NCBI GenBank assembly: GCA_964435515.1
Contig: CAYSZD010000003.1
Coordinates: 13,080-77,079 of the forward strand
Length of the DNA stretch: 64,000 bases
Direction: 5' to 3'
Source of the DNA: an uncultured Gammaproteobacteria bacterium
GTDB taxonomy: Bacteria; Patescibacteriota; Patescibacteriia; Patescibacteriales; UBA12465
In this document: positions 1-64,000 of the stretch, in pieces
Numbering within the stretch: position 1 is the first letter of the stretch
How the letters are laid out: each line of letters begins with the position of its first letter
Made by a program: the position numbers and the translations under genes
Notes under the pieces: generated by a model
Told to the model about the DNA's origin: nothing
Seen by the model: only the letters and a program-made list of their open reading frames with translations
Database searches by the model: none

Positions 1-23
1 CATTTCCTTTTGTTAGGCAAAAA

Positions 24-389
24 GTGTCCATGGAATACCAACAAGCTTTAAAAAGTAAATATGTTGGTAAATGGGAAGGTGAAACAATTCTAACCCAACC
101 TTGGGACAACGAGCGTTTCAAATTAGCTTTTGAAAATGCCATTGCTAAGATTAATCTTAGCTGGCAACACGAAACACATTTGTTACCAGCAATTTATCTC
201 GCTTATTCCCACGAAAAAGGGAACAGCAAAGATTATGGCGCAATTGGCGCAGTCCTAACCCTAGCCAAGGGAGAGTATGGCAAAGAAATGATTAACCTTT
301 CCTATCAGTCAAAGTTTGACCTAGCAGGAAAAGACAGAATAAATATACTCCAAGTGGATATCAATATTCTGTCATTCTTTAATAATTAA
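24..389 (+). CDS. hypothetical protein; the frame stays open back to the window edge, so it may be the 3' part of a longer gene
   Basis: 121-aa ORF (GTG 24 / ATG 30). No in-frame stop between nt 3 and 24. No motif recognised. Lies in the GC-richer left-edge segment. Confidence 0.4.
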   Translation: MSMEYQQALKSKYVGKWEGETILTQPWDNERFKLAFENAIAKINLSWQHETHLLPAIYLAYSHEKGNSKDYGAIGAVLTLAKGEYGKEMINLSYQSKFDLAGKDRINILQVDINILSFFNN

Positions 390-405
390 AAACTAACCCT
401 AAACC
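375..405 (+). repeat. 31-nt conserved upstream element, copy A (TTCTTTAATAATTAAAAACTAACCCTAAACC), ending 9 nt before ATG 415
   Basis: 29/31 identical to the reverse complement of 2582-2612. Contains a TAATAAT -10-like box followed by ACTAACCCTAAACC. Confidence 0.8.
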
Positions 406-414
406 AAATAAATC

Positions 415-1251
415 ATGAAAAACAAGAATTTTTTTCTTATTGTTGCTGGCATTATCATTCTTGTCATCGCAGCGCTTCTCTTCTGGAATTCCTCTAAGGA
501 GACTCCGGAATATGTTGAACCTAATGGTATAGAGCAAATGGTCTCTGACGACCAAGGCTCTGATGCTGTTATTGAGGAAGAGTGTCTGGAAGAGGCCAAG
601 GTCTCTATCACTGTAACCGGTGATGAGATTGTTAATCTCTATGCCGACATAGCCCGCTTAGAAGCTGAGTTAGCCGCTTGCATGGAAGGGAAAGAGCCAA
701 AAAGCTCTGCCACCACTACTCCTACCCGGACTACACGCAAAAGCGTCACAAAACGCCAAACACCGACGAGTAAGTCTGAAACCAGCAGCAGCACAACAAG
801 TGCTGGTGAATCATCTAGAGTTTCAAGTCCCAATATTGCAATTTCCAAGTATGAAGGTGTTATTTCTGGAGATTTTGGCAGAAGTTTTGACGGAGAAGGC
901 AAAATCTTTTATTACGTGAAAAATGCTAACACCGAAGCAAAGCTAAGCAATATCCAGGGCCGTAATACCACTGAAACTCATCTAAATGGTGAATTTGGAG
1001 TATTAGGTGTTCAGGTTGGTGATTACTTGATCTATAAAACAAACACGATCATGACGATCGACAAATTAGATGAAACCGTTCAATTTGCCATATATATAGG
1101 TAACCATACACAATACAATTACACTATGTGGTTGCCTCACGAATTTGTCAAACTCAACAAGAGCTTGGCAACGTCACCTGGCATAAAAGCTAATGACGAA
1201 GGAGGATTCGCCTACGTCACTCAAACAAACTACAAAGCTAGGGGTAAATAA
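415..1251 (+). CDS. membrane-anchored or secreted hypothetical protein with a Ser/Thr-rich linker
   Basis: 278-aa ORF with an N-terminal hydrophobic helix (FFLIVAGIIILVIAALLFW). Low-complexity T/S/R linker (TTTPTRTTRKSVTKRQTPTSKSETSSSTTS) followed by a C-terminal domain with no recognised motif. Confidence 0.6.
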   Translation: MKNKNFFLIVAGIIILVIAALLFWNSSKETPEYVEPNGIEQMVSDDQGSDAVIEEECLEEAKVSITVTGDEIVNLYADIARLEAELAACMEGKEPKSSATTTPTRTTRKSVTKRQTPTSKSETSSSTTSAGESSRVSSPNIAISKYEGVISGDFGRSFDGEGKIFYYVKNANTEAKLSNIQGRNTTETHLNGEFGVLGVQVGDYLIYKTNTIMTIDKLDETVQFAIYIGNHTQYNYTMWLPHEFVKLNKSLATSPGIKANDEGGFAYVTQTNYKARGK

Positions 1252-1271
1252 AAAGACCCAGCAGTTAGTTA

Positions 1272-1301
1272 AACCGGTAGCTACAAAGTTACCGGTTTTT
1301 T
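1272..1301 (+). terminator. intrinsic terminator after ORF 415-1251
   Basis: AACCGGTA / TACCGGTT 8-bp stem with a 10-nt loop, followed by a T-run. Confidence 0.7.
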
Positions 1302-1330
1302 CTTTGTCAAAGTATAATTTTAAGTAATAA

Positions 1331-1364
1331 AAAAGCCCTTAATGTATAAGCACTAAGGGTTTTA
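1331..1364 (-). terminator. intrinsic terminator after ORF 1386-2573 (minus strand)
   Basis: CCCTTA / TAAGGG stem. The minus strand reads ...TAAGGGCTTTTTT. Confidence 0.6.
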
Positions 1365-1385
1365 TTTGTCCCCTAAGTTTTAGGT

Positions 1386-2573
1386 TTATTCTTCTGTTAG
1401 GGTGGGGGTTATTTCGTATTTTGCTCCAGAAGATGAATATACGCTTGCAATTTGCAAGCCTAGCATGTTTCCATCCGGAAGAAAGTACATGCTATTATTC
1501 ATGATTCCGTAATTTTCTGGGCTATTTATATTTGGCCCAAATCTGAAATACAATCCTGCATTTAGATCCGAAATCCTAAACATTTGATAACCCCAACCGG
1601 TAAATTCACCGGACATCTGCACCAGGGGAATGTTCTGCCAATTATTATCAGCCAACATTCGACTAATAAATGGTTGAGACCCATTCCCATATTGGGCGTA
1701 ATTAATATAAATCTTCAGAGAATCATTGTTAGGGATTCCTGAATATTTTATTTCATTTCGCACAGTGGGAGCGATAGTACCATTACTTATGTCACCCGCA
1801 TTACCAGGTACAGCAATGTAAGAGATAGGATCAGGACTCATTTGACCATTGGTCAAATAAACTTCATAAACACCTTCGTTCTGCCCTGTAACCACCCAAT
1901 AAGGTGAGTTAGGGTCATAGGAATAGGTGTTACCCTTGCCATAAGTGAAACGTTGCACTTCCTGATTGTTAGCCGGGAGAGTGACATGATCAATCACATA
2001 TAATACACCATTAATCATTGTCGTTTCGCTTATATAACGAAGTTCCCATCCAGTCCAGTCACCAAGCGTCCAGGGATCTCCAGAAATATTGGCATAATTA
2101 TAAATTGCCGTAGTTTTCATGGCAATTGTATAATTATAATTACCACCAGAAACTGGCGTTGCCGAGTATAGCAGGATTGTTCTGTTGCCAGCACCTGGTC
2201 GCACCACCAAAGTTATTTCACGATATATAGTATTACCTCCAGCGGCTATTGGTGTAATAGTTACCGAAATAGCATAAGTACCATTTTGATACTTTTGTTC
2301 AGGTGACTCCGCGGTTGAGGTATTACCATTACCAAGGTTCCAGACATAAGTGTAATCACTGGCAGGTAAAGGAAGCTCATCAAGCCAAAATTTTAAATAA
2401 ACATTTGGCTCAGCAAAAGTGGTATCACCACTTGAGGAGTTAGCACCCGTCACTTTCAGCGCTGGGGCCTTATTACCATTATTATTAGGGGTAACTTCGT
2501 CATCCCCATAATCTTTCATGCAGCCTGTCATAGCAACGGCTGTCATGAGCAAAACAAAAAACAACTTTTTCAT
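1386..2573 (-). CDS. putative lipoprotein with a PKD-like domain
   Basis: 395 aa. Signal peptide ends ...AVAMTGC (lipobox-like Cys). The segment YTYVWNLGNGNTSTAESPEQKYQNGTYAISVTITP fits the PKD pattern (W.FGDG...Y..G.Y.V.L.V). Confidence 0.6.
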   Translation of the reverse strand: MKKLFFVLLMTAVAMTGCMKDYGDDEVTPNNNGNKAPALKVTGANSSSGDTTFAEPNVYLKFWLDELPLPASDYTYVWNLGNGNTSTAESPEQKYQNGTYAISVTITPIAAGGNTIYREITLVVRPGAGNRTILLYSATPVSGGNYNYTIAMKTTAIYNYANISGDPWTLGDWTGWELRYISETTMINGVLYVIDHVTLPANNQEVQRFTYGKGNTYSYDPNSPYWVVTGQNEGVYEVYLTNGQMSPDPISYIAVPGNAGDISNGTIAPTVRNEIKYSGIPNNDSLKIYINYAQYGNGSQPFISRMLADNNWQNIPLVQMSGEFTGWGYQMFRISDLNAGLYFRFGPNINSPENYGIMNNSMYFLPDGNMLGLQIASVYSSSGAKYEITPTLTEE

Positions 2574-2581
2574 AATTATTG

Positions 2582-2612
2582 GGTTTAGGGTTAGTATTCA
2601 ATTATTAAAGAA
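2582..2612 (-). repeat. 31-nt conserved upstream element, copy B, ending 8 nt before the start codon at 2573
   Basis: The reverse complement reads TTCTTTAATAATTGAATACTAACCCTAAACC, 29/31 identical to 375-405. Confidence 0.8.
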
Positions 2613-2617
2613 CAAAC

Positions 2618-2673
2618 TTTTTGTCCTTCTGACTCTACTTTAAATAAATAAAATAGAAGCAAAAGGACAAAAA
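2618..2673 (-). terminator. long hairpin terminator after the GT4 gene
   Basis: TTTTTGTCCTTCT pairs with AGAAG..AAGGACAAAAA. A/T runs lie on both sides. It sits 9 nt downstream of the stop at 2682. Confidence 0.6.
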
Positions 2674-2681
2674 ATATTTTT

Positions 2682-3797
2682 TTATTTTCTGTCTTTTAAT
2701 TTCTGATATAAAGCTAAAGTGTCATCAACAATGTTATTCCAATTATATTCTTCACGAGTTCTTTTCTGCAATGCCTTACCAGCTTGATCTAAATCTTCTG
2801 AACTCATTGCTAATACTTCACTCAACTTATTATATAAATCATCAACATTACGGTTTTTAAAAGTATAACCCAAGCCTCCTAAAGCTTCTAAATTGGCTGG
2901 TATATCACTGGCAAAGCAGGGAAGAGCGTATGACATAGCCTCTAATAGTCCCATTGATAGTCCTTCATATTCAGATGGTTGACCAAAGATATAAGCGTTA
3001 GAATAGAGTTCTTGTAAGGTACTGCCGCTTTGGCTGCCAGTAAAAATTATTCTGTCATCGCCACGAGCTAATTCATGTAATTCATTAATGTAATCATCAG
3101 TATAAGCACTACCTCCAGCAATAACTAATTTTTTATCTGTCTTTATTCTTTTAAAAGCTTCGATAAAATAATGCACACCTTTATGCTTCACAAGTCTTGA
3201 AGCTAATAGAATATAAGAGTCTTTATCTAAATTCCATTTATCTTTTATTTCTTTAGCTTCTAATATAGTAGGCTCATTAATTCCTGAAGCCATATATCTT
3301 GCGCCCTTGTCATATCTATTTACAGCATAAGTTGTTAATTCTTTCGATGTAACTAAAGTCTGATCAGCTAAATTACAACCAACTTTTTCGCCTAAACGTA
3401 AATATAGTTTAGCAAAAAAGCCCCATTTTTTATGATAGTAATCTTGACAATGAAAGGTAAATACTATAGGAGTATTGGGTTTCAATATTTTTACCAACCA
3501 TAACAGTGAAGCAGGTCCTATTGATTGAAAATGAATAATATCAAACTTATGAAAAGCTAAATGAATAACAGCTAAAAAAGTATGACTAATAGCTTCAAAA
3601 TTTTTACCTTTAATAAAAGGCAGGGATATTAATTTTACCCCTTTATATTCTGTCATTTTAGGAGCATAACCGGCGCGAGCATAGGCGTATACATCGTGAC
3701 CACGAGCAGCTAAATGAACAAGTAATTCTTCTACTTGCTTTTCAACTCCGCCTGTTTGAGCTGGTATTCCTTTTTGTCCAATAAATGCTATTTTCAT
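2682..3797 (-). CDS. glycosyltransferase, GT4 (group 1) family
   Basis: N-terminus MKIAFIGQKGIPAQTGGVEKQVEEL and a C-terminal E..G(L/F)...EAM motif (PSEYEGLSMGLLEAMS). The track start at 3845 is the TTG of a TTGACA -35 box, so ATG 3797 is preferred. Confidence 0.85.
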   Translation of the reverse strand: MKIAFIGQKGIPAQTGGVEKQVEELLVHLAARGHDVYAYARAGYAPKMTEYKGVKLISLPFIKGKNFEAISHTFLAVIHLAFHKFDIIHFQSIGPASLLWLVKILKPNTPIVFTFHCQDYYHKKWGFFAKLYLRLGEKVGCNLADQTLVTSKELTTYAVNRYDKGARYMASGINEPTILEAKEIKDKWNLDKDSYILLASRLVKHKGVHYFIEAFKRIKTDKKLVIAGGSAYTDDYINELHELARGDDRIIFTGSQSGSTLQELYSNAYIFGQPSEYEGLSMGLLEAMSYALPCFASDIPANLEALGGLGYTFKNRNVDDLYNKLSEVLAMSSEDLDQAGKALQKRTREEYNWNNIVDDTLALYQKLKDRK

Positions 3798-3803
3798 AAT
3801 TTT

Positions 3804-3877
3804 ATTATAACCTATTAATCTAACAAATGTATAACAATTTGTCAAGTTATATTAGCATTATTTATACTATTTGTCAA
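3804..3877 (-). promoter_or_regulatory. tandem sigma70-type promoters for the GT4 gene
   Basis: On the minus strand: TTGACA(3877-3872)-17 nt-TAATAT(3854-3849), and TTGACA(3845-3840)-17 nt-TAGATT(3822-3817). A further TATAAT (3809-3804) lies only 6 nt from ATG 3797. Confidence 0.55.
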
Positions 3878-4052
3878 TACTTATAAATTACTTATTATTA
3901 GTAAAGATTTAGCTAATAATCGCGATTGCTTTAATTTTATCTAAAGCTTCCTAAACAATTCAATATAAGATATAATGTATATAGGAGTTATTAACTATAT
4001 AAATTTTTAAAAAAATCAAATTTAAAATATTGATTTATTGTTTTTTATCTAT

Positions 4053-5306
4053 ATGAATGATAAGCAACTAATGAAGTTGGTGCACAAAATATCCTATTAC
4101 CCCAAATTAAGATTAGAGATATTTAATTCTCTAAAAATAGGGCAGCAAAGAGATGTAATATTAAGACTTACCAAACATGTTCAATATGACATTGTCTCCC
4201 AATTAAAAAAAGCTGACTTTATCTCACTGCTAGAACATTTAGATAATGACGAGGCCACCGACTTGCTTCAACTATTGCCCAAAAAAACAGGCAATAACCT
4301 TATCAAACTATTAAATAGCTCGAGACAAGCCGAAATCTCTCTCTTATTCCAGTTTGATCCCAATACTGCCGCTGGTTTAATGAATTTAAACTATATTAAA
4401 GTTGAACTTGATGATAATTTAGCCTCAGTGGCTAAGCAAGTTCGAACTCATGAAAAACGCACGGGGAAGTTACCAATTATTCTTATTGTCAAAAGCGGGC
4501 AACTACTAGGTCATTTGCCTGGTCATCAACTTGGTTTTGGTAGGCCCAGAGAAAAGGTTGGTAAATATATTAAAAGAATAAAAACAGTTAAATATAACGC
4601 CGACATTAATCAAGTAATCAGTATCTTTGAAAATCACCCTCATGATAAGATTGTGGTAATAGGGGAAAGAAAAAAAGTTTTAGGACTAATCTATTCAGAT
4701 GATATTCTTCAAGCCTTACATGAACGTGAATCATCTTCTTTGTATGACTTTGCTGGTGTTAGCTCTGAGGAATCAGTTTTTGACCCAATTAAAAGTAAAG
4801 TACGTTCACGTTATAAATGGTTAATGATTAACTTAGGCACCGTCTTTTTGGCTTCTTTTACTGTTGGCTTATTTGATCAAACAATCGCTAAGTATGTCTT
4901 ATTGGCAGTTTATATGCCAATTGTAGCTGGTATGGGTGGTAATGCTGCTACACAGACTTTAGCTATTATGGTTCGGGGTATCACCTTAAAACAAATTGGT
5001 TTAAAAACCGCTTGGAAAACATTGAGAAATGAAATAGGAGCAGGGCTGATTAATGGTTTAATTAATGGTGTAATTGTCTCCTTAATTGTATTTTTAAAAG
5101 ATGGCGACTGGCGTATTGGTATTATCCTTGCAATTGCTATGATATTAAATCTGATCATCGCTGCTACTTTTGGTACTATGGTACCATTGATTATGAAAAA
5201 ATTAGGTAAAGACCCAGCTACTTCAGCAACAGTGTTTATTACCACGGCCACTGATATCTTTGGCTTCTTTGCCTTTCTTGGCATCGCCACACTAGTATTG
5301 AAATAA
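4053..5306 (+). CDS. mgtE: magnesium transporter MgtE
   Basis: N-terminal MgtE domain, a CBS-pair region and a C-terminal TM domain with GGNAATQTLAIMVRG. The TTG at 4038 is less likely as the start than ATG 4053. Confidence 0.9.
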   Translation: MNDKQLMKLVHKISYYPKLRLEIFNSLKIGQQRDVILRLTKHVQYDIVSQLKKADFISLLEHLDNDEATDLLQLLPKKTGNNLIKLLNSSRQAEISLLFQFDPNTAAGLMNLNYIKVELDDNLASVAKQVRTHEKRTGKLPIILIVKSGQLLGHLPGHQLGFGRPREKVGKYIKRIKTVKYNADINQVISIFENHPHDKIVVIGERKKVLGLIYSDDILQALHERESSSLYDFAGVSSEESVFDPIKSKVRSRYKWLMINLGTVFLASFTVGLFDQTIAKYVLLAVYMPIVAGMGGNAATQTLAIMVRGITLKQIGLKTAWKTLRNEIGAGLINGLINGVIVSLIVFLKDGDWRIGIILAIAMILNLIIAATFGTMVPLIMKKLGKDPATSATVFITTATDIFGFFAFLGIATLVLK

Positions 5307-5307
5307 T

Positions 5308-6495
5308 ATGGCTAATATTTTAGGTATTAAAACAGGACAAAATGATGCAAAAGCAGTAGAGGAGAAAGTTCAATCTTTCTTTAAGTCTTCTGCTAACAAT
5401 CAAATCGTTACCCCTAATCCTGAAATTATTCTCAAAAGCCAAGATGATGAAAAACTTTTCTATATATTAAACAATGCCACCCTTTCTCTGGCCGATGGCT
5501 TTGGCTTAAAAATAGCCGCTATCTTAAGCAAGCAAAAACTATTTCGCTACACTGGTGCCGATTTATTACCATACCTGCTTAAAGATGCTAATGACAATAG
5601 ACGTCGTCTACTTATTATCAACCGAAAAGATGGACTATCTAATAAATTGCTATTAGAAAAATATTTAAAGACTAATTATTCTAATATTCAATTTCTCATT
5701 CTTGAACTAGCCTCTCAAGAGAAAGTCCTAACAGAAATAGATGCGATTCAAACCTTCATGCCTGATTTAGCTATTTGTTTATTTGGTGCCCCTCATCAAG
5801 AAAAATATATTTTTGATTTATTAAATAAAGTAAAATGCCTAAAAATTGGAGTAGGTTTAGGTGGAGCTTTTGATTTTCTAACAGGAAAAATAAAAAGAGC
5901 TCCTAAATTAATGAGACAATTAGGTTTAGAATGGTTATTTAGATTAATAAAACAACCCCATAGATGGCGTCGTATTTGGAGGGCCACTTTCGTATTTCTC
6001 ACTAAATCAATTTACTGGATATTTATTCTACCAAATTTATATCGTCCTAATGTAGCTATTCTAATTTATAAAAACAGTGAAAAAGGCAGGGAAGTATTAA
6101 TCGTAGAAAGACAAGGACATGAAAATCATTGGCAAATTATTCAAGGAGGCAGAGATAATTTAAGTATTAAAGAAGCGGGTATTAAAGAATTAAAAGAAGA
6201 AACAAATATTAGTGATTTTATCATCAAAGGTATTTATCCAAATTTATATCGCTATGAATTTGATAAAGAATTTGGGAAATATGAAAATCCTTTCAATAAT
6301 CGCCACTACGGCTATAAGGGTCAAAAACAAAGTCTGCTAATTGTTGAATTTACTGGCGATGACAGTCAAATAAAAATTAATTTTTGGGACCATAGCGCAT
6401 GGAAATGGGTCACGGAAAATCAGTTTATTGCCAGCATACATGAAAAACGACAAGCAGCTGGAACAATATACCTAAAAAAATTACAAGAATTATAA
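5308..6495 (+). CDS. fusion protein: WecG/TagA/CpsF-family glycosyltransferase (GT26) plus a C-terminal Nudix-like hydrolase
   Basis: N-terminal half carries TPNPEII...LADGFGL, FGAPHQEKYI and GLEWLFRLIKQPHRWRR, which are GT26 hallmarks. A hydrophobic linker (FVFLTKSIYWIFILPNL) follows. The C-terminal part has WQIIQGGRDNLSIKEAGIKELKEETNI, an RppH-like Nudix box that is two residues short of the canonical spacing. Confidence 0.75.
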   Translation: MANILGIKTGQNDAKAVEEKVQSFFKSSANNQIVTPNPEIILKSQDDEKLFYILNNATLSLADGFGLKIAAILSKQKLFRYTGADLLPYLLKDANDNRRRLLIINRKDGLSNKLLLEKYLKTNYSNIQFLILELASQEKVLTEIDAIQTFMPDLAICLFGAPHQEKYIFDLLNKVKCLKIGVGLGGAFDFLTGKIKRAPKLMRQLGLEWLFRLIKQPHRWRRIWRATFVFLTKSIYWIFILPNLYRPNVAILIYKNSEKGREVLIVERQGHENHWQIIQGGRDNLSIKEAGIKELKEETNISDFIIKGIYPNLYRYEFDKEFGKYENPFNNRHYGYKGQKQSLLIVEFTGDDSQIKINFWDHSAWKWVTENQFIASIHEKRQAAGTIYLKKLQEL

Positions 6496-6512
6496 TTTTA
6501 AACAAAAAAGCA

Positions 6513-6541
6513 TTTTCAAAGTACAATAATTATGCTATAAT
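6513..6541 (+). promoter_or_regulatory. extended -10 promoter (TTTTCA-17-TGCTATAAT) 6 nt upstream of ATG 6548
   Basis: TG at 6533-6534 and TATAAT at 6536-6541. No SD lies between the promoter and the start codon. Confidence 0.6.
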
Positions 6542-6547
6542 GTAAAT

Positions 6548-7792
6548 ATGAAACATAAAAAAATTATCATATATCTAGCTATTCTATTTATATTCAGTAC
6601 CGCTTTTGTGGCCTGGAGAAATATTTCTGTTGTTAATGGACAAGAAGATGATGCTTTTAATGCTGAAATAAAAGCCTTAAATCAACAAATACAGGCTCAA
6701 AAACAGCAACTTGAGTCTTTAGCTGACAAACAAAAAGAATACGCAAGACAAATCGCAGCTAAACAACAAGAAAAAAATACTTTAAGTTCTCAACTAAGTC
6801 TATTAGCTGATAAAGCAGCTCAAACTGAGCTAGAAATAGAATCTACCAATCTATCTATTAGTAAAACTAATTTAGAAGCCCAAAAAATTAGTTTAGATAT
6901 TTTAGATACCAATGCTACTATTGATGCCCAAAAAGATAGAATCGCCAAACTATTGCGATTAGTCTATAAACAAGATCAGGTATCTTCTTTAGAAGTATTA
7001 TTACTGAATGATTCTATTTCTGAATTTCTTAACCATGCTAAATATCTAGAAAATACTAATAGTGAATTAAGGCAAAATTTAAATCAACTACAATATGACA
7101 AGGAAAGACTAGATCAGGCTAAAATAAATATTGATAATAAAAATAAGGAATTAAATAAACTTAAGAAAGATTTAGAATCTAATAAGTCAAAGTTAGAATA
7201 TGAGCAATCACTACAAGCAAATTTATTAGAGGAAACCAAAGAGTCAGAACAAGCCTATCAAAATCTATTAAAAGAAGCCAAAAGACAAGCAGCTCAAGCA
7301 GAAGCAGAAATCTCCGGCATAGAAAACACTATTCGTAGTAAAATGGCACAGAAAGATAAAGATCGTTTAGATAATAGTGATAGCACTATTGCTTGGCCAA
7401 TTTCAGGTAGATATATAACTTCCACTTTTCATGATCCTGATTATCCTTTTCGTCGCATTATTGGTGAACACTCTGGTATTGACCTTAGGTCTCCACAGGG
7501 AAGCCCTCTTTATGCAGCTGCTGATGGCTACGTAGCTAGAGTTAAATTCGATGGTTCAACTGCCTATGCCTATATCATGATTATTCACAACGACGGCCTA
7601 TCAACTGTTTATGGTCACGTATCAGGCGTGAATGTAACAGCTGATCAATATGTTGTTAAGGGTCAACTGATTGGTAAAACAGGCGGTGGTCCTGGTAGAC
7701 CAGGCTCAGGCCCATTCTCAACTGGCGCACATCTTCACTTTGAAGTAAGAAAAAATGGCATTCCGGTTAATCCATTAGATTATTTGCCATAA
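6548..7792 (+). CDS. M23-family peptidoglycan endopeptidase with an N-terminal coiled coil (EnvC-like architecture)
   Basis: Signal/TM segment, about 250 aa of Q/K/E/L-rich coiled coil, then the M23 motifs HSGIDL, DGYV, GHV and GAHLHFEV. Confidence 0.85.
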   Translation: MKHKKIIIYLAILFIFSTAFVAWRNISVVNGQEDDAFNAEIKALNQQIQAQKQQLESLADKQKEYARQIAAKQQEKNTLSSQLSLLADKAAQTELEIESTNLSISKTNLEAQKISLDILDTNATIDAQKDRIAKLLRLVYKQDQVSSLEVLLLNDSISEFLNHAKYLENTNSELRQNLNQLQYDKERLDQAKINIDNKNKELNKLKKDLESNKSKLEYEQSLQANLLEETKESEQAYQNLLKEAKRQAAQAEAEISGIENTIRSKMAQKDKDRLDNSDSTIAWPISGRYITSTFHDPDYPFRRIIGEHSGIDLRSPQGSPLYAAADGYVARVKFDGSTAYAYIMIIHNDGLSTVYGHVSGVNVTADQYVVKGQLIGKTGGGPGRPGSGPFSTGAHLHFEVRKNGIPVNPLDYLP

Positions 7793-7836
7793 ACAAAACA
7801 GATTAATTAATTATTAATCAATTAAAACATAAAACT

Positions 7837-8364
7837 ATGGGACTATTTGGTAATAAAAAAATGGGTGAAGATCCTTCTATTAAAAGGGAAGCGTCTGAAA
7901 CCCCAAGAAGCAAAGAAACTGCTCAAGCGGAATTAATGGAAAAATTTGGGTTAAGAAAGACCTCAGATTTTCAACTAGCCCTACAAAAAGGAGAAATCGA
8001 GAAGGCTAAAAATTGGCTAACATATATTATAGACAACAAAGAAAAATTTCCTCAATACTTATCTACTTGGGACAATTGGTTAAATGACCGTCAAAATGAA
8101 ATTAAGCTTTATAAGGAACTAAAAGAAAATGGTTCCTTAGAAAAGATGGAACACCGCAGCAAAGAAGAAGCTCAAGCCGAACTAAAAGAAAAATTTGGCT
8201 TTGCTGACACTAAAGGTTTTAGAAATGAACTGCAAAGTAACATACAAAATGCTGAAGCTTGGTTAAATTATATCATAGCTAACAAGCTTCGCTTTCCTCA
8301 ATATTTATCAACTTGGGATAATTGGTTAAGTGATAGACAACAAGAATTAGCTCAAGCAAAATAA
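7837..8364 (+). CDS. hypothetical protein built from a tandem duplication of an ~83-aa unit
   Basis: The two units are SKETAQAELMEKFG...NWLTYIIDNKEKFPQYLSTWDNWLNDRQNE and SKEEAQAELKEKFG...AWLNYIIANKLRFPQYLSTWDNWLSDRQQE. Confidence 0.6.
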   Translation: MGLFGNKKMGEDPSIKREASETPRSKETAQAELMEKFGLRKTSDFQLALQKGEIEKAKNWLTYIIDNKEKFPQYLSTWDNWLNDRQNEIKLYKELKENGSLEKMEHRSKEEAQAELKEKFGFADTKGFRNELQSNIQNAEAWLNYIIANKLRFPQYLSTWDNWLSDRQQELAQAK

Positions 8365-8377
8365 AAATTATTTCAAC

Positions 8378-8406
8378 AAAAAAATTCGGTATATACCGAA
8401 TTTTTT
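8378..8406. terminator. bidirectional terminator between convergent genes
   Basis: Perfect palindrome AATTCGGTAT/ATACCGAATT flanked by an A7 run and a T6 run. Confidence 0.75.
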
Positions 8407-8419
8407 GATACTAAATTAA

Positions 8420-9379
8420 TTATTGTAGCTTCCTGTTTTCATGAACCCTACGATGAACGTCGCTTAGTTGTTTGTTGGTTACATGAGTATATATCTGAGT
8501 GGTAGCAATATTACTATGACCCAAAAACTCCTGCACTGTGCGTAAATCTACTCCTTCGTTAAGAAGGTCAGTGGCAAATGAATGCCTTAAGGTATGAGGG
8601 GTTGCCATAACTGGTAATCCTGTAATTTTAACATATTTTTTAACTATATTCTCAATACTTTTTACTGTTAATCTTCTTGATTCAGTGGACTTAGTACTAC
8701 CTGGTTTATAGTTAATGAATAAAGCTGGGTCAAAATCTTTACGAACTTCTAAATAGGCCTTTAAAGCCTTTATCGCCCTAGAAGAGAAGTAGACTGTCCT
8801 AATTTTAGAGCCTTTACCAACTACGGCTATCTCTAATGAATCTTGACCTTCTTTAATGCGTAATTGCTCTAAATTTAAAGCCACTAATTCAGCCACACGT
8901 AAGCCAGTAGAAAAGAGAGTTTCTAACAAAGCTCTATCTCTCAAACCTATGGCAGTAGAACTGTCAGGAGCAGAAAGAAGGGCAGACAACTGATCTAATT
9001 TTAAAAACTTAATTTCCTTATCACCCCTATCTTTAGCCAACTTTACTTTTGATGGTGGCAGGGAAGAAATATCCTTTTCAACAAAGAATTCTAGAAGTGA
9101 GCGAAGAGCAATTAAATAATAGTTTTGCGTACTTTTTTTTAAAGCCTTCTTAGTTCTAGTATCTATATGTCTTGACAAAAACACCTTATAATGCCATATA
9201 TGATCAACGCTTAATTCAGCTGGTTTTAGGTCACTTAAAGCATTATCCTGAAGCCAATTAAAAAATTTACGCAAAAAACGTGTATAGTTTTCCTGAGTTT
9301 TGCTAGATAATCCTTTTTCTATTTCTGAATAATCTAAAAAATCAATTAAATATTTGCTAATAGCTTTTTGTTCCTTCAT
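8420..9379 (-). CDS. xerC: tyrosine recombinase, XerC/XerD family
   Basis: C-terminal catalytic region HTLRHSFATDLLNEGVDLRTVQEFLGHSNIATTQIYTHV. Also an N-terminal SAM-like core-binding domain and RDRALLETLFSTGLRVAEL. Confidence 0.9.
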   Translation of the reverse strand: MKEQKAISKYLIDFLDYSEIEKGLSSKTQENYTRFLRKFFNWLQDNALSDLKPAELSVDHIWHYKVFLSRHIDTRTKKALKKSTQNYYLIALRSLLEFFVEKDISSLPPSKVKLAKDRGDKEIKFLKLDQLSALLSAPDSSTAIGLRDRALLETLFSTGLRVAELVALNLEQLRIKEGQDSLEIAVVGKGSKIRTVYFSSRAIKALKAYLEVRKDFDPALFINYKPGSTKSTESRRLTVKSIENIVKKYVKITGLPVMATPHTLRHSFATDLLNEGVDLRTVQEFLGHSNIATTQIYTHVTNKQLSDVHRRVHENRKLQ

Positions 9380-9387
9380 ATAGCTAT

Positions 9388-9396
9388 ATTATAGCA
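9388..9396 (-). promoter_or_regulatory. extended -10 box TGCTATAAT 8 nt upstream of the xer start codon
   Basis: The minus strand reads TGCTATAAT-ATAGCTAT-ATG. No SD is present. Confidence 0.55.
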
Positions 9397-9649
9397 CAAA
9401 TTAAGAGGGAAGCTCTAAAAAGGGCTTTTAAGCGACTAAAATTTAAAAGACTAGTTGATAGATATGACCTGAAAGTATTTAAATTTTAATAGTAAAAAAT
9501 TATTTTTAAAAAAATAAAATAATCTTTAGTTAAATAAGAATAAAAATAAGATATAATAACTTAATCAATAAATTATTAATAAAAGATCAGGGAAGTAGTT
9601 ATATATAAAGAAAAAGCAGTGAATATCACTACTTTAACTATATAACAAT

Positions 9650-9677
9650 ACTTCGCATAATGTATATTAATAGAAGT
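9650..9677. other. dif: dif-like Xer recombination site (ACTTCGCATAA-TGTATA-TTAATAGAAGT)
   Basis: 11-6-11 architecture. Outer pentamers ACTTC/GAAGT are perfectly inverted. CGCATAATGTATATTA matches the E. coli dif core as recalled. It lies about 270 bp upstream of xer, at the +/- gene-orientation switch. Confidence 0.7.
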
Positions 9678-9706
9678 TATATCACTATGAGTCCATTAAC
9701 AGTGTC

Positions 9707-9847
9707 TTAGTATATCACCAGGCCTAATATATATAACTGCGGATAAAACATTAGTAATATCTTTAAAACAAGTAAGAATACACCTATGCTAATTAAAGAA
9801 AATAAAAACACCGCTAAAGAAAATAAAAGCTTAAATGTTTTTTCCAT
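9707..9847 (-). CDS. possible small hydrophobic membrane protein (46 aa), below the ORF-track cutoff
   Basis: ATG lies 18 nt after the ftsQ stop. Sequence MEKTFKLLFSLAVFLFSLISIGVFLLVLKILLMFYPQLYILGLVIY. AT-rich DNA makes chance F/L/I-rich ORFs likely. Confidence 0.25.
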   Translation of the reverse strand: MEKTFKLLFSLAVFLFSLISIGVFLLVLKILLMFYPQLYILGLVIY

Positions 9848-9864
9848 ATAATTATAAGTTTAAA

Positions 9865-10749
9865 TTATTTAAAATATATTAAATCGCCAAAACGTAAATC
9901 AATATACTGAAGAGATAAAAATTGCTCCTCTTCTTGCTCTTGCTGAATTATTAATAATTTATTAATTTGCTTTAACATATCCTCCTTAATGTTAAATATA
10001 ATATTGGGTCCTTTGTTTAAATCTACCACCAAACTATTTAATTCTGAACTAACAATAAATTTATCTACTAAAAGTGATGGATAGGATACTAATTCTCGAT
10101 TTAAATTAAATAAAGCCGTAAAATATTCTTCATCTAAATCCAAACAGCCATCATCTTTTAAATAATCTAAATCTGACTCACTTTCTAAAATAGCTAGATT
10201 AGCTTGTGTGTCAGGTGTCACTAGTGCGTCAGTAATTAAACAACCAATTGCATCACTAAAAGACCGCATATCATCATCTTGCCAAATAAAAGCAATTGGT
10301 CGTTCTCTAAGATTAATTTCTAAGCTATGAAAAAATTTTTTATCAACACTAGCATTAGCCAATTTAAAATCTTTTTGAATATCACTAGCCAAATCTTTTG
10401 TGTTTATAAACAATAAATTATCTTGAGACAAAAATATTAGTCTATTAACATCTTGCTTTTCTTGAATATAATTTTGTACATCGACACTATTAAGTCTCTC
10501 TAAACCATTAATAGTAATATTATTAATTTTAAAAATATTAGAAAAAAATATAATATAAATAGTAGCGACAAAAAATATAAAAAATATACTAATATAAAAA
10601 TACTTTTTTTTATTTTTTTTATCTCCCTTATTCTTATTTCTTGATCTAAAAAAGGGATTATTTAAAGACTTACTTTGATAGTCTTTTTTAATCTTTTTAC
10701 TCAACTTCCCTCTTTTTATGATTTTGTGAGACCCCTTCCCCTTTAACAT
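9865..10749 (-). CDS. ftsQ: cell division protein FtsQ-like (POTRA domain)
   Basis: Lys-rich N-terminus, a single TM segment (YFYISIFFIFFVATIYIIFF), then a POTRA-like segment INNITINGLERLNSVDVQNYI. Confidence 0.6.
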   Translation of the reverse strand: MLKGKGSHKIIKRGKLSKKIKKDYQSKSLNNPFFRSRNKNKGDKKNKKKYFYISIFFIFFVATIYIIFFSNIFKINNITINGLERLNSVDVQNYIQEKQDVNRLIFLSQDNLLFINTKDLASDIQKDFKLANASVDKKFFHSLEINLRERPIAFIWQDDDMRSFSDAIGCLITDALVTPDTQANLAILESESDLDYLKDDGCLDLDEEYFTALFNLNRELVSYPSLLVDKFIVSSELNSLVVDLNKGPNIIFNIKEDMLKQINKLLIIQQEQEEEQFLSLQYIDLRFGDLIYFK

Positions 10750-10757
10750 AAATTATA

Positions 10758-11903
10758 TTATTTGTCAATAATTATTCTTCTAATATTAGCCTGTAATTTA
10801 ACCAATAACTCATAAGGAATTGTTTTTTCTATTACAGACAAATTTCTAATTGAATTCACATCTCCATTATTAGCCGATATAATTTGCAACTCTTCCCCAA
10901 TAGCAACATGTTCATCGTTATCTAAAACTAAACAAGTAAGATTCATGCAAATATTACCAGCCACTCTTAAATAATTATTTCTTAATTTAAAGCTAGCCCT
11001 ATTAGATAAACGACGATCTAGGCCTTCGTAATAGCCAAAAGGAATTATAACTACTCTTAAATCAGTAGGGGCTATAAATTCTTTATTATACGATATACTT
11101 TCACCGGCTCTAATATTTTGTATCGATACTACAGAGCTAAAGAGCTCTAAAGCCGGCTGCAGCGTATTAGCCTTGGCAAAAGCCCCATTGCTTACTTCAA
11201 AGGGATTGTAGCCATAGAAAGCCAAACCAGGGCGACAGGCAGTTAAACGAGGATGATGTACTGAAAATAATCCAGCACTATTAGCTAAATGAACAAATTT
11301 TAAAGTCTTAAATTCCCTTTCCGCTATATCTAAGTTTTGTAAAAAATTTTCTAATTGAAAAGAGTTCATTTGACCATCACCCTCAGCAAAAGATAGATGA
11401 GAGCAAAAACCACTAACATTCACTTGCGACAATAGCTTTCTATTTTCATCTATAAAAGAAGTTAAATCTTTAATTCCCTCTCTATTCATGCCAGTGTTAA
11501 TAAACAAATGTATACTTGCTCCTTTTCTTAAATCAACTATTTTTTCTAATGTGCGCTTATTATAAATACAGACCTCAGTTCTATTCCAATTTAAATACTG
11601 ATAGGCATCAAGAGGCATTTCACCGATAATTAAGACTTTCCTCTTAAAATAACGATAGACTATTTGAGCCTCTGGGAAAGAATCGACTGCCACCATGTTT
11701 ATATTAGTTTCATTTAAAATTGTACAGATTTCCCTCAAACCATGACCATAGGCATTAGCTTTTAAAACTGGAAAAAGCTCAGCATGAGGCTGTTCTGCTT
11801 GCAGTATTTGTAGATTATGAAAAATAGCCCTCTTATTTATTTCAATTCTATTTAAAGTATTATAACTCGGCTTAATCAATTGTTTTAATTTATTAATAAT
11901 CAT
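10758..11903 (-). CDS. alr: alanine racemase
   Basis: PLP-lysine motif VLKANAYGHGL. Length and overall pattern are typical of Alr. Confidence 0.85.
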   Translation of the reverse strand: MIINKLKQLIKPSYNTLNRIEINKRAIFHNLQILQAEQPHAELFPVLKANAYGHGLREICTILNETNINMVAVDSFPEAQIVYRYFKRKVLIIGEMPLDAYQYLNWNRTEVCIYNKRTLEKIVDLRKGASIHLFINTGMNREGIKDLTSFIDENRKLLSQVNVSGFCSHLSFAEGDGQMNSFQLENFLQNLDIAEREFKTLKFVHLANSAGLFSVHHPRLTACRPGLAFYGYNPFEVSNGAFAKANTLQPALELFSSVVSIQNIRAGESISYNKEFIAPTDLRVVIIPFGYYEGLDRRLSNRASFKLRNNYLRVAGNICMNLTCLVLDNDEHVAIGEELQIISANNGDVNSIRNLSVIEKTIPYELLVKLQANIRRIIIDK

Positions 11904-11907
11904 GTTA

Positions 11908-12981
11908 TTAATTTTCTATAACTACGCCTTCGCCACGATTAATATTATCAGCCGGTAAAAATGAATCTAGATTAGCTAAACTATTGCTTATTTCAACATC
12001 TGCCCAACTATCATATACGTGATAACGGATATTACTCAGCATTGGAGCGTTTTTACCAATCTGTGCTTCTGTTGGAATAAGTCTAAGGGCAAAATTGGCA
12101 GAATAATTACCACCACTAGCATCTAAACTATCTACTTGCCAAATCAATAAACGTCGTTCTTGATTATATGAAAACTTACCTGCTAATAAGCTATATTCCT
12201 CAGCCAACTCTACTCCTGGCTCTAATTGGGCACTAAAAACTAAATTTTGCAGCTGGTTACCAGAATTTTCAGCATTTACTATTAACCAATATTTAGTAGG
12301 TATTCCAACAATAGGCGGGATAGGTCCGATACCCAATTGATCACCCTGTAAGCTGTGATAGAATAAATTCGCTGATATATTTAAATTACTAATAATTTTT
12401 ATATCTTCCAAGTTAAAAACTTTTTCTATTTGACTGTTATCGTTAGCTATTGCAACAGCTTTAATAGAACTTTGAATATTTCTGGGAAAATTTAATTGTA
12501 CTGTCCTCCATTCTACATTAATTTCAAAATCTTTTTGCTCTCCTGCTTTAATATTTTTAATTACAATTTGACTATCATTAATCTCTATATCTTCATTATC
12601 AGACTCAAGAGCTCTTAAATCAAAAGCAGCGCTAATAAAAGAAAATTCTAGCTTTAATTCATCTATATCTTTTTCTCCGCTATTTTTATATTCTATCAAA
12701 TAAGTTATTGCCTCTTCTTCTTCGACCTTATCTGTATTAGTCGTAGTAATTAAATCAAAATTTAATGTTTTTTGTTTATCAACAGGACTAGTAGTTGGTG
12801 AAGAAATAGGCCATTTAATCATTGATATGAGAGTAGGATTATAGACAGCCATTCTAATACTTACACCGGCTAATACTAATAAGATTAGCATTAATGAAAA
12901 ATCTAAAACTAAATGCCACTTCTGCCTACGGTAAAAACGTTTTCTTCTATTGTGCCAAAAATTTAAAAACTTTTTACTCAT
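11908..12981 (-). CDS. TM-anchored beta-rich surface protein; paralogue of the C-terminal part of ORF 48687-50717
   Basis: N-terminal basic segment plus TM (HLVLDFSLMLILLVLAGVSI). The C-terminal region GIGPIPPIVGIPTKYW...LLIWQVDSL...ANFALRLIPTE aligns with GSGPLPPRVGEKTSVRVMW...IVTWRLGYL...AEFSISLTPKE. Confidence 0.6.
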   Translation of the reverse strand: MSKKFLNFWHNRRKRFYRRQKWHLVLDFSLMLILLVLAGVSIRMAVYNPTLISMIKWPISSPTTSPVDKQKTLNFDLITTTNTDKVEEEEAITYLIEYKNSGEKDIDELKLEFSFISAAFDLRALESDNEDIEINDSQIVIKNIKAGEQKDFEINVEWRTVQLNFPRNIQSSIKAVAIANDNSQIEKVFNLEDIKIISNLNISANLFYHSLQGDQLGIGPIPPIVGIPTKYWLIVNAENSGNQLQNLVFSAQLEPGVELAEEYSLLAGKFSYNQERRLLIWQVDSLDASGGNYSANFALRLIPTEAQIGKNAPMLSNIRYHVYDSWADVEISNSLANLDSFLPADNINRGEGVVIEN

Positions 12982-12996
12982 AAAAATATGTTAATT

Positions 12997-15003
12997 TTAA
13001 AAGCCAGAAATACCAACAGATATTTCAGGCTGACCAGAAATAGTAGAATAACCAACAGAAATTATATTTTGAAAATCTTTTGTAAATGAAAAGAAACTTT
13101 TTTTCTCATTGCCAACTTCATCAAATATCTTTATCAATGATCCTCCACCAGGACCATCACCAGTAATTATCTCCGCCTTACCGTCACCATCTAAATCGCC
13201 AGCAGTAACCTTTACTCCTCCTCTAAAATTTTTATCATAAGCGAAAAAATGATTAATAAATTCACCCCTCTCATTGAAATAACGAACATGAGGACCGCCA
13301 CCATAACCAGCGCCAGTAATTATTTCCGCCTTACCATCACCGTTAACATCAGCTGCGCTCATATTAACTCCACCCCTAAAATTCTTATCATAAGCGAAAA
13401 AATTTAATAATGAACGACCGTTAGAATCAAAGACTCTCACCTGAGGACCGCCACCAGAACCAGCACCAACTATAATTTCTGGAAAAGAATCACCATTTAT
13501 ATCAGCTATCGCTAAAGAAGCTGAGCCTTTAAAGCCTGGAGCAAATGGTCTTATGGTCCACATATTTTGACCATCTCTTTGTCGAGTTAGTAATCCTTTG
13601 TCTAAATATATATAATCAATTTTACTATTATCAAAAAATTTACCCAATATAACATCACTACCAGCCGGTATAGAAGTAATATAAGAGAAAAAACCATTAC
13701 GAGCCTGTTCGCCTTCTGAATCAAAAACTCTTAAAAATGAACCATTAACAAAACTACTTCCCTGCCAAGCATTCAACTTTTTAAGCAATACGATTCCGTC
13801 TTGAGCATCTAAATTTAAATAATTTATTTTTAAACCATTATTAATTTTTGGATCCTGATTACCTTTAATTTTTTCAAATTCTTCTTTGCTAAAAACAAAA
13901 TTTTGCTTTTTATCAGTTGAGTTTAAAATAACCAAACCATTCTCAAAATCACGTCGCCATAATCCAGGCTCAATCTTTGTACTTCCATTTTTTAAAATAT
14001 TATAAGGCTTTGATTGAGCTAAACCTAAATTTACATCATATTCATCATACCACCATAATTGAGCGTGATTAGTAATATCATAATCAAAACTATAATATCC
14101 ATCGCCTAACAATGTACTGCTTAAACCAAAACGGAAAAGACGATAATCATTTTCATTTTTTTTATTAATATTAATAACAGATACATTAGGCTCTTTGTTT
14201 AAACTAGGTAATTTTAAATAAGATTCCATAGAACCTTGCCACGTTCCTCCATTTTCCCAGCTAGAAGGAAAACTTTCTAGCATCATACCATTCAGTAATC
14301 CTTGATAGGGCCAATGTATGCGTCCATTACCTATTACTATAAACTCTGAACCACACAATTCTCTAGTCAAACGTAACATTTTTTCAAAACCCTCAGCCCA
14401 AATAGTATCAGCGTGCTTAGAATCATCTTTAATACCGTCTCTATTTAAATCAATATTACTATTATTAACCCAAGCTACATCACCCCAGGTATTATCATAG
14501 AAAACCCCGTCCCAGAGACCAGAACTAAAAATTTTATCTTTAATAAAACGAGGCAGGAATTCATTAAATAATAAATTATCTTTATTCCTGCCCGATTCAT
14601 TACTTAAATTAAACATTGAGGTAAAAGGCCAATTAACCACTGCCTTACCATTTTGATCTTTTAGGCGCCAATCCTCAATAATTTGCTCAGATAATTCTTG
14701 ACGTAAAAAAGCATTATTATAATAATCAGCTTCATTAATAATTTCTTGAGCGGTAATATAAGCTAAAATCTTTACCTTAGGATTAATCGTTCTTATTTTC
14801 CTTATTAACTCTGGGTTATTTATTTGATTTTCCATGTCTAAAATAACAAGATCCCAACGCGCTAAAGAAATAGCCTCAGCTTCAGTTAAATCCCATTTAA
14901 GAAAATAATTAGCTAAACGAGGATAATCAGATTGAGTTGAAGCTGACACTGAAAACGGTAGAACAAAAGATATAAGAATAATTAATGAGACAAAATATTT
15001 CAT
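12997..15003 (-). CDS. secreted protein: N-terminal putative glycoside-hydrolase-like domain plus C-terminal FG-GAP/VCBS repeats
   Basis: Signal peptide present. Three repeats: DINGDSFPEIIVGAGSGGGPQVRVFD, DVNGDGKAEIITGAGYGGGPHVRYF and DLDGDGKAEIITGDGPGGGSLIKIFD. The N-terminal assignment is tentative. Confidence 0.65.
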   Translation of the reverse strand: MKYFVSLIILISFVLPFSVSASTQSDYPRLANYFLKWDLTEAEAISLARWDLVILDMENQINNPELIRKIRTINPKVKILAYITAQEIINEADYYNNAFLRQELSEQIIEDWRLKDQNGKAVVNWPFTSMFNLSNESGRNKDNLLFNEFLPRFIKDKIFSSGLWDGVFYDNTWGDVAWVNNSNIDLNRDGIKDDSKHADTIWAEGFEKMLRLTRELCGSEFIVIGNGRIHWPYQGLLNGMMLESFPSSWENGGTWQGSMESYLKLPSLNKEPNVSVININKKNENDYRLFRFGLSSTLLGDGYYSFDYDITNHAQLWWYDEYDVNLGLAQSKPYNILKNGSTKIEPGLWRRDFENGLVILNSTDKKQNFVFSKEEFEKIKGNQDPKINNGLKINYLNLDAQDGIVLLKKLNAWQGSSFVNGSFLRVFDSEGEQARNGFFSYITSIPAGSDVILGKFFDNSKIDYIYLDKGLLTRQRDGQNMWTIRPFAPGFKGSASLAIADINGDSFPEIIVGAGSGGGPQVRVFDSNGRSLLNFFAYDKNFRGGVNMSAADVNGDGKAEIITGAGYGGGPHVRYFNERGEFINHFFAYDKNFRGGVKVTAGDLDGDGKAEIITGDGPGGGSLIKIFDEVGNEKKSFFSFTKDFQNIISVGYSTISGQPEISVGISGF

Positions 15004-15008
15004 GCTAC

Positions 15009-16271
15009 TTAAAATTTATTATTATCAGGAAAAATATATTGAGGATTGCCTGGTAAATATTGACGCAATACTTCTGGTATCAAAACAGAGCCATCTGCTT
15101 GTTGGTTTTGTTCTAAGATAGCTGGTAGTAAACGACTAGTAGCTAACCCGGATCCATTTAAAGTATGAACAAATAAATTTTCACCCTGTCCATTTTTAAA
15201 ACGAATCTGTCCTCTTCTAGCTTGATAATCTAAAGCATTAGAAACACTACTTACTTCCTTGTATATATTCATACTTGGTAACCAAACTTCTAAATCAAAA
15301 GTTTTAGCCATAGCCGCACTACAATCTTCAGCAGCTAATTTTGATACCTGATGATGCAAGCCTAAGCCTTCTAACAATTCTTTAGCATGAAGTAATAATT
15401 CATCAAACATTTGCCATGAATCATTTGGCTGACAAAGGATAAACATTTCAATTTTATTGAATTGATGCCCTCTAATCATTCCCCGCTCTTCTTGACGATA
15501 GCTACCAGCCTCTCGACGAAAACAAGGTGAATAAGCAAAATATTTTAAAGGTAATTGTTCTGTTGGTACAATTTCACCACGATGATAATTACCAAGCATC
15601 ATCTCGCTAGTAGCATTAAGACATAATTTATCTTGAGTCCAAAAAAGATCATCTCTGAATTTAGGCAAATGACCAGAGGTATAAGCTGATTCTTCGGATA
15701 ATAAAAATGGAGGGATCAAAAAGCTATATCCTTTTTGTTGATGGTAATTAATAAAATAAGACAACAAAGCCCATTCGAGTAAAGCGCCCCAAGAGCGATA
15801 ACACCAAAAACCTGAACCAGCAATCTTAGTAGCCCTTTCATAATCAATCATGCCTAAATTTTGAGCCAATTCTACATGATCTTTAAAAGAAAAACTAAAT
15901 TCTGGTTTATTACCAAAAGTAGAAACTACTTCATTATTTTCCTTTCCTCCTGCAATTACATCATCAGCAGGCATATTTGGCAAAGCAGATAATTCCTCTT
16001 TTATATTTAACTCAATAGCTTTCAGCTCCTCATCAAAACTTTTTATTTTTTCACCAATAGTCTTCATCTTAGCAATTGTTTTTGCATCTGGCTTTACCTT
16101 GGAAGCTTGATTACGCTCAGCTTTTAGGACTTCAACATTTGCAATTAACTCTTTTCTCTTATCATCTAAAGAAATAATATGAGCCAAATCAAAACTACCG
16201 GGCTTCATTCTTTTGAGTAATGCCTTTTCAACAATCAATGTTTTTTCTCGAATCAATTTAAGATCTAACAT
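15009..16271 (-). CDS. serS: seryl-tRNA synthetase
   Basis: N-terminal MLDLKLIRE coiled-coil arm and a class II core (FRREAGS, GSGLATSR). Confidence 0.93.
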   Translation of the reverse strand: MLDLKLIREKTLIVEKALLKRMKPGSFDLAHIISLDDKRKELIANVEVLKAERNQASKVKPDAKTIAKMKTIGEKIKSFDEELKAIELNIKEELSALPNMPADDVIAGGKENNEVVSTFGNKPEFSFSFKDHVELAQNLGMIDYERATKIAGSGFWCYRSWGALLEWALLSYFINYHQQKGYSFLIPPFLLSEESAYTSGHLPKFRDDLFWTQDKLCLNATSEMMLGNYHRGEIVPTEQLPLKYFAYSPCFRREAGSYRQEERGMIRGHQFNKIEMFILCQPNDSWQMFDELLLHAKELLEGLGLHHQVSKLAAEDCSAAMAKTFDLEVWLPSMNIYKEVSSVSNALDYQARRGQIRFKNGQGENLFVHTLNGSGLATSRLLPAILEQNQQADGSVLIPEVLRQYLPGNPQYIFPDNNKF

Positions 16272-16283
16272 ATATATAAAATT

Positions 16284-17894
16284 TTATAAAGTTTCTCCGC
16301 CAAAATTTGCTAATAGACTACCCAAAGCAGCTGAATTTTTTGGTAATTCTTGATTAGATTCTAAGCTTTTTAGCTCTGATTTGTCAATATTAGCCTCTTC
16401 TTGCTTGTTATCAGATAATTCTAATTTTTCATCTAATATAGCATCAATTTGCACTTTAGCATTATAAACCTCCGACAAAGTATCTTCTGTTAAAGATTTG
16501 ATAGCAGCACTAATTATTCTATCTCGATGAAATTTATATTTAAAATGTAGAGTCATTATTCCGCTCTTTAAAGCACTAGGCAGACAATTTTGTAATACAA
16601 AAGATAAAGAATGATTATGTTTTTTTATTTTCACCAAGACCTCTGGCCACCGAGTCAAAACTTCTTCTTGTGTTAAATCAAGAGCTAGGTTTTTTATAAT
16701 TTCTTTATTTTCTTTTTTATCATCACTAATTTCTTTGACTGATATTTTAGGACTAACCGTTAAAGGTTTGCTTCCACTTGTCACTGGATCATTGTTTTTT
16801 GCAGTCGGAAGACATAATTCCACCACAGCAATTTCAATAGCCAACTGATTAATGTTATTAAGTCCAATTCTAGCAAGTTCTAAAAATTTCTTTAACATCC
16901 TCAAAGTCTCAGACAGACTACAATCTTTAGCTGCTTTTGTAATCTTTATCTCTAATTGCTCACCCAAATCTAAACTTAACTTTTCTGCTAAACCAGGCTG
17001 TAGATTTTGTAACATTATTTTACGCAATAAGAACAAAATATCTTCTAAAAAATTTTTAAAATTAATTCCATTATCAGCTAATGTATTTATTATACTAATA
17101 GCCGTAGCTGCGTCTTGACGAGATAGAGCGTCAATTATATCTAAAGCCTCATGTTGGTTATGTCTTGGCAATACTAGCTCAGCGGTTTCAGCGCTAATTT
17201 TCTTTTCTCCTAAAGCTAATACTTGACCAAAAAGACTTTCAGCATCTCTTAAATGCCCACCTGATTGCTTAGCAATATTTTCTAAAACAGCAGTTTCTAC
17301 CTCAATCTTTTCAGCTTGAGCTATAATTTTTAATTTTTTAACAATCTCCTGAGAACTTATCCGTCTAAAATCAAAACGTTGACACCGGGAAATAATTGTT
17401 AAAGGTACTTTATGAGCTTCAGTAGTACAAAGAATAAAAACAATATGCTTTGGTGGCTCTTCTAACGTTTTAAGTAAAGCGTTAAAGGCATTAATAGATA
17501 ACATGTGAACCTCATCAATAATAAAAACTTTTGTTTTTAAATAACTAGGAGCTAAACGTACAGAAGCAATAATATTATCTCTAACATTATCAACACCAGT
17601 ATTAGAAGCGGCGTCTATTTCCATAACATCCAAGGCCTTACCCAGTTTTATACTAGAACAAGCCTGGCACTCACCGCAGGGTTCTGATTCCCCATCTTTA
17701 CGATTCTCACAATTAATTGATTGTGCCAAGATACGAGCCATACTTGTTTTACCAACAGCTCGAGGACCACAAAAAAGATAGGCATGAGCTAAAGTATTAG
17801 TCGCTATCTCATTTTGCAAAGTTACTTTTAAATGATTTTGACCCAAAATCTCACTAAATTTTTGTGGTCGATAATTACGATATAAAGCAGACAT
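16284..17894 (-). CDS. dnaX: DNA polymerase III subunit gamma/tau
   Basis: YRPQKF, Walker A GPRAVGKTS, zinc module CGECQAC, DEVHML and SRCQRF. Confidence 0.93.
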   Translation of the reverse strand: MSALYRNYRPQKFSEILGQNHLKVTLQNEIATNTLAHAYLFCGPRAVGKTSMARILAQSINCENRKDGESEPCGECQACSSIKLGKALDVMEIDAASNTGVDNVRDNIIASVRLAPSYLKTKVFIIDEVHMLSINAFNALLKTLEEPPKHIVFILCTTEAHKVPLTIISRCQRFDFRRISSQEIVKKLKIIAQAEKIEVETAVLENIAKQSGGHLRDAESLFGQVLALGEKKISAETAELVLPRHNQHEALDIIDALSRQDAATAISIINTLADNGINFKNFLEDILFLLRKIMLQNLQPGLAEKLSLDLGEQLEIKITKAAKDCSLSETLRMLKKFLELARIGLNNINQLAIEIAVVELCLPTAKNNDPVTSGSKPLTVSPKISVKEISDDKKENKEIIKNLALDLTQEEVLTRWPEVLVKIKKHNHSLSFVLQNCLPSALKSGIMTLHFKYKFHRDRIISAAIKSLTEDTLSEVYNAKVQIDAILDEKLELSDNKQEEANIDKSELKSLESNQELPKNSAALGSLLANFGGETL

Positions 17895-17907
17895 AATAAA
17901 AAAATAA

Positions 17908-20451
17908 TTATTGTTTAAGAGGTGATGGCGAATCCATAACTATCTCAGTTCGCCTAATAATATTAGCTTCAACAATTGAACGATCTTGACCAAATTTTAA
18001 GCGGCTCAAAGTTCTTATCTTAGTTGACATATCAGGACGCGCTACACCAAGCAATGGCCAAACGGTTTTTATAGAAAATGGTCGAGTCGCACTATTATCA
18101 ACTAATAATTTAATATAGGCCGTTCCTTTATCAATATTAATTAGATCATAGGCGTTAAAAACAGGTGAAAATTCTTTAACTAAAAATTCGGCATCTTCTG
18201 TACCAATTTTAAAACTAATCATTGTGCCCACGTTACCAAAAACAGCATCTTTAATTTCGGTATTATTATTCTTGCTCAACTGGCCAATATACTGATGGGC
18301 AATAATTAGATTTAAAGCATATTTTCTAGCTTCAGATAAAATCTGACAAATAGATGAAGTAGTAAAGTTCTGAAACTCATCAATATAAAGATAGAAATCT
18401 TTTCTATCTTCCGCTTTCATATCAGTACGAGACAAAGACGCCATTAATATTTTACCAACAATAATCATACCCAAAAGATAAGCATTCATTTCACCAACTA
18501 CACCTTTAGGTAGATCGATTAACAATATTTTTTGACGATCCATTAAATCACGAAAGTTGAAAGAGCTTTTTTGCTGACCAATAATTGGACGCATCATGTC
18601 ATTAGAAATGAAAGCAGTAAGTTTAGAAGTGATATAAGGAACAATGTTCGCTAAAGCAGCATCACCGCCAGCCTTCTCAGCTTCTTTCTTCCAAAAATCC
18701 ACCACCGTTCTATTCTTACACCTAGATAATTTTAGACGTCTAAAATTCTCATCTGATAAAACTTTAGGTATCTCCATTAAAGTAGAACCACTCTCAGGAT
18801 CTTCCATAATTAACAATAGAGCATTTCTCATATACTGCTCAAACATTGGCCCACCTGTCTGCTTTAAATCATATAATTTATCAAAGATACCAATCATTTC
18901 ATTAATCACAAAACTCTTTTGTTCTGGATAGCGAGGGTCATATTCTAATAGATTTAAAGATAAGGGTCTTTCGGTATCAGCTGGTGAAAAAATCACCACA
19001 TCTTCTGCTCTTTCGGGCGGAATTCTTTGTAGAATATCTTCAATTAAATCTCCATGAGGGTCAAGAACACAGACCCCTTCTCCATTTTGAATATCTTGAA
19101 CAGCCATATTGGTTAACAAAACAGATTTACCAACACCAGATTTACCAATAATATAAGTATGTCGACGCCTATCTTGCCCCTTCATTCTTATCTCTTTATT
19201 AACACCTCGATAGACATTATTGCCTAACAATAGACCTTCATTAGGAAGATCAGCCGGAGCAGGAGCACTTTTAGCTGTTAGCCAAAGAATATTAGGTGTC
19301 TCCATGTGTTTTAAGGGTAAATGAAAAACACTGGTCAGTTCTTCGGTATTTAATAAAAAAGAAGCATCTTCACGAAAACGGCGATAAATAAAATCTTTAA
19401 TTTGTCTTTCCTGATTAGTCTTAATAGCCCTTGAAAAATGATTACCGTAACTATAATTATTAAATTCCGTAAAAACACTAGCAATATTTTCTAAATAAGC
19501 AGCTGATCTCTCTTTACTAGCAGTTGATACCACCAAACGTAAATTAACATCAAGACCAGCTCTTAAATTCTTTTCTTCAATTGTTTTTAAAGTCTCCTCC
19601 TCTACCGCTGATAAGTGTTTAGAGTTTTGTAATGAATTTGGATCTTGTGGTTTAGAGCTACTAGCTATAGACAAAGTATCTCCTATTTCTTTAAAAGCCT
19701 GACTAAGTCCAGATTGATTAATGCCATCACTAACTGAATTTTTCGTTTGTATCCGACGCACTATCTTCCTTACTTTACGATGCCAAGATCCAAGAGCGCT
19801 TCTAACTATATATTGAACAGCAATACTTTCATCTTTATCTAACTTAGACATCACATTAATCATGGAATTTAATGGATCAACCTCCATTTTCTGATAAGTG
19901 CGCAATGGCAAAACAAAGCTCTTTTTAGTTTTTAAATAAGCACTAGCTATATTACTATTTGCTTGAAAAATATTATAATCTTCAAGCTCTTCGATAACTG
20001 CCTCTGGATAGTAAGCGTTAATTTGTTGCTCCATATAACGAGATAACGCTCTCGGAGCAACTACGTAAAAAGCAATCTTATTAGCATGTGCTACTATCTC
20101 AAAAGAAAAATGATCATTTCTACCAAAAAACCAAGCAATAAATCCTTTTTGAGCCTTAAGTCCACCAATGCTAGCAAAAATAGTTTCACCTTTAGCTATC
20201 TCTTCCCTTGTCTGTTGTAGAGTGTCTTCCCTTTTTTCATCTTCTGGCTTTTCTTTAGGTAATTTAATTAAAAAAATTTGATGATCAAAATAATTATTAT
20301 TACCAAAAAAATGACGCACAATAAGACGAATAAATAATACGAGCAAGAGAAATAAAGCTAAAACTATAATCAAAACAAATAAACTAAGTAAAAGAGCTCC
20401 TGCTGGAGTGCTAAAAAAATCAGGGATTATTTGTTCAATTGATTGAAACAT
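17908..20451 (-). CDS. membrane protein with a C-terminal VirD4/TraD/TraG-like (type IV coupling protein-like) P-loop ATPase
   Basis: N-terminal TM helix plus an ~410-aa module. Then Walker A IIGKSGVGKSVLL, VLDPHGD, Walker B YLYIDEFQNF, and the AHQYIGQL / GNVGTMISFK motifs typical of the T4CP/FtsK-HerA superfamily. Confidence 0.7.
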   Translation of the reverse strand: MFQSIEQIIPDFFSTPAGALLLSLFVLIIVLALFLLLVLFIRLIVRHFFGNNNYFDHQIFLIKLPKEKPEDEKREDTLQQTREEIAKGETIFASIGGLKAQKGFIAWFFGRNDHFSFEIVAHANKIAFYVVAPRALSRYMEQQINAYYPEAVIEELEDYNIFQANSNIASAYLKTKKSFVLPLRTYQKMEVDPLNSMINVMSKLDKDESIAVQYIVRSALGSWHRKVRKIVRRIQTKNSVSDGINQSGLSQAFKEIGDTLSIASSSKPQDPNSLQNSKHLSAVEEETLKTIEEKNLRAGLDVNLRLVVSTASKERSAAYLENIASVFTEFNNYSYGNHFSRAIKTNQERQIKDFIYRRFREDASFLLNTEELTSVFHLPLKHMETPNILWLTAKSAPAPADLPNEGLLLGNNVYRGVNKEIRMKGQDRRRHTYIIGKSGVGKSVLLTNMAVQDIQNGEGVCVLDPHGDLIEDILQRIPPERAEDVVIFSPADTERPLSLNLLEYDPRYPEQKSFVINEMIGIFDKLYDLKQTGGPMFEQYMRNALLLIMEDPESGSTLMEIPKVLSDENFRRLKLSRCKNRTVVDFWKKEAEKAGGDAALANIVPYITSKLTAFISNDMMRPIIGQQKSSFNFRDLMDRQKILLIDLPKGVVGEMNAYLLGMIIVGKILMASLSRTDMKAEDRKDFYLYIDEFQNFTTSSICQILSEARKYALNLIIAHQYIGQLSKNNNTEIKDAVFGNVGTMISFKIGTEDAEFLVKEFSPVFNAYDLINIDKGTAYIKLLVDNSATRPFSIKTVWPLLGVARPDMSTKIRTLSRLKFGQDRSIVEANIIRRTEIVMDSPSPLKQ

Positions 20452-20456
20452 ATAAA

Positions 20457-20942
20457 TTATAAATTTTTCTTAATATTTAAAATCTTATCTGCCTTAATTT
20501 TCACTTCTTGTTCAAGAAAAAAACGATTAATACGAGGGATTAAACTTAGCCAACGACGAATTAGGCTAACAATTTTATCTGCGCTAACGCGAGCCTTACC
20601 TAATAAAGTGCTAATTTTTTTAGCCGTTTTTTCACCCTCATCTTTAAAGCGCTTTTGCTCACTTGGCCTCATCTCCAAAAAAGCCTTATCCAATCCACTG
20701 GACATAATATCCTCAATAGCTTGCAATTTTTTAGTTTCATAATCATCAGGCGACACTAAAACCTTAGGCGCACTACTTTTCAAAGGTAGATGAATCTTCT
20801 TTTTCAAAGGCAAGGTGCTTTTATTCTCCACCTTTTCCACTTTCTCTAACTTTTTCTCTGGAATTGATTCTACTTTAGACTGAGATTCATGAGATTCAGA
20901 AACGGGAATTTTAATTTGTTCTAAATTTGATTCTTTAGCCAT
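20457..20942 (-). CDS. hypothetical charged protein
   Basis: 161-aa ORF with a K/E-rich N-terminal half and an amphipathic C-terminus. It starts 3 nt after the ferredoxin stop, so it is probably translationally coupled. Confidence 0.55.
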   Translation of the reverse strand: MAKESNLEQIKIPVSESHESQSKVESIPEKKLEKVEKVENKSTLPLKKKIHLPLKSSAPKVLVSPDDYETKKLQAIEDIMSSGLDKAFLEMRPSEQKRFKDEGEKTAKKISTLLGKARVSADKIVSLIRRWLSLIPRINRFFLEQEVKIKADKILNIKKNL

Positions 20943-20945
20943 ATA

Positions 20946-21119
20946 CTATGAAATAGTTATTGCCTTAACTGGACAATTATTAGCAGCTTTTTGAGCACAT
21001 GCTTGATTGTCGTCAGCTAAGACTTCCGCCTTATAATCTTCGTTCATCATAAAAGTCTCTGGGCAAATACTAGCACAAAGACCGCAACCAATACATTCAT
21101 TTTGATTAAGCTTAATCAT
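20946..21119 (-). CDS. fdx: small [4Fe-4S] ferredoxin (57 aa), absent from the ORF track
   Basis: Hand translation gives MIKLNQNECIGCGLCASICPETFMMNEDYKAEVLADDNQACAQKAANNCPVKAITIS. It carries CxxCxxCxxxCP ... C ... CP, as in Thermotoga/Pyrococcus-type monocluster ferredoxins. Confidence 0.85.
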   Translation of the reverse strand: MIKLNQNECIGCGLCASICPETFMMNEDYKAEVLADDNQACAQKAANNCPVKAITIS

Positions 21120-21189
21120 ATCTTTGATACAGAAAAATAAAAGTTTTACACTTTATTTTCATTATCTTTAATTAATTTTTTCTGTTTAA

Positions 21190-21198
21190 ATTATATCA
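21190..21198 (-). promoter_or_regulatory. extended -10 box TGATATAAT upstream of the fdx-led minus-strand operon
   Basis: The minus strand reads AAGTATGATATAATTT, about 70 nt upstream of the fdx ATG. Confidence 0.5.
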
Positions 21199-21254
21199 TA
21201 CTTTTAAAAAAATTACAGCCCGAGTTAAAGCTTTTTTACAGTAGTTATTGATCA

Positions 21255-21283
21255 TTGACAGACCCTAGTTATTTTGTTATATT
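21255..21283 (+). promoter_or_regulatory. sigma70-type promoter of rpmA (TTGACA-17-TATATT)
   Basis: TTGACA at 21255-21260, exact 17-nt spacer, TATATT at 21278-21283. Confidence 0.7.
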
Positions 21284-21365
21284 AGCAATGTTAGTTTATA
21301 CATTTTTAATGAAAAGCGGTCAGCCGTTTTCTTTTTATTAAGAAAATCTGACCAAAATCACCTCT

Positions 21366-21641
21366 ATGGCACATAAGAAAGCCGGCGGCTCAACCGCCTT
21401 AGGCCGAGATTCAGAGAGTAAGCGTTTAGGCGTAAAACTATCTGACGGCCAAAAAGCCAAAGCTGGCAACATTATTATCCGCCAACGCGGAACTAAATAT
21501 CATCCAGGCGAAAATGTACGTCGCGGTAACGACGATACTCTTTTTGCAGTAGCTGATGGTTTAGTAAAATTTGCTAGTAAAAAATTGATGAAATTTAATG
21601 GAAAGTTAAAAGATAGTAAAATTGTCAGTGTTGTTAAATAA
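21366..21641 (+). CDS. rpmA: 50S ribosomal protein L27
   Basis: [10 protein letters not shown]...[13 protein letters not shown]. Confidence 0.95.
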
Positions 21642-21651
21642 ACAATATACA

Positions 21652-21692
21652 ATATAAAAAAAGACTCATTTTAATTAATGAGTCTTTTTTTA
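21652..21692. terminator. bidirectional terminator between rpmA and pyrG
   Basis: AAGACTCATT / AATGAGTCTT 10-bp stem with a 6-nt loop, flanked by A-run and T-run. Confidence 0.8.
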
Positions 21693-21704
21693 TGCTAATA
21701 AATA

Positions 21705-23387
21705 TTATTTTTTTCCTTTTAATGAAGCCCGAACAAACTCTACAAACAAAGGATGAGGGGCAAGCGGTCGAGAAATATATTCTGGATGAAACTGAACACC
21801 CACGAAAAAAGGATGATCTTTTATTTCTATAGCTTCTACAATTTGATGATCAGGAGAAGTTCCAGATATGATTAAACCTAATTTTTCAAACTGCTCACGA
21901 TAGTCATTATTAAATTCATATCTATGGCGATGACGCTCGGATACTATTTTTTTATCACTATATTTTGCATAAGCCGATGCTAAGCGAGTATCTGGTTTTA
22001 ACAAACAAGGCCAAGCACCTAAACGTATAGTACCACCATAACCCTTTTCGGCAATTAACTTCTCTTGACCAGGCATAATATGTATTACCGGATTAGTTGT
22101 TTTAGGATTTATTTCAGCTGAATTAGCATCTTTTAAACCAGCCACATTACGAGCAAATTCAATTACTGCCATTTGCATGCCATAGCATAGACCAAAATAT
22201 GGAACTTTATTCTTACGACAATATTCAATCGCTTTAATCTTACCTTCGGAACCCCTACCTCCCCATCCTTGAGGAATGATAAGTCCATCCATTGATTTTA
22301 GTACAGCAATGCCATCATCTTCAACTTCTTCAGCGCTTAACCAATGAAGATTAACCTTACAATGATTAACAGCGGCAGCGTGTTTTGTGGCTTCAATCAC
22401 TGAAATATATGAATCAGACAAAGAAAAATCTCCAGTTTTAAAATATTTACCAACTATTCCTATTTCTACACTTTTTTTCTGGTTCTTAGTAGCAACAACA
22501 AACTTCTTCCATGCATCATTATCTGCTTCTTTTTTCCTTGGCTTTAAGTTTAATTTATGCAGAATTCTATTACCTAAATTTTCTTTTTCAAAATTCAAAG
22601 GAATATCATAAATAGAATCAGCATCAGGAGCGGCAATAACATCTTCAATGGCCACATTACAATGAATTGCGAGTTTTTCTTTTCTAGTATGATCAATCGG
22701 CTTTTCACTACGAGCAATGAGAAAATCAGGTTGAATACCAGCACTATTTAAACTTCTGACTGCATGTTGAGTTGGCTTGGTTTTCATTTCTCCAATTTTA
22801 CTCGGTAAAGGTAAATATGAAACCATTACAAAAAGAACATCTTTAGGATTATAGAGTTTCATTACTCTAGCTGCTTCTAAAAATAATAAATTTTCATATT
22901 CGCCTACAGTACCGCCTATCTCAATAGTCATTATTTCTGCTTGAGTCTTTAAAGCTGCTTTATCAATCCTATCTCTAATCTCCATGGGTATATGAGGAAC
23001 AACTTGAACACATTTGCCCTTATATTCTAAATTCCTTTCTCTGTTAATAACTGTTTGATAGACGCGACCAGTGGTCATGTAATTTTCACGATAGATATTC
23101 TTATTCAAAAAACGTTCATAATTACCCAAATCCTGATCAGTTTCATCACCATCATCAGTCACAAAAACTTCTCCATGTTCAATCGGATTCATTGTGCCCG
23201 CATCCACATTAATATAGGGGTCTATTTTAATAGCACTGACATTAAAACCTCGAGCTTGAAGTATTTGTCCAATTGAGGCAGCACTCACCCCTTTCCCTAC
23301 GCCAGACATAACACCGCCAACGACAAAAATATATTTTACTCTTTTCTTTTTTAGCTGACTTTTTGTTAAATTATTGATTTTAGGCAT
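21705..23387 (-). CDS. pyrG: CTP synthase
   Basis: KYIFVVGGVMSGVGKG N-terminus. GATase domain with GLCYGMQ and HRHRYEFN. Confidence 0.95.
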   Translation of the reverse strand: MPKINNLTKSQLKKKRVKYIFVVGGVMSGVGKGVSAASIGQILQARGFNVSAIKIDPYINVDAGTMNPIEHGEVFVTDDGDETDQDLGNYERFLNKNIYRENYMTTGRVYQTVINRERNLEYKGKCVQVVPHIPMEIRDRIDKAALKTQAEIMTIEIGGTVGEYENLLFLEAARVMKLYNPKDVLFVMVSYLPLPSKIGEMKTKPTQHAVRSLNSAGIQPDFLIARSEKPIDHTRKEKLAIHCNVAIEDVIAAPDADSIYDIPLNFEKENLGNRILHKLNLKPRKKEADNDAWKKFVVATKNQKKSVEIGIVGKYFKTGDFSLSDSYISVIEATKHAAAVNHCKVNLHWLSAEEVEDDGIAVLKSMDGLIIPQGWGGRGSEGKIKAIEYCRKNKVPYFGLCYGMQMAVIEFARNVAGLKDANSAEINPKTTNPVIHIMPGQEKLIAEKGYGGTIRLGAWPCLLKPDTRLASAYAKYSDKKIVSERHRHRYEFNNDYREQFEKLGLIISGTSPDHQIVEAIEIKDHPFFVGVQFHPEYISRPLAPHPLFVEFVRASLKGKK

Positions 23388-23431
23388 AGTAAAATAAAGC
23401 CGCTACACTTTAGTTAACTTGATTATTTTTA

Positions 23432-24664
23432 TTATTTATTATTTAAAATTAAATCTACTGCCTTTTGCAGTTGGGGGTCTCTATCAGCACTAACGTCTTC
23501 TTTAGTAATCTCTACTTCAATCTCCGGGTCAATGCCTTTGTCATTAATATAATCACCACCAGGAGTCAACCACTGGGCCACAGTAATCTTTAATGAAGAT
23601 CCATCACTTAAATCACGTAAACTCTGTACCGAACCCTTCCCATATGATTTTTGGCCTAACAATGTGGCCTTTTTATAATCCCTTAAAGCGCCAGCTACTA
23701 TCTCTGAAGCAGAAGCACTACCACCATTAATCAGAACAACTGTTTTGAAATTTTTTAAAGGAGCACTACCACTAGCAAAATATTCTTCTCTACCCCCTTC
23801 GCCAAACTGTTCCACTACTACTGGTCCTTCCGGTATCCAAGCGCTAGCCATAGAAATAGCAGTATTTAGATAACCTCCAGGATTATTACGTAAATCAAGA
23901 ATAAGACCCTTTGGATTTTTTAATAATGTTTCTTGAATAGCCTCTAAAAATAGGGCTTCAGTATCATCATTAAAATTACTAACTGTAATAAGCATTACAC
24001 CATCGGAACGCATCTCGGTTTTAACACTTTTAACTACAATTAAGCCTCTAATAATACTAATGTCTAATGGCTTATCTTCATCATCTCTTATAACAGTAAG
24101 CACAACTTCAGAATTTTTAGTACCTCTTATTTTCTTCACTGCCTCATCAACGCTCATGCCCAAGGTACTTTCACCATCAATAGCATATATTCTATCCCCT
24201 GCTCTAAGGCCAGCCTTCTCAGCAGGCATACCAGCTAAAGGGGCAATAATTGTAATAATATCATTACGCATACCTACCTCAGCTCCAATACCTTCAAAAG
24301 TACCAGACATATCGCTAGCAAATTCTTTAGCTTCTTCAGGGTCCATAAAAGTAGTATAAGGATCATTCATTGACTCGGCTAAGCCCCGCAAAGAACCATA
24401 AAACATCTGTTCATCGCTGATTTTGTTTTTATCTACATAATCACGTTTTAAACGATCCCAAACTTCCCAATATAAATTAAAATTAAAATCAGAGCTATCA
24501 GATATTTGTCCAGCTTCTGGCGAATAGGCTAATTGACGAACATTATAATTAGCACCCTTACCACCTGACAAAATTATACCGGCTCCAAAAGAAAACAACA
24601 TTAAAACTACAATTACTATCCCAACAACTTTAGGTTTATTCTTCATTTTATTATATAAATTCAT
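23432..24664 (-). CDS. S41 carboxy-terminal processing peptidase
   Basis: N-terminal TM, PDZ region (GLRAGDRIYAIDG), the S41 serine motif GGSASASEIVAGALRD, and GKGSVQ. Confidence 0.88.
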   Translation of the reverse strand: MNLYNKMKNKPKVVGIVIVVLMLFSFGAGIILSGGKGANYNVRQLAYSPEAGQISDSSDFNFNLYWEVWDRLKRDYVDKNKISDEQMFYGSLRGLAESMNDPYTTFMDPEEAKEFASDMSGTFEGIGAEVGMRNDIITIIAPLAGMPAEKAGLRAGDRIYAIDGESTLGMSVDEAVKKIRGTKNSEVVLTVIRDDEDKPLDISIIRGLIVVKSVKTEMRSDGVMLITVSNFNDDTEALFLEAIQETLLKNPKGLILDLRNNPGGYLNTAISMASAWIPEGPVVVEQFGEGGREEYFASGSAPLKNFKTVVLINGGSASASEIVAGALRDYKKATLLGQKSYGKGSVQSLRDLSDGSSLKITVAQWLTPGGDYINDKGIDPEIEVEITKEDVSADRDPQLQKAVDLILNNK

Positions 24665-24667
24665 ATA

Positions 24668-25270
24668 TTAATTACGTAATATTTTTATATTAGCTTCTTC
24701 GTCTAAACTTAAAAGTCTAGAAGCTGTTTTATTTAAATTATTATTTTTTTGAGACAATACGATGAGCGCTGGCCTTGGGCCTGATTTAAAATAATATGGA
24801 GCATCATAAGCAGAAATATTTTTTTGACCACTTATATTTACACTAGTAGAAACAATTGGCACGCCCAATGCTCTTATCATTTTACGCAAAAAAACACTTT
24901 TCGGCAAACGCACTGCTAAATAGGAGTTATTATGAGTAATATTAGAAGATAAAAGATTTCTATGTTTTAATATCACCGAACTTGGACGAGACTCTTGCCA
25001 AATTTCCTTTAATTTTTTTTCCTGTATTTTATTTAAATAACAATATTTCTTTAGCATTGCCATACTAGAAACTAAAACTAATAATGGCTTATTTTTGCCT
25101 CTCTTTTTTATACTATAAATTTTTTCTACCCCCTTTTTATCATCAGCTCTAACTGACAATCCATCAATAGTATCAGTCGGCAGTATAACTACTTCCCCAT
25201 TTTTTAAATAATCTAAAATTATAGTACTAGCTTTACTTATATTTTCCTTATCTAAATCTATCAACTTCAT
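24668..25270 (-). CDS. tsaC: L-threonylcarbamoyladenylate synthase, TsaC/YrdC/Sua5 family
   Basis: ILPTDTIDGLSV (PTDT.YGL-type motif), a KKRGKNKPL segment, and PIVSTSVNISG. Confidence 0.8.
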   Translation of the reverse strand: MKLIDLDKENISKASTIILDYLKNGEVVILPTDTIDGLSVRADDKKGVEKIYSIKKRGKNKPLLVLVSSMAMLKKYCYLNKIQEKKLKEIWQESRPSSVILKHRNLLSSNITHNNSYLAVRLPKSVFLRKMIRALGVPIVSTSVNISGQKNISAYDAPYYFKSGPRPALIVLSQKNNNLNKTASRLLSLDEEANIKILRN

Positions 25271-25271
25271 A

Positions 25272-25787
25272 TTAAATAATAGATTGAAGTGCCTTTAAAG
25301 CTTCAGGTAGAATAGGCATAACTAGATTGACCATTTTAATAAAAAATGGAGCCACTTGAGATGAAATTAAGGTATCACCAAAAAGACCACCTATCCAAGC
25401 ATAACGTGAAATCACAAAAAGTATAATACCAATAAATAAAGAACCCTCTATAAAACCTAATCCAGCGCCTAAAAGATTATTAATAAGTTTAGTAAAAGGA
25501 ATAATGGAAATAAGTTTGAATATTTTCTCCAATATAATAAAGACAAAGTCAATAACTACTGTTACTACAATAAATACAACTATAAAAGATAATACTTTTC
25601 CAAGCGCTTCACGTCCGCCAAAAATATTCTGAGCCCATTGATAAAATTGTAAATAAAAATGACTAGCAATAAAAATGCCAACAATTAGACCAACAATATT
25701 ACCTAAGAGTTTAATAAAGCCTTTAATAAAACCATTAATAACAAAACCGGAAATGAAAACAATTAAAGCAATATCAAAATATGACAT
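25272..25787 (-). CDS. cvpA: CvpA-family membrane protein
   Basis: 171 aa with four hydrophobic helices. The N-terminus MSYFDIALIVFISGFVINGFIKGFIK is typical of CvpA. Confidence 0.7.
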   Translation of the reverse strand: MSYFDIALIVFISGFVINGFIKGFIKLLGNIVGLIVGIFIASHFYLQFYQWAQNIFGGREALGKVLSFIVVFIVVTVVIDFVFIILEKIFKLISIIPFTKLINNLLGAGLGFIEGSLFIGIILFVISRYAWIGGLFGDTLISSQVAPFFIKMVNLVMPILPEALKALQSII

Positions 25788-25791
25788 AATT

Positions 25792-27246
25792 TTAAGCCTG
25801 ATTATTTTCCAAATTTAAACGAGGAAATAAAGTAGGGCTTTTAGTTATTTGTTTTTGAGAAAATAGATTCATAATCTGGTTAGCAGTTGATGGTAAAAAG
25901 GGCTGAAGCATAATAGCAATATCTAATACTTGTTGAGCTAAGGGCTTTAAAACTGCAGCAATTTCATTTACATTCTTCATCTTCCAGGGAGCCTGATTAC
26001 TCAAACTCTCATTACACATAGCAATCTCTTGCCAGATAAATTGAAGCGCTCTATTAAATTGATATTTCTCCATATTAGACTTAAATTCTGATTTATTTAA
26101 AGCTAAACTCTGATCAATTTGTAAATTAGTTTCAATAGCATTTTTTTCTAACAAATTACTAAGGCGAGAAACTAAATTACCTAAACCATTGGCTAAATCT
26201 GCATTATACCTAAGCATTAAATGATTTTCAGAAAAATCACCATCTTCAAAAACAGGAATATCACTTAATAAATAATAGCGTAAAGCCTCTGTCCCATATT
26301 TTTCAACCATATCAACAGGATCAACAACATTAGCCAAGCTTTTACTCATTTTTTTACCTTCATTAGTAAGAAAGCCAAAAATAAGAACCTGCTTAGATGG
26401 TAAAATACCAGCTGACATAAGCATGGCTTGCCACATAGCTGTTTGCTGTCTTAAATTATCTTTTCCGCAAACTTGTACTGCTGGCCAAAAATCTTTAAAT
26501 TCCCCTTCTTCATTAGGCCAGTCCAGGGTAGAAATATAATTAACTAAAGCATCAAACCAAACATACATTACCTGTTCATCATCCCCTGGCACAGCTACAC
26601 CATTGGACATTTTAGATTTAAGGCGTGAAATACTAAAATCTTGCAGACCAGCGGCAACGAAATTTCTGATTTCCTTAAAACGATGGCTAGGCACAACAAA
26701 GTCTGTGTGATTATCATAAAAATCTAACAAAGCTTGTTGATATTTGGAAAAACGAAAAAAATAATTTTCCTCATCAATAACTTCTAGGGCTTTATTAGGA
26801 TGTAGAGGACATAAACCATTTTCTAATTCAGAATCTGTTTTTTCCATTTCACAACCAACGCAATATTTAAGTTTATAACTCTTCTTATAAATATCCCCCT
26901 TAGCAAAACATAAATTCCAAAAAGCTTGAGCAGCCTTTTGATGATTTTCATCCGAAGTACGAATAAAATGGGTAAAACTCAAATTTAAAACATCTTTTAA
27001 TGATTTAAAATTATTAGCCAGGCTATCGCAATACTCACGAGGAGACAGTTTAGCTATTTCAGCTTGTTCTTGAATTTTTAAACCATGTTCGTCAGTACCA
27101 GTATTAAATATTACTTTTTTTCCTAATAAAGATTGATAACGAGCAATAGCATCTGCTTTTATAATTTCAGCAGCAAAACCAATATGAGGCTTGGCATTAG
27201 TATATGGTAAAGTGGTAGTAATATAAAAATTATTTTGTTCAATCAT
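25792..27246 (-). CDS. metG: methionyl-tRNA synthetase (short form)
   Basis: PYTNAKPHIGF (HIGH-like), YVWFDAL and KMSKS. No C-terminal tRNA-binding appendix. Confidence 0.92.
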   Translation of the reverse strand: MIEQNNFYITTTLPYTNAKPHIGFAAEIIKADAIARYQSLLGKKVIFNTGTDEHGLKIQEQAEIAKLSPREYCDSLANNFKSLKDVLNLSFTHFIRTSDENHQKAAQAFWNLCFAKGDIYKKSYKLKYCVGCEMEKTDSELENGLCPLHPNKALEVIDEENYFFRFSKYQQALLDFYDNHTDFVVPSHRFKEIRNFVAAGLQDFSISRLKSKMSNGVAVPGDDEQVMYVWFDALVNYISTLDWPNEEGEFKDFWPAVQVCGKDNLRQQTAMWQAMLMSAGILPSKQVLIFGFLTNEGKKMSKSLANVVDPVDMVEKYGTEALRYYLLSDIPVFEDGDFSENHLMLRYNADLANGLGNLVSRLSNLLEKNAIETNLQIDQSLALNKSEFKSNMEKYQFNRALQFIWQEIAMCNESLSNQAPWKMKNVNEIAAVLKPLAQQVLDIAIMLQPFLPSTANQIMNLFSQKQITKSPTLFPRLNLENNQA

Positions 27247-27250
27247 AAAT

Positions 27251-27952
27251 TTATTTAATATTTCTTAAAAGGATAACAAACTCTCCTTTTTGCATTTCAG
27301 TATCTGCCTCTAATTTTTCGAGTAAATCATCAGGCCCACCAAAATAAATACTCTCATATAACTTACTTAATTCTCGAGCAATCATAATTTCTAGCTTGCG
27401 ACCAGATTCTTTTTGTATAACTGCTATTTCTTTTAAACATTTAGCCAAACGATGCTTTGATTCATAGAACACGGAGACATAAGAACTGCTAATTATTTTT
27501 TTAAGCATGGTTTGTCTACCTTTTTTATGAGGCAAAAAACCAAAAAATGTAAAGCGATCCACTGGCCAACCAGAAATAGACAGAGCACTTATTAGCGCGC
27601 TAGGACCAGGTAAAGGGCTAATTACAACTTCGCTACCATACCTTTCTCTTACAGCTGCCACTAACACGGAACCTGGATCAGATATACCCGGAGTACCAGC
27701 ATCAGAAACTAAAACTAAATTTTTACCTTCAGCTAAATAATTTAAAATCTGCTCAATCTTAGAAATTTTAGAATGCTGATGATATGATAATGTTTTATTT
27801 TTTATCTCATAACGATTTAATAATCGCTGAGTCACACGAGTATCTTCACATAAAACATAATCGGCCTCTCGTAGAATACGCAAGGCCCTTAAACTAATAT
27901 CTTCTAAATTACCAATAGGCGTTCCCGCCACATACAAATTTCCCATCGACAT
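27251..27952 (-). CDS. rsmI: 16S rRNA (cytidine1402-2'-O)-methyltransferase
   Basis: LYVAGTPIGNLEDISLRALRILREADYVLCEDTR and SDAGTPGISDPG. Confidence 0.9.
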   Translation of the reverse strand: MSMGNLYVAGTPIGNLEDISLRALRILREADYVLCEDTRVTQRLLNRYEIKNKTLSYHQHSKISKIEQILNYLAEGKNLVLVSDAGTPGISDPGSVLVAAVRERYGSEVVISPLPGPSALISALSISGWPVDRFTFFGFLPHKKGRQTMLKKIISSSYVSVFYESKHRLAKCLKEIAVIQKESGRKLEIMIARELSKLYESIYFGGPDDLLEKLEADTEMQKGEFVILLRNIK

Positions 27953-27953
27953 A

Positions 27954-29678
27954 TTAAACCATATTATCTTTACGTTCTTTAATATATTTAGTCCAATCTT
28001 CAGCTATATCAACTAAAATTTTAAACGGTGCCTCGATAATAAAGTCGAAAATAAATATAAAAATATTAATTTTTGACATATTTCCCGACAACCATTTACC
28101 TGCCATAATTATTGGCATATAAAAAAGATCTAGCAGAAAACTAAAGATATTTTCTTTCTTTTCAATTACCAACAACTCTTTTACTCCTCTTGTAACAATA
28201 ATACTGAAGAAGCTTACAAAAGCTAAGAAGAATAAGAAAATAACAATGCTAACCCAATTAAAATTAACTTTTCCTAAAAGCCAAACAATAAAATAAATAG
28301 ATAATACAAAGGTACTAAAATAAACTAAATTAAATATAGAGTTAATCACAAATCCTCTTTTCTGAGGATTACGTAATTTAATAGGATTACTTCTACCCGC
28401 ACCAACTATAGCAATTTCTTTTACCCCTTCTACAATCCTCTCGGTATTATTTTTATCTGGGATTCTAGTAAAAGATACGATAAAGAATAACAATACAGCG
28501 GGAAAAGAAATATTAATTGCTAAAGAAACATAATTTAAAGGTTGGTTAAACCAATTAATAGCAGGAATTTCAATCAGTAATACAAAAATTGATTTAGTAA
28601 GAAAAATATAAATAATACTTCTAAAGGCAGCTCGCCATAAACGTGATTTTGCTTTTTTATATTTTTGATTGCAGACCTTACGAACAGCGTTAAAAAAAGT
28701 TTTGGGATTATATTTAAATTCATTATATACTTTAGCTGGATCACCATCGATAGTTTCTTGTAAAACGGTAAAATAAAGAGCATAGCGACGCACAATGCGA
28801 TCAAGTTGTTTTTTTAGAGGATGTTTTAATTGATAATTAATTATCTCTCTTAAATCTTGAATACTAGCTGCTATTTGACTGATTTGTTCCTCTTTAGGGC
28901 TAAACATTAAGTCTGCTCTTTCCCCTATCCAGCCTTGATTGTAGTATTTAAATAAAACAAAAGCTAACATATCCTCGTCAAAACGAGAATAATTACGACT
29001 AATACTTAAATATATTTGAATATCCAAATCACGTGCATAAGGTAAATCGGTTGGTAAAGTAATTCCCTTTTCTAAAGTATCGAACATTACATTGACCATC
29101 GCCTGCTTAGTTTGACTTTTAACTAAACCCTCCTCAATTTCACAAGCAGCTAAGTTAAGAATCCAAACTACTAAACTATTTTTATCTTGAAAAGAATTTT
29201 TTGCCTTCTTTAAATCCGTATTAAGATTTACTTTAGAATCAAAAGTTTTTAACATCGCCTCTCTCAGCTTCAGATACTTATCTAAAATATTAGCCACCTC
29301 CTTCACCTTACTTTCCGGTAAAGAGTTATTGGGTAAATAACTGGCGCGAATAAGTTCAGCTAAAAGATGATTAGATAATTCTTCTGTACTAGAAATTTTA
29401 AGTAAACCCTCAATTCTAATTTGACGTTTTAAAATACGAGCAATGGCATTTTTACGTAATAGATGATCTTCGTCATAATCTACAGCATTACGAATCTTTT
29501 CATAAAAAAAAGCCATCTTAGAGATAAGCTCAGATACCTGTAAACGAGGTGCTTCATCGTCTACCCCTACTTTACGATTCAAATCATTATAAATAGCCTG
29601 AAAAAGTTTTTTGGCATTATCATTAAGCTCCTCTGAGCCGCTTTCAATTTTTTTAGTTGATAGATTAGGACTAACCAT
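27954..29678 (-). CDS. large multi-pass membrane protein of unknown function
   Basis: 574 aa: ~340-aa soluble helical N-terminal region followed by at least 5 hydrophobic helices. No catalytic motif recognised. Confidence 0.6.
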   Translation of the reverse strand: MVSPNLSTKKIESGSEELNDNAKKLFQAIYNDLNRKVGVDDEAPRLQVSELISKMAFFYEKIRNAVDYDEDHLLRKNAIARILKRQIRIEGLLKISSTEELSNHLLAELIRASYLPNNSLPESKVKEVANILDKYLKLREAMLKTFDSKVNLNTDLKKAKNSFQDKNSLVVWILNLAACEIEEGLVKSQTKQAMVNVMFDTLEKGITLPTDLPYARDLDIQIYLSISRNYSRFDEDMLAFVLFKYYNQGWIGERADLMFSPKEEQISQIAASIQDLREIINYQLKHPLKKQLDRIVRRYALYFTVLQETIDGDPAKVYNEFKYNPKTFFNAVRKVCNQKYKKAKSRLWRAAFRSIIYIFLTKSIFVLLIEIPAINWFNQPLNYVSLAINISFPAVLLFFIVSFTRIPDKNNTERIVEGVKEIAIVGAGRSNPIKLRNPQKRGFVINSIFNLVYFSTFVLSIYFIVWLLGKVNFNWVSIVIFLFFLAFVSFFSIIVTRGVKELLVIEKKENIFSFLLDLFYMPIIMAGKWLSGNMSKINIFIFIFDFIIEAPFKILVDIAEDWTKYIKERKDNMV

Positions 29679-29775
29679 AGTTTATATAATTCCCTTTCAT
29701 TTTATCTTGTTTATCTTTAAAAAACAAGCTCTAAATATAAGTTTATAAATTATGTCTACTTATTAAAAATAAATC

Positions 29776-29804
29776 TTGACATAAGTGAAGCATTTCGCTA
29801 ATAT
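29776..29804 (+). promoter_or_regulatory. sigma70-type promoter of the secE-nusG-rplK-rplA cluster (TTGACA-17-TAATAT)
   Basis: TTGACA at 29776-29781, 17-nt spacer, TAATAT at 29799-29804. Confidence 0.75.
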
Positions 29805-29864
29805 ATAAACAGATATAAAGAGTGGCCGTGAGGGCTCTTTTTAGTATTTAATTTTTTATCTAAT

Positions 29865-30050
29865 ATGAGCAAAATTAAACGTTACATTCAACAAGCAATT
29901 GAAGAGTTAAAAAAAGTGACCTGGCCAAGTAAAAAAGAGACCTATCAATATACTGTCTTAGTTATTGGTATATCTTTAGCGGTAGCCGCCTTTTTAGGTG
30001 CGCTAGATTTTGTCTTTAATCTTGGTTTTCAAGAATTACTCATTCAATAA
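29865..30050 (+). CDS. secE: preprotein translocase subunit SecE
   Basis: 61 aa. ELKKVTWPSKKET followed by a single TM helix, in the canonical position before nusG. Confidence 0.9.
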   Translation: MSKIKRYIQQAIEELKKVTWPSKKETYQYTVLVIGISLAVAAFLGALDFVFNLGFQELLIQ

Positions 30051-30102
30051 TTTAATTTTTCAGTATAATTTAGGATAATTACAATATTCCTAAAATAAAA
30101 AT

Positions 30103-30648
30103 ATGGCTAAACAACTTTTAAATCAAGGGAGGCGCTGGTATGTGCTCCACACCTATTCCGGCTACGAAGAAAACGTAGCTCAGAATCTAAAGCAAAGAGT
30201 TGAATCGTTGGATATGGAAAATAAGATTTTTAACATCCTTATTCCTACTGAAAAGAAGATTAAAATTAAAAATGGTAAACGTAAAGTAATGGAAGAAAAA
30301 ATATTTCCTGGCTATATCTTAGTAGAAATGGAAGTAACTGATGATTCTTGGTATGTAGTTAGAAATACACCAAATGTAACTGGTTTTATTGGCACTGGCA
30401 CTATTCCTACCCCAATTAGCGAAGAAGAAGTAAAAGGATTACAGAAAAGAATGGGTGTAGAAGATCCAAAATTCACTATCGATGTAGCTGTTGGTTCTTC
30501 AGTTCAAATTAATGAAGGTCCATTTAAAAACATGGAGGGAAAAGTTACTAGCATTGATGAAGCTAAAGGAAAGGTAAAAGTATCAGTATCTATGTTTGGC
30601 CGCGAAACACCAGTTGAATTAGACTTTCTACAAATTAAAAAATCCTAA
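30103..30648 (+). CDS. nusG: transcription termination/antitermination factor NusG
   Basis: RWYVLHTYSGYEENV, the NGN domain, and a C-terminal KOW (GPFKNMEGKVTSID). Confidence 0.95.
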   Translation: MAKQLLNQGRRWYVLHTYSGYEENVAQNLKQRVESLDMENKIFNILIPTEKKIKIKNGKRKVMEEKIFPGYILVEMEVTDDSWYVVRNTPNVTGFIGTGTIPTPISEEEVKGLQKRMGVEDPKFTIDVAVGSSVQINEGPFKNMEGKVTSIDEAKGKVKVSVSMFGRETPVELDFLQIKKS

Positions 30649-30700
30649 AAGATAAATCAGCTGAGAGGCCAGCTTCTACCATTTCAGCTCTAACAATAAT

Positions 30701-31126
30701 ATGGCAAAAAAATTAAAAACAAAAATCAAATTACAAATTCCAGGAGGTCAAGCTAATCCAGCTCCTCCAGTTGGTCCAGCTTTAGGTCAACATGGTTTAA
30801 ATATTTCAGAATTCTGTCAAAAATTTAATGAAGCTACTAGAGATAAAATGGGTGATATTATTCCAGTAGAAATTTCCGTTTACGAAGATCGTAGCTATGA
30901 TTTCATTCTCAAAACTCCTCCAGCAGCAGAACTTATTAAAAAAGCAGCTGGTATTACCAAAGGTTCAGGTAAGCCAAGATCAGACAAAGTCGGAAAACTT
31001 AGCACTGCTCAATTAGCAGAAATAGCTAAAACTAAAATGCCTGATTTAAATGCTAAAGATTTAGATGCAGCCATGAACATTATTAAAGGTACTGCTCGTC
31101 AAATGGGAGTCGAGATTAAAGATTAA
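30701..31126 (+). CDS. rplK: 50S ribosomal protein L11
   Basis: [27 protein letters not shown]. Confidence 0.96.
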
Positions 31127-31175
31127 TTAATATAATTGTGGGAGCTATATTTAGCGTCTAACCACGAACATACAT

Positions 31176-31874
31176 ATGAAAAAAACTGAAACTAAACAAA
31201 AAGTTAAAAAAGTAAACTATTCCGAAATATACGATAAACTAAAAGCCTACAGCCTGAATGAAGCTATTTCAATTTTAAAGAAAATTAGTAAAACTAAATT
31301 TGATCCTTCTGTTGAAGTTCACATTAGATTAGGTATTAATCCTAAAAAAAGCGATCAACAAGTAAGAGGAGCCGTTAGTCTTCCTCATGGTACTGGAAAA
31401 ACTATTAAAATTGCCGCTTTTGTTGCACCTGAAAACGAAGAAGCTTGTCGCAAGGCTGGCGCAGATTTTGTAGGTGGTGATGATTTAATTGCTGAAATCA
31501 AGAAAACTGAAAAAACTGATTTTGAAGTAGCCGTAGCCGAACCTTTAATGATGAGAAATTTAGCTGTTATTGCTAAAATCTTGGGTACTCGCGGTTTAAT
31601 GCCTTCACCAAAAAATGATACTGTATCCCCTACCCCAGCTAAAGCAGTAGAAGAGCTAAAAAAGGGTAAAATTAGCTTTAAAAATGATGATACTAGCAAT
31701 TTACATGCTGTTATTGGTAAATTAAGCTTTGAGGATAAAAAGCTATTAGAAAATTTTAAAGCCTTAATTGATAACATCCGTAAGGTTAAACCAGCTTCAG
31801 CTAAAGGCTCATATATTAAGGCTGTATCTATTTGTAGCTCTATGAGTCCAAGTATTAAAATTGACTTAGTCTAA
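31176..31874 (+). CDS. rplA: 50S ribosomal protein L1
   Basis: FDPSVEVHIRLGINPKKSDQQVRG...LPHGTGK. Confidence 0.95.
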   Translation: MKKTETKQKVKKVNYSEIYDKLKAYSLNEAISILKKISKTKFDPSVEVHIRLGINPKKSDQQVRGAVSLPHGTGKTIKIAAFVAPENEEACRKAGADFVGGDDLIAEIKKTEKTDFEVAVAEPLMMRNLAVIAKILGTRGLMPSPKNDTVSPTPAKAVEELKKGKISFKNDDTSNLHAVIGKLSFEDKKLLENFKALIDNIRKVKPASAKGSYIKAVSICSSMSPSIKIDLV

Positions 31875-31879
31875 AGCTC

Positions 31880-31908
31880 TTGACTTTTTTCTCAGAAAAA
31901 GCTATTAT
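31880..31908 (+). promoter_or_regulatory. candidate promoter of the RRM-protein gene (TTGACT-17-TATTAT)
   Basis: TTGACT at 31880-31885, 17-nt spacer, TATTAT at 31903-31908. It lies directly after the rplA stop. Confidence 0.5.
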
Positions 31909-31938
31909 TATAATGTAAGTTTTGTTAAGAAACACGAG

Positions 31939-31982
31939 CGGCTAGTTCATTTCGTTTCTACTTAAACGAAATGAACTAGCCG
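31939..31982 (+). promoter_or_regulatory. perfect 19-bp hairpin (6-nt loop) in the rplA-rbp intergenic region: 5'UTR element or rplA terminator
   Basis: CGGCTAGTTCATTTCGTTT-CTACTT-AAACGAAATGAACTAGCCG followed by TTTGT. A second 9-bp hairpin lies at 31990-32018. Confidence 0.7.
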
Positions 31983-32076
31983 TTTGTAGTTTGTAGGCAA
32001 CAAAGGTCGCCTTACAAATTTGTTAAAAGAAAATATTTTATTCCCTGCTAAGGCAGTGATTAAAATTAGAAAAAAA

Positions 32077-32334
32077 ATGAAGAAATTATTTGTAGGTGGA
32101 TTATCTTTTCAGACCACCGATCAAGTTTTAGCGGATGCTTTCGCTAAAGCTGGTAATGTTGTTTCTGCTGTTATCATTCAAGATAGAATGACACAGCGCT
32201 CAAAGGGATTTGGTTTCGTTGAAATGGAAACTGAAGAAGAAGCTCAAGCTGCTATTTCTATGTGGAACGGTCAAGAACTTGACGGACGCCGCGTAGCAGT
32301 AAATGAAGCTCGCCCAATGGAAAAGCGCTTCTAA
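32077..32334 (+). CDS. RRM-type RNA-binding protein
   Basis: RNP2 KLFVGGL and RNP1 KGFGFVEM. 85 aa from ATG 32077; the TTG at 32020 is rejected as the start. Confidence 0.88.
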   Translation: MKKLFVGGLSFQTTDQVLADAFAKAGNVVSAVIIQDRMTQRSKGFGFVEMETEEEAQAAISMWNGQELDGRRVAVNEARPMEKRF

Positions 32335-32354
32335 ACTATTCGCTGAAATACACT

Positions 32355-32387
32355 AAAAAAACTTCCGTGTTAAAACGGAAGTTTTTT
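32355..32387. terminator. bidirectional terminator between the rbp and PPIase genes
   Basis: ACTTCCGT / ACGGAAGT stem with a 6-nt loop, A6 upstream and T5 downstream. Confidence 0.8.
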
Positions 32388-32419
32388 AGTTTATCTAAAC
32401 TATATTATATAAAGCACTT

Positions 32420-33208
32420 TTATTTAGTGAGCACTATATTATTAATAGTAATATTTTTCAAAGGGTGATCGTTAGCATTCACCTCTACTGCCTCAATGGC
32501 TCTTATTACATCCATACCACCAACAACTTCACCAAAATTGGTATGAGCCCCATCTAACCAAGGAGTAGCAGTAGCTGTAACTATAAAAAACTGAGAACCA
32601 TTAGTACCAGGTCCACTATTAGCCATCGCTAAAGATCCCGCCACTAATTTATGAGTATTAATTTCATCATTAAATTTATATTTAGGGCCGCCAAAGCCAT
32701 GAGTAGACCAATCTGTGCTTTTACTATTTGGATCGCCTCCCTGAATCATAAAGTCCTTAATAACTCTATGAAAAATAGTACCGTTATAAAATCCAGCCTG
32801 AGCTAAATTCATAAAATTATTAACCGTTACTGGTGAATCTTGATTATAAAAACTTAAAGTTATATCGCCAGCGCTAGTTTTAATAATAGCTCCTTTATAT
32901 TGAGAAACTAAATCGGCCTGCTCACTAGGTGCTAATATTTTATTTTCACTAAGATCTTCTTCATCTTTGCTTGTGTCAGTTTTTGTAATTTGCTCATCCT
33001 CTATTGAACCAGGATTATTTTCGGCAATTAACTCGCCATATTCTAATTTTTGACTTACATCATTTGACTGACTTCCGGCAGTCGATGTTTTTTTTGGTGG
33101 TAAATTCATATTGTCATTAACGTTAGGAATATCTGCCCCGCAAGCAGACAATAGTAATACTAAAGCCGCTAACACAGTGAGAGATAAAAATTTATAAGAT
33201 TTGTACAT
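32420..33208 (-). CDS. cyclophilin-type peptidyl-prolyl isomerase, lipoprotein
   Basis: Lipobox LLLSACG. Cyclophilin motifs FHRVIKDFMIQGGDP and GSQFFI. Confidence 0.88.
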   Translation of the reverse strand: MYKSYKFLSLTVLAALVLLLSACGADIPNVNDNMNLPPKKTSTAGSQSNDVSQKLEYGELIAENNPGSIEDEQITKTDTSKDEEDLSENKILAPSEQADLVSQYKGAIIKTSAGDITLSFYNQDSPVTVNNFMNLAQAGFYNGTIFHRVIKDFMIQGGDPNSKSTDWSTHGFGGPKYKFNDEINTHKLVAGSLAMANSGPGTNGSQFFIVTATATPWLDGAHTNFGEVVGGMDVIRAIEAVEVNANDHPLKNITINNIVLTK

Positions 33209-33242
33209 ATTTTTAATTAATTATATATTATATCTAATATAA

Positions 33243-34706
33243 TTAGACTTTAAATTTTCTTTGCATATCTTTATCGTCCCCTTCTCTTTTTTCTTCTATT
33301 AATTCTTTAGCTTTTTTTCTTAAGCTATCTAAATCCTCTTTAGCTAAATTTTCTGATCTTTTTAATAATAATTTTTTATTATTTAATTCTGGATTTTCTA
33401 AAACTTCACCTAATAGTACATCTAAAATTGCTCCTAATTTAGGTCCTGCTTCTAACCCTAAATCATTCATTAAATCGTGACCATTTATTTTAAGCATCTT
33501 AACTGAAATCGGATCATTTTGCACCTTTTCCATCATATACTGAAGATGTCTTAGTTTATAAGGCATAGCTTTGGGCGTGCCAGAACCTAAACGATCAGCC
33601 ACACGTAAATGGATCAAATCTTGAAGATTGTCACGACCAACCTTATTAATAAGTCTCCTAACTGATGCAGCAGTAACCTCACCCACATTATAATAAAACA
33701 TGTGGTTTCTGACTAGATTAACGACTCTTTCTCTGTCTTCATTATTAAACTTTAAACGCAACATTATTCTATCAACCATTTTAGCGCCTACATACTCATG
33801 ATTATAAAAAGTAGCTTGACCATCAATAAAACGCTTAGTTTTAGGTTTAGCAACATCATGCAACAAAGCTGCTAAACGTACTTGCCATTCTTTACTTGGA
33901 CAATGCTTTAATGAAAGAATATTATGTTTAAAAACTTGATAAACATGATGATGATTTTGATTAACGCCAACACCTTGTTCTAGTTCGGGAATAATATACT
34001 GTAATAATTTAGAATCATGAAGAAGCATTATACCCTCTGCCGGACTATCCGATGATAATATTTTAATAAATTCATCCCTCACTCTTTCTTTAGCTACAAA
34101 TTTAATACTACCAGCTAACTTCACTATAGCTCTTTGAGTTTTAGGCTCCAAACTAAAGCCTAATTGAGTGGTAAATCTAAGCGCCCTTAACATCCGCAAA
34201 GCATCTTCTTTAAAACGATCTATGGGCTCTCCAACCGCACGTACAACTTTCTTCTTTAAATCTTTTTGTCCACCAAAAAGATCAATCATCTTAAAATTAT
34301 GTCCGCTCAATAAAAATTCTCCATCTTCATCTAAACTAAGCGCCATGGCATTAATGGTAAAATCTCTTCTTTCCAAATCTTTATCTAGTTCTGTTTCAAA
34401 TTTTATTTCATCAGGATGACGTCTGTCAGAATAAGCTCTCTCGCTGCGGTAAGTAGTAATTTCTACTACTCCGAGCAAATCATCACCTTCTCTGACGGGA
34501 ATTAATACTGTGCCAAAATCATTTTCATATTTAGCCTCTTCAAATATTGCTAGTATCTCTTCCGGTTTGGCCAAAGTAGTTAAATCCCAATCTTTAACAT
34601 CACGAAGAAGAATACTATCACGAACACAACCGCCAACCAATTCTACACTAAAACCAGCGCTTTTAAGACGCTGCATTATATCTATAATGTAATTAGGAAT
34701 ATTCAT
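33243..34706 (-). CDS. cca: CCA-adding tRNA nucleotidyltransferase with an HD domain
   Basis: GGCVRDSILLRDVKDWDLTT, RDFTINAM, an HD region (LHDVAKP...NHE) and a C-terminal extension. Confidence 0.85.
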   Translation of the reverse strand: MNIPNYIIDIMQRLKSAGFSVELVGGCVRDSILLRDVKDWDLTTLAKPEEILAIFEEAKYENDFGTVLIPVREGDDLLGVVEITTYRSERAYSDRRHPDEIKFETELDKDLERRDFTINAMALSLDEDGEFLLSGHNFKMIDLFGGQKDLKKKVVRAVGEPIDRFKEDALRMLRALRFTTQLGFSLEPKTQRAIVKLAGSIKFVAKERVRDEFIKILSSDSPAEGIMLLHDSKLLQYIIPELEQGVGVNQNHHHVYQVFKHNILSLKHCPSKEWQVRLAALLHDVAKPKTKRFIDGQATFYNHEYVGAKMVDRIMLRLKFNNEDRERVVNLVRNHMFYYNVGEVTAASVRRLINKVGRDNLQDLIHLRVADRLGSGTPKAMPYKLRHLQYMMEKVQNDPISVKMLKINGHDLMNDLGLEAGPKLGAILDVLLGEVLENPELNNKKLLLKRSENLAKEDLDSLRKKAKELIEEKREGDDKDMQRKFKV

Positions 34707-34712
34707 GAATAA

Positions 34713-35471
34713 TTATTTTTTAGCTGCTAAATCTTTATACAAATGATAGGAATAAGCTAAAAGTACAGGAGTAAGCAGCGTGCTTAATACATTAACTACG
34801 AAAGAATAGCTTTTAGCAATATTATCTTGTAAATATTCAACTGGTATACTAATAATCATTACTAAAATAGTGTAAATTAAAGCAATTAATATAAACCTTC
34901 CAAGCACTGGCCACCAATATCCTTTCACTAATTCTTTACTACGCCTTAACGCTTCTCTTGTACTCTTTATACCTTCAACAATAACCAACATAGTGGCAAA
35001 TGCCCAATAGCCATAGAAAATAATACCAGGAATAATAAGCGCACAAAATAACAACATCAATAATATTCCAGAAAGAATACTTATCACTAAATAATTAACA
35101 ATATATTTATTACTTTTAATAAAAGCCTGCCTAACTTGTAACTTTGGATGGGTAATTAAAATCCAGATACCAATATGAGCTCTGATGCCATAATAGAGGG
35201 CCCACAAAGACGCTAACACCAGAGCAATAACAGCTATAATGATAGCAATCATAGACTCTTGCATGGCATTTTGAAAAAAATAATTTATTAAAATAATCAT
35301 CAATGCTATGGCAAAAAGAGGTAAAGCGCCTAAAGCTCCCCAAAGATACATTTCAATAAAATCTAAAAAATGCTTTCTGTATAATTGCCAAGATTTACGA
35401 AGCAAAGTCCAAGAACTCTCTAATTTAGGCCGAAAGTATTTTTCATTTTTTTCAATTTTTTTATTTTTCAT
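34713..35471 (-). CDS. multi-pass membrane protein of unknown function
   Basis: 252 aa with about 6 hydrophobic helices. No motif recognised. Confidence 0.55.
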   Translation of the reverse strand: MKNKKIEKNEKYFRPKLESSWTLLRKSWQLYRKHFLDFIEMYLWGALGALPLFAIALMIILINYFFQNAMQESMIAIIIAVIALVLASLWALYYGIRAHIGIWILITHPKLQVRQAFIKSNKYIVNYLVISILSGILLMLLFCALIIPGIIFYGYWAFATMLVIVEGIKSTREALRRSKELVKGYWWPVLGRFILIALIYTILVMIISIPVEYLQDNIAKSYSFVVNVLSTLLTPVLLAYSYHLYKDLAAKK

Positions 35472-35495
35472 ATTTTTAAAATAAATATATTGATT

Positions 35496-36506
35496 TTATT
35501 TGATTAATTTAGAACATAAATAAGCTAAATCAACTAAACGACAAGCATAGGCCCATTCATTATCATACCAAGCAACTACTTTAACTAAATCGCCATCAAC
35601 AATCTTAGTATTTTTTAAATCAACAATAGCACTATGACTATCGCCTACAATATCAGAAGAAACTAAATCTTCTTCTGAAGCATCTAAAATACCCTCAAGC
35701 TTTGTAGCGGCTGCTTTCTTAAAAGCATTATTAACTGCTAACACAGTAGTTTTTTTACTAGCCAAAAAAACAATATCACAAAGAGATGCGACTGGGGTAG
35801 GAACGCGCACCGCCAAACCATCAAACTTATTTTTTAAGCTAGGAATAGCTTCAGTCACAGAAATAGCAGCTCCAGTAGTGGTAGGTATCATATTAATTGC
35901 GGCCGCTCTAGCACGACGAGGATCTTTATGTGGACCATCAACTAAATTCTGATCAGCTGTATATGAATGAATGGTGGTCATTAAAGCTTTCTTTACACCA
36001 ATTTTTTCTTTTAAAACCGCCATAACTGGCGCTAAACAATTAGTGGTACAAGAAGCATTAGAAATAATATCATCAGTTTTTTTCAAACTTTTTTCATTAA
36101 CCCCTAAAACAATAGTTTTTACTCCTCCCTTTTTAGCAGGAGCAGAAATAATAACTTTTTTAGCCCCAGCTTTTAGATGAAGACCAGCGTCAACTTTATT
36201 AGTAAATCTACCAGTGCATTCAATTACAATATCTACTTTTAGCTTTTTCCAAGGCAAAAGAGAGGGGTCTTTTTCTGCTAAAACAGTATAATGATGATTA
36301 TCAACTATAATACCTTTATCATCACTAGAAATTTTTCTATGATAACGGCCATAACAAGAATCACTCTGTAACAGCAAAGCTAGAGTTTTATTATCACTCA
36401 AATCATTAATCGCTACCACTTTTAATTCAGGGTAGTAATCCAAAATATTTTTAAAGGCAGCTCGACCAATACGACCAAAACCGTTTATCGCAATGTTAAT
36501 TGACAT
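35496..36506 (-). CDS. gap: glyceraldehyde-3-phosphate dehydrogenase
   Basis: INGFGRIGR, SNASCTTNCLAP and WYDNEW. Confidence 0.95.
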   Translation of the reverse strand: MSINIAINGFGRIGRAAFKNILDYYPELKVVAINDLSDNKTLALLLQSDSCYGRYHRKISSDDKGIIVDNHHYTVLAEKDPSLLPWKKLKVDIVIECTGRFTNKVDAGLHLKAGAKKVIISAPAKKGGVKTIVLGVNEKSLKKTDDIISNASCTTNCLAPVMAVLKEKIGVKKALMTTIHSYTADQNLVDGPHKDPRRARAAAINMIPTTTGAAISVTEAIPSLKNKFDGLAVRVPTPVASLCDIVFLASKKTTVLAVNNAFKKAAATKLEGILDASEEDLVSSDIVGDSHSAIVDLKNTKIVDGDLVKVVAWYDNEWAYACRLVDLAYLCSKLIK

Positions 36507-36539
36507 AAAGTTTATATTAATAATATTAATTATACATTA

Positions 36540-36548
36540 ATTATAGCA
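36540..36548 (-). promoter_or_regulatory. extended -10 box TGCTATAAT upstream of gap
   Basis: Minus strand ATATGCTATAATTAATG, about 33 nt before the ATG at 36506. Confidence 0.55.
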
Positions 36549-36561
36549 TATTTTTAGCTAT

Positions 36562-36583
36562 AAAAAAGCCCCTATTAGGAGCT
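36562..36583 (-). terminator. terminator after ricT
   Basis: Minus strand AGCTCC-TAATA-GGGGCT followed by T6. Confidence 0.7.
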
Positions 36584-36608
36584 AATTAATTTTTCAATAA
36601 ATTTAATT

Positions 36609-37445
36609 TTATGATTTTGAAAAAGCTCTTCTATGTTTTGTATCAGAATTAGCCTGCTTAGAATCGAGTTGAATAATCATATCCCTTTCGCCCGATCTTT
36701 CAGATGCTATTCGAACATCTAAGATTTTAGTTAATAAATGTCGGCCAATGACAGTTCCAATTTTACCCTGCACTTTTACCTTAGTGCCTAAAGGTGCTAA
36801 TTCATCCCCTAACTGCTTATAGCCTTCATATTCAAAAGTTAAACAACACATTAATCTGCCACACATACCAGAGATTCTATCACTACCACGATGAGCAACT
36901 TGCTGAGCTTCTGCCATTTCCGAGCTAACGGAAGAAAAATCCTGCAAAAAAGACTGACAACACAATTTTAATCCACAAGGACCACAATCACCCTGAAAAC
37001 GAGCCTGATCCCTAGAGCCTATTTGAAATAAACGAATATTTAAATTAAATTCAGCTGTAAGATCTTTTACTAATTCACGAAAATCAACTCTATTTTCTGA
37101 AGTAAAAGCAAATGTTAAACGATTAGCGCCAAAAGAGAAACGAGCATCAATTAACTTCATCCTTAAATTATGTCTTGTAATGGCTAATTGACACTTCTCT
37201 ATAGCCTGGCGTCTTTTATCTTTATCATATACTTGCTCAGCCTCCGCTAAAGAAGCCAAAGAAAGAACAGCTTTAAGCTCTTGCTTATTTTTTTTCTCTT
37301 CAGAAAAAGATACTATTTTACCAATCTCTTTACCTAAGTCAGTATCAACAATAACAAAATCACCAACACTTGCTTCAAGGGTATCCGCCAAGCTAAAACT
37401 ATATAACTTATCCCAAGGGGAAAATTGTATCTCTGCTATTTTCAT
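36609..37445 (-). CDS. ricT: PSP1 domain protein (RicT/YaaT-like)
   Basis: PSP1 C-terminal-type region plus a Cys cluster (GDCGPCGLKLCCQSF ... GMCGRLMCCL). Confidence 0.75.
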   Translation of the reverse strand: MKIAEIQFSPWDKLYSFSLADTLEASVGDFVIVDTDLGKEIGKIVSFSEEKKNKQELKAVLSLASLAEAEQVYDKDKRRQAIEKCQLAITRHNLRMKLIDARFSFGANRLTFAFTSENRVDFRELVKDLTAEFNLNIRLFQIGSRDQARFQGDCGPCGLKLCCQSFLQDFSSVSSEMAEAQQVAHRGSDRISGMCGRLMCCLTFEYEGYKQLGDELAPLGTKVKVQGKIGTVIGRHLLTKILDVRIASERSGERDMIIQLDSKQANSDTKHRRAFSKS

Positions 37446-37451
37446 AATAAG

Positions 37452-37478
37452 AGAAGGTCTTCATTGAAAAGACCTTCT
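37452..37478 (-). terminator. hairpin after tsf (10-bp perfect stem)
   Basis: AGAAGGTCTT / AAGACCTTCT with a 7-nt loop. The downstream T-run is weak, so it may only attenuate. Confidence 0.5.
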
Positions 37479-37496
37479 ATTACTTTCAAATTTTAT

Positions 37497-38291
37497 CTAA
37501 AGGCTAAAGCGTAAGAAAGACAGAATCTTTGTATCACCCAAGATATCTTTAATCTTTTTCTTATCATCTTTAATGTATTCTTGCTCAAATAAACATACTT
37601 CACTATAATACTTAGCCATTTTTCCTGTTAAGATTTTTTCTACCATTTCTGCTGGCTTTCCTTCTTTAAGCAATTGTTCGCGATATATATCTTTTTCTTT
37701 TTCTAATTCTTCTGGATTAACTTCTGAAGAATATAAATATTTTGGATTAGCTGCTGCAACTTGCATAGCAACGTCAGTCGCTAACTCCTCTTTAGCTGTT
37801 TGATCTAAGGCAACAATAACTCCAATTTTACCACCTAAATGTGAATAAGCAGCTACGCTAGCCCCCTCTAAACATCCAAAATCAGCTATTTCCATCTTTT
37901 CACCAATAGTGCCACTCAAATTATCTAAATCTTCTTTAACAGTGCCCTTCTCTAAAGGCATTGATAATAAAGCTTCAAGGCTAGTCGCTTTATTTTTCAT
38001 AGCCACCTGTAAAACATTATCCGCAAATGTTTGAAATTTATCATTACGAGCAACAAAATCAGTTTCAGAAGTTAAACTAAGAATATAAGCAGCGGTATGG
38101 TTATCATTTAAAGCAACTTTTACCACACCTTCATTAGTTTCCCTGTCAGTGCGCTTAGCTGCTTTAGCAATACCTTTTTTACGTAATATTTCTACTGCTT
38201 TTTGTAAATCATTAGCAGCTTCATCTAAAGCTTTTTTACAATCAACCATCCCAGCGCCAGTCATTTCTCTTAATTGTTTTATTAATTCCAT
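37497..38291 (-). CDS. tsf: elongation factor Ts
   Basis: LREMTGAGMVDCKKAL N-terminal UBA-like domain. Located downstream of rpsB. Confidence 0.93.
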   Translation of the reverse strand: MELIKQLREMTGAGMVDCKKALDEAANDLQKAVEILRKKGIAKAAKRTDRETNEGVVKVALNDNHTAAYILSLTSETDFVARNDKFQTFADNVLQVAMKNKATSLEALLSMPLEKGTVKEDLDNLSGTIGEKMEIADFGCLEGASVAAYSHLGGKIGVIVALDQTAKEELATDVAMQVAAANPKYLYSSEVNPEELEKEKDIYREQLLKEGKPAEMVEKILTGKMAKYYSEVCLFEQEYIKDDKKKIKDILGDTKILSFLRFSL

Positions 38292-38302
38292 ATATATTTA
38301 AT

Positions 38303-38998
38303 TTAATTTTTTAAATCTTTTTTGGCATCAATAATATTTGATTGAACAATGTCCATTAATAATTTAACGGTTTTAGTGGCGTCATCATTAGCAGGAATAG
38401 GATAAGTAACCTCCTCTGGATTAACATTGGTGTCACAAATACCAATAACGGGAATATTTTTTGTCTTAGCTTCTGCTACAGCAGTGGACTCTTCTTTAAT
38501 ATCCCAAACAAATAAAGCATCAGGCATCTTATTTAAAGCCACTAAACCACCAACTCTTTCTTGTAGACGCTTAATGTCACGATCAAAATCTAAACGTTCT
38601 TTCTTAGTATATTTACCTAATTTACCAGAATCTCTTTTTTCAACTAAATCCTGATATTTTTTAACTGACTTTTTCACCACGCTAAAATTGGTTAAATATC
38701 CACCTAGCCATTTACCTACAATATATGGCTGACCAGTCATTTCTGCCATTTTTTTCATTGGCTCTTTAACTTGACTTTTTGTACCTACAAATAAAATATA
38801 CTTACCCTCTTTTATTAAACCAGACATGAATTCTAACGCTTCAGCTAATTTCTCTCTACTTTTTTCTAAATCAATTACATAGATACCGTTTTTAGCGCTA
38901 AAAATATAAGGTTTCATTTTTGGGTGCCAACGATGGGTACGATGACCAAAGTGCATACCTGCTTTTAACATTTCCTCTAAACTTGGTAGTTTTACCAT
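38303..38998 (-). CDS. rpsB: 30S ribosomal protein S2
   Basis: LLKAGMHFGHRTHRWHPKM. Confidence 0.95.
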   Translation of the reverse strand: MVKLPSLEEMLKAGMHFGHRTHRWHPKMKPYIFSAKNGIYVIDLEKSREKLAEALEFMSGLIKEGKYILFVGTKSQVKEPMKKMAEMTGQPYIVGKWLGGYLTNFSVVKKSVKKYQDLVEKRDSGKLGKYTKKERLDFDRDIKRLQERVGGLVALNKMPDALFVWDIKEESTAVAEAKTKNIPVIGICDTNVNPEEVTYPIPANDDATKTVKLLMDIVQSNIIDAKKDLKN

Positions 38999-39123
38999 AA
39001 ATTTTCTTTGTCCCCTGCTAAGAGCAAGGCTTCCGCTTATTAATCTTAAATCTTCTTAAAAGATATTAAGGCAAGAAAAATTAAATAAGCGTGACATTTA
39101 ATTAATAAATTGTTTAATAATAA

Positions 39124-39160
39124 CAAAAAAGATTAAATCTTCAAATAAGATTTTAATCTA
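39124..39160 (-). terminator. terminator after ORF 39233-40723
   Basis: Minus strand AGATTAAAATCTT-ATTTG-AAGATTTAATCT followed by T6. Confidence 0.7.
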
Positions 39161-39232
39161 TTTACTATAATAACGGAAAAAAAACTATGTGTCAAGTAAA
39201 TATTTATAAATATATTAGCTAATAAAAGCTAA

Positions 39233-40723
39233 TTATTGCTGATAAAAAGCCTGATAACGACTGTTAAAAATAGACACCTTTTGATTATAGTCAGCTACTG
39301 CCGACTGATACAACAAAGCTTCTGACTGATAACTTGCAACTAAGTTATTATAAGATCTAACCGCCTCGTTATAAGCTTGCAAGTCAAGAGATGATTTATA
39401 TGTTGCAAGTAATTGTTGCTGTGCATTAATATCTTCATATAAACTATCTAAGTCTTTTTTTTGCAAATCTAAGTCAATTTTTGAGCTATTAACTATATTT
39501 TTTTGTTCATTTAAAAAACTAGCCTCTTGCTTGACCGTTGATATGCCCTGATAAATACGTCCCTTAGTTGCTTGTCTAATCTCTACCCGCCCTAATTGAG
39601 CTATAGAAAAAATATCATTTAAATTGCCATCTATATTCTGAGCCTGGCCATTATTATTGATAACTGGTACTACCGCAATAGGAAAGTAATTAGTTGTTTC
39701 TACAAAACAATAACCAGAGGACTGAATAGAATCAGTCAGCGGACACGCTATTCCCAAAGCAGCATGATTAGCTTCAGGAAAATCTAAAATAGCCGCCCCA
39801 TAACCTAATTCCCTAAGCCATAAAACAGCTAAAAAACTAGTATCAGAACAAATGCCTTGCTGTAAATATAAAGTTTCAAAAGGATAATTGGGCACATTAT
39901 CGCTTAAAGCGGCTCGATTATAATCATAATTTAAATACTGAATAAATGAAATAATAAAAGCCACTCTTTCATCAGGGCTTAAACCTAGTCCATCCGCTTT
40001 ATTCTTTAAAGCCTCTAATAAAGATAGCGTTTCACTATCTTCATCGTCTACTTGCAAAAACATGGCATAAAAAGCTTCACGAATATCATCAGGTTTATTG
40101 CTTGGATAATAAGTATAAACTTTAGCAGCGTTACGATATTTTTGATACAAATTATCACTTAAATTAAATTCTAAACTATAATCAACATTTTTATAGCGCC
40201 AATGATATTCTTTAGTATTTGTTATTAATTGATTCTGACTTATTACTTCATTATCATTAATAGCTGAATCACTTTTAATAGTTATTTGAGCTAAATTTAT
40301 ATTACTAATACCTAGCCCCAAAGTACGCATGACATTAAAAGCATCACTGGGGCGACCTAAATAATACAATTTAGCATTTAAAGGATTGACATAATACGCC
40401 TCTCCTTTTGACTCTACCCGTAATAATATCCTTCCCTTAAATGATGCTGCTCCCTGATCCTTAAATTTACTATAATTTGATTCACTAATACCTAGTCCTA
40501 AATTACGCATTAAATCAAAGGCATCGCTGGGACGTCCCAGGTAATAGCGTTGATTATCTTGAGGATTTACATACCACGCCTCACCAGAAGCTTCAACTTG
40601 GAGTAAAATTCTGCCAGCTAATTGCTGAGCCAAAGTTTGTGCTTTAACTACATAAAAAGAACTAACAAATATACACACGATAGCAACAATAAAATGTATT
40701 CGATATTTTATCAAATATGGCAT
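39233..40723 (-). CDS. secreted protein: two N-terminal ~55-aa repeats, a transglutaminase-like Cys-protease core and a C-terminal coiled coil
   Basis: Signal/TM segment present. Repeats are GRILLQVEASGEAWYVNPQDNQRYYLGRPSDAFDLMRNLGLGIS and GRILLRVESKGEAYYVNPLNAKLYYLGRPSDAFNVMRTLGLGIS. QQGICSDTSFLAVLWLRELGY...NHAALGI...CFVETT fits a C/H/(D,E) transglutaminase-fold pattern. Confidence 0.55.
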   Translation of the reverse strand: MPYLIKYRIHFIVAIVCIFVSSFYVVKAQTLAQQLAGRILLQVEASGEAWYVNPQDNQRYYLGRPSDAFDLMRNLGLGISESNYSKFKDQGAASFKGRILLRVESKGEAYYVNPLNAKLYYLGRPSDAFNVMRTLGLGISNINLAQITIKSDSAINDNEVISQNQLITNTKEYHWRYKNVDYSLEFNLSDNLYQKYRNAAKVYTYYPSNKPDDIREAFYAMFLQVDDEDSETLSLLEALKNKADGLGLSPDERVAFIISFIQYLNYDYNRAALSDNVPNYPFETLYLQQGICSDTSFLAVLWLRELGYGAAILDFPEANHAALGIACPLTDSIQSSGYCFVETTNYFPIAVVPVINNNGQAQNIDGNLNDIFSIAQLGRVEIRQATKGRIYQGISTVKQEASFLNEQKNIVNSSKIDLDLQKKDLDSLYEDINAQQQLLATYKSSLDLQAYNEAVRSYNNLVASYQSEALLYQSAVADYNQKVSIFNSRYQAFYQQ

Positions 40724-40727
40724 AATT

Positions 40728-41393
40728 CTAATCAGCTAAAGTAATAAATAAATCCTCACTCGGTGGATGAGGTAAATGTTTCACATCATTTATATAAGCT
40801 ACTTTAACATAACCATCAGCGTCAATCACTAATTTACTAACAGAAGATTGATATATTTCTAAAGATAAAAAACCAATAACATCAGCATTAATAATACCCG
40901 TTAAAATAGACTTAATAATATTACCATGGCAGAATAAAGCCACTTTTTTACCCTTATGTTTCTTAAATATATCCGCTAAAAATCTCCGCATCTCTGCTTG
41001 AAATTTATTTAAATGTTTATCAAGCTCATGATAATCTTTTAAATATTGCTTACGTCTTTCCTCTGAAGTACGAAAATATTTTACTCGACGCCAATTTACC
41101 CAATCTATCTCATTTAAACGTTCATCGATAATAATTTTTTTTGAACTACGTAAAAAAGAAGCCGTTTCCTGAGAACGAGCTAAAGCACTTGCATAAATAA
41201 CTTCCATCTTATAAGACTTTAGAGATTCAGCTAAAAAAGTCGCCTGCTTTCTACCGGTAGATGATAAAGGCATCAACTTATCACCTAACTTCTTCTCTAA
41301 TCTATAATCAGGGTTAGCATGTCTGATAAGATAAACTTCTGTATAAGGCTTTCTGGTCTTTGGTCTTAATTTAGAATATGGATTTTGCTTCAT
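40728..41393 (-). CDS. histidine phosphatase (phosphoglycerate mutase-like) family protein
   Basis: VYLIRHANPDY (RH motif) and a distal FCHGNIIKS histidine. Confidence 0.75.
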   Translation of the reverse strand: MKQNPYSKLRPKTRKPYTEVYLIRHANPDYRLEKKLGDKLMPLSSTGRKQATFLAESLKSYKMEVIYASALARSQETASFLRSSKKIIIDERLNEIDWVNWRRVKYFRTSEERRKQYLKDYHELDKHLNKFQAEMRRFLADIFKKHKGKKVALFCHGNIIKSILTGIINADVIGFLSLEIYQSSVSKLVIDADGYVKVAYINDVKHLPHPPSEDLFITLAD

Positions 41394-41396
41394 AAA

Positions 41397-41993
41397 CTAT
41401 AAACCTGCCTGTTTAGCGGCAAATGTCCAATTAAACAAATTATTAAAAACTGCTTCTACAAAATCTAATCGTTTATTTTGATAGTCAAGATAATATGAAT
41501 GCTCCCAAACATCCAGCGCTAACAGTGGAATAACATTATGAATAAATACTGGTTCTCCATTAGAAGTCTTCCTTACTTCCAGCTTGTCATTATTTAATAC
41601 TAACCACACCCAACCACTACCAAATTGAGCGCCAGCTTCCTTTTTAAACACTGATAACAGATTATCAAGTGAATCAAAATCCCTATTAATAATAGCTAGT
41701 AATTTTTCTGCTATATTTCTATCGCTAGCATCAGAAGACAGGCTAGACCAAAATATTTCATGATTATAGTGTTGGCCAGCATTATTAAATACAGCTTGCA
41801 ATTCTGGCTTATTATAACTCTTCTCTATAATTTCTTTTAAACTAAGATTTGCCATCTCAGTACCGGCTATTAATTCATTTAATTTATCAGCATAGGCCTG
41901 GTGATGCTTGGAATAGTGTAATTCCATTGTTTGAGCAGAAATGTATGGCTCTAAATCTTTAAAGTTATAGGCTAAAGGACTAAGTTTAAACAT
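41397..41993 (-). CDS. sod: Fe/Mn superoxide dismutase
   Basis: HYSKHHQAY, FNNAGQHYNHEIFW and DVWEHSYYLDYQNKR. Confidence 0.93.
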   Translation of the reverse strand: MFKLSPLAYNFKDLEPYISAQTMELHYSKHHQAYADKLNELIAGTEMANLSLKEIIEKSYNKPELQAVFNNAGQHYNHEIFWSSLSSDASDRNIAEKLLAIINRDFDSLDNLLSVFKKEAGAQFGSGWVWLVLNNDKLEVRKTSNGEPVFIHNVIPLLALDVWEHSYYLDYQNKRLDFVEAVFNNLFNWTFAAKQAGL

Positions 41994-42026
41994 ATATTTA
42001 TTTAATTAATTGTTAATATAGTCTTT

Positions 42027-42035
42027 ATTATAGCA
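42027..42035 (-). promoter_or_regulatory. extended -10 box TGCTATAAT upstream of sod
   Basis: Minus strand TTTGCTATAATAAAG, about 33 nt before ATG 41993. Confidence 0.55.
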
Positions 42036-42138
42036 AACAAAATAAAAAGCTCATAATCACGCCTATTTGACATTGAAAGCTATATGTGTCAATCTTTGAA
42101 TGGTACATTTAAAAATAAAAAAAGAGGGGAGGATATAT

Positions 42139-42996
42139 ATGAAAAAAATCGTAATATACAACGCTTTTGATTATAGCGCTGTATTTTTCCTGGCTGCAGC
42201 TAAAAAAGCCGGCTATGTTCCGCTATCCGCTTGCTCACCAAGTAAGCTATGGGCAAATGGAGCGGAGGATATAATCCTCTGCAATATCGACCCAACAAAG
42301 ATTGCCTTCTCGGTTCAATATCATCCAGATGTTGAACTATATCTCGTTGACAAGATTAAGCTGATAAGCGGCTTACTCTTTTACCCCTTTCGTGAATGGG
42401 ACAAAAGCAAAGCTTCTTTAAATGAACTAATGGCTCATTATACGCCTTCAATGCGTCAAAATGACCAAGACATTCATTCAAGAAATTTTAGTCACAACGA
42501 AAAGGCAGAGAGATACGCCAAAGCTCTTAAAGCGGCAATAGTCAAAGGCTCGAATAGCTCCTGGGATGAATATGAAAGCGTGTTTCAAGCGGCAATCAAT
42601 GAAATTGCCGATGAGCACCTAAGTCCCTTGGTGGAAAATTTCTATTTCCACTACGCTCGAGTTATACAAACAACTGAGAGTGCTATGGCTCGCTTAGAGA
42701 TAAATAAGATGCTGAAAATTCCTAAGCGTCAAGTCGCCTTTGCTTATCTGGATAATGTTTCCGATTATCTAGACTTCTCAGCTTTACGTCAGCATTGCCT
42801 CACAACTCATCCCTATTTGTCCATTATTCAATACAGACAATATGGAAAAGAGTATACCTGGTTCATATCAAATAAAAAATTGGAAGTATGCCAATTCTTT
42901 AGACTACCACCAGGAAATAAATATGAGGCTTTAATTTCCGCGCCTCATAAAACAGTGTTGCATCACTTACAAGAAGTGATAGCCGAACTCAAATAA
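42139..42996 (+). CDS. orphan hypothetical protein (compositionally atypical)
   Basis: 285 aa from ATG 42139, preceded by the strong SD GAGGGGAGG (42124-42132) with a 6-nt spacer. It is the only + strand gene in a long minus-strand run. GC is visibly higher than its neighbours. No motif recognised. Confidence 0.65.
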   Translation: MKKIVIYNAFDYSAVFFLAAAKKAGYVPLSACSPSKLWANGAEDIILCNIDPTKIAFSVQYHPDVELYLVDKIKLISGLLFYPFREWDKSKASLNELMAHYTPSMRQNDQDIHSRNFSHNEKAERYAKALKAAIVKGSNSSWDEYESVFQAAINEIADEHLSPLVENFYFHYARVIQTTESAMARLEINKMLKIPKRQVAFAYLDNVSDYLDFSALRQHCLTTHPYLSIIQYRQYGKEYTWFISNKKLEVCQFFRLPPGNKYEALISAPHKTVLHHLQEVIAELK

Positions 42997-42997
42997 G

Positions 42998-43029
42998 AAA
43001 AAGCCATCCGAATATAGATGGCCTTTTTT
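42998..43029. terminator. bidirectional terminator between the orphan gene and rlmN
   Basis: GCCATC / GATGGC stem with an 8-nt loop, flanked by A5 and T6. Confidence 0.7.
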
Positions 43030-43052
43030 ATTAACTTAATGCAGAAATAAAC

Positions 43053-44072
43053 TTAAATATTTTTCGTCTTTTTATTGCCAGCTAACTGACCACAAGCCGC
43101 ATTAATTCCCTGTCCCTGACTATATCTAGCTGTAACAGCGACACCAAGTTTTTCTAATTTCTCCTTAAACTGCTCAATCCTAGCAGAATTAGATGCTTGA
43201 AACTTACCAGTCGGATTGTATGGTATCAAATTAACTAAATAAAGTTTCTTTCTCATAATCTGTGCTAAGGCCGCCGCATCATCATCAGCATCATTTACAT
43301 TTTTAAGCATAATATATTCAAACATCACCCTTCTGCCTGTTTTAGAGATATAGAAATCAACTGCTTTTAAAATATTACCAATAGCATATTTCTTAGCAAT
43401 AGGCATTAATTGGCTGCGCAATGAATCTAACGGAGCATGTAAAGAAATAGCTAGATTAATTTGCATTTTCTCACTAGCTAATTTTTTTATTCCTTCAATA
43501 ATACCACAAGTTGAAACAGACATACGACGAGAACCAATATTAAATTTTTCTGGATTATGAAAATCACGAGCCGCTTTAATAAAATTATCATAATTAAGGA
43601 AAGGCTCACCCATGCCCATAAATACTATATTATCAATTTTTTCCTTATCACCTTCTTCTCTTAATTGACGAGCCCAAAATATATACTGATGTTCAATTTC
43701 TTCCGCACTTAAATCACGCTGAAAACCAGCTTCACCAGTAGCACAAAAACTACAAGCTAAAGCACAACCAGCCTGAGAAGATATGCAAAGCGTGTCACGA
43801 CCATCCCTATGGCGTATTAAGACAGTTTCCACTTCTACTCCGTCTGCGTATTTAATTAAAGCTTTCTCAGAGCCTCTACCCACTTTTTCCTTAATAATAC
43901 TAGCCTCAATATTTAAAGGGCATTCTTGATTGAGCTTTTCTCTTAAAGGCAGAGACAAAACACTAACCTGGTTCCAATCACTAACATAATCTTGATAAAC
44001 AGCTTTAAATGCTTGCTTAAATCGAAATTTAGGCTCATCATGCAGTATCTCAGATAATCTGGATATATCCAT
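43053..44072 (-). CDS. rlmN: 23S rRNA/tRNA (adenine-C2)-methyltransferase RlmN (radical SAM)
   Basis: CALACSFCATG radical-SAM cluster motif, GMGEPFLNYD, and a C-terminal Cys (INAACGQL). Confidence 0.9.
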   Translation of the reverse strand: MDISRLSEILHDEPKFRFKQAFKAVYQDYVSDWNQVSVLSLPLREKLNQECPLNIEASIIKEKVGRGSEKALIKYADGVEVETVLIRHRDGRDTLCISSQAGCALACSFCATGEAGFQRDLSAEEIEHQYIFWARQLREEGDKEKIDNIVFMGMGEPFLNYDNFIKAARDFHNPEKFNIGSRRMSVSTCGIIEGIKKLASEKMQINLAISLHAPLDSLRSQLMPIAKKYAIGNILKAVDFYISKTGRRVMFEYIMLKNVNDADDDAAALAQIMRKKLYLVNLIPYNPTGKFQASNSARIEQFKEKLEKLGVAVTARYSQGQGINAACGQLAGNKKTKNI

Positions 44073-44090
44073 ATAATTATAATTTTTTAA

Positions 44091-45185
44091 TTAAGCTTTT
44101 ATTAATTTTATTAAAACAATTTCCGAACGACTAAACAATCTTAATGGTGGACCCCAAGTCCCTGCCCCAGCACTCACTATCAGCGTGTAATCTTTTAATC
44201 TATACACCCCATTCACAAAACCACGATATAATGCCTTAGCAATTAAACCAAAGGGCCACATTTGACCTCCGTGAGTATGACCTGATAATTGCAAGCTAAT
44301 TCCTAAACCTTTCACTTCAGGCACATTTTTTGGCTCATGATATAGCAAAATACTAGCTTTATTAGGATTATGCTTTATGTCGACCCTCAACTTCTTATTC
44401 ATATCCAAGTGCCCCTCATAATAACAGCTAATACCAATAATTTGCAAGTCTTTTTCTTCATGTAAAACATTATCTAAAACTATAATATTAGAATTTTTAA
44501 GAAGTGCCTTCACCCTATCTTTGCCCAAAAGCATATCATGATTACCAAAAGAATAATAAACGCCGCTTGGAGCGTCTAATTTTCGTTCATGAAACCAAGA
44601 AAAATTAGCTTCCATGCCATCAAATAAATCACCGGTGATAAAAATAGCTTCTGCCTTTAAGTCCTTTATTTTTTTAAGTAAATTATCAAAAAAACGCTGA
44701 CGCCAAATAGGACCCAAGTGAATATCTGAAATATGTACAATTTCTTTGTCCACCCAATAATCAGGTAAATTATTCATTTTAATTGTCACTCTTTTTATTC
44801 TCCAACACTGAGCCGCCCAAGCTTCAGGAATTAAAATCAAGACAGATAAAACAATTAGATATAGGCCTTTAATATAATAAGTTAAGGCTAAAAATGGAAA
44901 AAAATATACTATTGCATAATATAGCAATGCTAAGAGAATGGTATTTAACATAAAACCCAACCATAGACCAACCACCAAATACAGAGAACGACTAAGCATA
45001 TTATCTCGCCAATAAATCAACAACGGAGCTATCACTGTTAAGGATAAAAACATTAAGAGTATCGCTCCGACCGCCATTTGTATAAAAATATCATTTAAGC
45101 CCAAAAAATCACGCCACAAAAAAAACATAATTAAATGGGCGGAAATATCAACTATTACGTTCAAAACAAAAAATATATATTTCAT
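44091..45185 (-). CDS. membrane-anchored metallophosphoesterase
   Basis: Four or five N-terminal TM helices, then SDIHLG, TGDLFDG, GNHD and GHTHGGQ. Confidence 0.85.
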   Translation of the reverse strand: MKYIFFVLNVIVDISAHLIMFFLWRDFLGLNDIFIQMAVGAILLMFLSLTVIAPLLIYWRDNMLSRSLYLVVGLWLGFMLNTILLALLYYAIVYFFPFLALTYYIKGLYLIVLSVLILIPEAWAAQCWRIKRVTIKMNNLPDYWVDKEIVHISDIHLGPIWRQRFFDNLLKKIKDLKAEAIFITGDLFDGMEANFSWFHERKLDAPSGVYYSFGNHDMLLGKDRVKALLKNSNIIVLDNVLHEEKDLQIIGISCYYEGHLDMNKKLRVDIKHNPNKASILLYHEPKNVPEVKGLGISLQLSGHTHGGQMWPFGLIAKALYRGFVNGVYRLKDYTLIVSAGAGTWGPPLRLFSRSEIVLIKLIKA

Positions 45186-45188
45186 AAA

Positions 45189-46466
45189 CTAAAAAGGAAA
45201 TTTAGCATACACACCTCTGGCCCCTAATTCATCAGCAATCTGTAATAAACGATTATATTTAGCTGTTCTTTCGCTACGACAAGGAGCGCCTGTCTTTATC
45301 TGCCCGGTACCCATGGCCACTGATAAATCGGCAATAAAAGTATCCTCGGTTTCTCCGCTACGATGTGAAATTACCGAAGTAAAATTATTTTTTTTAGCCA
45401 TTAAAATAGCTTCAATTGTTTCACTAACAGTACCGATTTGATTTAATTTTATCAAAATAGAATTAGAGCTATGCTCTTTTATCCCCCTAGTTAAACGTTC
45501 GGTATTGGTAACATATAAATCATCTCCAACAACTTGAATATCAGGCATAGCTTCATAGAATGCCTTAAAGCCATCCCAATCATCTTCAGCTAAAGGATCT
45601 TCAAAAGATTTAATTGGATATTTCTTAGCTAATTCTTGATAGAAATTAATAAGCTCCTGGCTATTCATTTTTTTAGCCTCCTTATGTAGATTATATAAAC
45701 CATCCTGATAGAATTCTGTGGCCGCTGCATCAATACCAAGCACAATATCTTTACCAGCAACATAAGAAGAGGCTTCAATCGCTTTTATTAAATATTGAAA
45801 AGCTTCTTCATTGTTTTTAAAATTAGGAGCAAAGCCACCTTCATCACCAACACTTATCTTATAGTTATCACCTTTTAATATCTTTTTCAAAGAATGATAA
45901 ACTTCAGAACCCATCCTAACCGCTTGAGCCATATTCGTCGCACCAACAGCTAAAATCATATATTCTTGAATATCTGTCGCCCAATCTGCATGCCTACCAC
46001 CATTTAAAAGATTCATCATGGGGATTGGTAAAATATACTCACCATGAAAATCAGGGTTAAATTTACTTAAATATTCATACAAAGGCATTTTTAAAGATAC
46101 GGCCGCAGCCCGAGCACAAGCCATGGAAACAGCTAAAATAGCATTAGCACCAAGATTTTGTTTATTATCACTTGCATCTAAATCATTCATAGTCCTATCA
46201 ACTAAAGTTTGATCACTTGCTTCAATCCCGATTAATGCAGGGGCGATTTTATTTTTTATATTATCTATAGCCTTTAAAACTCCAGCACCATGATATCTTG
46301 TATTATCACCATCTCTTAATTCCACTGCCTCATAGGCTCCAGTGGACGCACCAGATGGAACAGCAGCAGATCCTAGACTTCCATCGTCTAAAATAACTTG
46401 AGCTGAAACAGTCGGGTTACCCCTTGAATCCAAAATTTCTAAAGCTTTAATTTGAATTATTTTCAT
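45189..46466 (-). CDS. eno: enolase
   Basis: [19 protein letters not shown] and [15 protein letters not shown]. Confidence 0.96.
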
Positions 46467-46481
46467 ATAATTTAATAATAA

Positions 46482-47513
46482 TTAATTAATCAAATTACTT
46501 TTATAAATACTGACCTCGGTCCTCTCAATTACTTTTTTCAACATTTTCACTGCTAGCACAGGGTATTCTCCAACCGTTGTTTCATCAGAAAGCATGATCA
46601 TGTCAGCTCCATCGTATACAGCGTTAGCGATGTCTGATACCTCGGCTCTAGTAGGATGTGGATTTTTAATCATTGAGGTCATCACTTGAGTAGCAATAAT
46701 AACAGGACGATTGTGCCAATGAGCATGACGCACTAAATTCTTTTGTATAATAGGTAATTCTTCAATAGGAACTTCAATGCCCAGGTCACCACGAGCAACC
46801 ATAATCATATCAGAGCTAGAAATTATTTTATCAATATTTTTCAAAGCTACGCCTCTTTCAATTTTAGAAATTATTTTTGTCTTACTTTTCTTACCAATCA
46901 TTTTTCTTAATCTATGAACATCTTCAGCTGACTGAACAAATGAGAGAGCAATATAATCCATTCCTGTCTTCAAGCCAAACTTTACATCTTTTATATCTTT
47001 ACTAGTTAATCCTCCTTTTTTAATAATCGTATCAGGAACATTAATGCTTTTGCGAGAATTTAAAATTCCACCATTAACTACTTCGGCTTTAATAATTTTT
47101 TTATCAACAGATAATACCTTTAACTCAATAGCACCATTACACAAAAAAAGCATGGCTCCCTTCTTCATATGTCGATATAAATCAGGACTATCAATCGGTA
47201 TAATATCTCCTTCCTTTTCATAGGCTTGACGAGTATAACTAAAATTATATATTTCAGCATCATGCATTAAAATACCATCTTCTGGCATTTGCCCTACCCT
47301 AATTCTTGGACCCTGAAGATCTAACATAATTTTAATCTCTTTCTTCTTAGCTTCATTATATAACTGTACTGTCTTTTTAATGCGACGATATTGAGGATAG
47401 CTAGCATGTGAAAAATTCACTCTTACAACTTCTACTCCAGCGTCTAAAAGAGCTCTTAATTCTTCTCGAGAATCACTTTTTGGTCCAATGGTAGCAACTA
47501 TTTTGGTAAGCAT
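46482..47513 (-). CDS. pyk: pyruvate kinase, short form lacking the C-terminal (C) domain
   Basis: KIVATIGP, RVNFSH and MVARGDLGIE. It ends after the A-domain at 343 aa, and eno starts 15 nt downstream, so no room remains for a C-domain remnant. Confidence 0.85.
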   Translation of the reverse strand: MLTKIVATIGPKSDSREELRALLDAGVEVVRVNFSHASYPQYRRIKKTVQLYNEAKKKEIKIMLDLQGPRIRVGQMPEDGILMHDAEIYNFSYTRQAYEKEGDIIPIDSPDLYRHMKKGAMLFLCNGAIELKVLSVDKKIIKAEVVNGGILNSRKSINVPDTIIKKGGLTSKDIKDVKFGLKTGMDYIALSFVQSAEDVHRLRKMIGKKSKTKIISKIERGVALKNIDKIISSSDMIMVARGDLGIEVPIEELPIIQKNLVRHAHWHNRPVIIATQVMTSMIKNPHPTRAEVSDIANAVYDGADMIMLSDETTVGEYPVLAVKMLKKVIERTEVSIYKSNLIN

Positions 47514-47527
47514 AAATGTTTTTTATT

Positions 47528-48685
47528 CTAATTTTTTAATTTTTGTAACTCTAACATTAACTGTTGATAAAACTCAAGATTATTTAAACTGGCTAATTTC
47601 TGACCTAATGGTTCTTTGAGTTTAAACAAATGATACAAATAGGCTTTGGTATAATTACGTAATTCAGCAAACTGACTATTTTTATTAATAGGAGAAAAAT
47701 CTTCTCTAAAAATTGCATTATTTATATTAACAGTTTTATAGAAAGCCGGAAAGCTCTTGATAGCTCCTGCCTTTTTAGGCAAGTTAGTAAATCCCTTAAA
47801 TTTTGGCATAAAATAGAATAAACGACCATGTCTACCCTCTCTAGTAGGGATTACACAATCAAACATATCCCAGCCCATAAGATACGAACGATAGATATCT
47901 TCTGGTAAACCCACTCCTAAAGCAAAACGAATAGCTTTTTTAGGTAAAAAGGAAGCAGTTTTAAATAAAGTATCTGCTAAAAAATTACCATCTTCATCAA
48001 TTGGTCGAGCCCCAAAACCATAAATATCAAATCCAATCTTAATAAGTTCCTGAGCGCAAAAACTACGTAAATCTTCATGCTCGCCCCCTTGCACTACCGC
48101 TGTTAATAAAGGTCTATTAGCATCAGTTAATTTTCTCTTTTTCACTTGTTTTATATATTCCAGCTTACATCTTTTAGCCCAAGCAATACTACGATGTACG
48201 GCAATTTCCAACTTTTCTCGTGGCCAGTCATTAGGGGGACAATCATCTAAACAAACCATCATATCAACTCCTAAGTCAAATTGTATTTGAATAGACTTTT
48301 CTGGGCTTAAGTGATGCCAAGAACCATTAAGCGGAGATTTAAAAGAAACTTGTTCATCATCCGCCTTACCCATTGAGCCAGTTTTGCGATGCACTAAAGA
48401 AAATATCTGAAAGCCACCAGAGTCAGAAAGTATGGGTCCTGGCCAATCCATAAAACTATGCACACCACCAGCTTTTTTAATTATATCTGTGCCTGGCTGT
48501 AAATAAAGATGAAAAGTATTCACCACTAAAGCCTTAGTGTCTGAAAGTAATAAATCATTCTTAGTTAAGCCTTTAATAAAAGCCCTAGTCGCATCAGGCA
48601 TAAAGAAAGGTGTTTTTAATACACCTTTCTTAGTATGAACGCGCAGTTTACGTAAATTAAATTTATTTTTATTAATACTACTCAT
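47528..48685 (-). CDS. tgt: tRNA-guanine transglycosylase family protein with a degenerate Zn site
   Basis: TPFFMPDAT, NTFHLYLQPG, LSDSGGFQ, LDDCPP, VVQGG and MFDCVIPTREGRHGR are conserved. The CxCxxC...H Zn ligands are replaced (SQFAEL...N). Confidence 0.8.
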   Translation of the reverse strand: MSSINKNKFNLRKLRVHTKKGVLKTPFFMPDATRAFIKGLTKNDLLLSDTKALVVNTFHLYLQPGTDIIKKAGGVHSFMDWPGPILSDSGGFQIFSLVHRKTGSMGKADDEQVSFKSPLNGSWHHLSPEKSIQIQFDLGVDMMVCLDDCPPNDWPREKLEIAVHRSIAWAKRCKLEYIKQVKKRKLTDANRPLLTAVVQGGEHEDLRSFCAQELIKIGFDIYGFGARPIDEDGNFLADTLFKTASFLPKKAIRFALGVGLPEDIYRSYLMGWDMFDCVIPTREGRHGRLFYFMPKFKGFTNLPKKAGAIKSFPAFYKTVNINNAIFREDFSPINKNSQFAELRNYTKAYLYHLFKLKEPLGQKLASLNNLEFYQQLMLELQKLKN

Positions 48686-48686
48686 A

Positions 48687-50717
48687 TTATTCTACTCGAC
48701 CATTATTAGATAATCCAGCAATTTCATCATCTTCTAATTTAGTTGTTTTAGCCTGACTCTTTCTAGAAATTTCCGATTTAGTAATAATATCAGTTGCCTT
48801 AACAACTGAACCAGGTGATAATATTAATATTTTATCACGATCACTTTCCTTAGGGGTAAGGCTAATACTAAATTCGGCATCTGCTCGATAAACAGATAAA
48901 GGTAGATAACCTAAACGCCAAGTTACTATCCTGCTATCTTCATCATAAAAAATCCGTCCTACATTAGTGTTAGAATCTGATTCCCAGTTAATACCAGCGG
49001 GCAAGCTCATAAATACCTCAGTATCCTCTAAATCATGTAAATTATTTTTAATAGTCCACATAACCCTAACGCTAGTTTTTTCACCTACTCTAGGAGGTAA
49101 AGGACCTGAGCCGACTGGTAAATTATCATCGTTGAAATAAACAATTTTTTCGCTTAAAGACAAATCGCTATTTAGCTTGCTATGAATAGTATTGCTACGA
49201 TTATCTTCACTATCATTTTCAAGCGGAGTATTCAAGCCATATTGAGCATAGCTAACAATCTCATTATCAGCCGACATATCATTTAAAGAAAAATCATTCA
49301 AATTTAAACTAAATTTAATTTCACCTGATTCTCCCGGCGCAAGTTCAGCTAAAATTGGTAAATCCTCTTTTGTCCAAACAATGGCATTACCCGCCACAGA
49401 ACCACCTAAAGGATCCTTTAAACTAGACCAATCTATAAATTGACCTTTTACAACAGCCATTAATACTACATTATATAAAACCGCTTCCCCATTATTAGCA
49501 TAGCTAAGACTATAATTTAACTCAGAGCCAAAATCTATTGCTTGATCAGATTTATTATCATTTAATGATAGTTCTATATTTAAATCACTACTGACTAAAT
49601 CAAAGGATAATGTTTTTTCCCAAAAGATAAATTCTTTATTATTCTCATCTTTTTGGAAAAGTTTAAAACTAATATCTTCTTTTTCATCCTTCTTTTCTTT
49701 AAAGCTAAAGTCCAAAGGTACGCTTACGCGCTCACTAGATTCTAATGGTAAATTAGTAATAGACCATAGAAAATCCCCTGTTTTTTCAATTACCACTTTC
49801 TTATCATCAACGACCTCCTCGCTACTACTAGCATTATCACCCTGATTGCCATTACTACTTGTAGTTTTATTAATTTGTAAATTATCAGAACCTGTTATTT
49901 CTAAATATACATTTTGTAAATTATTATTTTGAAAAGCAGAAAAATTTAACTTAAGTTCATTATTTTTTTCTACTAGAGCAGTATTAATATAATCCAGATT
50001 GAGCAGAAAACCCAGACCAGATATAACAGTATTGGCGCTGGCTTCTTTTTTAAATTCACTAGAAAAATTTGAAGGCGTATAAGTAAAACGAGCATTAATA
50101 ATATTAGCCGAGTCGAGTGCGGAAACTAAATAACCACTAATCTTTAAAACTGATTTTTCTTTTGGATTTATAGTATCAATTTTCCACTTTTTAAAAGTAT
50201 CTAAGACTGGATCACTTTCAGTCAGTACAAAACTATCCGGCAAAACTAACTCTACCGTTACATCACTTAAAGTTAAATCACTATTATTTTCATAGACAAT
50301 TTCATAGCTCATTGCCTCACCAGCTACTACTTTTTCTGGGGCATTAATATAAAAGAGTAAGTCGTCTTCACTGTTTGAATTCTGAAAATAGAAAAAATAA
50401 GCTCCATAAATAGCACAAGCTATAATAGTTAACACAAATACTTTCTTAAAAAAAGCTATTAAAGGTATTCTTTTTCTTTTTTTTACTTTACTAACATCAA
50501 CTGGCTCACCACGATTATCACTATAGATAGCAGAAAGATTATTATCCGTGTCTTCTAATATCGCTTCCCTTTTTACCAAATCATCAAAACGAGAAACATC
50601 ATCCGATTCTGGTAATGGTCTTTCCAAAAAAGAAGCTTCAAGAGAAGACTGATCAAGTTTCAATTTTTTACCCTTACTCATCTTTTTGTCACTTTTCTTG
50701 TTTTTTTCAATAGACAT
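48687..50717 (-). CDS. large TM-anchored beta-rich surface protein; paralogue of ORF 11908-12981
   Basis: 676 aa: charged N-terminus, one TM (VFVLTIIACAIYGAYFFYF), then repeated segments of the type MSYEIVYENNSDLTLSDVTVELVLP and LNYSLSYANNGEAVLYNVVLMAVV. The C-terminal ~150 aa is alignable to ORF 11908-12981. Confidence 0.6.
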   Translation of the reverse strand: MSIEKNKKSDKKMSKGKKLKLDQSSLEASFLERPLPESDDVSRFDDLVKREAILEDTDNNLSAIYSDNRGEPVDVSKVKKRKRIPLIAFFKKVFVLTIIACAIYGAYFFYFQNSNSEDDLLFYINAPEKVVAGEAMSYEIVYENNSDLTLSDVTVELVLPDSFVLTESDPVLDTFKKWKIDTINPKEKSVLKISGYLVSALDSANIINARFTYTPSNFSSEFKKEASANTVISGLGFLLNLDYINTALVEKNNELKLNFSAFQNNNLQNVYLEITGSDNLQINKTTSSNGNQGDNASSSEEVVDDKKVVIEKTGDFLWSITNLPLESSERVSVPLDFSFKEKKDEKEDISFKLFQKDENNKEFIFWEKTLSFDLVSSDLNIELSLNDNKSDQAIDFGSELNYSLSYANNGEAVLYNVVLMAVVKGQFIDWSSLKDPLGGSVAGNAIVWTKEDLPILAELAPGESGEIKFSLNLNDFSLNDMSADNEIVSYAQYGLNTPLENDSEDNRSNTIHSKLNSDLSLSEKIVYFNDDNLPVGSGPLPPRVGEKTSVRVMWTIKNNLHDLEDTEVFMSLPAGINWESDSNTNVGRIFYDEDSRIVTWRLGYLPLSVYRADAEFSISLTPKESDRDKILILSPGSVVKATDIITKSEISRKSQAKTTKLEDDEIAGLSNNGRVE

Positions 50718-50767
50718 GTATTTAAAAGAAGGTTAATAGAATATAAATATAATCTATTACCATCAAA

Positions 50768-53266
50768 CTAATTTTCAAGCAAAACTGCCTTTAAAATATC
50801 TCTGTTTAACATAAACTCATCAGACCAAGATGAATTATCTGGATAATTCCAAATATTACGCCAAGACGCTGGGATGCTTAAAGATAAATTATATTGAGCT
50901 GCTTTAGCGCCAGGCTGTTTTTGCACTAGCATAGAAAATGGGTAATAGCCAGATCTTTCACCAGCTAAGAGAGTTTGCAGCTTATCTAAATAATTATGCT
51001 GTTCTAATTCATTTTTTTTCAATTTAAATGGTAATCGGTATTTTAATGTTATAACAGAAGTCTCTCCGGGATCAGTCATAAGCCAATTAGCATAAACCGT
51101 TTTACCACTTTCTTTATATATTTTTGTAGCACTTTGTATATGAGTGAAAGCTTTAGCTTCATTTTCAGCAATAGCTGGAAAAACTAACCACTCAGGATCA
51201 GGCGTATCAAAATACATAGCATCAGGCTGTTTAAATCCGCTAGCTGATAATAACAAACTACCTTCTGGAACATACACCCTTAACCAATCTACATTTCTCA
51301 CTCCGCTAAATACTTCATTTTTTAAACCAGTATGTGTGCGATATATGGTAAGCGTATCAATAACACTACCGTCACTTAAAATCTCTGCCTGATGCTCAAC
51401 GCGATCCAACATGCGCCTATCAGTTTTTTGTCCAGCAATATTTGTATGAACCAACATTAAATAATCATGAGGCGCTGCTTTAACGGAAGCGTCTAAATCA
51501 TATTTATGCAAACTAGCTTGTAAATCTTCATCACTAAAATATAATAAAATATTTTTAGCAGCTAAATTTTTCTCTAAAGAAATTAATAGGGCTGGCATAT
51601 TTTCCGCACTCAAAACCTGAGGTAAACGCTCCATAATTTTTACCATTAAATCACCGATAATTTTTTTAGGTTCATTTTCAGGGCTATCAGGAAGACTTAA
51701 CACTAGTTCTGGATGACTTAATTCTAAATTTGGTTTTTCTACCACACTCTGTAATAATTCCCAAAAATTATCAGCATTAATACTAAGACCATATTCTTCC
51801 TGCAGGTCTATCTCACCGCTAATACGTAATAAATCTTCTAAAACATCCGGGGTAAAGCTAATAACACCATCAACCGTAGGCCCATCACTTTTTTCATAAA
51901 ACCACATTAAAGACCTAGCTGTTAATGGCCAATCAGGCCACCAATTAGCATCCCATAAATACCATCTCGGATTTACCAACCATAAAGGTTCTGGTGACTG
52001 AACAAAAGTACGCATACCAGCTTCAGTATCATATGAACCACCACTTGGAACCTCTAATTTTCTAATAGCTCCGTCTCTTATATCAACTAAAGCATAGCTA
52101 CCTAAAAATCCACCCGAGGCTCTCATTTCGGTATTATTTTGAAAAACTAACAAATAACGTTTATCCTGACTAACCCCTAAAAATGATTTAATCGACTGAG
52201 CTGAAGATAATAAAAGATCTAAAGACTGTACTGCTAAATCAGCTTGAGATCTAAAAGTGATAAATTGACTTTGATATTCCTGTGGCAATAAATCAAAGTT
52301 AATACTATAAAGTTCAGATTGAATAGTTTTAGCGTTATTTTGTGCCCGACCACCATAAACAACAAAAGAATCTATTAAAGTTCCCCAACTTTTATCTGTC
52401 TCTTGTTTTTCTAATGCAGCTCCAGCTAAACTAAGATTCTCCCCCATCTCCGCAGCTGCCATGCCAATGTTTATAAATTTTTTACTAAAAGCTGCCATTT
52501 TAATTTCTGGATCACGCGCTAAAGTGGCTAAAGGTAAAAGCCAATCATTTACTCCACTAAGAGAGTTTTGGGCAGCACTAAAATTATCTGCTGCTAAACT
52601 GAAATTACTAGCCGCATCTTGCCATGACATATGACTAGCATTATCAGCTGCATCAGCTAAATTTTCTACCCCCGATAAAGATTCACCCAAAACACTTGAT
52701 TTAAGATTTGGTAAATCAATTATTTTAAAATAAGCTAAAATTTTAAATGGAGCAATAATAATTAAAAGCACTAAAGAAAAAGCAAAAATTGAACGATACC
52801 ATTTTATGAGCACTTGATCTTTCTCTGAATGTTTTTTTGTATTAACACTTTTTTGTAATTTAGATAAATTCTTCCAAGCATAACTATGAAAATCTTGAAA
52901 ATAATATTTTGCACTCTTAAAGGCTGGCACTTGATAGCCTAAACGTTTTTTACGACGATAAAAAGAATATTTAGATAATAAATGAGAATGAAAATTAACG
53001 CGCCAACTTCTTTTATGTTGTGTATTTATAAAATTTCTTTGCCAAAATTTAACTTTAGTAGACTTTATACTAATAGATAAAATAAATTTATTTCTTTTAA
53101 ATTTTACAGTTTTAACTTTCTTTTCAGCTTTCAAATTATTATTTATCTTTTCTACTTTATTATCTTTTTCTTTAATTATAGATCTTAAATCAACTAAAAA
53201 AGAGTCAGATTGTTTAACTGGCTGATAATTGCTTTTATTCTTTTGAGAGTCAAATAATCCAAACAT
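50768..53266 (-). CDS. DUF4012-like membrane-anchored protein
   Basis: 832 aa with a basic N-terminus and one TM (IFAFSLVLLIIIAPFKIL). The core segment NNTEMRASGGFLGSYALVDIRDGAI matches my recollection of the DUF4012 signature. Confidence 0.55.
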   Translation of the reverse strand: MFGLFDSQKNKSNYQPVKQSDSFLVDLRSIIKEKDNKVEKINNNLKAEKKVKTVKFKRNKFILSISIKSTKVKFWQRNFINTQHKRSWRVNFHSHLLSKYSFYRRKKRLGYQVPAFKSAKYYFQDFHSYAWKNLSKLQKSVNTKKHSEKDQVLIKWYRSIFAFSLVLLIIIAPFKILAYFKIIDLPNLKSSVLGESLSGVENLADAADNASHMSWQDAASNFSLAADNFSAAQNSLSGVNDWLLPLATLARDPEIKMAAFSKKFINIGMAAAEMGENLSLAGAALEKQETDKSWGTLIDSFVVYGGRAQNNAKTIQSELYSINFDLLPQEYQSQFITFRSQADLAVQSLDLLLSSAQSIKSFLGVSQDKRYLLVFQNNTEMRASGGFLGSYALVDIRDGAIRKLEVPSGGSYDTEAGMRTFVQSPEPLWLVNPRWYLWDANWWPDWPLTARSLMWFYEKSDGPTVDGVISFTPDVLEDLLRISGEIDLQEEYGLSINADNFWELLQSVVEKPNLELSHPELVLSLPDSPENEPKKIIGDLMVKIMERLPQVLSAENMPALLISLEKNLAAKNILLYFSDEDLQASLHKYDLDASVKAAPHDYLMLVHTNIAGQKTDRRMLDRVEHQAEILSDGSVIDTLTIYRTHTGLKNEVFSGVRNVDWLRVYVPEGSLLLSASGFKQPDAMYFDTPDPEWLVFPAIAENEAKAFTHIQSATKIYKESGKTVYANWLMTDPGETSVITLKYRLPFKLKKNELEQHNYLDKLQTLLAGERSGYYPFSMLVQKQPGAKAAQYNLSLSIPASWRNIWNYPDNSSWSDEFMLNRDILKAVLLEN

Positions 53267-53268
53267 AA

Positions 53269-54471
53269 TTATTTATTCTCTAACACTGAACGATATATAT
53301 CAAGGGTCTTTTTAGCACAATTCGACCAACTAAAACGTTTAATATTTTCTAATCCCTTCTTAATTAAGTTTGCCCTTAAAACATTATCATTTATCATTAT
53401 TTTCATCTTATCTAAAATGTCATCTTCTCTATAGGGATCAAAGTACAAAGCAGCGTCACTCATAATTTCTGGTAAACTAGCCTGATCAGAAGAAAGAACT
53501 GGACAAGAATATGACATAGCCTCTAAAGGTGGTAAGCCAAAGCCTTCATAAAATGAGGGGAAAACATAAAACAAAGCCTGTTGGTAAAAATAAGACAAAT
53601 CTTCATCAGGCACATAACCAGGAAATATAAATAAATCTTTCTTAGCTTCTTTTGCTTCATTGCTAATTATTAAGGCTTGATCTTTTAAACGTTTATAAAA
53701 ATAATCCTCTTTGCCCACCATCACTAAAGATAAATTTCGATACTCTAGAGATAATTTTTGAAATATTATTAATAATGATTCTAAATTTTTATGAGGATAA
53801 GCATTGCCCACATATAAAATAAATGGTGTTTTTACCTTATACTTATCTAAAGACACTAGAAGCTCTTCCCTGTTTTTCTTATCTATAAAATTATTAGACA
53901 GCTTAGCCACTCCTTCATAACTAACTTTTATTTTACTAGCTCTAATTTTAAACTTATTAATAATATCCTCCTTAGTAAAATTTGATACGGTAATAATTTG
54001 TCTAGCATTTTTTAAAGCTTTTTTAATAACTACTCTATAAGCATATTGTTTAAACCAATAAAGAGTAGCGGGTAACATTGAAGCGCGACGACTAGGAAAA
54101 CGAGTTAGAATTAAATCATGAATTGTGACCACAAAAGGCACTGGGCAAAATATAGGTACATTAAAATGAGGAAAATGCATTAAGTCAAGCTTAGCCTTTT
54201 TAATAATTGTTGGAAAAAAAACTTGTTCACGCCAAGAATACCAGGGCAATAATAATAGTTTTTTCTCTACAAACTTAGAATTTATTTTAAAATCATCAAA
54301 ATTATCAGCACTTAAAAATATTACATACTCATATTCTCCTCCATTTTCTTCATTGATTTTAATTAAATTATCCACTACTTCTTGTACATAACGACCCAGG
54401 CCCTTTCCTAAGGGTCCGTAAAAACGAGCATCAATGCCTATTCTTTGGCGTTGTTTAATATTATTTAACAT
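53269..54471 (-). CDS. glycosyltransferase, GT4 (group 1) family
   Basis: The C-terminal PSFYEGFGLPPLEAMS motif. Its start overlaps the upstream stop (TAATG). Confidence 0.85.
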   Translation of the reverse strand: MLNNIKQRQRIGIDARFYGPLGKGLGRYVQEVVDNLIKINEENGGEYEYVIFLSADNFDDFKINSKFVEKKLLLLPWYSWREQVFFPTIIKKAKLDLMHFPHFNVPIFCPVPFVVTIHDLILTRFPSRRASMLPATLYWFKQYAYRVVIKKALKNARQIITVSNFTKEDIINKFKIRASKIKVSYEGVAKLSNNFIDKKNREELLVSLDKYKVKTPFILYVGNAYPHKNLESLLIIFQKLSLEYRNLSLVMVGKEDYFYKRLKDQALIISNEAKEAKKDLFIFPGYVPDEDLSYFYQQALFYVFPSFYEGFGLPPLEAMSYSCPVLSSDQASLPEIMSDAALYFDPYREDDILDKMKIMINDNVLRANLIKKGLENIKRFSWSNCAKKTLDIYRSVLENK

Positions 54472-55949
54472 TATACAAAGGGTAAATTATCAGGAATATT
54501 CTCATTAGTCTCCTTTAAAAAATTATCTTCATCATCTTTTTTTGAATCACTTTCGGAAGATGCTACTTCTTTTTTTGCTGATGTTTCCCTATTATTAGAA
54601 GTTAGAATGTCATCCTGAAAAAACTGTGGCGAACCACTAGCAATATCACTTACCAATGGCAAAGATGAAGGAGCGTCAGCTTTTCGTCCTGGGGCCTTCT
54701 GAATCATAGGAGCCTTCACATTAGCTTCAACTGGAAAATGCCATAAAGTAGCCAATTCTTCAATATTAAATAAGCCCGGATTTCTTCCATTATAATCATC
54801 CCTGGCAATATAATTAGTCATAATAGAATTTTTCTTTTTTATCAATCTTTTATCCTTATTAAAATAAGCGGTCCTAGTCATGGTAAATTTTAAGTCTGGC
54901 TTTAAATTATTTAAATCCAAGGCTACAAACTGTTTCATATATCCAACTAAACCATTAACCACCTTACTGCGCATCATTAAATCCTTACGGGCCACATAGA
55001 CAATCCTAATTTTTACCTCAAAAGCTACTTTAGAAGCTTTTTCTTGAATAGCCTCGATTTGTTTCTTTTGTTTAGGATTTAATTCCATCATTGATAATCC
55101 TTTATCATCTTTTTCCTTGCTTTCAATATCACCCCAAATACTATAAATAACTTCACTAGCCTCACCTATCCATTCAACTAACTTTGAAGACCAACCTTTT
55201 GAGGCCTTATTCTTACCCAATATTTTATCGACCATTACATCACTTTCTTTTATCCAGTCAAATCCAGTTGGAATAAGAATAATTTGAAACCATAGGTTCT
55301 CCCCTTCTCTCAAAGAACTACACAAATCCATAAGCGATGCCATAGGATCTTTAAATTGAGTCTCACTGGGACCATATTGATGCTCAAACTCTTTATACAT
55401 TTTAATTGGAAAAGCCCAATGCTGTGATTGAATAAATTCAGACCCCCAAACATCATATTCTTCATCCGGAAAACGATGGGGCACTGTATCAACGTAATCA
55501 TCAACTTCAGCAATTTCAGCATCAGGATATTGAGAATATACAGAAGTTTCAATTAAATCCCGAAACTCAATTGGTGTTCTAATTAAAAACTGAGTATAAC
55601 CCTCTAGGCTGACAATCTCATAACTAAAAGATACTTGAAATTTACCTTCAAACCATTTCTCAAAAAAACTTACAGAACCATGAGCACCAGCTAAATAGGT
55701 AAACATATTTTCCACCGCTTTAGGTGATTGTTCGTTGCCTTTAGGAATATCAATGGCCAACATAATAAATTTTAGATTATTATCCGCCCAATATGATCTT
55801 ATTTTTTGTAAATAGACTATCAATAATCCATATAACAACAAAATTGCTAATAAAATCCAGCCAATGTTAATAAAAAAGACCCACAACATTTCAATAGGTG
55901 GTAGATTTATAAATTGATCTAAACGACTCGTATCTATAGTTATCGTCAT
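54471..55949 (-). CDS. membrane protein homologous to the N-terminal ~410-aa module of ORF 17908-20451, without the ATPase
   Basis: The shared ordered blocks are listed in the finding for this ORF. Confidence 0.65.
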   Translation of the reverse strand: MTITIDTSRLDQFINLPPIEMLWVFFINIGWILLAILLLYGLLIVYLQKIRSYWADNNLKFIMLAIDIPKGNEQSPKAVENMFTYLAGAHGSVSFFEKWFEGKFQVSFSYEIVSLEGYTQFLIRTPIEFRDLIETSVYSQYPDAEIAEVDDYVDTVPHRFPDEEYDVWGSEFIQSQHWAFPIKMYKEFEHQYGPSETQFKDPMASLMDLCSSLREGENLWFQIILIPTGFDWIKESDVMVDKILGKNKASKGWSSKLVEWIGEASEVIYSIWGDIESKEKDDKGLSMMELNPKQKKQIEAIQEKASKVAFEVKIRIVYVARKDLMMRSKVVNGLVGYMKQFVALDLNNLKPDLKFTMTRTAYFNKDKRLIKKKNSIMTNYIARDDYNGRNPGLFNIEELATLWHFPVEANVKAPMIQKAPGRKADAPSSLPLVSDIASGSPQFFQDDILTSNNRETSAKKEVASSESDSKKDDEDNFLKETNENIPDNLPFV

Positions 55950-56020
55950 AACACAATATAAACAATTTAAGCCTTTAATAGACTCAACATTATGCTAATA
56001 TTTTAGCATAAATTGAAAAA

Positions 56021-56060
56021 TAAAAAAACCGCCTCTACTATTTAAAAATAAAGGCGATTT
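56021..56060 (-). terminator. terminator after the sigma-r4/HARE-HTH gene
   Basis: Minus strand ATCGCCTTTA-loop-TAGAGGCGGT (two G-U pairs) followed by T7. Confidence 0.65.
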
Positions 56061-56080
56061 TATCTATTGTATATTTAATA

Positions 56081-57124
56081 TTATGCTTGTTTCCATTCTC
56101 TCAGGCCATACATTCCTCTACCGGTTAAAACGTATCTATCGTCAAGAATAAGTTCATTGTGCACAGTAGCAGGATTAGCATTTTTATGATCAAATTTAAC
56201 TTCATTTATCCTAGCAGCAATGTCAGTGAAATGTAGTGCTTGACCATAATTCTTCAGAACTAAATAAATCTTATCATTAATTGTCTTTGGCTTGATTTCA
56301 TGCCAATCACTTTTACCCCAAAAACCAAATTTATTACGTTCTAAATTTTTAATTGATTGAAGCAATGAGTATACAGACTTATTTTTATTCATTAATTCCG
56401 CCTTGTCAGGAAAAGTCTTACTCTTAAAAATAGAACTAATATCTAAATTATTACCCTGATTTAAACAATCTTGATGACGTTTATAGCTATCAAGCTCAGA
56501 GGCTATATCCATTAATTTACTGGTATCTAAAGTGGTATTTAAAGATTCTATCTTTTGGATTAATTCTTCACTCATTTCCTTAAAATGATCAAGTGATTCA
56601 TCTTTTAAAGAAATTGAAGGATTAAAATTATTATTTCCAGCTAAAACACTAAAATCATCAGAAAGCAACTTAGATAAAAGAAAATCAAATCTATTGCGAT
56701 ATGCTTGACGATTTTTATCATAATCAGCGCCATCAAGCTCATTTTCGTCATTCATTTCTAGGCTCATCACTGTTAAAATATCTAAAAGAAAATCTCTTCG
56801 TAACATGCCTCCGTGTTCTTTAAGTAGACCATTAACCACTCCACGTAAAACCTGAAGGTATTCATCTAAATTATCTAATTTTTTTATCTTTTTAATACTA
56901 GCATTCTCAATTTGGCGCACTCTTTCGCGAGTTAATTTATGTAATTTACCAATTTTTTCTAAAGTTTCATAGCTATCACCATTCAAACCAAAACGACGAG
57001 TCAAAATGTCTTTTTCTCGCTCCATTAAATCAGAAAATAAGCTATTTACAACTTTAATAGCATTTAACTTTGATAACTCTTCAGTGCGTTTTTCTTGCAC
57101 AATTTTTTCCAATATATTCTCCAT
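56081..57124 (-). CDS. DNA-binding protein with a sigma-70 region-4-like HTH (N-terminal) and a HARE-HTH-like domain (C-terminal)
   Basis: REKDILTRRFGLNGDSYETLEKIGKLHKLTRERVRQIENASIKKIKKL is sigma r4.2-like. YLVLKNYGQALHFTDIAARI...DDRYVLTGRGMYGLREW resembles the RpoE-delta/HARE-HTH pattern. ATG 57124 is preferred because promoter boxes lie inside the longer track ORF. Confidence 0.65.
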   Translation of the reverse strand: MENILEKIVQEKRTEELSKLNAIKVVNSLFSDLMEREKDILTRRFGLNGDSYETLEKIGKLHKLTRERVRQIENASIKKIKKLDNLDEYLQVLRGVVNGLLKEHGGMLRRDFLLDILTVMSLEMNDENELDGADYDKNRQAYRNRFDFLLSKLLSDDFSVLAGNNNFNPSISLKDESLDHFKEMSEELIQKIESLNTTLDTSKLMDIASELDSYKRHQDCLNQGNNLDISSIFKSKTFPDKAELMNKNKSVYSLLQSIKNLERNKFGFWGKSDWHEIKPKTINDKIYLVLKNYGQALHFTDIAARINEVKFDHKNANPATVHNELILDDRYVLTGRGMYGLREWKQA

Positions 57125-57176
57125 ATAAAAAAATAGCAGTGCTATGTTAGAAATAATAATATATGTCAACAACTGT

Positions 57177-57205
57177 AATCTATCATAATACGATATATTA
57201 GTCAA
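57177..57205 (-). promoter_or_regulatory. sigma70-type promoter (TTGACT-17-TAGATT) for the sigma-r4/HARE-HTH gene
   Basis: On the minus strand, -35 at 57205-57200 and -10 at 57182-57177 with an exact 17-nt spacer. Confidence 0.55.
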
Positions 57206-57209
57206 GCCC

Positions 57210-58151
57210 TTAATCCTGATTAAATTTAGGGTAATGTTTTAGTAAATAATTAGCTAATAATAGAGAAAAAAAGAAATATAAAATTATTTGCGCTAAAATA
57301 AGCATTTGCGAATAAATAGTTTCATTTCTCCAATATTTAAAAAATAAGAGATGTTGTCCTCTAAAAGACCAGGCTTTTGCGACTCGACTACGATAACGCC
57401 AATCCTGTATTCTGCTTTTTAGGCTAGATTTAAGAGCCAGGCTTCTATCATGATAAGCTAAAGCGCTCGGAGATAAATAACTATGATAACCAGCTTTCTT
57501 TAAGCGATAGGCTAAATCACAGTCCTCTTTATACATAAAAAAATTTTCATCAAAATAACAATCATTAACCTGGACTTTATCCAATACAGACAAGCGTAAC
57601 AAGGCAGCCGCCCCTGATGGACCAAAAATAGAGCTACTATCATAGAGGCCTCTATCCTCTTCCCCTTGACCTAAATCACTAAAACGTAAACCTGCTTTCA
57701 TTATGATACCGCAAGAATCTAAAATGTTAGTTTTAAGATTATTATTAAAATCCCAAGAATATATTTTAGGACAAACAGCTACAGCTTCTGGACGACTTAC
57801 TAAATCATCTAATAATATTTTAATCATATGCTCATCAATCAACATATCCGGATTTAACATTAGAAAATATTCTATCTCTAATTCTTCAGCTTTTTTAATT
57901 AATCTATTATAGGCCGCCGCAAAACCTAAATTATTTTCAAATCTTAAATAATGCCATTCAAAATTAGATGCTCGCTTATAATTATTAACTATTTCTTCAT
58001 TCTTAAAAAAAAGCTGATCACTATTATCACCAGCCAAAATAACTAGCTCTAAATTGTTAGCTAACTTACTTTTTTCTACGCTCGACAAAAAATACTCTAA
58101 ATAAGGAGCAGATGAATCGTTATAGCATAAAAAGGCAAGTGCTAATTTCAT
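57210..58151 (-). CDS. glycosyltransferase family 2 (rhamnosyltransferase-like) with a C-terminal TM
   Basis: GT2 features: DNSD, a NLGFAAAYN segment, LNPDM and EDCDLAYR. The C-terminal helix is MLILAQIILYFFFSLLLANYLL. Confidence 0.8.
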   Translation of the reverse strand: MKLALAFLCYNDSSAPYLEYFLSSVEKSKLANNLELVILAGDNSDQLFFKNEEIVNNYKRASNFEWHYLRFENNLGFAAAYNRLIKKAEELEIEYFLMLNPDMLIDEHMIKILLDDLVSRPEAVAVCPKIYSWDFNNNLKTNILDSCGIIMKAGLRFSDLGQGEEDRGLYDSSSIFGPSGAAALLRLSVLDKVQVNDCYFDENFFMYKEDCDLAYRLKKAGYHSYLSPSALAYHDRSLALKSSLKSRIQDWRYRSRVAKAWSFRGQHLLFFKYWRNETIYSQMLILAQIILYFFFSLLLANYLLKHYPKFNQD

Positions 58152-58160
58152 AACTATAGA

Positions 58161-58886
58161 TTAAAATATCATTTTTGAGTCTAACTTTTCTTTTGCAAAT
58201 ATTTGTGCTTTTAATAAGCTGTCAAAAGTACCAGCATCCAGCCATTCACCATTAACCTTAGCAACTTCTAATTCTCCTTTTAGTAAATAACTATTAATTA
58301 CATCGGTTATCTCTAATTCACCGCGCTCACTTGGTTTTAAATTCTTAGCAATTTCTATAACATTATTATCGCACACATAAAGACCAGTTACCGCATAATC
58401 ACTTAAATAAGTTTGAGGCTTTTCTACAATCTGCTCTGCTTTCATGTTTTCATCAAACTTTACCACTCCAAAGCGAGACGGATCACTAACTTGCTTAGCA
58501 AAAACTTTAGCGCCTTTTTTAAAATTAATAATGTCTTCAGAAAAATCATCTTCAAAAATATTATCACCTAAAATCATGGTCACATTATCTGCACCAATAA
58601 ATTTTTCACCAATTAAAAAGGCCTGAGCTAATCCTTCTGGTTTATCTTGGATTTCGTAAGTAAAACGAACGCCGAAATCTTTACCGCTACCTAATAAATT
58701 TAAATAATCACCTGCTCTTTCTGGGGCTACAATAATTAATATTTCTTTAATCCCAGCTTTAATTAATGTGTGCAAAGGATAATAAATCATTGGCCTATTA
58801 TATATAGGCAATAATTGTTTACTAGTAATTTTAGTAAGTGGTCGTAATCGAGTACCACTACCACCAGAAAGAATAATTCCACGCAT
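58161..58886 (-). CDS. rmlA: glucose-1-phosphate thymidylyltransferase (short-form sugar nucleotidyltransferase)
   Basis: MRGIILSGGSGTRLRPLT and LGDNIF. Confidence 0.8.
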   Translation of the reverse strand: MRGIILSGGSGTRLRPLTKITSKQLLPIYNRPMIYYPLHTLIKAGIKEILIIVAPERAGDYLNLLGSGKDFGVRFTYEIQDKPEGLAQAFLIGEKFIGADNVTMILGDNIFEDDFSEDIINFKKGAKVFAKQVSDPSRFGVVKFDENMKAEQIVEKPQTYLSDYAVTGLYVCDNNVIEIAKNLKPSERGELEITDVINSYLLKGELEVAKVNGEWLDAGTFDSLLKAQIFAKEKLDSKMIF

Positions 58887-58896
58887 AAAAGAATAG

Positions 58897-59775
58897 TTAA
58901 ATTTTATTTAAATCTATGATTGAAAGATATTCAGTTAAAGCATCCTGCCATGAACGCAAAGGACTTCTTCTGGTATTTCCTAACACAGAAAAATTGGGTC
59001 TCTTAGCCGGACGTAACCAGTCGCTTGGCTTAATAGCTATTAACTCAACATCTGATCCTAGATAATTAAAAAGAAAAAGAGCTGCTTCATACCAGCTAGC
59101 CTGACCTGAATTAGTTAAATGATATATACCACGAGGCGCTTTGTCATTACAAAGAGTTAATGTAGCTGCAGCTAAATCAACCGTGTAAGTAAAACAACTC
59201 ATTTCCCCGTCAACAACTTTAACCACTTTATTCTCACGAGCTAATTTAATCATTACTTCAAAAAAACTAGGTTTAGATAATTCGTTGTTAGATTTTTCTC
59301 CGAATAATTTAGAAGTACGAACGATATAATATTGTAAACCCTTTAAAGCTCTTTTAGCAATTTCTTTTTCGCCCGCCAATTTACTCATCCCATATTTATT
59401 TAAAGGTGCGGGCCTATCAAGCTCAGTATAAGGATTATTTGTTCTATCATCAGCCCCAAAGACATAATCAGTAGAATAATGTAATAGGGTAGCCTGAGAT
59501 TTTAAACAATAATCCGCTAAAAAAGCTGGCAAATCTTTATTTAATTTTAAAGCCAAGGCCTCTTCCTGGCTATCTGTCTCACATTTATCAACAGCATTAT
59601 AAGCGGCAGCATTAATAATTAACTGTGGCCTAATTTTATCTAAACGATGAGCTAATTCATCAAAATCTAAATAATTAAAATCTGTATGATCCCAAGCCGC
59701 ACTTATATTATTAGTAAATTTTGCTTTAAGTTGAGAGCCTAGATTACCATTAGCTCCTAAAATAATAGTATTCAT
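58897..59775 (-). CDS. rmlD: dTDP-4-dehydrorhamnose reductase
   Basis: ILGANGNLGS Rossmann segment and STDYVF (the YxxxK region, YGMSK). Confidence 0.85.
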   Translation of the reverse strand: MNTIILGANGNLGSQLKAKFTNNISAAWDHTDFNYLDFDELAHRLDKIRPQLIINAAAYNAVDKCETDSQEEALALKLNKDLPAFLADYCLKSQATLLHYSTDYVFGADDRTNNPYTELDRPAPLNKYGMSKLAGEKEIAKRALKGLQYYIVRTSKLFGEKSNNELSKPSFFEVMIKLARENKVVKVVDGEMSCFTYTVDLAAATLTLCNDKAPRGIYHLTNSGQASWYEAALFLFNYLGSDVELIAIKPSDWLRPAKRPNFSVLGNTRRSPLRSWQDALTEYLSIIDLNKI

Positions 59776-59783
59776 ATACTTTG

Positions 59784-59811
59784 AGTATAGCTAAAATCTT
59801 AAAGAAAGCAA
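59784..59811 (-). promoter_or_regulatory. promoter TTGCTT-16-TATACT, 8 nt upstream of the rmlD ATG
   Basis: Minus-strand order: murF terminator, -35 (59811-59806), -10 (59789-59784), then CAAAGTAT-ATG. Confidence 0.55.
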
Positions 59812-59812
59812 G

Positions 59813-59837
59813 AAAAAGCGTTCACTGGGAACGCTTT
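59813..59837 (-). terminator. terminator after murF
   Basis: AGCGTTC / GAACGCT stem with a 5-nt loop. The minus strand is followed by T5. Confidence 0.7.
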
Positions 59838-59851
59838 AGAGAAAAAATATA

Positions 59852-61138
59852 TTATAGCCATGATGAGTTTTGCCGCACTAAAATGTCAGGAGCTTTATTA
59901 GGCTCAGCCATTAATTCTTTAACAACTTTTTCCATTCTCATACCCTGCGAACCTTTAACTAATAATAAGTCACCCTCCTTTAAACGATTCTGTACAAAAC
60001 GACCAGCATCTTCAGTTTTATCAAAATGAAATATTCTATCTTCACTCATTTTTTTCTTCTTAGCAGACCTATCAATATCCCGAGACCTTTCACCTACACT
60101 AATTAAATAATCAATATTTTGTGCCACTATTGCCTCCCCTAACAATCCATGTCCCTCTTCACTATAGGCACCAATTTCTAACATATCACCTAAAATAGCA
60201 TATTTTTTAGATTCAGCGCCTATCTTCATTGATCCTAATATCCTAATAGCTGAAAGACATGATTCTGGAGATGAATTATATGTATCATCAATAATATGAG
60301 TATTTTTAATACCCTCTATCAAGCGCATACGGCCAGGAGGCGTATGTATATCATTCGCCTTAGCGGCAATTTCCATTAAATTTAAACCATAATATATTGC
60401 GACTAACGCAGCGGCTAAGAAAGAATATACGCTAGCTTCACTTAAAACATATTTCATATTAATTGGAACAACACTACCTTCATATTTAAGTTTAAAATTT
60501 AAACCACAAAGCTCACGATCGCTTGATTCAAAATGATAATGTAAATCATGAGCTAATAAATTAGCTCCTTCATTAAATCCATATGTCAAAACCCTAGCCT
60601 GACTAAAGTCTTTCATGGATAAGACTTCAGCATTATCATAATTTAAAATACTTAAACCTTTATTATTAACCGCTTCAATTAAAACTTGTTTTTCTTTTTT
60701 AATATTTTGTAAACTACCAAAGAACTCTAAATGAGAATGACTTAAAGCTGTCATGATGCCTATTTTTGGTGGAGCTATTTTTATCAAATAGGCCATATCA
60801 CCAGGTCTATCAACGCCCATTTCTAAAACTAATAACTTAGGATAATCAGCCTGATAAAATAATAGCAATTTTAAAGCTCTTAAAAAAACATTTAGCCAAC
60901 CCACAATTGAACTAGCTGGCGACTCTTCAACGCCAATAATCGTCAAAGGAACACCAATCTCATTATTATAGTTCTTTGAACTAGCCCGTAAAGAAAAATT
61001 ATCAGCTAAAAGCGCAGCCACAGCTTCTTTAGTGCTAGTTTTACCAACCGAACCGCTAATAGCAATAATATCTGGTTGATATTTTTTTAAAATTAATTTA
61101 CTAAAAAATTTTAAGTTTAATTTTAGAATATGACGCAT
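59852..61138 (-). CDS. murF: UDP-N-acetylmuramoyl-tripeptide--D-alanyl-D-alanine ligase
   Basis: ISGSVGKTSTKE P-loop, and IDDTYNSSPES. Confidence 0.88.
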   Translation of the reverse strand: MRHILKLNLKFFSKLILKKYQPDIIAISGSVGKTSTKEAVAALLADNFSLRASSKNYNNEIGVPLTIIGVEESPASSIVGWLNVFLRALKLLLFYQADYPKLLVLEMGVDRPGDMAYLIKIAPPKIGIMTALSHSHLEFFGSLQNIKKEKQVLIEAVNNKGLSILNYDNAEVLSMKDFSQARVLTYGFNEGANLLAHDLHYHFESSDRELCGLNFKLKYEGSVVPINMKYVLSEASVYSFLAAALVAIYYGLNLMEIAAKANDIHTPPGRMRLIEGIKNTHIIDDTYNSSPESCLSAIRILGSMKIGAESKKYAILGDMLEIGAYSEEGHGLLGEAIVAQNIDYLISVGERSRDIDRSAKKKKMSEDRIFHFDKTEDAGRFVQNRLKEGDLLLVKGSQGMRMEKVVKELMAEPNKAPDILVRQNSSWL

Positions 61139-61142
61139 ATAA

Positions 61143-63218
61143 TTAATTTCTTGTTTTAGGAATTTGATAATATTTTAACATAAAATCAGCCACATCATGC
61201 CAAAGCGGCACTACCGTGCTCTCAGCAAATTGTACTCCTTTAGGAGCATCTAACCTAGTTAGCATTACTATCTGGGGATTATCAGCTGGAACTACTCCAA
61301 TAAAGGTATGAATGTATTTATCGGCACTATAACCTCCAGCAATAGCTACCTGAGCCGTACCAGTTTTACCACCAATATAATAACCAGGAATTTGTGCCCC
61401 CTTAGCGTGACCATGCTCTACAACATTAATCATCATGGCTAAAACAGTATTAGCTGTTTGAGGCGAAACTGTCTGATTTACTAATTGTGGCTTAATCTCA
61501 TCAATTGTGCCATTAGCATGCCTTATTTCTTGGACAATATACGGCTTCATTAACATACCTTGGTTAGCTAAAGATTCATATGACATTAGCATTTGTAAGG
61601 AAGTAACCGCAATACCTTGTCCAAAAGAAGCTGTGGCGGCATCAATTTCTCGTACTCGACTACGAAGCAAATTATCAATATTACCAGCGCTTTCTGCTCC
61701 TAATTCAATACCACTTTTTTCGCCAAAACCAAATTTTTTTACATAATCAGCAAAAACATTTGGACCAATTTTTAACATTGCAAAAATTGCTCCTGTATTC
61801 AAAGAATTTTCAAGAACATAATTCATATCTACTAAACCATGTGCGCCCTTAGTACTAAAATCGGAATTACTAATTGGTTTAGGCCAACCATTAATCATTA
61901 TTTGACCTTCATCACGATAGGTAGTAGAAGGACTCACTTGTGCTCCATCGATAGCAGCCGCCATGGTAATAACTTTAAAAACTGAACCTGGTTCATACTG
62001 ATATAAAATAGCAGGATTATTATATAAAGAAATATCTTTTACCTCATTATAATTATTTGGATCAAAGCTAGGCAAAGAACACATAGCTAAAATGGCACCT
62101 GTTTTTGCTTGAACAGCAATCACGCTTCCACCTTCCGCCTGCCATTTATCAATTGATTCCACTAAAGCAGCACAAGCCTGAAACTGAACACCTCTATCCA
62201 TTGTTAAAATAAGATCACTACCACTTTCTGCTTTAATATACTCACGATCATTTACTATCACTGTATTCCCAATCCCCTTTTCTCCCTTTAAATAACCAGG
62301 CGTACCAGCTAATTCAGAGTTAAAAAATTCTTCTAAACCATAGTGGCCAGCCATTACATCGTCTGCCTTACTAACAAAGCCAACCAAATTACCCGCTAAT
62401 TCATTTTCAGGATAAAAACGATGACTCTCTAAATGAAAAGCGATACCTTTAATAGACAATTCTTCATCACTATCTTTAAAATATATTGTTTCTAATCTCC
62501 TTTCAATCTCATCCACTCCAATTTGCTTATCCTCATTAGAAGCTAAGGCGGCATAAACCGATAAAAGTATTTCATCACTTAACTTATATTTTAAAGGTTC
62601 ATATGGATCACCTGGCTTATCTAAGCGTTTTAAATAATCTGGTAAAATTTCTTCTTTTTTTTCATTTAACAAACGTTCTAAAGTAGTTTTTTTAATTTCC
62701 TGCCACTCTAGGCTATCTTCTTTTAATTTAGAGATATTTTCCAAGCTCTTCTTTTTAATAGTCTTCTCTTCGTCACTTAAATCAGAGGCATCAATAGATG
62801 CTAACTCGCTCTGTAGAGTATTGTATTCTTCTCTCGCTAAATTCTCATTCACTTCTTTTTCTATTTCCGGTAGATCAAATATCTGAAATAATTTTTCTGC
62901 TATTTCTCTAGGATTTTCAATGTCTTGAGGAATAGCATATAGAAAAGCAAAATCCTTATTAGCCGCTAAAGGAAAAAGACGATCTTCACCGTTAAGCTTT
63001 TCATGAAGCATTATTTTACCCCTAGTTGGATTTAGAGCGCTAGAAATATTATGTTGGCGTGCCGCTAGGGCGTCATACCAATCACCTTGAGTAATTTGTA
63101 AAAAATATAAACGATATATTAAAAGGCCAATAAATAAAAAAATCAGCGTTGCGAATAAACGCAAACGCAAATTAGATGAGCTCTGTTTCTCTTTTTTGGG
63201 CTTATAATCTTTCCACAT
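61143..63218 (-). CDS. ftsI: penicillin-binding protein 2 / FtsI-type transpeptidase
   Basis: N-terminal TM, PGSVFK (SxxK) and GKTGTA (KTG). A ~120-aa charged insertion sits in the N-terminal domain. Confidence 0.88.
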   Translation of the reverse strand: MWKDYKPKKEKQSSSNLRLRLFATLIFLFIGLLIYRLYFLQITQGDWYDALAARQHNISSALNPTRGKIMLHEKLNGEDRLFPLAANKDFAFLYAIPQDIENPREIAEKLFQIFDLPEIEKEVNENLAREEYNTLQSELASIDASDLSDEEKTIKKKSLENISKLKEDSLEWQEIKKTTLERLLNEKKEEILPDYLKRLDKPGDPYEPLKYKLSDEILLSVYAALASNEDKQIGVDEIERRLETIYFKDSDEELSIKGIAFHLESHRFYPENELAGNLVGFVSKADDVMAGHYGLEEFFNSELAGTPGYLKGEKGIGNTVIVNDREYIKAESGSDLILTMDRGVQFQACAALVESIDKWQAEGGSVIAVQAKTGAILAMCSLPSFDPNNYNEVKDISLYNNPAILYQYEPGSVFKVITMAAAIDGAQVSPSTTYRDEGQIMINGWPKPISNSDFSTKGAHGLVDMNYVLENSLNTGAIFAMLKIGPNVFADYVKKFGFGEKSGIELGAESAGNIDNLLRSRVREIDAATASFGQGIAVTSLQMLMSYESLANQGMLMKPYIVQEIRHANGTIDEIKPQLVNQTVSPQTANTVLAMMINVVEHGHAKGAQIPGYYIGGKTGTAQVAIAGGYSADKYIHTFIGVVPADNPQIVMLTRLDAPKGVQFAESTVVPLWHDVADFMLKYYQIPKTRN

Positions 63219-63226
63219 AAGCTAAA

Positions 63227-63562
63227 TTATTTTTTTGCCATAGTTGCCGATTCAGAATTTAAATATACAATTTCATCAACCGCCACCATATCCAAATTAC
63301 TTAAACGCGGAGAAAGAGTAGAATAAGACTGAAGATTTAAAACTTTAGCATGTAAATCTTCATTTTCCTCAGCCAGCATGCTTGCCCTACTTTTAAGTTC
63401 TTTTAAGGTAAAGCCTTGAACTGTTAAATTGTTCATTCCCACTAAATATGTTATACCCAGCACAACAACCATAAAACCTAAAAAAATATTTACAGCCGAA
63501 GTAAAACATTTTTTAGTTTGTTTAGTGCAAGAACTAGAAAGATTATTAGAACGCCTTTTCAT
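63227..63562 (-). CDS. ftsL: FtsL-like cell division protein
   Basis: 111 aa with a single TM and a leucine-rich coiled coil (LKELKSRASMLAEENEDLHAKVLNLQ), positioned between rsmH and ftsI. Confidence 0.6.
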   Translation of the reverse strand: MKRRSNNLSSSCTKQTKKCFTSAVNIFLGFMVVVLGITYLVGMNNLTVQGFTLKELKSRASMLAEENEDLHAKVLNLQSYSTLSPRLSNLDMVAVDEIVYLNSESATMAKK

Positions 63563-63605
63563 ATTCTTTTTACCGTTATACGGTTTTATATATTATTGAA
63601 AATTA

Positions 63606-64000
63606 TCAAATTTTTTCTGCTACCCTTAATTTAGCGCTTCTGGACCTGGGATTAAGTGCTAGTTCTTCCATTTCAGCCGTAATTGGTTTTTTACTGATAA
63701 TCTTAAATTTAGCCTGATGCTGACAATTACATAAAGGGACTTCAGGCGGACAAATGCAATCTCGACTCTCAGTTTTTAAATAATTCTTTACTATTCTGTC
63801 TTCTCCGCTATGAAAGGATACTACTACTAATCTTCCTCCTGGTTGTAATATTTTTTCAGCCGCCTCTAGTCCAAACTTTAAACTACTTAATTCATCATTA
63901 GTGGCTATCCTTAATGCTTGAAAAACTTTAGTAGCTGGATGAATCTTAGAATCTGGTCTCATCTTAATCACTCCTTTAATAATATCTACCAATTGCTCTG
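63606..64000 (-). CDS. rsmH: 16S rRNA (cytosine1402-N4)-methyltransferase RsmH, C-terminal part (the gene runs off the window)
   Basis: HPATKVFQALRIATNDEL, VVSFHSGEDRIVK and NPRSRSAKLRVAEK. The frame is open to nt 64000. Confidence 0.9.
   Translation of the reverse strand, partial: EQLVDIIKGVIKMRPDSKIHPATKVFQALRIATNDELSSLKFGLEAAEKILQPGGRLVVVSFHSGEDRIVKNYLKTESRDCICPPEVPLCNCQHQAKFKIISKKPITAEMEELALNPRSRSAKLRVAEKI

Follow-up and report, generated by a model that had tools for sequence, protein, structure and literature searches.

The recombinase gene and the 28-bp element upstream of it

Is the short palindromic element that lies beside an xer gene in this DNA the dif site of the chromosome, and does it mark the place where replication ends? 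We addressed these questions in the whole stretch of 64,000 nucleotides (the window) and in related loci. The window has a GC content of ∼32% and carries the housekeeping genes serS, dnaX, pyrG, metG, rpsB-tsf, eno and pyk, and a gene for a PBP. The xer gene (8420-9379, minus strand) encodes an Xer-family tyrosine recombinase of 319 aa, with matches to Pfam Phage_integrase (3.3e-40) and a SAM-like N-domain. Given these coordinates and the strand, the element starts 270 bp upstream of the ATG of xer, in agreement with the distance of about 270 bp given in an earlier note on this DNA.

The element, ACTTCGCATAATGTATATTAATAGAAGT, occupies positions 9650-9677, is assigned to neither strand, and reads ACTTCGCATAA-TGTATA-TTAATAGAAGT in an 11-6-11 layout. 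We could reproduce its sequence, position and uniqueness as they had been described. The 28-mer was found once in the 64-kb window even when 3 mismatches were tolerated, and the search returned 0 matches in 100 dinucleotide-preserving shuffles. The 16-mer CGCATAATGTATATTA (9654-9669) also had a single occurrence in the window, with 0 expected. Since the reverse complement of TTAATAGAAGT is ACTTCTATTAA, 8 of 11 positions of the two arms are palindromic, and the outer pentamers ACTTC and GAAGT are perfectly inverted; both properties, claimed earlier, can be read directly from the sequence. The arm at 9650-9660 (no strand), ACTTCGCATAA, proved nearly invariant among relatives; it is listed as distal to xer in the window layout, whereas in locus orientation, with the reading TTATGCGAAGT, it is the one nearest xer. 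The 6-bp central region TGTATA (9661-9666, no strand), the presumed region of strand exchange, is TGTAGA in other clades. The second arm, TTAATAGAAGT (9667-9677, no strand), varies between lineages, with an invariant inner TTAA and an outer 7 bp that differ by clade.

The genes on either side of the element are themselves conserved in position. The ftsQ-like gene (POTRA_1; 9865-10749, minus strand) is the last large gene of the flank reading towards the site, and 123 of 124 members of its family lie on the same side of the site. From the other side, a gene for a coiled-coil protein with an M23 peptidase (EnvC/DipM-like; 6548-7792, plus strand) converges on xer, and 106 of 107 members of this family are found on the xer side and point at the site. 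The earlier note had placed the element in a 485-bp gap upstream of xer. The site does lie there, but the gap is not wholly non-coding, since it holds an ORF for a 46-aa membrane protein (9707-9847, minus strand) whose stop codon is 29 bp before the site. Of 137 loci, 126 had a homologue of this ORF within the 450 bp that precede the site. A terminator-like hairpin followed by a T-run (9613-9635, minus strand), detected by a pattern match only and in the window only, lies between the site and xer, 15 bp beyond the site as the operon of the ftsQ-like gene and the small ORF is read.

We compared the element with the published dif sequences of E. coli (GGTGCGCATAATGTATATTATGTTAAAT) and B. subtilis (ACTTCCTAGAATATATATTATGTAAACT) (PMC3025954). 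It matched E. coli dif at 20 of 28 positions and B. subtilis dif at 19-20 of 28. The spacer TGTATA is the same as in E. coli dif. Two likenesses given in the earlier note were borne out by the published sequences (PMC3025954): the 16-nt core CGCATAATGTATATTA is identical to the core of E. coli dif, and the left arm starts with ACTTC, as in B. subtilis dif.

A 19-mer spanning the invariant arm and the spacer was used to query IMG/VR and was present in 56 contigs, with a GC content of 31-62%. Most of these carried a full site of the form ACTTCGCATAA-TGTATA-TTATGT followed by 5 variable bases, for example with TTATGTTAAAT or TTATGTAAAAT endings, and sites with these two endings are, judged by their sequence, a canonical XerC arm, spacer and XerD-type arm. 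About 8 contigs had other endings, such as TTATTGACAGT or TTTCTGACAGT, and the site of one IMG/VR contig (L206) is palindromic. A metagenome locus that evidently belongs to a high-GC organism (L123) has a canonical-type site like those of the IMG/VR contigs. Because the 19-mer is identical in these sites, the frozen half of the CPR-type site is common with the XerC side of ordinary dif. The XerD-arm signature, TTATGTnAAnT, is the best conserved part of canonical dif; TTAATAGAAGT matches the XerD-binding arm of the TTATGTTAAAT type at 6 of 11 positions and does not qualify as the XerD arm of an XerCD/dif site. No CPR-type xer was found among the 56 IMG/VR contigs with the 19-mer. The possibility that these contigs represent CPR-type dif sites in viral DNA, as in IMEX-like elements, was considered and rejected, as the CPR-type 21-mer had no match in IMG/VR and the contigs with the 19-mer carry canonical dif-type sites of other organisms, mostly of higher GC.

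Linkage of the site to xer was assessed in two sets of loci. The xer-anchored set comprised 80 loci from species-representative genomes that had been chosen via the recombinase alone. With a copy of the site taken as at least 18 of 21 core matches, 74 of these loci had a copy upstream of xer, mostly 60-150 bp away. Relatives that keep xer mostly keep the site as well, a point on which the earlier note had made its proposal depend. As to the other six loci, the sequence available upstream of xer is shorter than 140 bp in four; L076 carries a diverged copy, and L021 has none within 758 bp. The motif-anchored set was obtained by scanning metagenome contigs with TTAATMTACATTATGCGAAGT alone, which yielded 80 loci with one match each. 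In 67 of these, xer lay downstream on the same strand, at a median gap of 84 bp (range 15-2028); in most loci 45-110 bp separate the site from the start of xer. The sequence ends too early for xer to fit in most of the remaining loci. Whole variable genes, one of them transposase-like, separate the site from xer in some loci. In locus L142 the site is kept at a convergent junction with no xer gene adjacent to it, and the site is therefore not merely a promoter element of xer.

Alignment of 154 sites, with 46 distinct variants, showed that 21 of the 28 bases are almost invariant and that the 11-6-11 layout is kept in all 46 variants. The nearly invariant positions fall in the arm nearest xer, in the spacer and, within the other arm, in the inner TTAA. 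The spacer has a single alternating position (A or C in locus orientation), which tracks clade. The outer 7 bp of the variable arm, which precede TTAA in locus orientation, read AGGTGTA, ACTTCGC, ACGTTAA, AGGTTTA and others, again by clade. In some variants this arm mirrors the invariant one almost completely, as in L040, with 11 of 11 palindromic positions. Information content was 1.47 bits per position in the block of ∼28 bp, compared with 0.18 and 0.22 in the 30-bp flanks; the site is non-coding DNA that is kept across relatives while its flanks are not. A weight-matrix scan of the 154 loci (1.89 Mb) detected one site per locus. The sole exception to this count was a partial inverted second copy in locus L159. 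Taken together, the linkage seen in both sets, the restriction of the footprint to the block and the single copy per locus uphold the proposal of a dif-like Xer site beside xer.

The recombinase and its relation to known Xer systems

We then asked to which of the known Xer proteins the window protein belongs. It scored 228.2 bits against the NCBIfam model for XerC and 227.2 bits against that for XerD, below the equivalog cut-offs of 335 and 329.6, respectively. The XerA score of 191.6 bits is likewise below its equivalog cut-off (220), and the XerS score of 130 bits is below a cut-off of 267. The best match in the PDB was E. coli XerD (1a0p, 6.5e-36), and XerA (2.6e-32) and XerH (2e-14) were also matched. 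On the basis of these model and PDB scores, the protein is an Xer-family enzyme that is equidistant from XerC and XerD and falls in no named equivalog family. In the alignment with XerD 1a0p, the catalytic residues R, K, HxxR, H and Y are all matched and intact. The C-terminal motif is RQx in XerD, xRx in XerC and xKx in XerA; in the family found here it is RD[IV] or KD[IV], and SDV in the window protein.

Homologues with 75-89% identity were found in MAGs labelled Patescibacteria or Candidatus Falkowbacteria. In phage and plasmid collections there was no relative of the window Xer above 36% identity, and the nearest proteins were ordinary chromosomal XerC/XerD. A search of the 1.89 Mb of locus flanks revealed no second tyrosine recombinase, and no FtsK gene was found in the 64-kb window. 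An 847-aa ATPase (17908-20451) was considered as an FtsK candidate and discarded, as it matched TraD/VirD4-type coupling proteins alone, and weakly. The gene for this ATPase is conserved.

The element has the general features of a dif site, namely a length of ∼28 bp with inverted arms, similarity to proven dif sites and a catalytic Xer partner. Site and gene form a real dif/Xer module, which most resembles the gene-linked single-recombinase systems but has a site of canonical 11-6-11 format. The earlier note had likened the locus to xerS/difSL and xerH/difH. This comparison holds for the linkage of gene and site and fails for family membership, since the site is canonical and the protein is closer to XerC/XerD.

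In the XerS/difSL system of streptococci and lactococci, the site directly precedes the recombinase gene, and the two form a module that coincides with the GC-skew shift and is conserved while the neighbouring genes are variable. The same gene-site arrangement is seen here, at a median gap of 84 bp and at 270 bp in the window. However, difSL, at 31 bp, has an unusually long central region and resembles canonical dif only weakly, whereas the spacer here is 6 bp, and XerS has 356 aa, compared with 319 aa for the window protein, which reaches 130 bits with the XerS model against a cut-off of 267. The XerH/difH system of Helicobacter and Campylobacter also has its site near the gene, and the arms of difH are asymmetric, one being better conserved or bound. 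XerH itself (354-362 aa) is distant from the window protein, with a PDB match of 2e-14 compared with 6.5e-36 for XerD, and the arms of difH, AGTTATGAAAA and AAAAGTTTGA, are unrelated to this site.

The likeness to archaeal XerA/dif is even closer than that to XerS/difSL and XerH/difH. The archaeal site has 28 bp, two 11-bp inverted arms, a 6-bp spacer and positions in common with bacterial dif; further similarities are arms that are highly palindromic in some lineages and, probably, a location in the terminus region. In Crenarchaeota, dif lies near xerA, and the window Xer matches the XerA model well (192 bits). The differences are that the host here is bacterial, that the protein misses the XerA cut-off (220 bits) and is closer to XerC/XerD (228/227 bits), and that the C-terminal motif of XerA is XKX, whereas the family has RD[IV] and the window protein SDV.

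With XerCD/dif of E. coli and B. subtilis, the locus has in common the 11-6-11 layout, the TGTATA and 16-nt core of the E. coli site, the ACTTC start of the B. subtilis site and, on local evidence, a position at the skew shift. Unlike in that system, an XerD-type arm is absent, the recombinase gene adjoins the site rather than lying far from it, one recombinase is in view, and this recombinase stays under both the XerC and the XerD equivalog cut-offs. XerL/dif of Legionellales is similar in being lineage-specific and in having a ∼30-bp, partly palindromic, low-GC, non-coding site near the terminus. XerL, however, is highly diverged from other Xer proteins, its dif is non-canonical, and gene and site are generally apart, except on the Coxiella plasmid.

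Gene orientation and GC skew around the site

If the element is a dif site, it might be expected where two replichores meet, and the earlier note had proposed it as a probable replication terminus. Genes in the window are on the plus strand from 4038 to 8364 and on the minus strand from 9865 to 29678, and nearly all genes remain on the minus strand up to 64 kb. The convergence of plus-strand genes on the left and minus-strand genes on the right that had been described was therefore found, but the exact point of convergence is 8364/8420 and not the site, since xer itself reads away from the site. GC skew in the window was about -0.2 from 9.7 to 64 kb and near zero to weakly positive at 4-9 kb, and the steep fall of the cumulative skew curve begins at ∼9.75 kb. 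The left flank of the window (9.6 kb), with a weak, mixed skew and mixed gene orientation, is too short to decide the matter alone. An exact-sequence lookup of three window proteins led to Logan contigs of 2.5-5.7 kb, and as these add ∼2.1 kb leftwards, the flank remains too short for a skew test.

We therefore relied on skew pooled over ∼140 site-aligned loci. On the ftsQ side, every 500-bp bin over 10 kb showed a mean skew of +0.07 to +0.15. The first bin past the site was -0.08, and later bins ranged from negative to about zero; on the xer side the skew faded to about -0.02 beyond 6 kb. Because the bins switch from plus to minus at this point, the pooled cumulative maximum falls exactly at the site. 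Of the 48 loci in which the site has at least 5 kb of sequence to either side, 46 had a higher skew upstream than downstream, and 33 changed sign. A per-gene regression gave an effect of side of +0.037 after control for gene strand (bootstrap 95% interval 0.030-0.046). Skew at third codon positions was tried as a cleaner replication signal; it follows the side of the site and is ambiguous, and we do not count it as support because it is inconsistent with respect to leading and lagging strands.

Gene orientation in the related loci agreed with the pooled skew. On the ftsQ side, 655 of 682 genes (96%) point at the site, as do 579 of 716 genes (81%) on the xer side when xer is excluded. Synteny extends over much of the flanks, so that the loci do not count as independent observations. 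Singleton gene families, which are not syntenic, point at the site in ∼80% of cases. As synteny confounds such orientation counts, we also examined gene families with members to either side of the site. In total, 28 genes lay on the side opposite to their orthologues, and all of them still pointed at the site, with none flipped, in at least 9 lineages; the pyrG-ctpA-sua5-cvpA-metG block of the window itself is an example. Retention of direction by genes that have changed sides is what inversions or transfers across a replication terminus would be expected to leave behind.

The skew passes from plus to minus and the genes converge, which indicates a terminus rather than an origin. The skew maximum, the converging genes and the 28 side-swapped genes are local evidence pooled over many genomes, and they lend support to the proposed terminus. 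From local skew and gene orientation, the site lies at the likely end-point of replication. In two complete chromosomes the site is at 203.6 kb of 977 kb (21%; CP066698.1) and at 84.9 kb of 896 kb (9.5%; OW818634.1), positions whose meaning depends on where each record starts and which would count against a mid-genome terminus if the records start at oriC. He et al. (2021) state nothing on how the start of the CP066698.1 record was chosen.

Alternative explanations, proposed mechanism and implications

Judged from the sequence comparisons, the 28-bp element is very probably the chromosomal dif of a Patescibacteria (Falkowbacteria-like) genome and the target of the Xer protein encoded 270 bp away. 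Several other explanations were weighed against this one. The two arms of the dif site might be shared out as between XerC and XerD, the adjacent Xer taking the invariant arm and an unlinked second Xer paralogue the variable one. The arms indeed differ in most lineages, the commonest variant, AGGTGTATTAA, matching the reverse complement of the other arm at 5 of 11 positions; the window Xer scores equally as XerC and XerD; and the count of tyrosine recombinases covers the locus flanks alone. On the other hand, the variable arm is without the TTATGTnAAnT signature, and the outer half of this arm drifts from clade to clade. In several lineages the site is a near-perfect palindrome (10-11 of 11 positions in L040, and the ACTTCGCTTAA type at 22 sites), the 1.89 Mb of flanks hold no second tyrosine recombinase, and asymmetric arms are also found in difH and difSL, which are served by a single recombinase. 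We consider a pair of recombinases possible, if on the whole unlikely. It is improbable that the site is a true dif at which the local convergence reflects a conserved gene arrangement and not a genome-wide terminus. The flanking ftsQ-like, M23 peptidase and WecG genes are syntenic in most loci, the third-position skew is ambiguous, and the skew on the xer side is only about -0.02 past 6 kb, as such an arrangement would allow. Nevertheless, the sign of the pooled skew switches exactly at the site, non-syntenic singleton genes converge on it too, all of the side-swapped genes stay oriented towards it, and 54 kb of minus-strand genes, including rpsB-tsf, with a skew of about -0.2 lie to its right.

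Explanations that deny the element its role as dif fare worse. The promoter-like place of most sites, 45-110 bp upstream of the xer start, would suit an operator through which Xer or another protein controls xer transcription, with no role in recombination. This is very improbable: the site and xer are anywhere between 15 and 2028 bp apart, whole genes intervene in some loci, L142 has no adjacent xer, and in the window a terminator-like hairpin separates the site from the gene; an operator would also have no need for the full 11-6-11 anatomy or for identity to canonical dif cores. We likewise see only a very slim chance that the locus is the attachment site and integrase module of a mobile element, or a DNA-inversion switch, even though a recombinase gene adjoining its own site is typical of integration modules and variable genes, one of them transposase-like, lie between site and xer in some loci. 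The site keeps the same position between the ftsQ-like and M23 peptidase genes in more than 100 loci, and with one site per locus, apart from the partial copy in L159, there is nothing to invert or excise. Moreover, the CPR-type 21-mer is absent from IMG/VR, and the relatives of the recombinase in phages and plasmids, at most 36% identical, are ordinary chromosomal XerC/XerD. Finally, the inverted repeat lies 29 bp past the stop codon of the last gene of the ftsQ-like operon, where an RNA or DNA hairpin such as a terminator could be placed. That account deserves almost no credence, as the element does not fold more stably than shuffled sequence (z = 0.18), changes in the variable arm are not matched by compensating ones in the invariant arm, and the terminator-like hairpin with its T-run is a separate structure a short way past the site.

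For the element as the chromosomal dif, we propose the following mechanism. One Xer protomer would bind each 11-bp arm, that is, the invariant ACTTCGCATAA and the lineage-variable arm of TTAA plus 7 bp, and the two copies of dif on a chromosome dimer would synapse. Strands would be cut at the borders of the 6-bp TGTATA spacer and exchanged via a Holliday junction, and this exchange would turn the dimer into monomers before division. The site would be placed where the two replichores meet, between the genes for the ftsQ-like and EnvC-like M23 peptidase cell-division proteins. Binding and catalysis by Xer at the site are inferred. The near-palindromic variants, the lack of an XerD-type arm and the parallel with difH and difSL suggest that one recombinase may act on both arms.

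A more specific proposal can be put forward tentatively, and we give it somewhat less than an even chance. Falkowbacteria-type Patescibacteria may possess a single XerC/D-like recombinase, whose gene is locked to a dif of canonical format made of two XerC-type arms, one frozen and one drifting in its outer half. Such a system would work without XerD and without FtsK-gamma activation of the XerD type, and small cargo genes would use the gap between dif and xer as a landing pad.

Predicted dif sites in 16 phyla have already been shown to track the skew shift. The genomes of the CPR post-date that survey. A 'Cand' subgroup of Xer-related recombinases from candidate phyla has also been named already, without a site, and our literature search found no report linking dif or Xer to CPR/Patescibacteria. 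The type of system is thus already known; its occurrence in Patescibacteria, for which we found no report, is not surprising in principle. Physical linkage of dif to the recombinase gene was earlier known from crenarchaeal XerA and from two atypical systems, XerS and XerH, and the present locus adds a lineage in which a canonical 28-bp dif is linked in this way.

The site provides a sequence-defined landmark of the terminus and of dimer resolution for a large, uncultured group with reduced genomes, which could be used in assembly checks, in the orientation of replichores and in reading coverage-based estimates of growth. Its combination of one invariant and one drifting arm offers natural variants for studying how Xer proteins read asymmetric arms. 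If a single recombinase does act at this site, these bacteria would represent a fourth bacterial lineage with a single-recombinase Xer system, and the site would mark the replication terminus by an exact sequence across a large uncultured radiation.

Flanking DNA of the dif site

Between the ftsQ-like gene (window 9865-10749, minus strand) and the 28-bp dif site (9650-9677) lies an ORF encoding a hydrophobic peptide of 46 aa (MEKTFKLLFSLAVFLFSLISIGVFLLVLKILLMFYPQLYILGLVIY; 9707-9847, minus strand). Its homologues, which contain an [FY]P[EQ] motif, occupy the same position in 126 of 137 related loci, and the ORF seems to encode a genuine, probably unannotated small membrane protein belonging to the division-gene cluster. 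On the other flank, 15 bp past the site, we found a terminator-like hairpin, made up of AAAGTAGTGATATTCACTGCTTT and then a T-run (9613-9635, minus strand), implying that transcripts of the ftsQ-like/small-ORF operon would cross dif before termination. A 9-bp direct repeat, ATATCACTA, is present on both sides of the site. Its left copy (9623-9631), 18 bp before the site, is part of the hairpin, and its right copy (9679-9687) lies 1 bp after the site; this arrangement could be due to chance in AT-rich DNA. A Logan short-read contig from the same strain with an identical xer gene (L085) starts 13 bp upstream of xer, indicating that assemblies of this strain break within the AT-rich dif-xer spacer.

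Xer C-terminal motif and a neighbouring ATPase

In E. coli XerD, the C-terminal motif RQL is linked to contact with FtsK-gamma. The Xer recombinase of the window (8420-9379, minus strand) has SDV at this position, while among 128 locus-encoded Xer homologues the position is mostly occupied by RDI or RDV (90 proteins) or by KDI or KDV (24), and the window Xer is therefore an outlier in the FtsK-gamma-linked motif. A gene 8 kb from the site (17908-20451, minus strand) encodes a protein of 847 aa with a weak TraD/VirD4/TrwB-type coupling-protein ATPase domain. Comparison with FtsK models gave no match to this protein. Its conservation is unusually high, with a median identity of 81% across 23 related loci, which is above that of Xer.

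Further copies and site-like sequences

Only one of 154 loci, L159, contained a second hit above 10 bits. This is a partial copy of the site, GGTTTGCATATGTTATATTATGCGAAGT, inverted and ∼350 bp from the main site (1173 on the minus strand versus 824-851 on the plus strand). A 19-21-mer, ACTTCGCATAATGTATATT(AA), is common to the window site and the dif-type sites of 56 'viral' contigs from IMG/VR (L206-L261; GC 31-62%), and L123 also has it. Most of these dif-type sites end in a XerD-type arm (TTATGT and five variable bases), and one contig, L206 (GC 35%), carries the palindromic dif-type site ACTTCGCATAATGTATATTGTGCGAAGT. Presumably, the contigs bearing this 19-21-mer represent junctions of IMEX or prophages, or else dif sites on the chromosomes of unrelated bacteria.

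Rearrangements around the site

The gap between site and xer is 0.6-2 kb in L145, L146, L106/L006/L099, L002, L004, L020 and L111, and is occupied by small genes unrelated to one another, one of which, in L145, is a transposase-like ORF of 394 aa. Because these genes are not flanked by another dif-like copy, the gap is an insertion hot spot that lacks the usual IMEX signature. Site and xer are also separable, since in L142 the site core (6225, motif orientation) is at a convergent junction with no adjacent xer. The other side of the L142 site carries homologues of cvpA and metG, whose window counterparts are located on the ftsQ side at a distance of 16 kb.

In the window, the block of pyrG, S41 peptidase, Sua5, CvpA and MetRS genes (21705-27246, minus strand) lies on the ftsQ side, whereas other genomes having it near the site carry it on the xer side. 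The block is always oriented towards the site, whichever side it occupies, and this constant orientation on opposite sides suggests that, in the window's lineage, the block was inverted or moved across the probable terminus.

Follow-up and report, generated by a model that had tools for sequence, protein, structure and literature searches.

Can a bacterial tRNA-guanine transglycosylase (Tgt) dispense with its zinc site and still do its usual work, and does a rebuilt base pocket change what that work is? In textbook Tgt a Cys3-His zinc site pins the C-terminal subdomain, which serves dimerisation and tRNA binding. To our knowledge the site is present in every TGT-family enzyme studied biochemically or structurally, i.e., bacterial Tgt, QTRT1/QTRT2, ArcTGT and DpdA. 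The gene that raises the question lies in a 64-kb stretch of DNA, analysed as a whole and called the window below, from a tiny uncultivated Falkowbacteria-like bacterium, with a reduced genome and probably a symbiotic lifestyle.

Identity, fold and selection

The gene is a single ATG-initiated ORF:

47528..48685, minus strand: tgt, a predicted Zn-free, pocket-remodelled tRNA-guanine(34) transglycosylase of 385 aa (evidence: ORF, family profiles, AF2, Foldseek, dN/dS)

Its product matches the Pfam TGT family (PF01702) with 325.5 bits over residues 14–381 and scores 317 bits against the NCBIfam Tgt equivalog TIGR00430, above the cut-off of 306.75. BLASTP against the genome-encoded Tgt of E. coli K-12 gives 37% identity over the full length. 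The AlphaFold (AF2) model has a pLDDT of 90, with 95–98 in the C-terminal subdomain, and Foldseek matches it to Z. mobilis TGT (1ozm/1pud) with TM values of 0.82–0.85. The clade signature described below is fixed in at least 100 relatives with 60–95% identity, from Falkowbacteria and other Patescibacteria, and the NCBI pipeline names clade members Tgt. With dN/dS values of 0.060 (against locus L087) and 0.065 (L088), compared with 0.035 for the pyruvate kinase gene next to it, tgt is under strong purifying selection and is not a decaying gene.

Catalytic and recognition residues

Residue numbers were transferred from three agreeing alignments: HMMER with E. coli and Z. mobilis TGT chains from the PDB, a pairwise alignment, and BLASTP with E. 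coli K-12 Tgt. Conservation was counted across 100 clade members. A first-pass annotation of this DNA had stated that the catalytic and scaffold motifs are retained, and every motif it quoted was located in the ORF. Those of the barrel are listed here together with a short insert found in the alignments; the remaining ones follow below:

48407..48427, minus strand: SDSGGFQ (residues 87–93), with D88 and S89 invariant (100/100)
48380..48394, minus strand: VHRKT, a 5-residue insert (98–102) relative to E. coli and Z. mobilis Tgt, from the alignments
48233..48250, minus strand: LDDCPP (146–151), with D147 and C149 invariant in the clade
48083..48097, minus strand: VVQGG (197–201), from the residue map and clade conservation
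47822..47866, minus strand: MFDCVIPTREGRHGR (274–288), with D276, R282 and R285 all invariant

In the residue map D88 corresponds to the general acid/base D102 of Z. mobilis, S89 to S103 and F92 to Y106. The covalent nucleophile D280 is D276, present in 100/100 clade members, as are R282 and R285, the equivalents of R286 and R289, which in the Z. mobilis complex contact the tRNA anticodon loop. D147 and Q199, the latter invariant in the 100 members, stand for the base-recognition residues D156 and Q203, and C149 for C158, a bacterial-type pocket residue. Further substitutions relative to Z. mobilis Tgt are Y258F and M260L. The dimer hot-spot residues W326, Y330, H333 and E339 are, by alignment only, mostly kept in the clade: H352 in 100/100, E358 in 91/100, Y or F at 349 in 100/100, and Y, H or N at the W326 position. 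The purine-recognition residues of Tgt are given as D102, S103, D156, Q203 and G230 (PMC5699537). The first four have their equivalents in D88, S89, D147 and Q199; the G230 position is Ala226, fixed in the clade, which may be tolerated because G230 works via its backbone.

Zinc site and C-terminal subdomain

Three features, all placed by the alignments, set the C-terminal part of the protein apart:

47744..47812, minus strand: 23-residue insert (292–314) between the barrel and the C-terminal subdomain
47651..47686, minus strand: former CxCxxC segment, now NKNSQFAELRNY (334–345)
47567..47593, minus strand: ASLNNLEFY (365–373), with N368 in place of the His ligand H349

The four Zn ligands of Z. 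mobilis are replaced as follows: C318–S337, C320–F339, C323–L342 and H349–N368. These are the substitutions proposed at first pass (Cys to Ser, Phe and Leu, and His to Asn), and the three independent alignments agree on them. The ligands might instead have been present in shifted positions, but none was found: there is no Cys after residue 277, and the sole His after residue 286, H352, corresponds to the dimer-interface H333 of Z. mobilis and is not a metal ligand. Throughout the clade the pattern is much the same, with Ser at 337 in 100/100, Ile, Leu or Phe at 339 in 98/100, Leu at 342 in 99/100, and Asn (88/100) or His (12/100) at 368; 95 of the 100 members have no Cys from residue 316 to the end. 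At least two Zn ligands are missing in about 30 of 138 representative relatives.

The insertion of about 20 aa reported after the catalytic Asp is present, with 23 residues, and follows the strand after this Asp; the AF2 model shows it as coil with a pLDDT of 85–93. It is not a constant of the clade, however, since the segment equivalent to residues 291–318 varies from 5 to 30 residues in length, and we therefore do not count a long insert as a fixed feature.

Single Zn-ligand mutations in E. coli Tgt reportedly abolish both Zn binding and activity, as Chong et al. are said to have found in 1995 (cited in PMC9894224). In view of such mutants, function without zinc in the present protein is a plausible prediction. 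A structurally divergent, Zn-independent TGT, one of the options raised at first pass, is nevertheless supported by the loss of the ligands, the purifying selection and the confident model of the subdomain. It had also been asked whether the same substitutions are common among characterised Tgt enzymes. No characterised Zn-free Tgt was found, nor any Zn-free bacterial Tgt in the literature on queuosine and TGT in Patescibacteria/CPR and on Zn-free TGT; among uncharacterised Tgt proteins, in Patescibacteria and outside them, Zn-ligand substitutions are nevertheless common. The accessible part of the supplementary tables of a 'tgt-only' survey does not mention CPR taxa (PMC11570991). Zinc sparing throughout the genome was set aside as the cause of the loss, since DnaX encoded in the window still has its Cys4 zinc module.

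Pocket loop

The base pocket departs from that of bacterial Tgt in one loop:

47993..48013, minus strand: GARPIDE (225–231), remodelled pocket loop in place of GGLAVGE, from the alignments

Z. mobilis G229–E235 (GGLAVGE) corresponds to G225, A226, R227, P228, I229, D230 and E231, so that the canonical preQ1-pocket loop, with its Leu231/Ala232 peptide switch and Glu235, is absent from the 385-aa protein. Reading GGLAVGE as GARPIDE is right for this protein, but for E231 it does not describe the clade, where the Glu235 position is variable and holds Lys in 52/100 members. A226, R227 and D230 are fixed, Pro occupies the Ala232 position in 99/100, and residue 229 (the Val233 position) is Val or Ile in 100/100. 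Loss of zinc and change of pocket are separable: in Moranbacteria Tgt the pocket is altered but the Zn site intact, and in Tgt of Kuenen-, Jackson- and Buchananbacteria the pocket is canonical but the Zn site missing.

Genomic context and queuosine linkage

A Pfam scan of every window ORF of at least 90 aa, minus five short ORFs inside longer opposite-strand genes, detected no queuosine genes in the 64 kb; the neighbours of tgt are glycolysis, cell-envelope and rRNA-modification genes. The first-pass statement that no such genes lie nearby thus holds for the whole window, and queA and queH are likewise absent within 10 kb of tgt in the closest relatives (L001, L003–L009 and L027). It does not extend to all relatives. 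In Candidatus Falkowbacteria RIFOXYC2_FULL_47_12 (L018), queA (PF02547, 336 bits) and queH (PF02677, 216 bits) are followed by tgt, which overlaps queH by 8 nt, and in loci L085/L086 the order is queA, queH, a 23S-IVP gene and tgt. The tgt genes of these loci carry a GARPVD loop together with the Zn-free signature. The occurrence of Zn-free, GARP-type tgt in queA-queH-tgt clusters of two related lineages points to insertion of preQ1 at G34 of tRNA.

QueA is widespread in Patescibacteria, with more than 8000 matches; among the matches listed (120 of the more than 8000 for QueA), no genome was common to QueA and window-type Tgt, but at this depth the lack of overlap is uninformative. Scanning the window and 17 related loci for tRNA genes revealed none with a GUN anticodon nearby, and hence nothing on the substrate. 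The gene order DUF4012, DUF11-like, tgt is common to CPR loci with each of four Tgt variants, and among 80 loci no genome had two tgt copies. Since this synteny is shared with CPR genomes that have canonical Tgt, tgt looks like an orthologue rather than a paralogue.

Proposed function and alternatives

Taken together, the protein is probably the organism's orthologous tRNA-guanine(34) transglycosylase, inserting salvaged preQ1 without zinc and with an altered pocket loop. That it does the usual job without zinc is the most likely reading because in relatives tgt shares an operon with the genes for the two queuosine enzymes that act next. By the usual double-displacement chemistry, with D276 as covalent nucleophile and D88 as general acid/base, it would put salvaged preQ1 in place of G34 in the tRNAs with a GUN anticodon (Asp, Asn, His and Tyr). 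Zinc would not be needed where Ser, two hydrophobic residues and Asn replace the Cys3-His site; packing and hydrogen bonds presumably hold the subdomain in place instead. The loop G-A-R-P-(V/I)-D is predicted to line the side of the base pocket that faces the 7-substituent. With Pro in it, the Leu231/Ala232 'peptide switch' would be deprived of its backbone NH; the Glu controlling it would be gone as well, and the pocket would probably show the carbonyl permanently, which is the preQ1-binding state. A counterpoint to this assignment is that the loop is unlike that of every biochemically characterised TGT.

The remodelled pocket could alternatively have changed the inserted base (to preQ0, queuine or an unknown salvaged base), the RNA position or even the target from RNA to DNA, in a subclade without canonical queuosine. 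Of the seven loop positions, five depart from GGLAVGE with residues that are fixed in the clade (229 as V/I), the Glu235 equivalent is not conserved, and the window's own subclade has no queA or queH near tgt. Moreover, the nearest barrel relatives outside the CPR, with a GGWP[LI]D loop, fall below NCBI naming as Tgt and are paired with an FmrO-family methyltransferase in 5/5 loci, so this branch of TGT may be functionally plastic. The identical pocket, however, occurs inside the queA-queH-tgt clusters of L018 and L086, and QueA requires the aminomethyl group of preQ1-tRNA. The C158 equivalent and the bulky V/I at the Val233 position are determinants of the bacterial preQ1 type, the Arg286/Arg289 equivalents are kept, the gene occupies the canonical tgt position across CPR genomes, and the window holds neither an FmrO-like gene nor dpd-like neighbours. 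The pocket also differs from the GG[LS][AS]G of queuine-salvaging TGTs (PMC11570991). DNA modification of the DpdA kind was dropped, there being no PADLOC match even at E ≤ 10. The different substrate suggested at first pass (another base, another tRNA position or DNA) is thus not supported, given the operon linkage, the gene position, the recognition residues and the PADLOC result, and we consider it unlikely.

It is very improbable that a structural metal is still bound through a set of ligands that differs from the canonical four. The subdomain does offer H352 and several Asp, Glu and Asn residues, and 12/100 clade members have His at the fourth ligand position, but 95/100 have no Cys from residue 316 onward, two of the replacements have aliphatic or aromatic side chains unable to ligate a metal, and H352 matches His333 at the dimer interface of Z. 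mobilis TGT. A remnant gene, decaying or catalytically dead, or a non-catalytic partner of the kind of eukaryotic QTRT2, would fit the reduced genome of a probably symbiotic organism and the loss of a site that E. coli Tgt cannot do without. Against it stand the intact ORF with a dN/dS of 0.06, catalytic residues invariant in more than 100 sequence clusters, the conserved synteny and the confident structural model. Both catalytic Asp residues are present, whereas QTRT2 is not known to have the nucleophile, and we regard such a role as exceedingly improbable; a pseudogene is ruled out by dN/dS and conservation.

A further reading, in our view rather improbable, is that GARP[VI]D is not neutral and changes the base chemistry, that the gene is a mosaic, and that the Falkowbacteria TGT is naturally metal-free with a non-canonical specificity. 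The pocket might then lock in a preQ1-type state to which guanine is unable to rebind, or another salvaged 7-deazaguanine might enter it in the subclade without linked queA/queH. A mosaic gene would join a Moranbacteria-like barrel to an older Zn-free C-subdomain shared with Kuenen-, Jackson- and Buchananbacteria. Domain-wise NJ trees with a column bootstrap were used as a test of this idea. The barrel is clearly Moran-like (60% versus 45% identity, 100% of bootstraps), and the C-subdomain leans to the Zn-free, canonical-pocket CPR group (50.4% versus 47.0%, 86% of bootstraps), an affinity between sequences that is suggestive of a mosaic origin but not significant.

Implications

If the protein is a preQ1-inserting Tgt without zinc, a large natural Zn-free clade that is under strong selection and linked to queA/queH would show that zinc in this family is purely structural and dispensable, and would offer a ready template for engineering metal-free TGT. 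Queuosine modification in these ultra-small bacteria would be uncoupled from zinc supply at the Tgt step; elsewhere, queuosine synthesis is zinc-sensitive (PMC9894224). With its fixed Pro, the 'peptide switch' loop also puts to the test the accepted explanation for the way in which bacterial TGT tells guanine from preQ1. For a large part of Patescibacteria, neither annotation rules nor structure-based inhibitor work can take a Zn site or GGLAVGE for granted.

Comparison with known systems

Relative to bacterial Tgt (E. coli, Z. mobilis; EC 2.4.2.29; TIGR00430), the fold, the Asp pair and the equivalents of D156, Q203, S103 and C158 are alike, whereas the Cys3-His zinc site is missing, GARP[VI]D stands in place of GGLAVGE, and the C-terminal subdomain is preceded by an insert of varying length (up to about 25 residues). 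For the barrel, the nearest relatives (about 60% identity) are the uncharacterised Tgt proteins of Moranbacteria (Candidatus Moraniibacteriota), with a near-identical loop (G[AG]RH[IV]D), a similar insert and the same DUF11-like neighbour, but with a full CCCH zinc site and a C-terminal subdomain only 47% identical. The reverse combination is found in the uncharacterised Tgt of Kuenen-, Jackson- and Buchananbacteria and one Falkowbacteria MAG. These share the ligand replacements (S, F/L/I, L, N), the ELR...NNLEFY signature and the genomic neighbourhood, but have a GGL[AS]VGE loop and a barrel only about 43–45% identical.

Outside the CPR, gut Clostridia and Latescibacterota have TGT-family proteins of the GGWP type, also uncharacterised, which are sister to the query barrel in the NJ tree. 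Their loop, GGWP[LI]D, is related to that of the query, and they share the CLDxC motif and a roughly 20-residue insert. They differ in their intact Zn site, their identity of about 38–42%, their location outside the CPR tgt position and the FmrO-family methyltransferase gene that always follows (5/5 loci); NCBI gives them only a family-level transglycosylase name, not Tgt. The query is not an ArcTGT either: it scores 75.9 bits against TIGR00432 (cut-off 350), and the C1, C2 and PUA domains are missing, the protein ending after the equivalent of the Zn subdomain.

Two systems with other substrates complete the comparison. The bacterial and phage DNA 7-deazaguanine transglycosylase DpdA belongs to the same superfamily, and in phage 9g DpdA two of the four Zn ligands are missing (PMC5699537); the query, in contrast, scores as a Tgt equivalog, matches no PADLOC model, is not flanked by dpd or DNA-metabolism genes, and has a pocket of the bacterial Tgt type rather than the arcTGT type. 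In the queuine-salvaging TGT of the Chlamydia trachomatis type, the loop is GG[LS][AS]G and a small residue at the Val233 position admits queuine (PMC11570991). That system resembles the present one in that tgt lies in a reduced genome, and the window shows no genes for de novo queuosine synthesis. The query, however, has V/I at the Val233 position and a different loop, and its relatives carry queA and queH, which salvage of queuine does not need.

Sequence features of the Tgt homologue

The gene encodes a tRNA-guanine(34) transglycosylase (Tgt) homologue, read as a single open reading frame with an ATG start:

47528-48685, minus strand: tgt, 385 aa

Residues 14-381 match Pfam TGT (PF01702) with 325 bits, and the protein scores 317 bits, slightly over the curated cut-off of 306.75, against the NCBIfam Tgt equivalog TIGR00430; the archaeosine model gives only 76 bits (cut-off 350). 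The top PDB sequence matches are the E. coli and Z. mobilis TGTs (E ~1e-70), and BLASTP with the Tgt encoded in the E. coli K-12 genome record shows a full-length identity of 37%. The motifs quoted in the first-pass annotation were all found where it had placed them. Residues retained in the alignment to Z. mobilis TGT are D88 (D102), S89, D147 (D156), C149 (C158), Q199 (Q203), D276 (D280), and R282 and R285 (R286 and R289); by this alignment, the protein keeps all residues required for catalysis. Residue roles, other than those of C158, R286 and R289, are as summarised in PMC5699537.

Three independent alignments agree on the register and bear out the earlier claims that all four zinc ligands are substituted and that the pocket loop is altered. 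The Z. mobilis ligands C318, C320, C323 and H349 (C302, C304, C307 and H333 in E. coli) correspond to S337, F339, L342 and N368, i.e., one Ser, two hydrophobic side chains and one Asn. No displaced ligands were found in the protein: there is no Cys beyond residue 277, and H352, the sole His of the C-terminal subdomain, is equivalent to the dimer-interface H333 of Z. mobilis TGT. The Z. mobilis pocket loop G229-E235 (GGLAVGE) is replaced by GARPIDE (G225-E231). Two inserts are present, of 5 residues (98-102) and 23 residues (292-314). The latter had been noted as an insertion of about 20 residues, but it is not a fixed feature, since segment 291-318 is a variable loop spanning 5 to 30 residues across the clade.

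Conservation and predicted fold

The zinc-free site and the altered pocket are common to all of the best 120 database relatives (61-95% identity), which are Patescibacteria (CPR) or Candidatus Falkowbacteria where named and are called "tRNA guanosine(34) transglycosylase Tgt" by NCBI. In a 100-sequence alignment, S337 is invariant (100/100), position 339 is I, L or F in 98 sequences, L342 is present in 99, and position 368 is N in 88 and His in 12; 95 of the 100 have no Cys from residue 316 to the end. Within the pocket loop, A226 and D230 are invariant (both 100/100), P228 and R227 occur in 99 and 97 sequences, respectively, and E231 is not conserved. The catalytic and recognition residues listed above are conserved in all 100 sequences. 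The dN/dS ratios of tgt against two close relatives, 0.060 and 0.065, are similar to that of the adjacent pyruvate kinase gene (0.035). The AlphaFold2 model has a mean pLDDT of 90, with 95-98 in the former zinc subdomain, and superimposes on Z. mobilis TGT with a TM score of 0.82-0.85 over 382 columns (Foldseek). Clade-wide conservation, the low dN/dS ratios and the confident fold model rule out a decaying gene; the zinc-free, altered-pocket state is a fixed lineage trait.

Distribution of zinc loss and pocket change

Tgt variant classes assigned over 80 genome loci of relatives carrying TGT-family genes (L numbers)
Zinc-free, GARP[VI]D: Falkowbacteria-like; L001-L011, L016, L018-L020, L027
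Intact CCCH, G[AG]RH[IV]D: Moranbacteria; L012-L015, L017, L021-L026
Zinc-free, canonical GGL[AS]VGE: L028-L030, L034, L035, L037-L040, L042, L045-L049
Canonical zinc site and pocket: Saccharibacteria, Portnoybacteria, non-CPR bacteria

The zinc-free class with a canonical pocket includes Kuenen-, Jackson- and Buchananbacteria, one Falkowbacteria MAG and many unnamed Patescibacteria, with the ligands replaced by S, F/L/I, L, and N or H, or lost in a short deletion. Judging from these sequence classes, zinc loss and pocket change are separable, and Tgt without zinc ligands occurs widely in CPR whether or not the pocket is altered. Of 138 full-length representatives (50% clustering), 101 carry CCCH and about 30 are missing at least two ligands, with replacements that vary by lineage (SCAA, SASQ, TGSA, IIAH and others). 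Loss of the zinc site has thus recurred in bacterial Tgt, and it is particularly common in CPR. The DnaX protein of the window (16284-17894, minus strand) retains an N-terminal Cys4 zinc module (C62, C73, C76, C79). Zinc is therefore not spared throughout the genome, and the loss in Tgt does not reflect a general disappearance of structural zinc sites in the organism.

The two parts of the protein differ in their affinities. The barrel is 60% identical to Moran-type (zinc-containing) Tgt vs. 45% to the canonical zinc-free CPR group, whereas the C-terminal subdomain, compared without the ligand columns, shows 47% vs. 50% identity; 86% of column bootstraps reproduce this reversal. These sequence identities hint at a mosaic gene or at subdomains that converged after metal loss.

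In a neighbour-joining tree, the sister group of the barrel comprises zinc-containing TGT-family proteins from gut Clostridia, Eubacteriales, Defluviitaleaceae and Latescibacterota, with a GFGGWP[LI]D loop, an intact zinc site and an insert some 20 residues long, named by NCBI at family level only. Their genes lie within:

L058, 4087-5915: GGWP-type TGT
L067, 8580-10489: GGWP-type TGT
L053, 18-1791: GGWP-type TGT
L079, 3122-4959: GGWP-type TGT
L036, 10001-11929: GGWP-type TGT

Directly 3′ of the gene in all five loci lies a gene for an FmrO-family (PF07091; 16S rRNA m7G1405-type) methyltransferase, and 5′ of it are RsmH in L058 and an RsmI-like methylase in L067. No literature on this gene pair was found, and it may be an undescribed RNA-modification pair.

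Genomic context

The window is low in GC (~33%) and strongly strand-biased, with housekeeping genes. Downstream of tgt are pyruvate kinase, enolase, a membrane metallophosphoesterase and RlmN; upstream are DUF11-like and DUF4012 proteins, glycosyltransferases and dTDP-sugar genes. Directly upstream lie:

48687-53266, minus strand: DUF11-like (676 aa) and DUF4012 (832 aa) proteins

The order DUF4012, DUF11-like, tgt, pyruvate kinase, enolase, metallophosphoesterase, RlmN is kept in Falkowbacteria relatives (60-66% identity). A DUF11-like gene, often with DUF4012, also lies 5′ of tgt in other CPR loci, whether these encode Moran-type, canonical zinc-free or canonical zinc-containing Tgt; among loci L001-L077 it sits directly 5′ of tgt in a wide range of CPR lineages, regardless of the Tgt variant, usually with DUF4012. 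This linkage is conserved. No assembly contributed a second tgt copy among 80 loci of species-representative genomes. Together with the shared upstream genes, this indicates that the Tgt variants are positional orthologues of one gene, not paralogues.

The pyruvate kinase of the window (46482-47513, minus strand) has only 343 aa, matching the PK barrel end to end without the C-terminal regulatory domain. One 395-aa reading frame (5308-6495, plus strand) joins a WecG/TagA-type glycosyltransferase domain to a C-terminal NUDIX domain. A tyrosine recombinase/integrase (8420-9379, minus strand) and an 847-aa TraG/VirD4-like type IV coupling protein (17908-20451, minus strand), both amid housekeeping genes, may be remnants of a mobile element or of a CPR DNA-uptake apparatus.

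Predicted function

A scan of all ORFs of at least 90 aa, minus five short ones inside longer opposite-strand genes, found no queuosine (Q)-pathway genes or Q-precursor transporter in the 64-kb window. The earlier remark that such genes are absent nearby therefore holds for the whole window, but not for relatives. In Candidatus Falkowbacteria bacterium RIFOXYC2_FULL_47_12 (L018, MFGL01000010.1), queA (PF02547, 336 bits) and queH (PF02677, 216 bits) precede tgt, with an 8-nt queH/tgt overlap, and L085/L086 carry queA, queH, a 23S-IVP gene and tgt in succession. These Tgts are ~54% identical to the present protein and share its pocket residues, with GARPVD, the zinc-free signature S..L..L/NNLEFY and the insert. 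The L085/L086 locus occurs on two contigs; tgt is frameshifted in L085 (8174-9324; products of 312 and 60 aa) and intact in L086 (5203-6360; 385 aa), and the frameshift probably stems from an error in assembly or sequencing and does not mark a pseudogene. In the established pathway, preQ1-tRNA is the substrate of QueA, and the epoxyqueuosine so formed is reduced by QueH (PMC5699537); QueA occurs commonly in Patescibacteria. Gene order in these relatives thus ties the enzyme type to the canonical route from preQ1 through oQ to Q.

Insertion of preQ1 at G34 is the favoured reaction on sequence grounds, because the equivalents of C158, Arg286 and Arg289 are kept and the Val233 position is V or I in the clade. 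The functional roles of the first three are presumed here. The same residues speak against queuine salvage, for which the TGT pocket is GG[LS][AS]G (PMC11570991), unlike that of the present protein. They also speak against a DpdA-like role on DNA, as do the lack of a PADLOC match to the protein and of dpd neighbours of tgt. Of the readings offered in the first-pass annotation, a zinc-independent structural variant is supported, whereas a new substrate or DNA target is unlikely.

The pocket change can be read in terms of preQ1 insertion. The Foldseek matches of the model include the Klebe-group TGT structures 2z1v and 1p0b. In the Z. mobilis structures of that group, the Leu231/Ala232 peptide reportedly flips, presenting its NH to guanine N7 or its C=O to the preQ1 aminomethyl group, and Glu235 is said to stabilise this switch. 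Pro228 would remove the switch NH; the Glu235 equivalent is not conserved, and Asp230 is invariant in the clade. On the simplest reading, the loop would be fixed in the carbonyl-out, preQ1-accepting state.

Comparison with known systems

The Ser/hydrophobic/Asn swap resembles, by analogy, the replacement of structural zinc by hydrophobic or hydrogen-bonding residues in other families, as in the adenylate kinase lid. Our literature search found no paper describing a zinc-free bacterial Tgt; the nearest statement concerns phage 9g, whose DpdA is missing two of the four (PMC5699537) zinc ligands. The zinc-free variant is worth a biochemical test. The protein is a known enzyme in a new form, one that occurs widely among Patescibacteria, rather than a new kind of system.

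Follow-up and report, generated by a model that had tools for sequence, protein, structure and literature searches.

A Patescibacteria-wide protein family joining a sigma region 4 module to a HARE-HTH domain and encoded beside DUF8128 genes

Patescibacteria have tiny genomes, and to our knowledge there is next to no information on their control of transcription. The window analysed here, a stretch of 64,000 nucleotides, contains a gene (the sigma-4/HARE-HTH gene) whose product begins like the end of a sigma factor and ends with a domain resembling the delta subunit of RNA polymerase (RNAP). This raises the question of what such a protein does and which genes it serves. An earlier note placed the gene at the head of an envelope-glycan cluster, as a candidate regulator. 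A literature search returned no report on the sigma-4/HARE-HTH family or on DUF8128, the family of the adjacent gene, and no description of a link between a HARE-HTH protein, DUF8128, and a type IV secretion ATPase. The features of the locus are listed in Table 1.

Table 1. Positions of the sigma-4/HARE-HTH gene, its predicted domains, its signals, and its partner genes in the window
Feature	Positions	Strand	Basis or detail
Sigma-A-type promoter of the sigma-4/HARE-HTH gene	57177..57205	minus	TTGACT (57205-57200), 17-nt spacer, TAGATT (57182-57177)
Sigma-4/HARE-HTH gene, CDS	56081..57124	minus	ATG start; 347 aa + stop
C-terminal end of sigma region 3.2 and region 4 module, residues 3-83	56876..57118	minus	Pfam, hhalign
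Predicted winged-helix domain, residues 84-175	56600..56875	minus	AF2 model m38963291c947
Predicted acidic, helical, winged-helix-like middle domain, residues 176-257	56354..56599	minus	AF2 pLDDT 83-93
Beta-hairpin (NKFGFWG..W) and HARE-HTH winged helix, residues 258-345	56090..56353	minus	Pfam, TIGR04567, Foldseek
Intrinsic terminator 3' of the sigma-4/HARE-HTH gene	56012..56061	minus	15-pair hairpin, then U7AU5
Extended -10 promoter of the DUF8128 gene	56000..56008	minus	TGCTAAAAT; directly past the terminator; without a TTGAC -35 box
DUF8128 (PF26449) partner gene	54471..55949	minus	directly downstream of the sigma-4/HARE-HTH gene
847-aa protein: DUF8128-like N-terminal half and VirD4/TraD-type coupling-protein ATPase	17908..20451	minus	Pfam, NCBIfam

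Domain composition and spread of the family

The same protein is carried by an 88-kb NCBI contig, where it is likewise called at 347 aa, and its homologues are mostly 344-349 aa long. The earlier note allowed for a longer start that might hide an N-terminus with region 2. The longer TTG start (57205) was rejected as an artefact: its TTG is formed by the opening three bases of the -35 box, and M1 is invariant across 61 homologues.

Residues 31-82 matched Pfam Sigma70_r4 (PF04545) at 39.5 bits (E=4e-10; gathering score, 24.1), and 10 of 10 relatives scanned also passed the gathering score. In NCBIfam and PDB sequence searches, the matches of the sigma part were confined to region 4 of RpoD, RpoS, and SigA, which were its closest sigma models, rather than ECF sigmas. 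When the family was compared with 54 RpoD sequences by hhalign, only family columns 3 to about 85 were aligned, with 99.4% probability, and alternative alignments remained below 1%; the homology begins at residue 3, a position equivalent to the last part of sigma region 3.2. The recognition helix reads LTRERVRQIE. Ten of the 11 residues with which sigma70 contacts the -35 element are kept and nearly invariant across the family, nine of them being present in 57-59 of 59 diverse relatives; the less strict positions among these relatives were R554 (49 R and 9 K) and E574 (43/59). The contact K593 is replaced by Ala, and the hydrophobic character of the core positions F563, I565, and L598 is retained. 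The AF2 confidence of this part was low (pLDDT 44-69). Judged by these alignments, the protein opens with a copy, ~85 residues long, of the C-terminal part of a primary sigma factor, in which the residues that read the -35 element are essentially intact.

No Pfam match to Sigma70_r2 or Sigma70_r3 was found in the protein at E values up to 1, and a cryptic region 2 or 3 within the middle 200 aa was ruled out by the hhalign comparison. Lacking both regions, the protein can neither open a promoter nor bind core RNAP in sigma fashion. The earlier note had described a region-4.2-like segment in a protein that, because region 2 is absent, is no conventional sigma factor, and both points are borne out. 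One family member is annotated as 'RNA polymerase alpha chain family protein, sigma-70 family protein'; a segment like the RNAP alpha C-terminal domain, at which this name hints, gave no Pfam signal at E values up to 1.

The ~200 aa between the two HTH domains were described as uncharacterised in the earlier note, and are now confidently predicted to form winged-helix-like domains packed on the HARE-HTH domain. The region is acidic (pI 4.7 for residues 85-250). For residues 84-175, DSSP of the AF2 model gave the elements H84-103, E107-109, H110-122, H135-153, E158-161, and E170-173, with pLDDT mostly 76-92 and one 10-residue block at 66. This segment had no Pfam match, and we treat it as a putative winged helix since its topology was read from the DSSP string. 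Residues 176-257 had no database match, and Foldseek gave just low-probability matches to tandem winged-helix proteins.

Residues 258-345 are the best-conserved part of the family and were matched by most relatives in a representative search. In the window's protein, residues 282-344 matched Pfam HARE-HTH (PF05066) at 18.4 bits (E=0.003), under the gathering score of 25.9, so the call is sub-threshold for this sequence alone. The 10 relatives scanned all exceeded the gathering score (27-45 bits), and precomputed PF05066 matches are present in many close homologues. The RNAP delta model TIGR04567 gave E=1e-7 and 31.9 bits versus a cutoff of 42. The domain was modelled with a pLDDT of about 88-92, and its best local Foldseek matches were N-terminal domains of RNAP delta (8x6g_E, 9a6y_A, 2m4k, 6zca_D, and 7f75_L), with probabilities of 0.94-1.0, a target TM of about 0.6 for most, and weak whole-query E values (at least 0.1). 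These results place the protein among HARE-HTH proteins at the level of the family, with a predicted fold closest to RNAP delta. The HMM searches and structure prediction proposed as checks in the earlier note thus agree with its C-terminal HARE-HTH assignment, and the HMM searches with its sigma assignment as well. The window's protein stops 3 residues past the HARE-HTH domain, and longer relatives carry an extra folded winged-helix-like segment C-terminal of it.

The distribution in CPR genomes was a further check named there, and the two-domain architecture was found in at least 787 clusters at 50% identity across Patescibacteria, with a mean column identity of 72% among close relatives. 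By these measures, the family is large, strongly conserved, and widespread in ultra-small Patescibacteria. A profile scan of contigs with the sigma-4 pattern TRER[VI]RQI[EQ] returned mostly ordinary sigma factors and at least 13 true family loci; in the scan of metagenomes for family loci, the alignment was restricted to the C-terminal part of the protein. Neither a second copy of the gene nor any sigma factor was found in the 64-kb window. A phage origin was rejected after tblastn against 50,697 phage records gave no match. Family members bear the public names 'primary sigma factor', 'HrdA', 'RNA polymerase subunit delta', and 'Lrp family regulator'. None of the four is supported by our searches: the protein qualified neither as a sigma factor nor as a delta subunit in the comparisons described above, and an Lrp-type match was absent from every profile scan.

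Promoters and terminator

The earlier note assigned to the gene its own TTGACT-17-TAGATT promoter and its own terminator. By consensus scan alone the promoter was not significant, with 10 sites found versus 10.8 expected, and its support is comparative. TTGACN-16..18-TAnnnT occurred within 160 nt upstream in 74 of 85 family loci, versus an average of 1.4 in shuffles, and 62 of these 74 loci also had the TG of an extended -10 element, which lies at 57185-57184 in the window. Across 16 loci of the window's clade, the 29-nt promoter block was about 93% identical and its spacer about 91%, with flanks at about 50%. Seven motifs of this promoter class were found in the 64-kb window, all intergenic; the two checked closely, those of the sigma-4/HARE-HTH gene and rpmA, are both upstream of their gene. 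A near-consensus promoter of the rpmA class suggests an abundant protein.

The terminator was likewise supported, as the hairpin at 56025-56061 with its U-run gave -19.3 kcal/mol (z = -6.2), and 46 of 77 family loci had a terminator-like hairpin with a T-run in the corresponding position. Beyond it, TATG(C/A/G)TAAAAT is kept ahead of DUF8128 in the window's clade, and TGnTAnnnT was detected in 46 of the 56 spacers of at least 70 nt before DUF8128 (shuffles: mean 16.5, maximum 24). A TTGAC-type -35 promoter was found in this spacer in 0 of 77 loci, the spacer promoters being of the extended -10 type or having weak -35 boxes. In several clades the DUF8128 promoter has such a weak -35 (e.g., TTGGCA), and the contrast between a -35-dependent and a -35-independent promoter is therefore not universal. 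The palindrome ATGCTAAAATATTAGCAT (56009-55992) was considered as an operator candidate and rejected for its lack of conservation among relatives.

DUF8128 and the VirD4-type ATPase as neighbours

The gene order in the window is GT2, sigma-4/HARE-HTH, DUF8128, GT4, and DUF4012, with rmlA and rmlD on the GT2 side. The location given in the earlier note, where DUF8128 was called the N-module, was correct, and the order is kept in relatives to about 60% identity. That the gene heads a glycan cluster was not supported: GT2 was directly upstream in only 10 of 52 non-redundant loci, and 9 of 50, all from the clade of the window, had GT4 and DUF4012 on the downstream side. In 58 of 65 non-redundant loci, the next gene downstream was DUF8128. 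The phylum-wide conserved partner of the gene is DUF8128, and not the sugar genes.

DUF8128 has one N-terminal membrane helix, a body like the VirB4 N-terminal domain, and a disordered acidic tail that ends in a PPxNLPF-type motif (DNLPFV in the window). The top 13 Foldseek matches of its AF2 model were all TrwK/VirB4 of plasmid R388 (best E=1.8e-4), so that it is predicted to resemble the VirB4 N-terminal domain. It is also a paralogue of the N-terminal half of the 847-aa ATPase protein (BLASTP E=4e-17), which matched TrwB_AAD_bind, T4SS-DNA_transf, and TraG-D_C in Pfam and TraD and VirD4-like models in NCBIfam. A VirD4/TraD-like ATPase followed DUF8128 in 33 of the 50 loci with at least 4.5 kb downstream and, in most lineages, completes the module as its third gene; in the window it is 36 kb off. 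A single clade has lost the extra C-terminal winged helix (17 loci), and it is also the only one in which the ATPase is no longer adjacent (0/17 versus 45/77). In 2,918 Patescibacteria genomes, 5,713 VirD4-type homologues have been counted, just 148 of them near virB4, and exaptation for another function has been considered possible; relaxases are rare in these bacteria (PMC12102498). The sigma-4/HARE-HTH gene is tied to the 'orphan' VirD4-type ATPases of Patescibacteria (PMC12102498).

Possible roles and comparison with known systems

As far as sequence comparison can tell, the gene encodes a non-sigma protein derived from a primary sigma factor. The members of its family, found throughout Patescibacteria, reuse the part of the housekeeping sigma that reads the -35 element, without its remainder. 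Our tentative preference is for a DNA-binding factor descended from sigma-A that would recognise -35-like hexamers and control both the ATPase module and its own gene, a role that seems quite possible. The sigma-4 HTH would bind TTGAC-type hexamers, and the best candidate site may be its own promoter, where the conserved 29-nt block includes the spacer; binding there would mean autoregulation. Placed on -35 boxes, and possibly on the beta-flap too, the module could compete with region 4 of sigma-A. Such competition would disfavour -35-dependent promoters and spare the extended -10 promoter of DUF8128, which has no TTGAC box. The winged-helix/HARE body might add DNA contacts or delta-type RNAP contacts. 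The protein would be a dedicated transcription regulator at the head of a secretion-ATPase-like module and would not regulate the glycan genes; MraZ is an example of a regulator encoded first in a deeply conserved operon.

A regulatory role is suggested by the above-threshold, primary-type Sigma70_r4 match with its retained -35 contacts. It is also consistent with the recurrence in family loci of the gene's own promoter, the terminator, and the extended -10 promoter of DUF8128, and with the conserved downstream order of DUF8128 and then the VirD4-like ATPase. Against it stand the low-confidence model of the sigma-4 part, the loss of K593, and DNA binding that we infer. High abundance would be less expected of a dedicated regulator than of a structural partner or a general factor, and phylum-wide gene order often marks physical interaction, not regulation. 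Moreover, the gene still adjoins DUF8128 in the window's clade, where the ATPase gene is far away, and the DUF8128 promoter has a weak -35 in several clades. A regulator of this kind would provide a first handle on a conserved regulatory circuit of Patescibacteria and would exemplify sigma-4 mimicry.

That the protein is a true, if minimal, alternative sigma factor, or half of a split one, appears extremely improbable. Its region 4 is genuine and of primary-sigma type, and some public records name relatives accordingly, but Pfam and the profile-profile comparison found no region 2 or 3 and the N-terminus is fixed at M1; a split sigma factor was rejected, as a Falkowbacteria genome encodes, beside dnaG, a full 473-aa RpoD that has regions 2, 3, and 4. 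Locus-specific regulation of the envelope-glycan genes GT2, rmlA, rmlD, GT4, and DUF4012, as the earlier note proposed, is very unlikely. The synteny in the window and its relatives would suit it, but the flanking glycan genes are confined to one clade, and the family with its DUF8128 partner is far older and wider, so this proposal is largely refuted by the family distribution. It is also rather unlikely, in our view, that the protein is a general RNAP-bound accessory factor that modulates initiation or recycling genome-wide, with its adjacency to DUF8128 being historical. The sigma-4 module would then be anchored on the beta-flap and the delta-like HARE-HTH domain on the beta-prime shelf and jaw. 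Homology that reaches the sigma 3.2/4 linker under the flap, the conserved F563, I565, and L598, a HARE-HTH domain nearest to delta N-terminal domains in sequence and fold, the known binding site of the latter (PMC7749165), the strong promoter, and a widespread, very well conserved family all fit such a factor. However, the delta cutoff was failed, the acidic C-terminal tail of delta is absent, and the invariant residues are the DNA-reading ones and not the flap-facing ones alone. The deep linkage to DUF8128 would also be unexplained, and within the holoenzyme a flap-bound sigma-4 module would collide with region 4 of sigma-A.

The neighbours raise the rather unlikely alternative of a DNA-recognition or adaptor subunit of a membrane translocase derived from type IV secretion and made up of DUF8128 and the VirD4-type ATPase, in which four or five HTH/winged-helix domains would bind DNA and pass it to the ATPase. 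The three-gene order conserved across the phylum argues for this role, as do the VirB4-N-domain likeness of DUF8128 and its paralogy to the N-terminal half of the ATPase. VirD4-type homologues are also abundant, seldom near virB4, and possibly exapted (PMC12102498), and a structural component could have a promoter of this strength. The loss of the extra winged helix coincides with lost ATPase adjacency, although this association is a single evolutionary event. In most lineages, however, a terminator and a separate promoter precede DUF8128, an unusual arrangement for stoichiometric partners; an adaptor also gives no reason for a recognition helix that stays identical to that of the primary sigma, and the scarcity of relaxases speaks against it (PMC12102498). 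A partner of the ATPase would point to the function of exapted secretion ATPases. Distinctly unlikely, in our estimate, is a physical coupling of promoter-type DNA or RNAP to DUF8128 and the VirD4-type ATPase as a Patescibacteria-specific membrane machine. The sigma-4 module, reading -35-like hexamers, and the delta-like winged helices would then conceivably form the DNA-recognition subunit of the translocase, and this type-IV-secretion-derived translocase might have been exapted for DNA handling in epibiotic, DNA-scavenging bacteria. If true, a sigma-factor domain would here serve a purpose other than transcription initiation, in a way not known before.

Compared with primary sigma-70 factors (group 1/2; RpoD, SigA, and RpoS), residues 3-83 correspond to the end of region 3.2 and regions 4.1 and 4.2, and the recognition helix TRERVRQIE and 10 of the 11 -35 contacts are shared. 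In contrast, the protein has no regions 1.2, 2, and 3, carries Ala for K593, and bears region 4 at the N-terminus, followed by winged helices, instead of at the C-terminus. With the Bacillota RNAP delta subunit (RpoE) it shares the HARE-HTH winged helix, delta giving the best non-sigma NCBIfam and the best structural matches. This domain is N-terminal in delta and C-terminal here, and the TIGR04567 cutoff was missed. The delta N-terminal domain, which is similar to sigma region 1.1, binds between the shelf and the jaw of beta-prime, and the acidic disordered tail of delta displaces nucleic acids (PMC7749165); the sigma-4/HARE-HTH protein has no such long acidic disordered C-terminal region. 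With other HARE-HTH proteins (PF05066) the protein shares the domain family, but it has no nuclease, glycosylase, or methylase partner domain. Aravind and Iyer (2012) reportedly mention bacterial HARE-HTH proteins in which traits of the RNAP alpha subunit are combined with those of sigma factors. An ECF sigma with its membrane anti-sigma differs in that region 2 is absent here and the downstream membrane protein is VirB4-N-domain-like and has no anti-sigma fold.

DNA binders paired or fused with a VirD4/FtsK-superfamily ATPase include TraM-TraD, TcpK-TcpA, FtsK gamma, and the winged helix of Streptomyces TraB. The likeness to these is one of working, an HTH/winged-helix gene beside a VirD4-type ATPase. 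No sequence homology to them was detected and the domain set is another one, and no type IV secretion or relaxosome homology of the protein itself was found in Pfam, NCBIfam, PDB, or Foldseek searches, only that of its neighbours. The sigma-4/HARE-HTH and DUF8128 genes also differ in being usually separated by a terminator, in bacteria with few relaxases. T4 AsiA blocks -35 recognition and spares extended -10 promoters, and the outcome predicted for the preferred regulatory role is the same by pure analogy with AsiA and Rsd. Whereas AsiA and Rsd bind sigma region 4, the sigma-4/HARE-HTH protein is itself a copy of it and would compete for DNA or the beta-flap.

A sigma-derived region 3.2/4 module fused to predicted winged-helix domains

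The earlier note had described the 347-aa protein as a sigma-70 region 4 helix-turn-helix fused to a HARE-HTH-like domain. This proved real and more general than first thought. Pfam Sigma70_r4 matched residues 31-82 at 39.5 bits (gathering score 24.1), the best full-length models were RpoD, RpoS, SigA, and MzaA rather than ECF sigmas, and all PDB sequence matches were region 4 of primary sigma factors. When 59 family members were compared with 54 RpoD-type proteins from the fetched loci by profile-profile alignment, the single significant match joined family columns 3 to ~85 to the end of region 3.2 and region 4 (99.4%, E=1e-21), while regions 2 and 3 gave no match, in agreement with the view that a protein lacking region 2 is no conventional sigma factor.

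The protein was aligned without gaps to the C-terminal end of E. coli sigma70, whose residue numbering, as used here, fits known mutant positions. Ten of the 11 -35-contact residues were identical (R554, R562, L573, E574, T583, R584, E585, R586, R588, and Q589), and K593 was replaced by Ala. In 59 diverse relatives most of the ten showed little or no variation, with R554 and E574 less strictly kept. A universal target, a -35-type hexamer, would best explain the invariance of the recognition helix. The sigma-4 part was poorly modelled by AF2 (pLDDT 44-69).

The HARE-HTH call was sub-threshold in the sequence itself (Pfam, 18.4 bits vs 25.9; TIGR04567, 31.9 bits vs 42), but both domains exceeded the Pfam threshold in 10/10 relatives scanned, and RNAP delta N-terminal domains headed the local Foldseek matches to the AF2 model (pLDDT 80, pTM 0.74). 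The ~200 aa between the two domains, previously called uncharacterised, were modelled with confidence (pLDDT mostly 76-93); from the predicted order of secondary structure, residues 84-175 read as a canonical winged helix, and the domain behind it as helical and winged-helix-like. The HARE-HTH itself is preceded by a conserved beta-hairpin. In sum, the protein carries a sigma-derived region 3.2/4 module, its DNA-reading residues intact, joined to predicted winged-helix domains that include a delta-like one.

A search of 1.84 billion representatives with residues 85-347, which exclude sigma-4, yielded at least 787 clusters (50% identity) at an E-value of 1e-3 or better, 567 of them at 1e-10 or better. 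Among the matches listed, 127 relatives measured 330 aa or more, 123 of them with a TRERxRQ motif near the N-terminus. Almost all relatives carried an extra segment of 65-70 residues with a winged-helix-like sequence pattern C-terminal to the HARE-HTH, which is absent from the window's clade. The many Patescibacteria lineages represented include Falkowbacteria, Uhrbacteria, Jacksonbacteria, Harrisonbacteria, Kaiserbacteria, Doudnabacteria, Peregrinibacteria, and Parcubacteria/Paceibacterota; the nearest named relative (69% identity) is from Candidatus Falkowbacteria, and an 88-kb NCBI contig carries an identical 347-aa record. Some host bins were labelled Clostridia or Bacillota, probably through mis-binning. 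One cluster from this search, P0141, lacks sigma-4 and has its hairpin and HARE-HTH fused to a coiled coil and a multi-pass membrane region; it may be either an assembly chimera or a genuine membrane-tethered form.

Public names of members are generic, inconsistent, or wrong: 'sigma factor-like helix-turn-helix DNA-binding protein', 'HTH HARE-type domain-containing protein', '(RNA polymerase) primary sigma factor', '(principal sigma factor) HrdA', '(DNA-directed) RNA polymerase subunit delta', 'Lrp family (transcriptional) regulator', and 'RNA polymerase alpha chain family protein, sigma-70 family protein'. Our literature search found no paper describing this uncharacterised family, which is best filed as known parts newly combined, outside the sigma and delta families.

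Gene start, promoter, and downstream signals

The window is AT-rich (32.8% GC) and, as is typical for a Patescibacteria chromosome, has housekeeping genes that include a division/cell-wall cluster, TGT, DnaX, and tRNA synthetases; neither tRNA genes nor Rfam families at the gathering threshold were detected in its 64 kb. The whole-window ORF list had a lower limit of 100 aa, below which rpmA and a ferredoxin-like ORF fall. Features are listed in the table.

Features of the window discussed in the text
Feature	Position	Strand	Length	Remarks
Sigma-4/HARE-HTH gene	56081..57124	-	347 aa	
DUF8128 gene	54471..55949	-		C-terminal motif reads DNLPFV
ATPase ORF	17908..20451	-	847 aa	VirD4/TraD/TraG-type ATPase domain
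rpmA (ribosomal protein L27)	21366..21641	+	91 aa	consensus promoter 21255..21283 (+) upstream
Ferredoxin-like ORF	20946..21119	-	57 aa	CxxCxxC...CP; adjoins rpmA
GHL15 glycosyl-hydrolase-like domain, FG-GAP repeats	12997..15003	-	668 aa	within otherwise housekeeping operon
Promoter spacer	57183..57199	-		direct repeat
Second perfect TTGACA	57164..57169	-		5' leader, 36 bp downstream of -35 box
U-rich leader	57125..57140	-		directly before start

The 374-aa ORF from TTG 57205 is an artefact, because that TTG begins the -35 hexamer and M1 is invariant in 61 homologues, mostly of 344-349 aa.

The promoter was not significant in a single-sequence scan, yet TTGACN-16..18-TAnnnT occurred within 160 nt upstream in 74/85 family loci (shuffle mean, 1.4), with a 17-nt spacer in nearly all of these and an extended -10 TG in 62. 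Only seven such motifs, all intergenic, were found in the 64-kb window, one of them upstream of rpmA. The first proposal, that the gene has its own promoter, holds, and this promoter is strongly conserved. The window's clade contributed 16 loci, whose proteins share 60-100% identity. Over these, the promoter block of 29 nt was ~93% identical and its spacer ~91%, against ~50% in the flanks; this conservation suggests an overlapping protein-binding site. The spacer in the window and 15 related loci reads TAATRT-AAAA-TAATRT, directly repeated at a distance of one helical turn (second copy degenerate in the window, TATTAT), and this could represent an operator within the promoter. The second TTGACA is not conserved in relatives. 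In the window and orthologues, a conserved U-rich stretch (TATTTTTTTAT-ATG) runs up to the start codon without a Shine-Dalgarno sequence; the DUF8128 start likewise lacks one.

The gene's own terminator also stood up (-19.3 kcal/mol, z = -6.2), and a hairpin with T-run followed the gene in 46/77 loci. An extended -10 motif occurred in 46 of the 56 spacers of at least 70 nt before DUF8128 (shuffles, 16.5): in the window's clade it is the conserved TATGNTAAAAT directly behind the terminator, without a TTGAC box, and other clades have a weak -35 such as TTGGCA. Where the spacer was shorter than 70 nt (21/77 loci), the gene and DUF8128 are probably co-transcribed.

Linkage to an orphan VirD4-type ATPase module

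The order rmlD-rmlA-GT2-gene-DUF8128-GT4-DUF4012-DUF11-TGT is kept in relatives down to ~60% identity. We collected 96 family loci (90 clusters at 90% identity) from GTDB genomes and metagenomes by C-terminal-only alignment and matched the neighbouring genes to the proteins of the window. A DUF8128 homologue lay directly downstream on the same strand in 58/65 loci with at least 1.5 kb downstream, followed in 33/50 loci with at least 4.5 kb by a homologue of the ATPase ORF. GT4 took that place in 9/50, all from the window's short-form clade, and GT2 lay directly upstream in 10 of the 52 loci with enough flanking DNA. The genomic context was thus misread when the gene was said to head an envelope-glycan cluster; the relevant neighbour is DUF8128, then called the 'N-module' gene.

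The N-terminal 400 residues of the ATPase ORF are paralogous to DUF8128 (BLASTP E=4e-17). The top 13 PDB matches of the DUF8128 AF2 model (pLDDT 66) were all TrwK/VirB4 of plasmid R388 (best E=1.8e-4), and DUF8128 is accordingly predicted to be a membrane-anchored protein resembling the VirB4 N-terminal domain. A survey of Patescibacteria counted 5,713 VirD4-type homologues in 2,918 genomes, only 148 of them near virB4, and its authors suggested that these homologues were perhaps exapted for another function (PMC12102498). The present family marks the head of this orphan module, and its linkage to the module is phylum-wide. The 'orphan T4CP' combines two halves, one VirB4-N-terminal-domain-like and the other a VirD4/TraD-type ATPase. 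DUF8128 is an ATPase-less paralogue of the first half, suggesting a hetero-oligomeric membrane assembly.

DUF8128 also ends in a motif, PPxNLP[F/I/V], conserved phylum-wide (the window and loci L001-L164) and preceded by a disordered linker that varies and is often acidic; the motif resembles a docking peptide. An earlier copy, (A/P)PxxLP, directly follows the conserved 'EELATLWHFP', at the point from which the paralogous ATPase runs on into its nucleotide-binding domain.

Candidate functions and known systems

The reading that we tentatively favour is a transcription regulator heading the ATPase module and autoregulating by sigma-4 mimicry. Its own promoter would be the nearest conserved candidate site for the sigma-4 module, which, being free, would contend with sigma-A region 4 for -35-type sites or for the flap. 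The deep gene order, and the loss of the last winged helix together with ATPase adjacency, would also fit a DNA-recognition partner of the ATPase, which we regard as rather unlikely. The strong promoter and the similarities to delta and sigma point instead to a general RNAP-bound accessory protein, to which we likewise assign a low probability. Regulation of glycan genes is very improbable and would survive only as a clade-specific add-on. The finding is of interest because an unexplained orphan ATPase module of Patescibacteria is tied to a sigma-derived DNA reader.

The protein is neither a sigma factor nor delta. Nothing matches sigma regions 2 or 3, and the complete RpoD of a Falkowbacteria genome speaks against a split sigma, which is discounted. 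Delta fails on a score below the family cutoff and on the missing acidic tail. In delta, it is this tail that displaces nucleic acids, and the N-terminal domain serves only as its anchor between the beta-prime shelf and jaw (PMC7749165).
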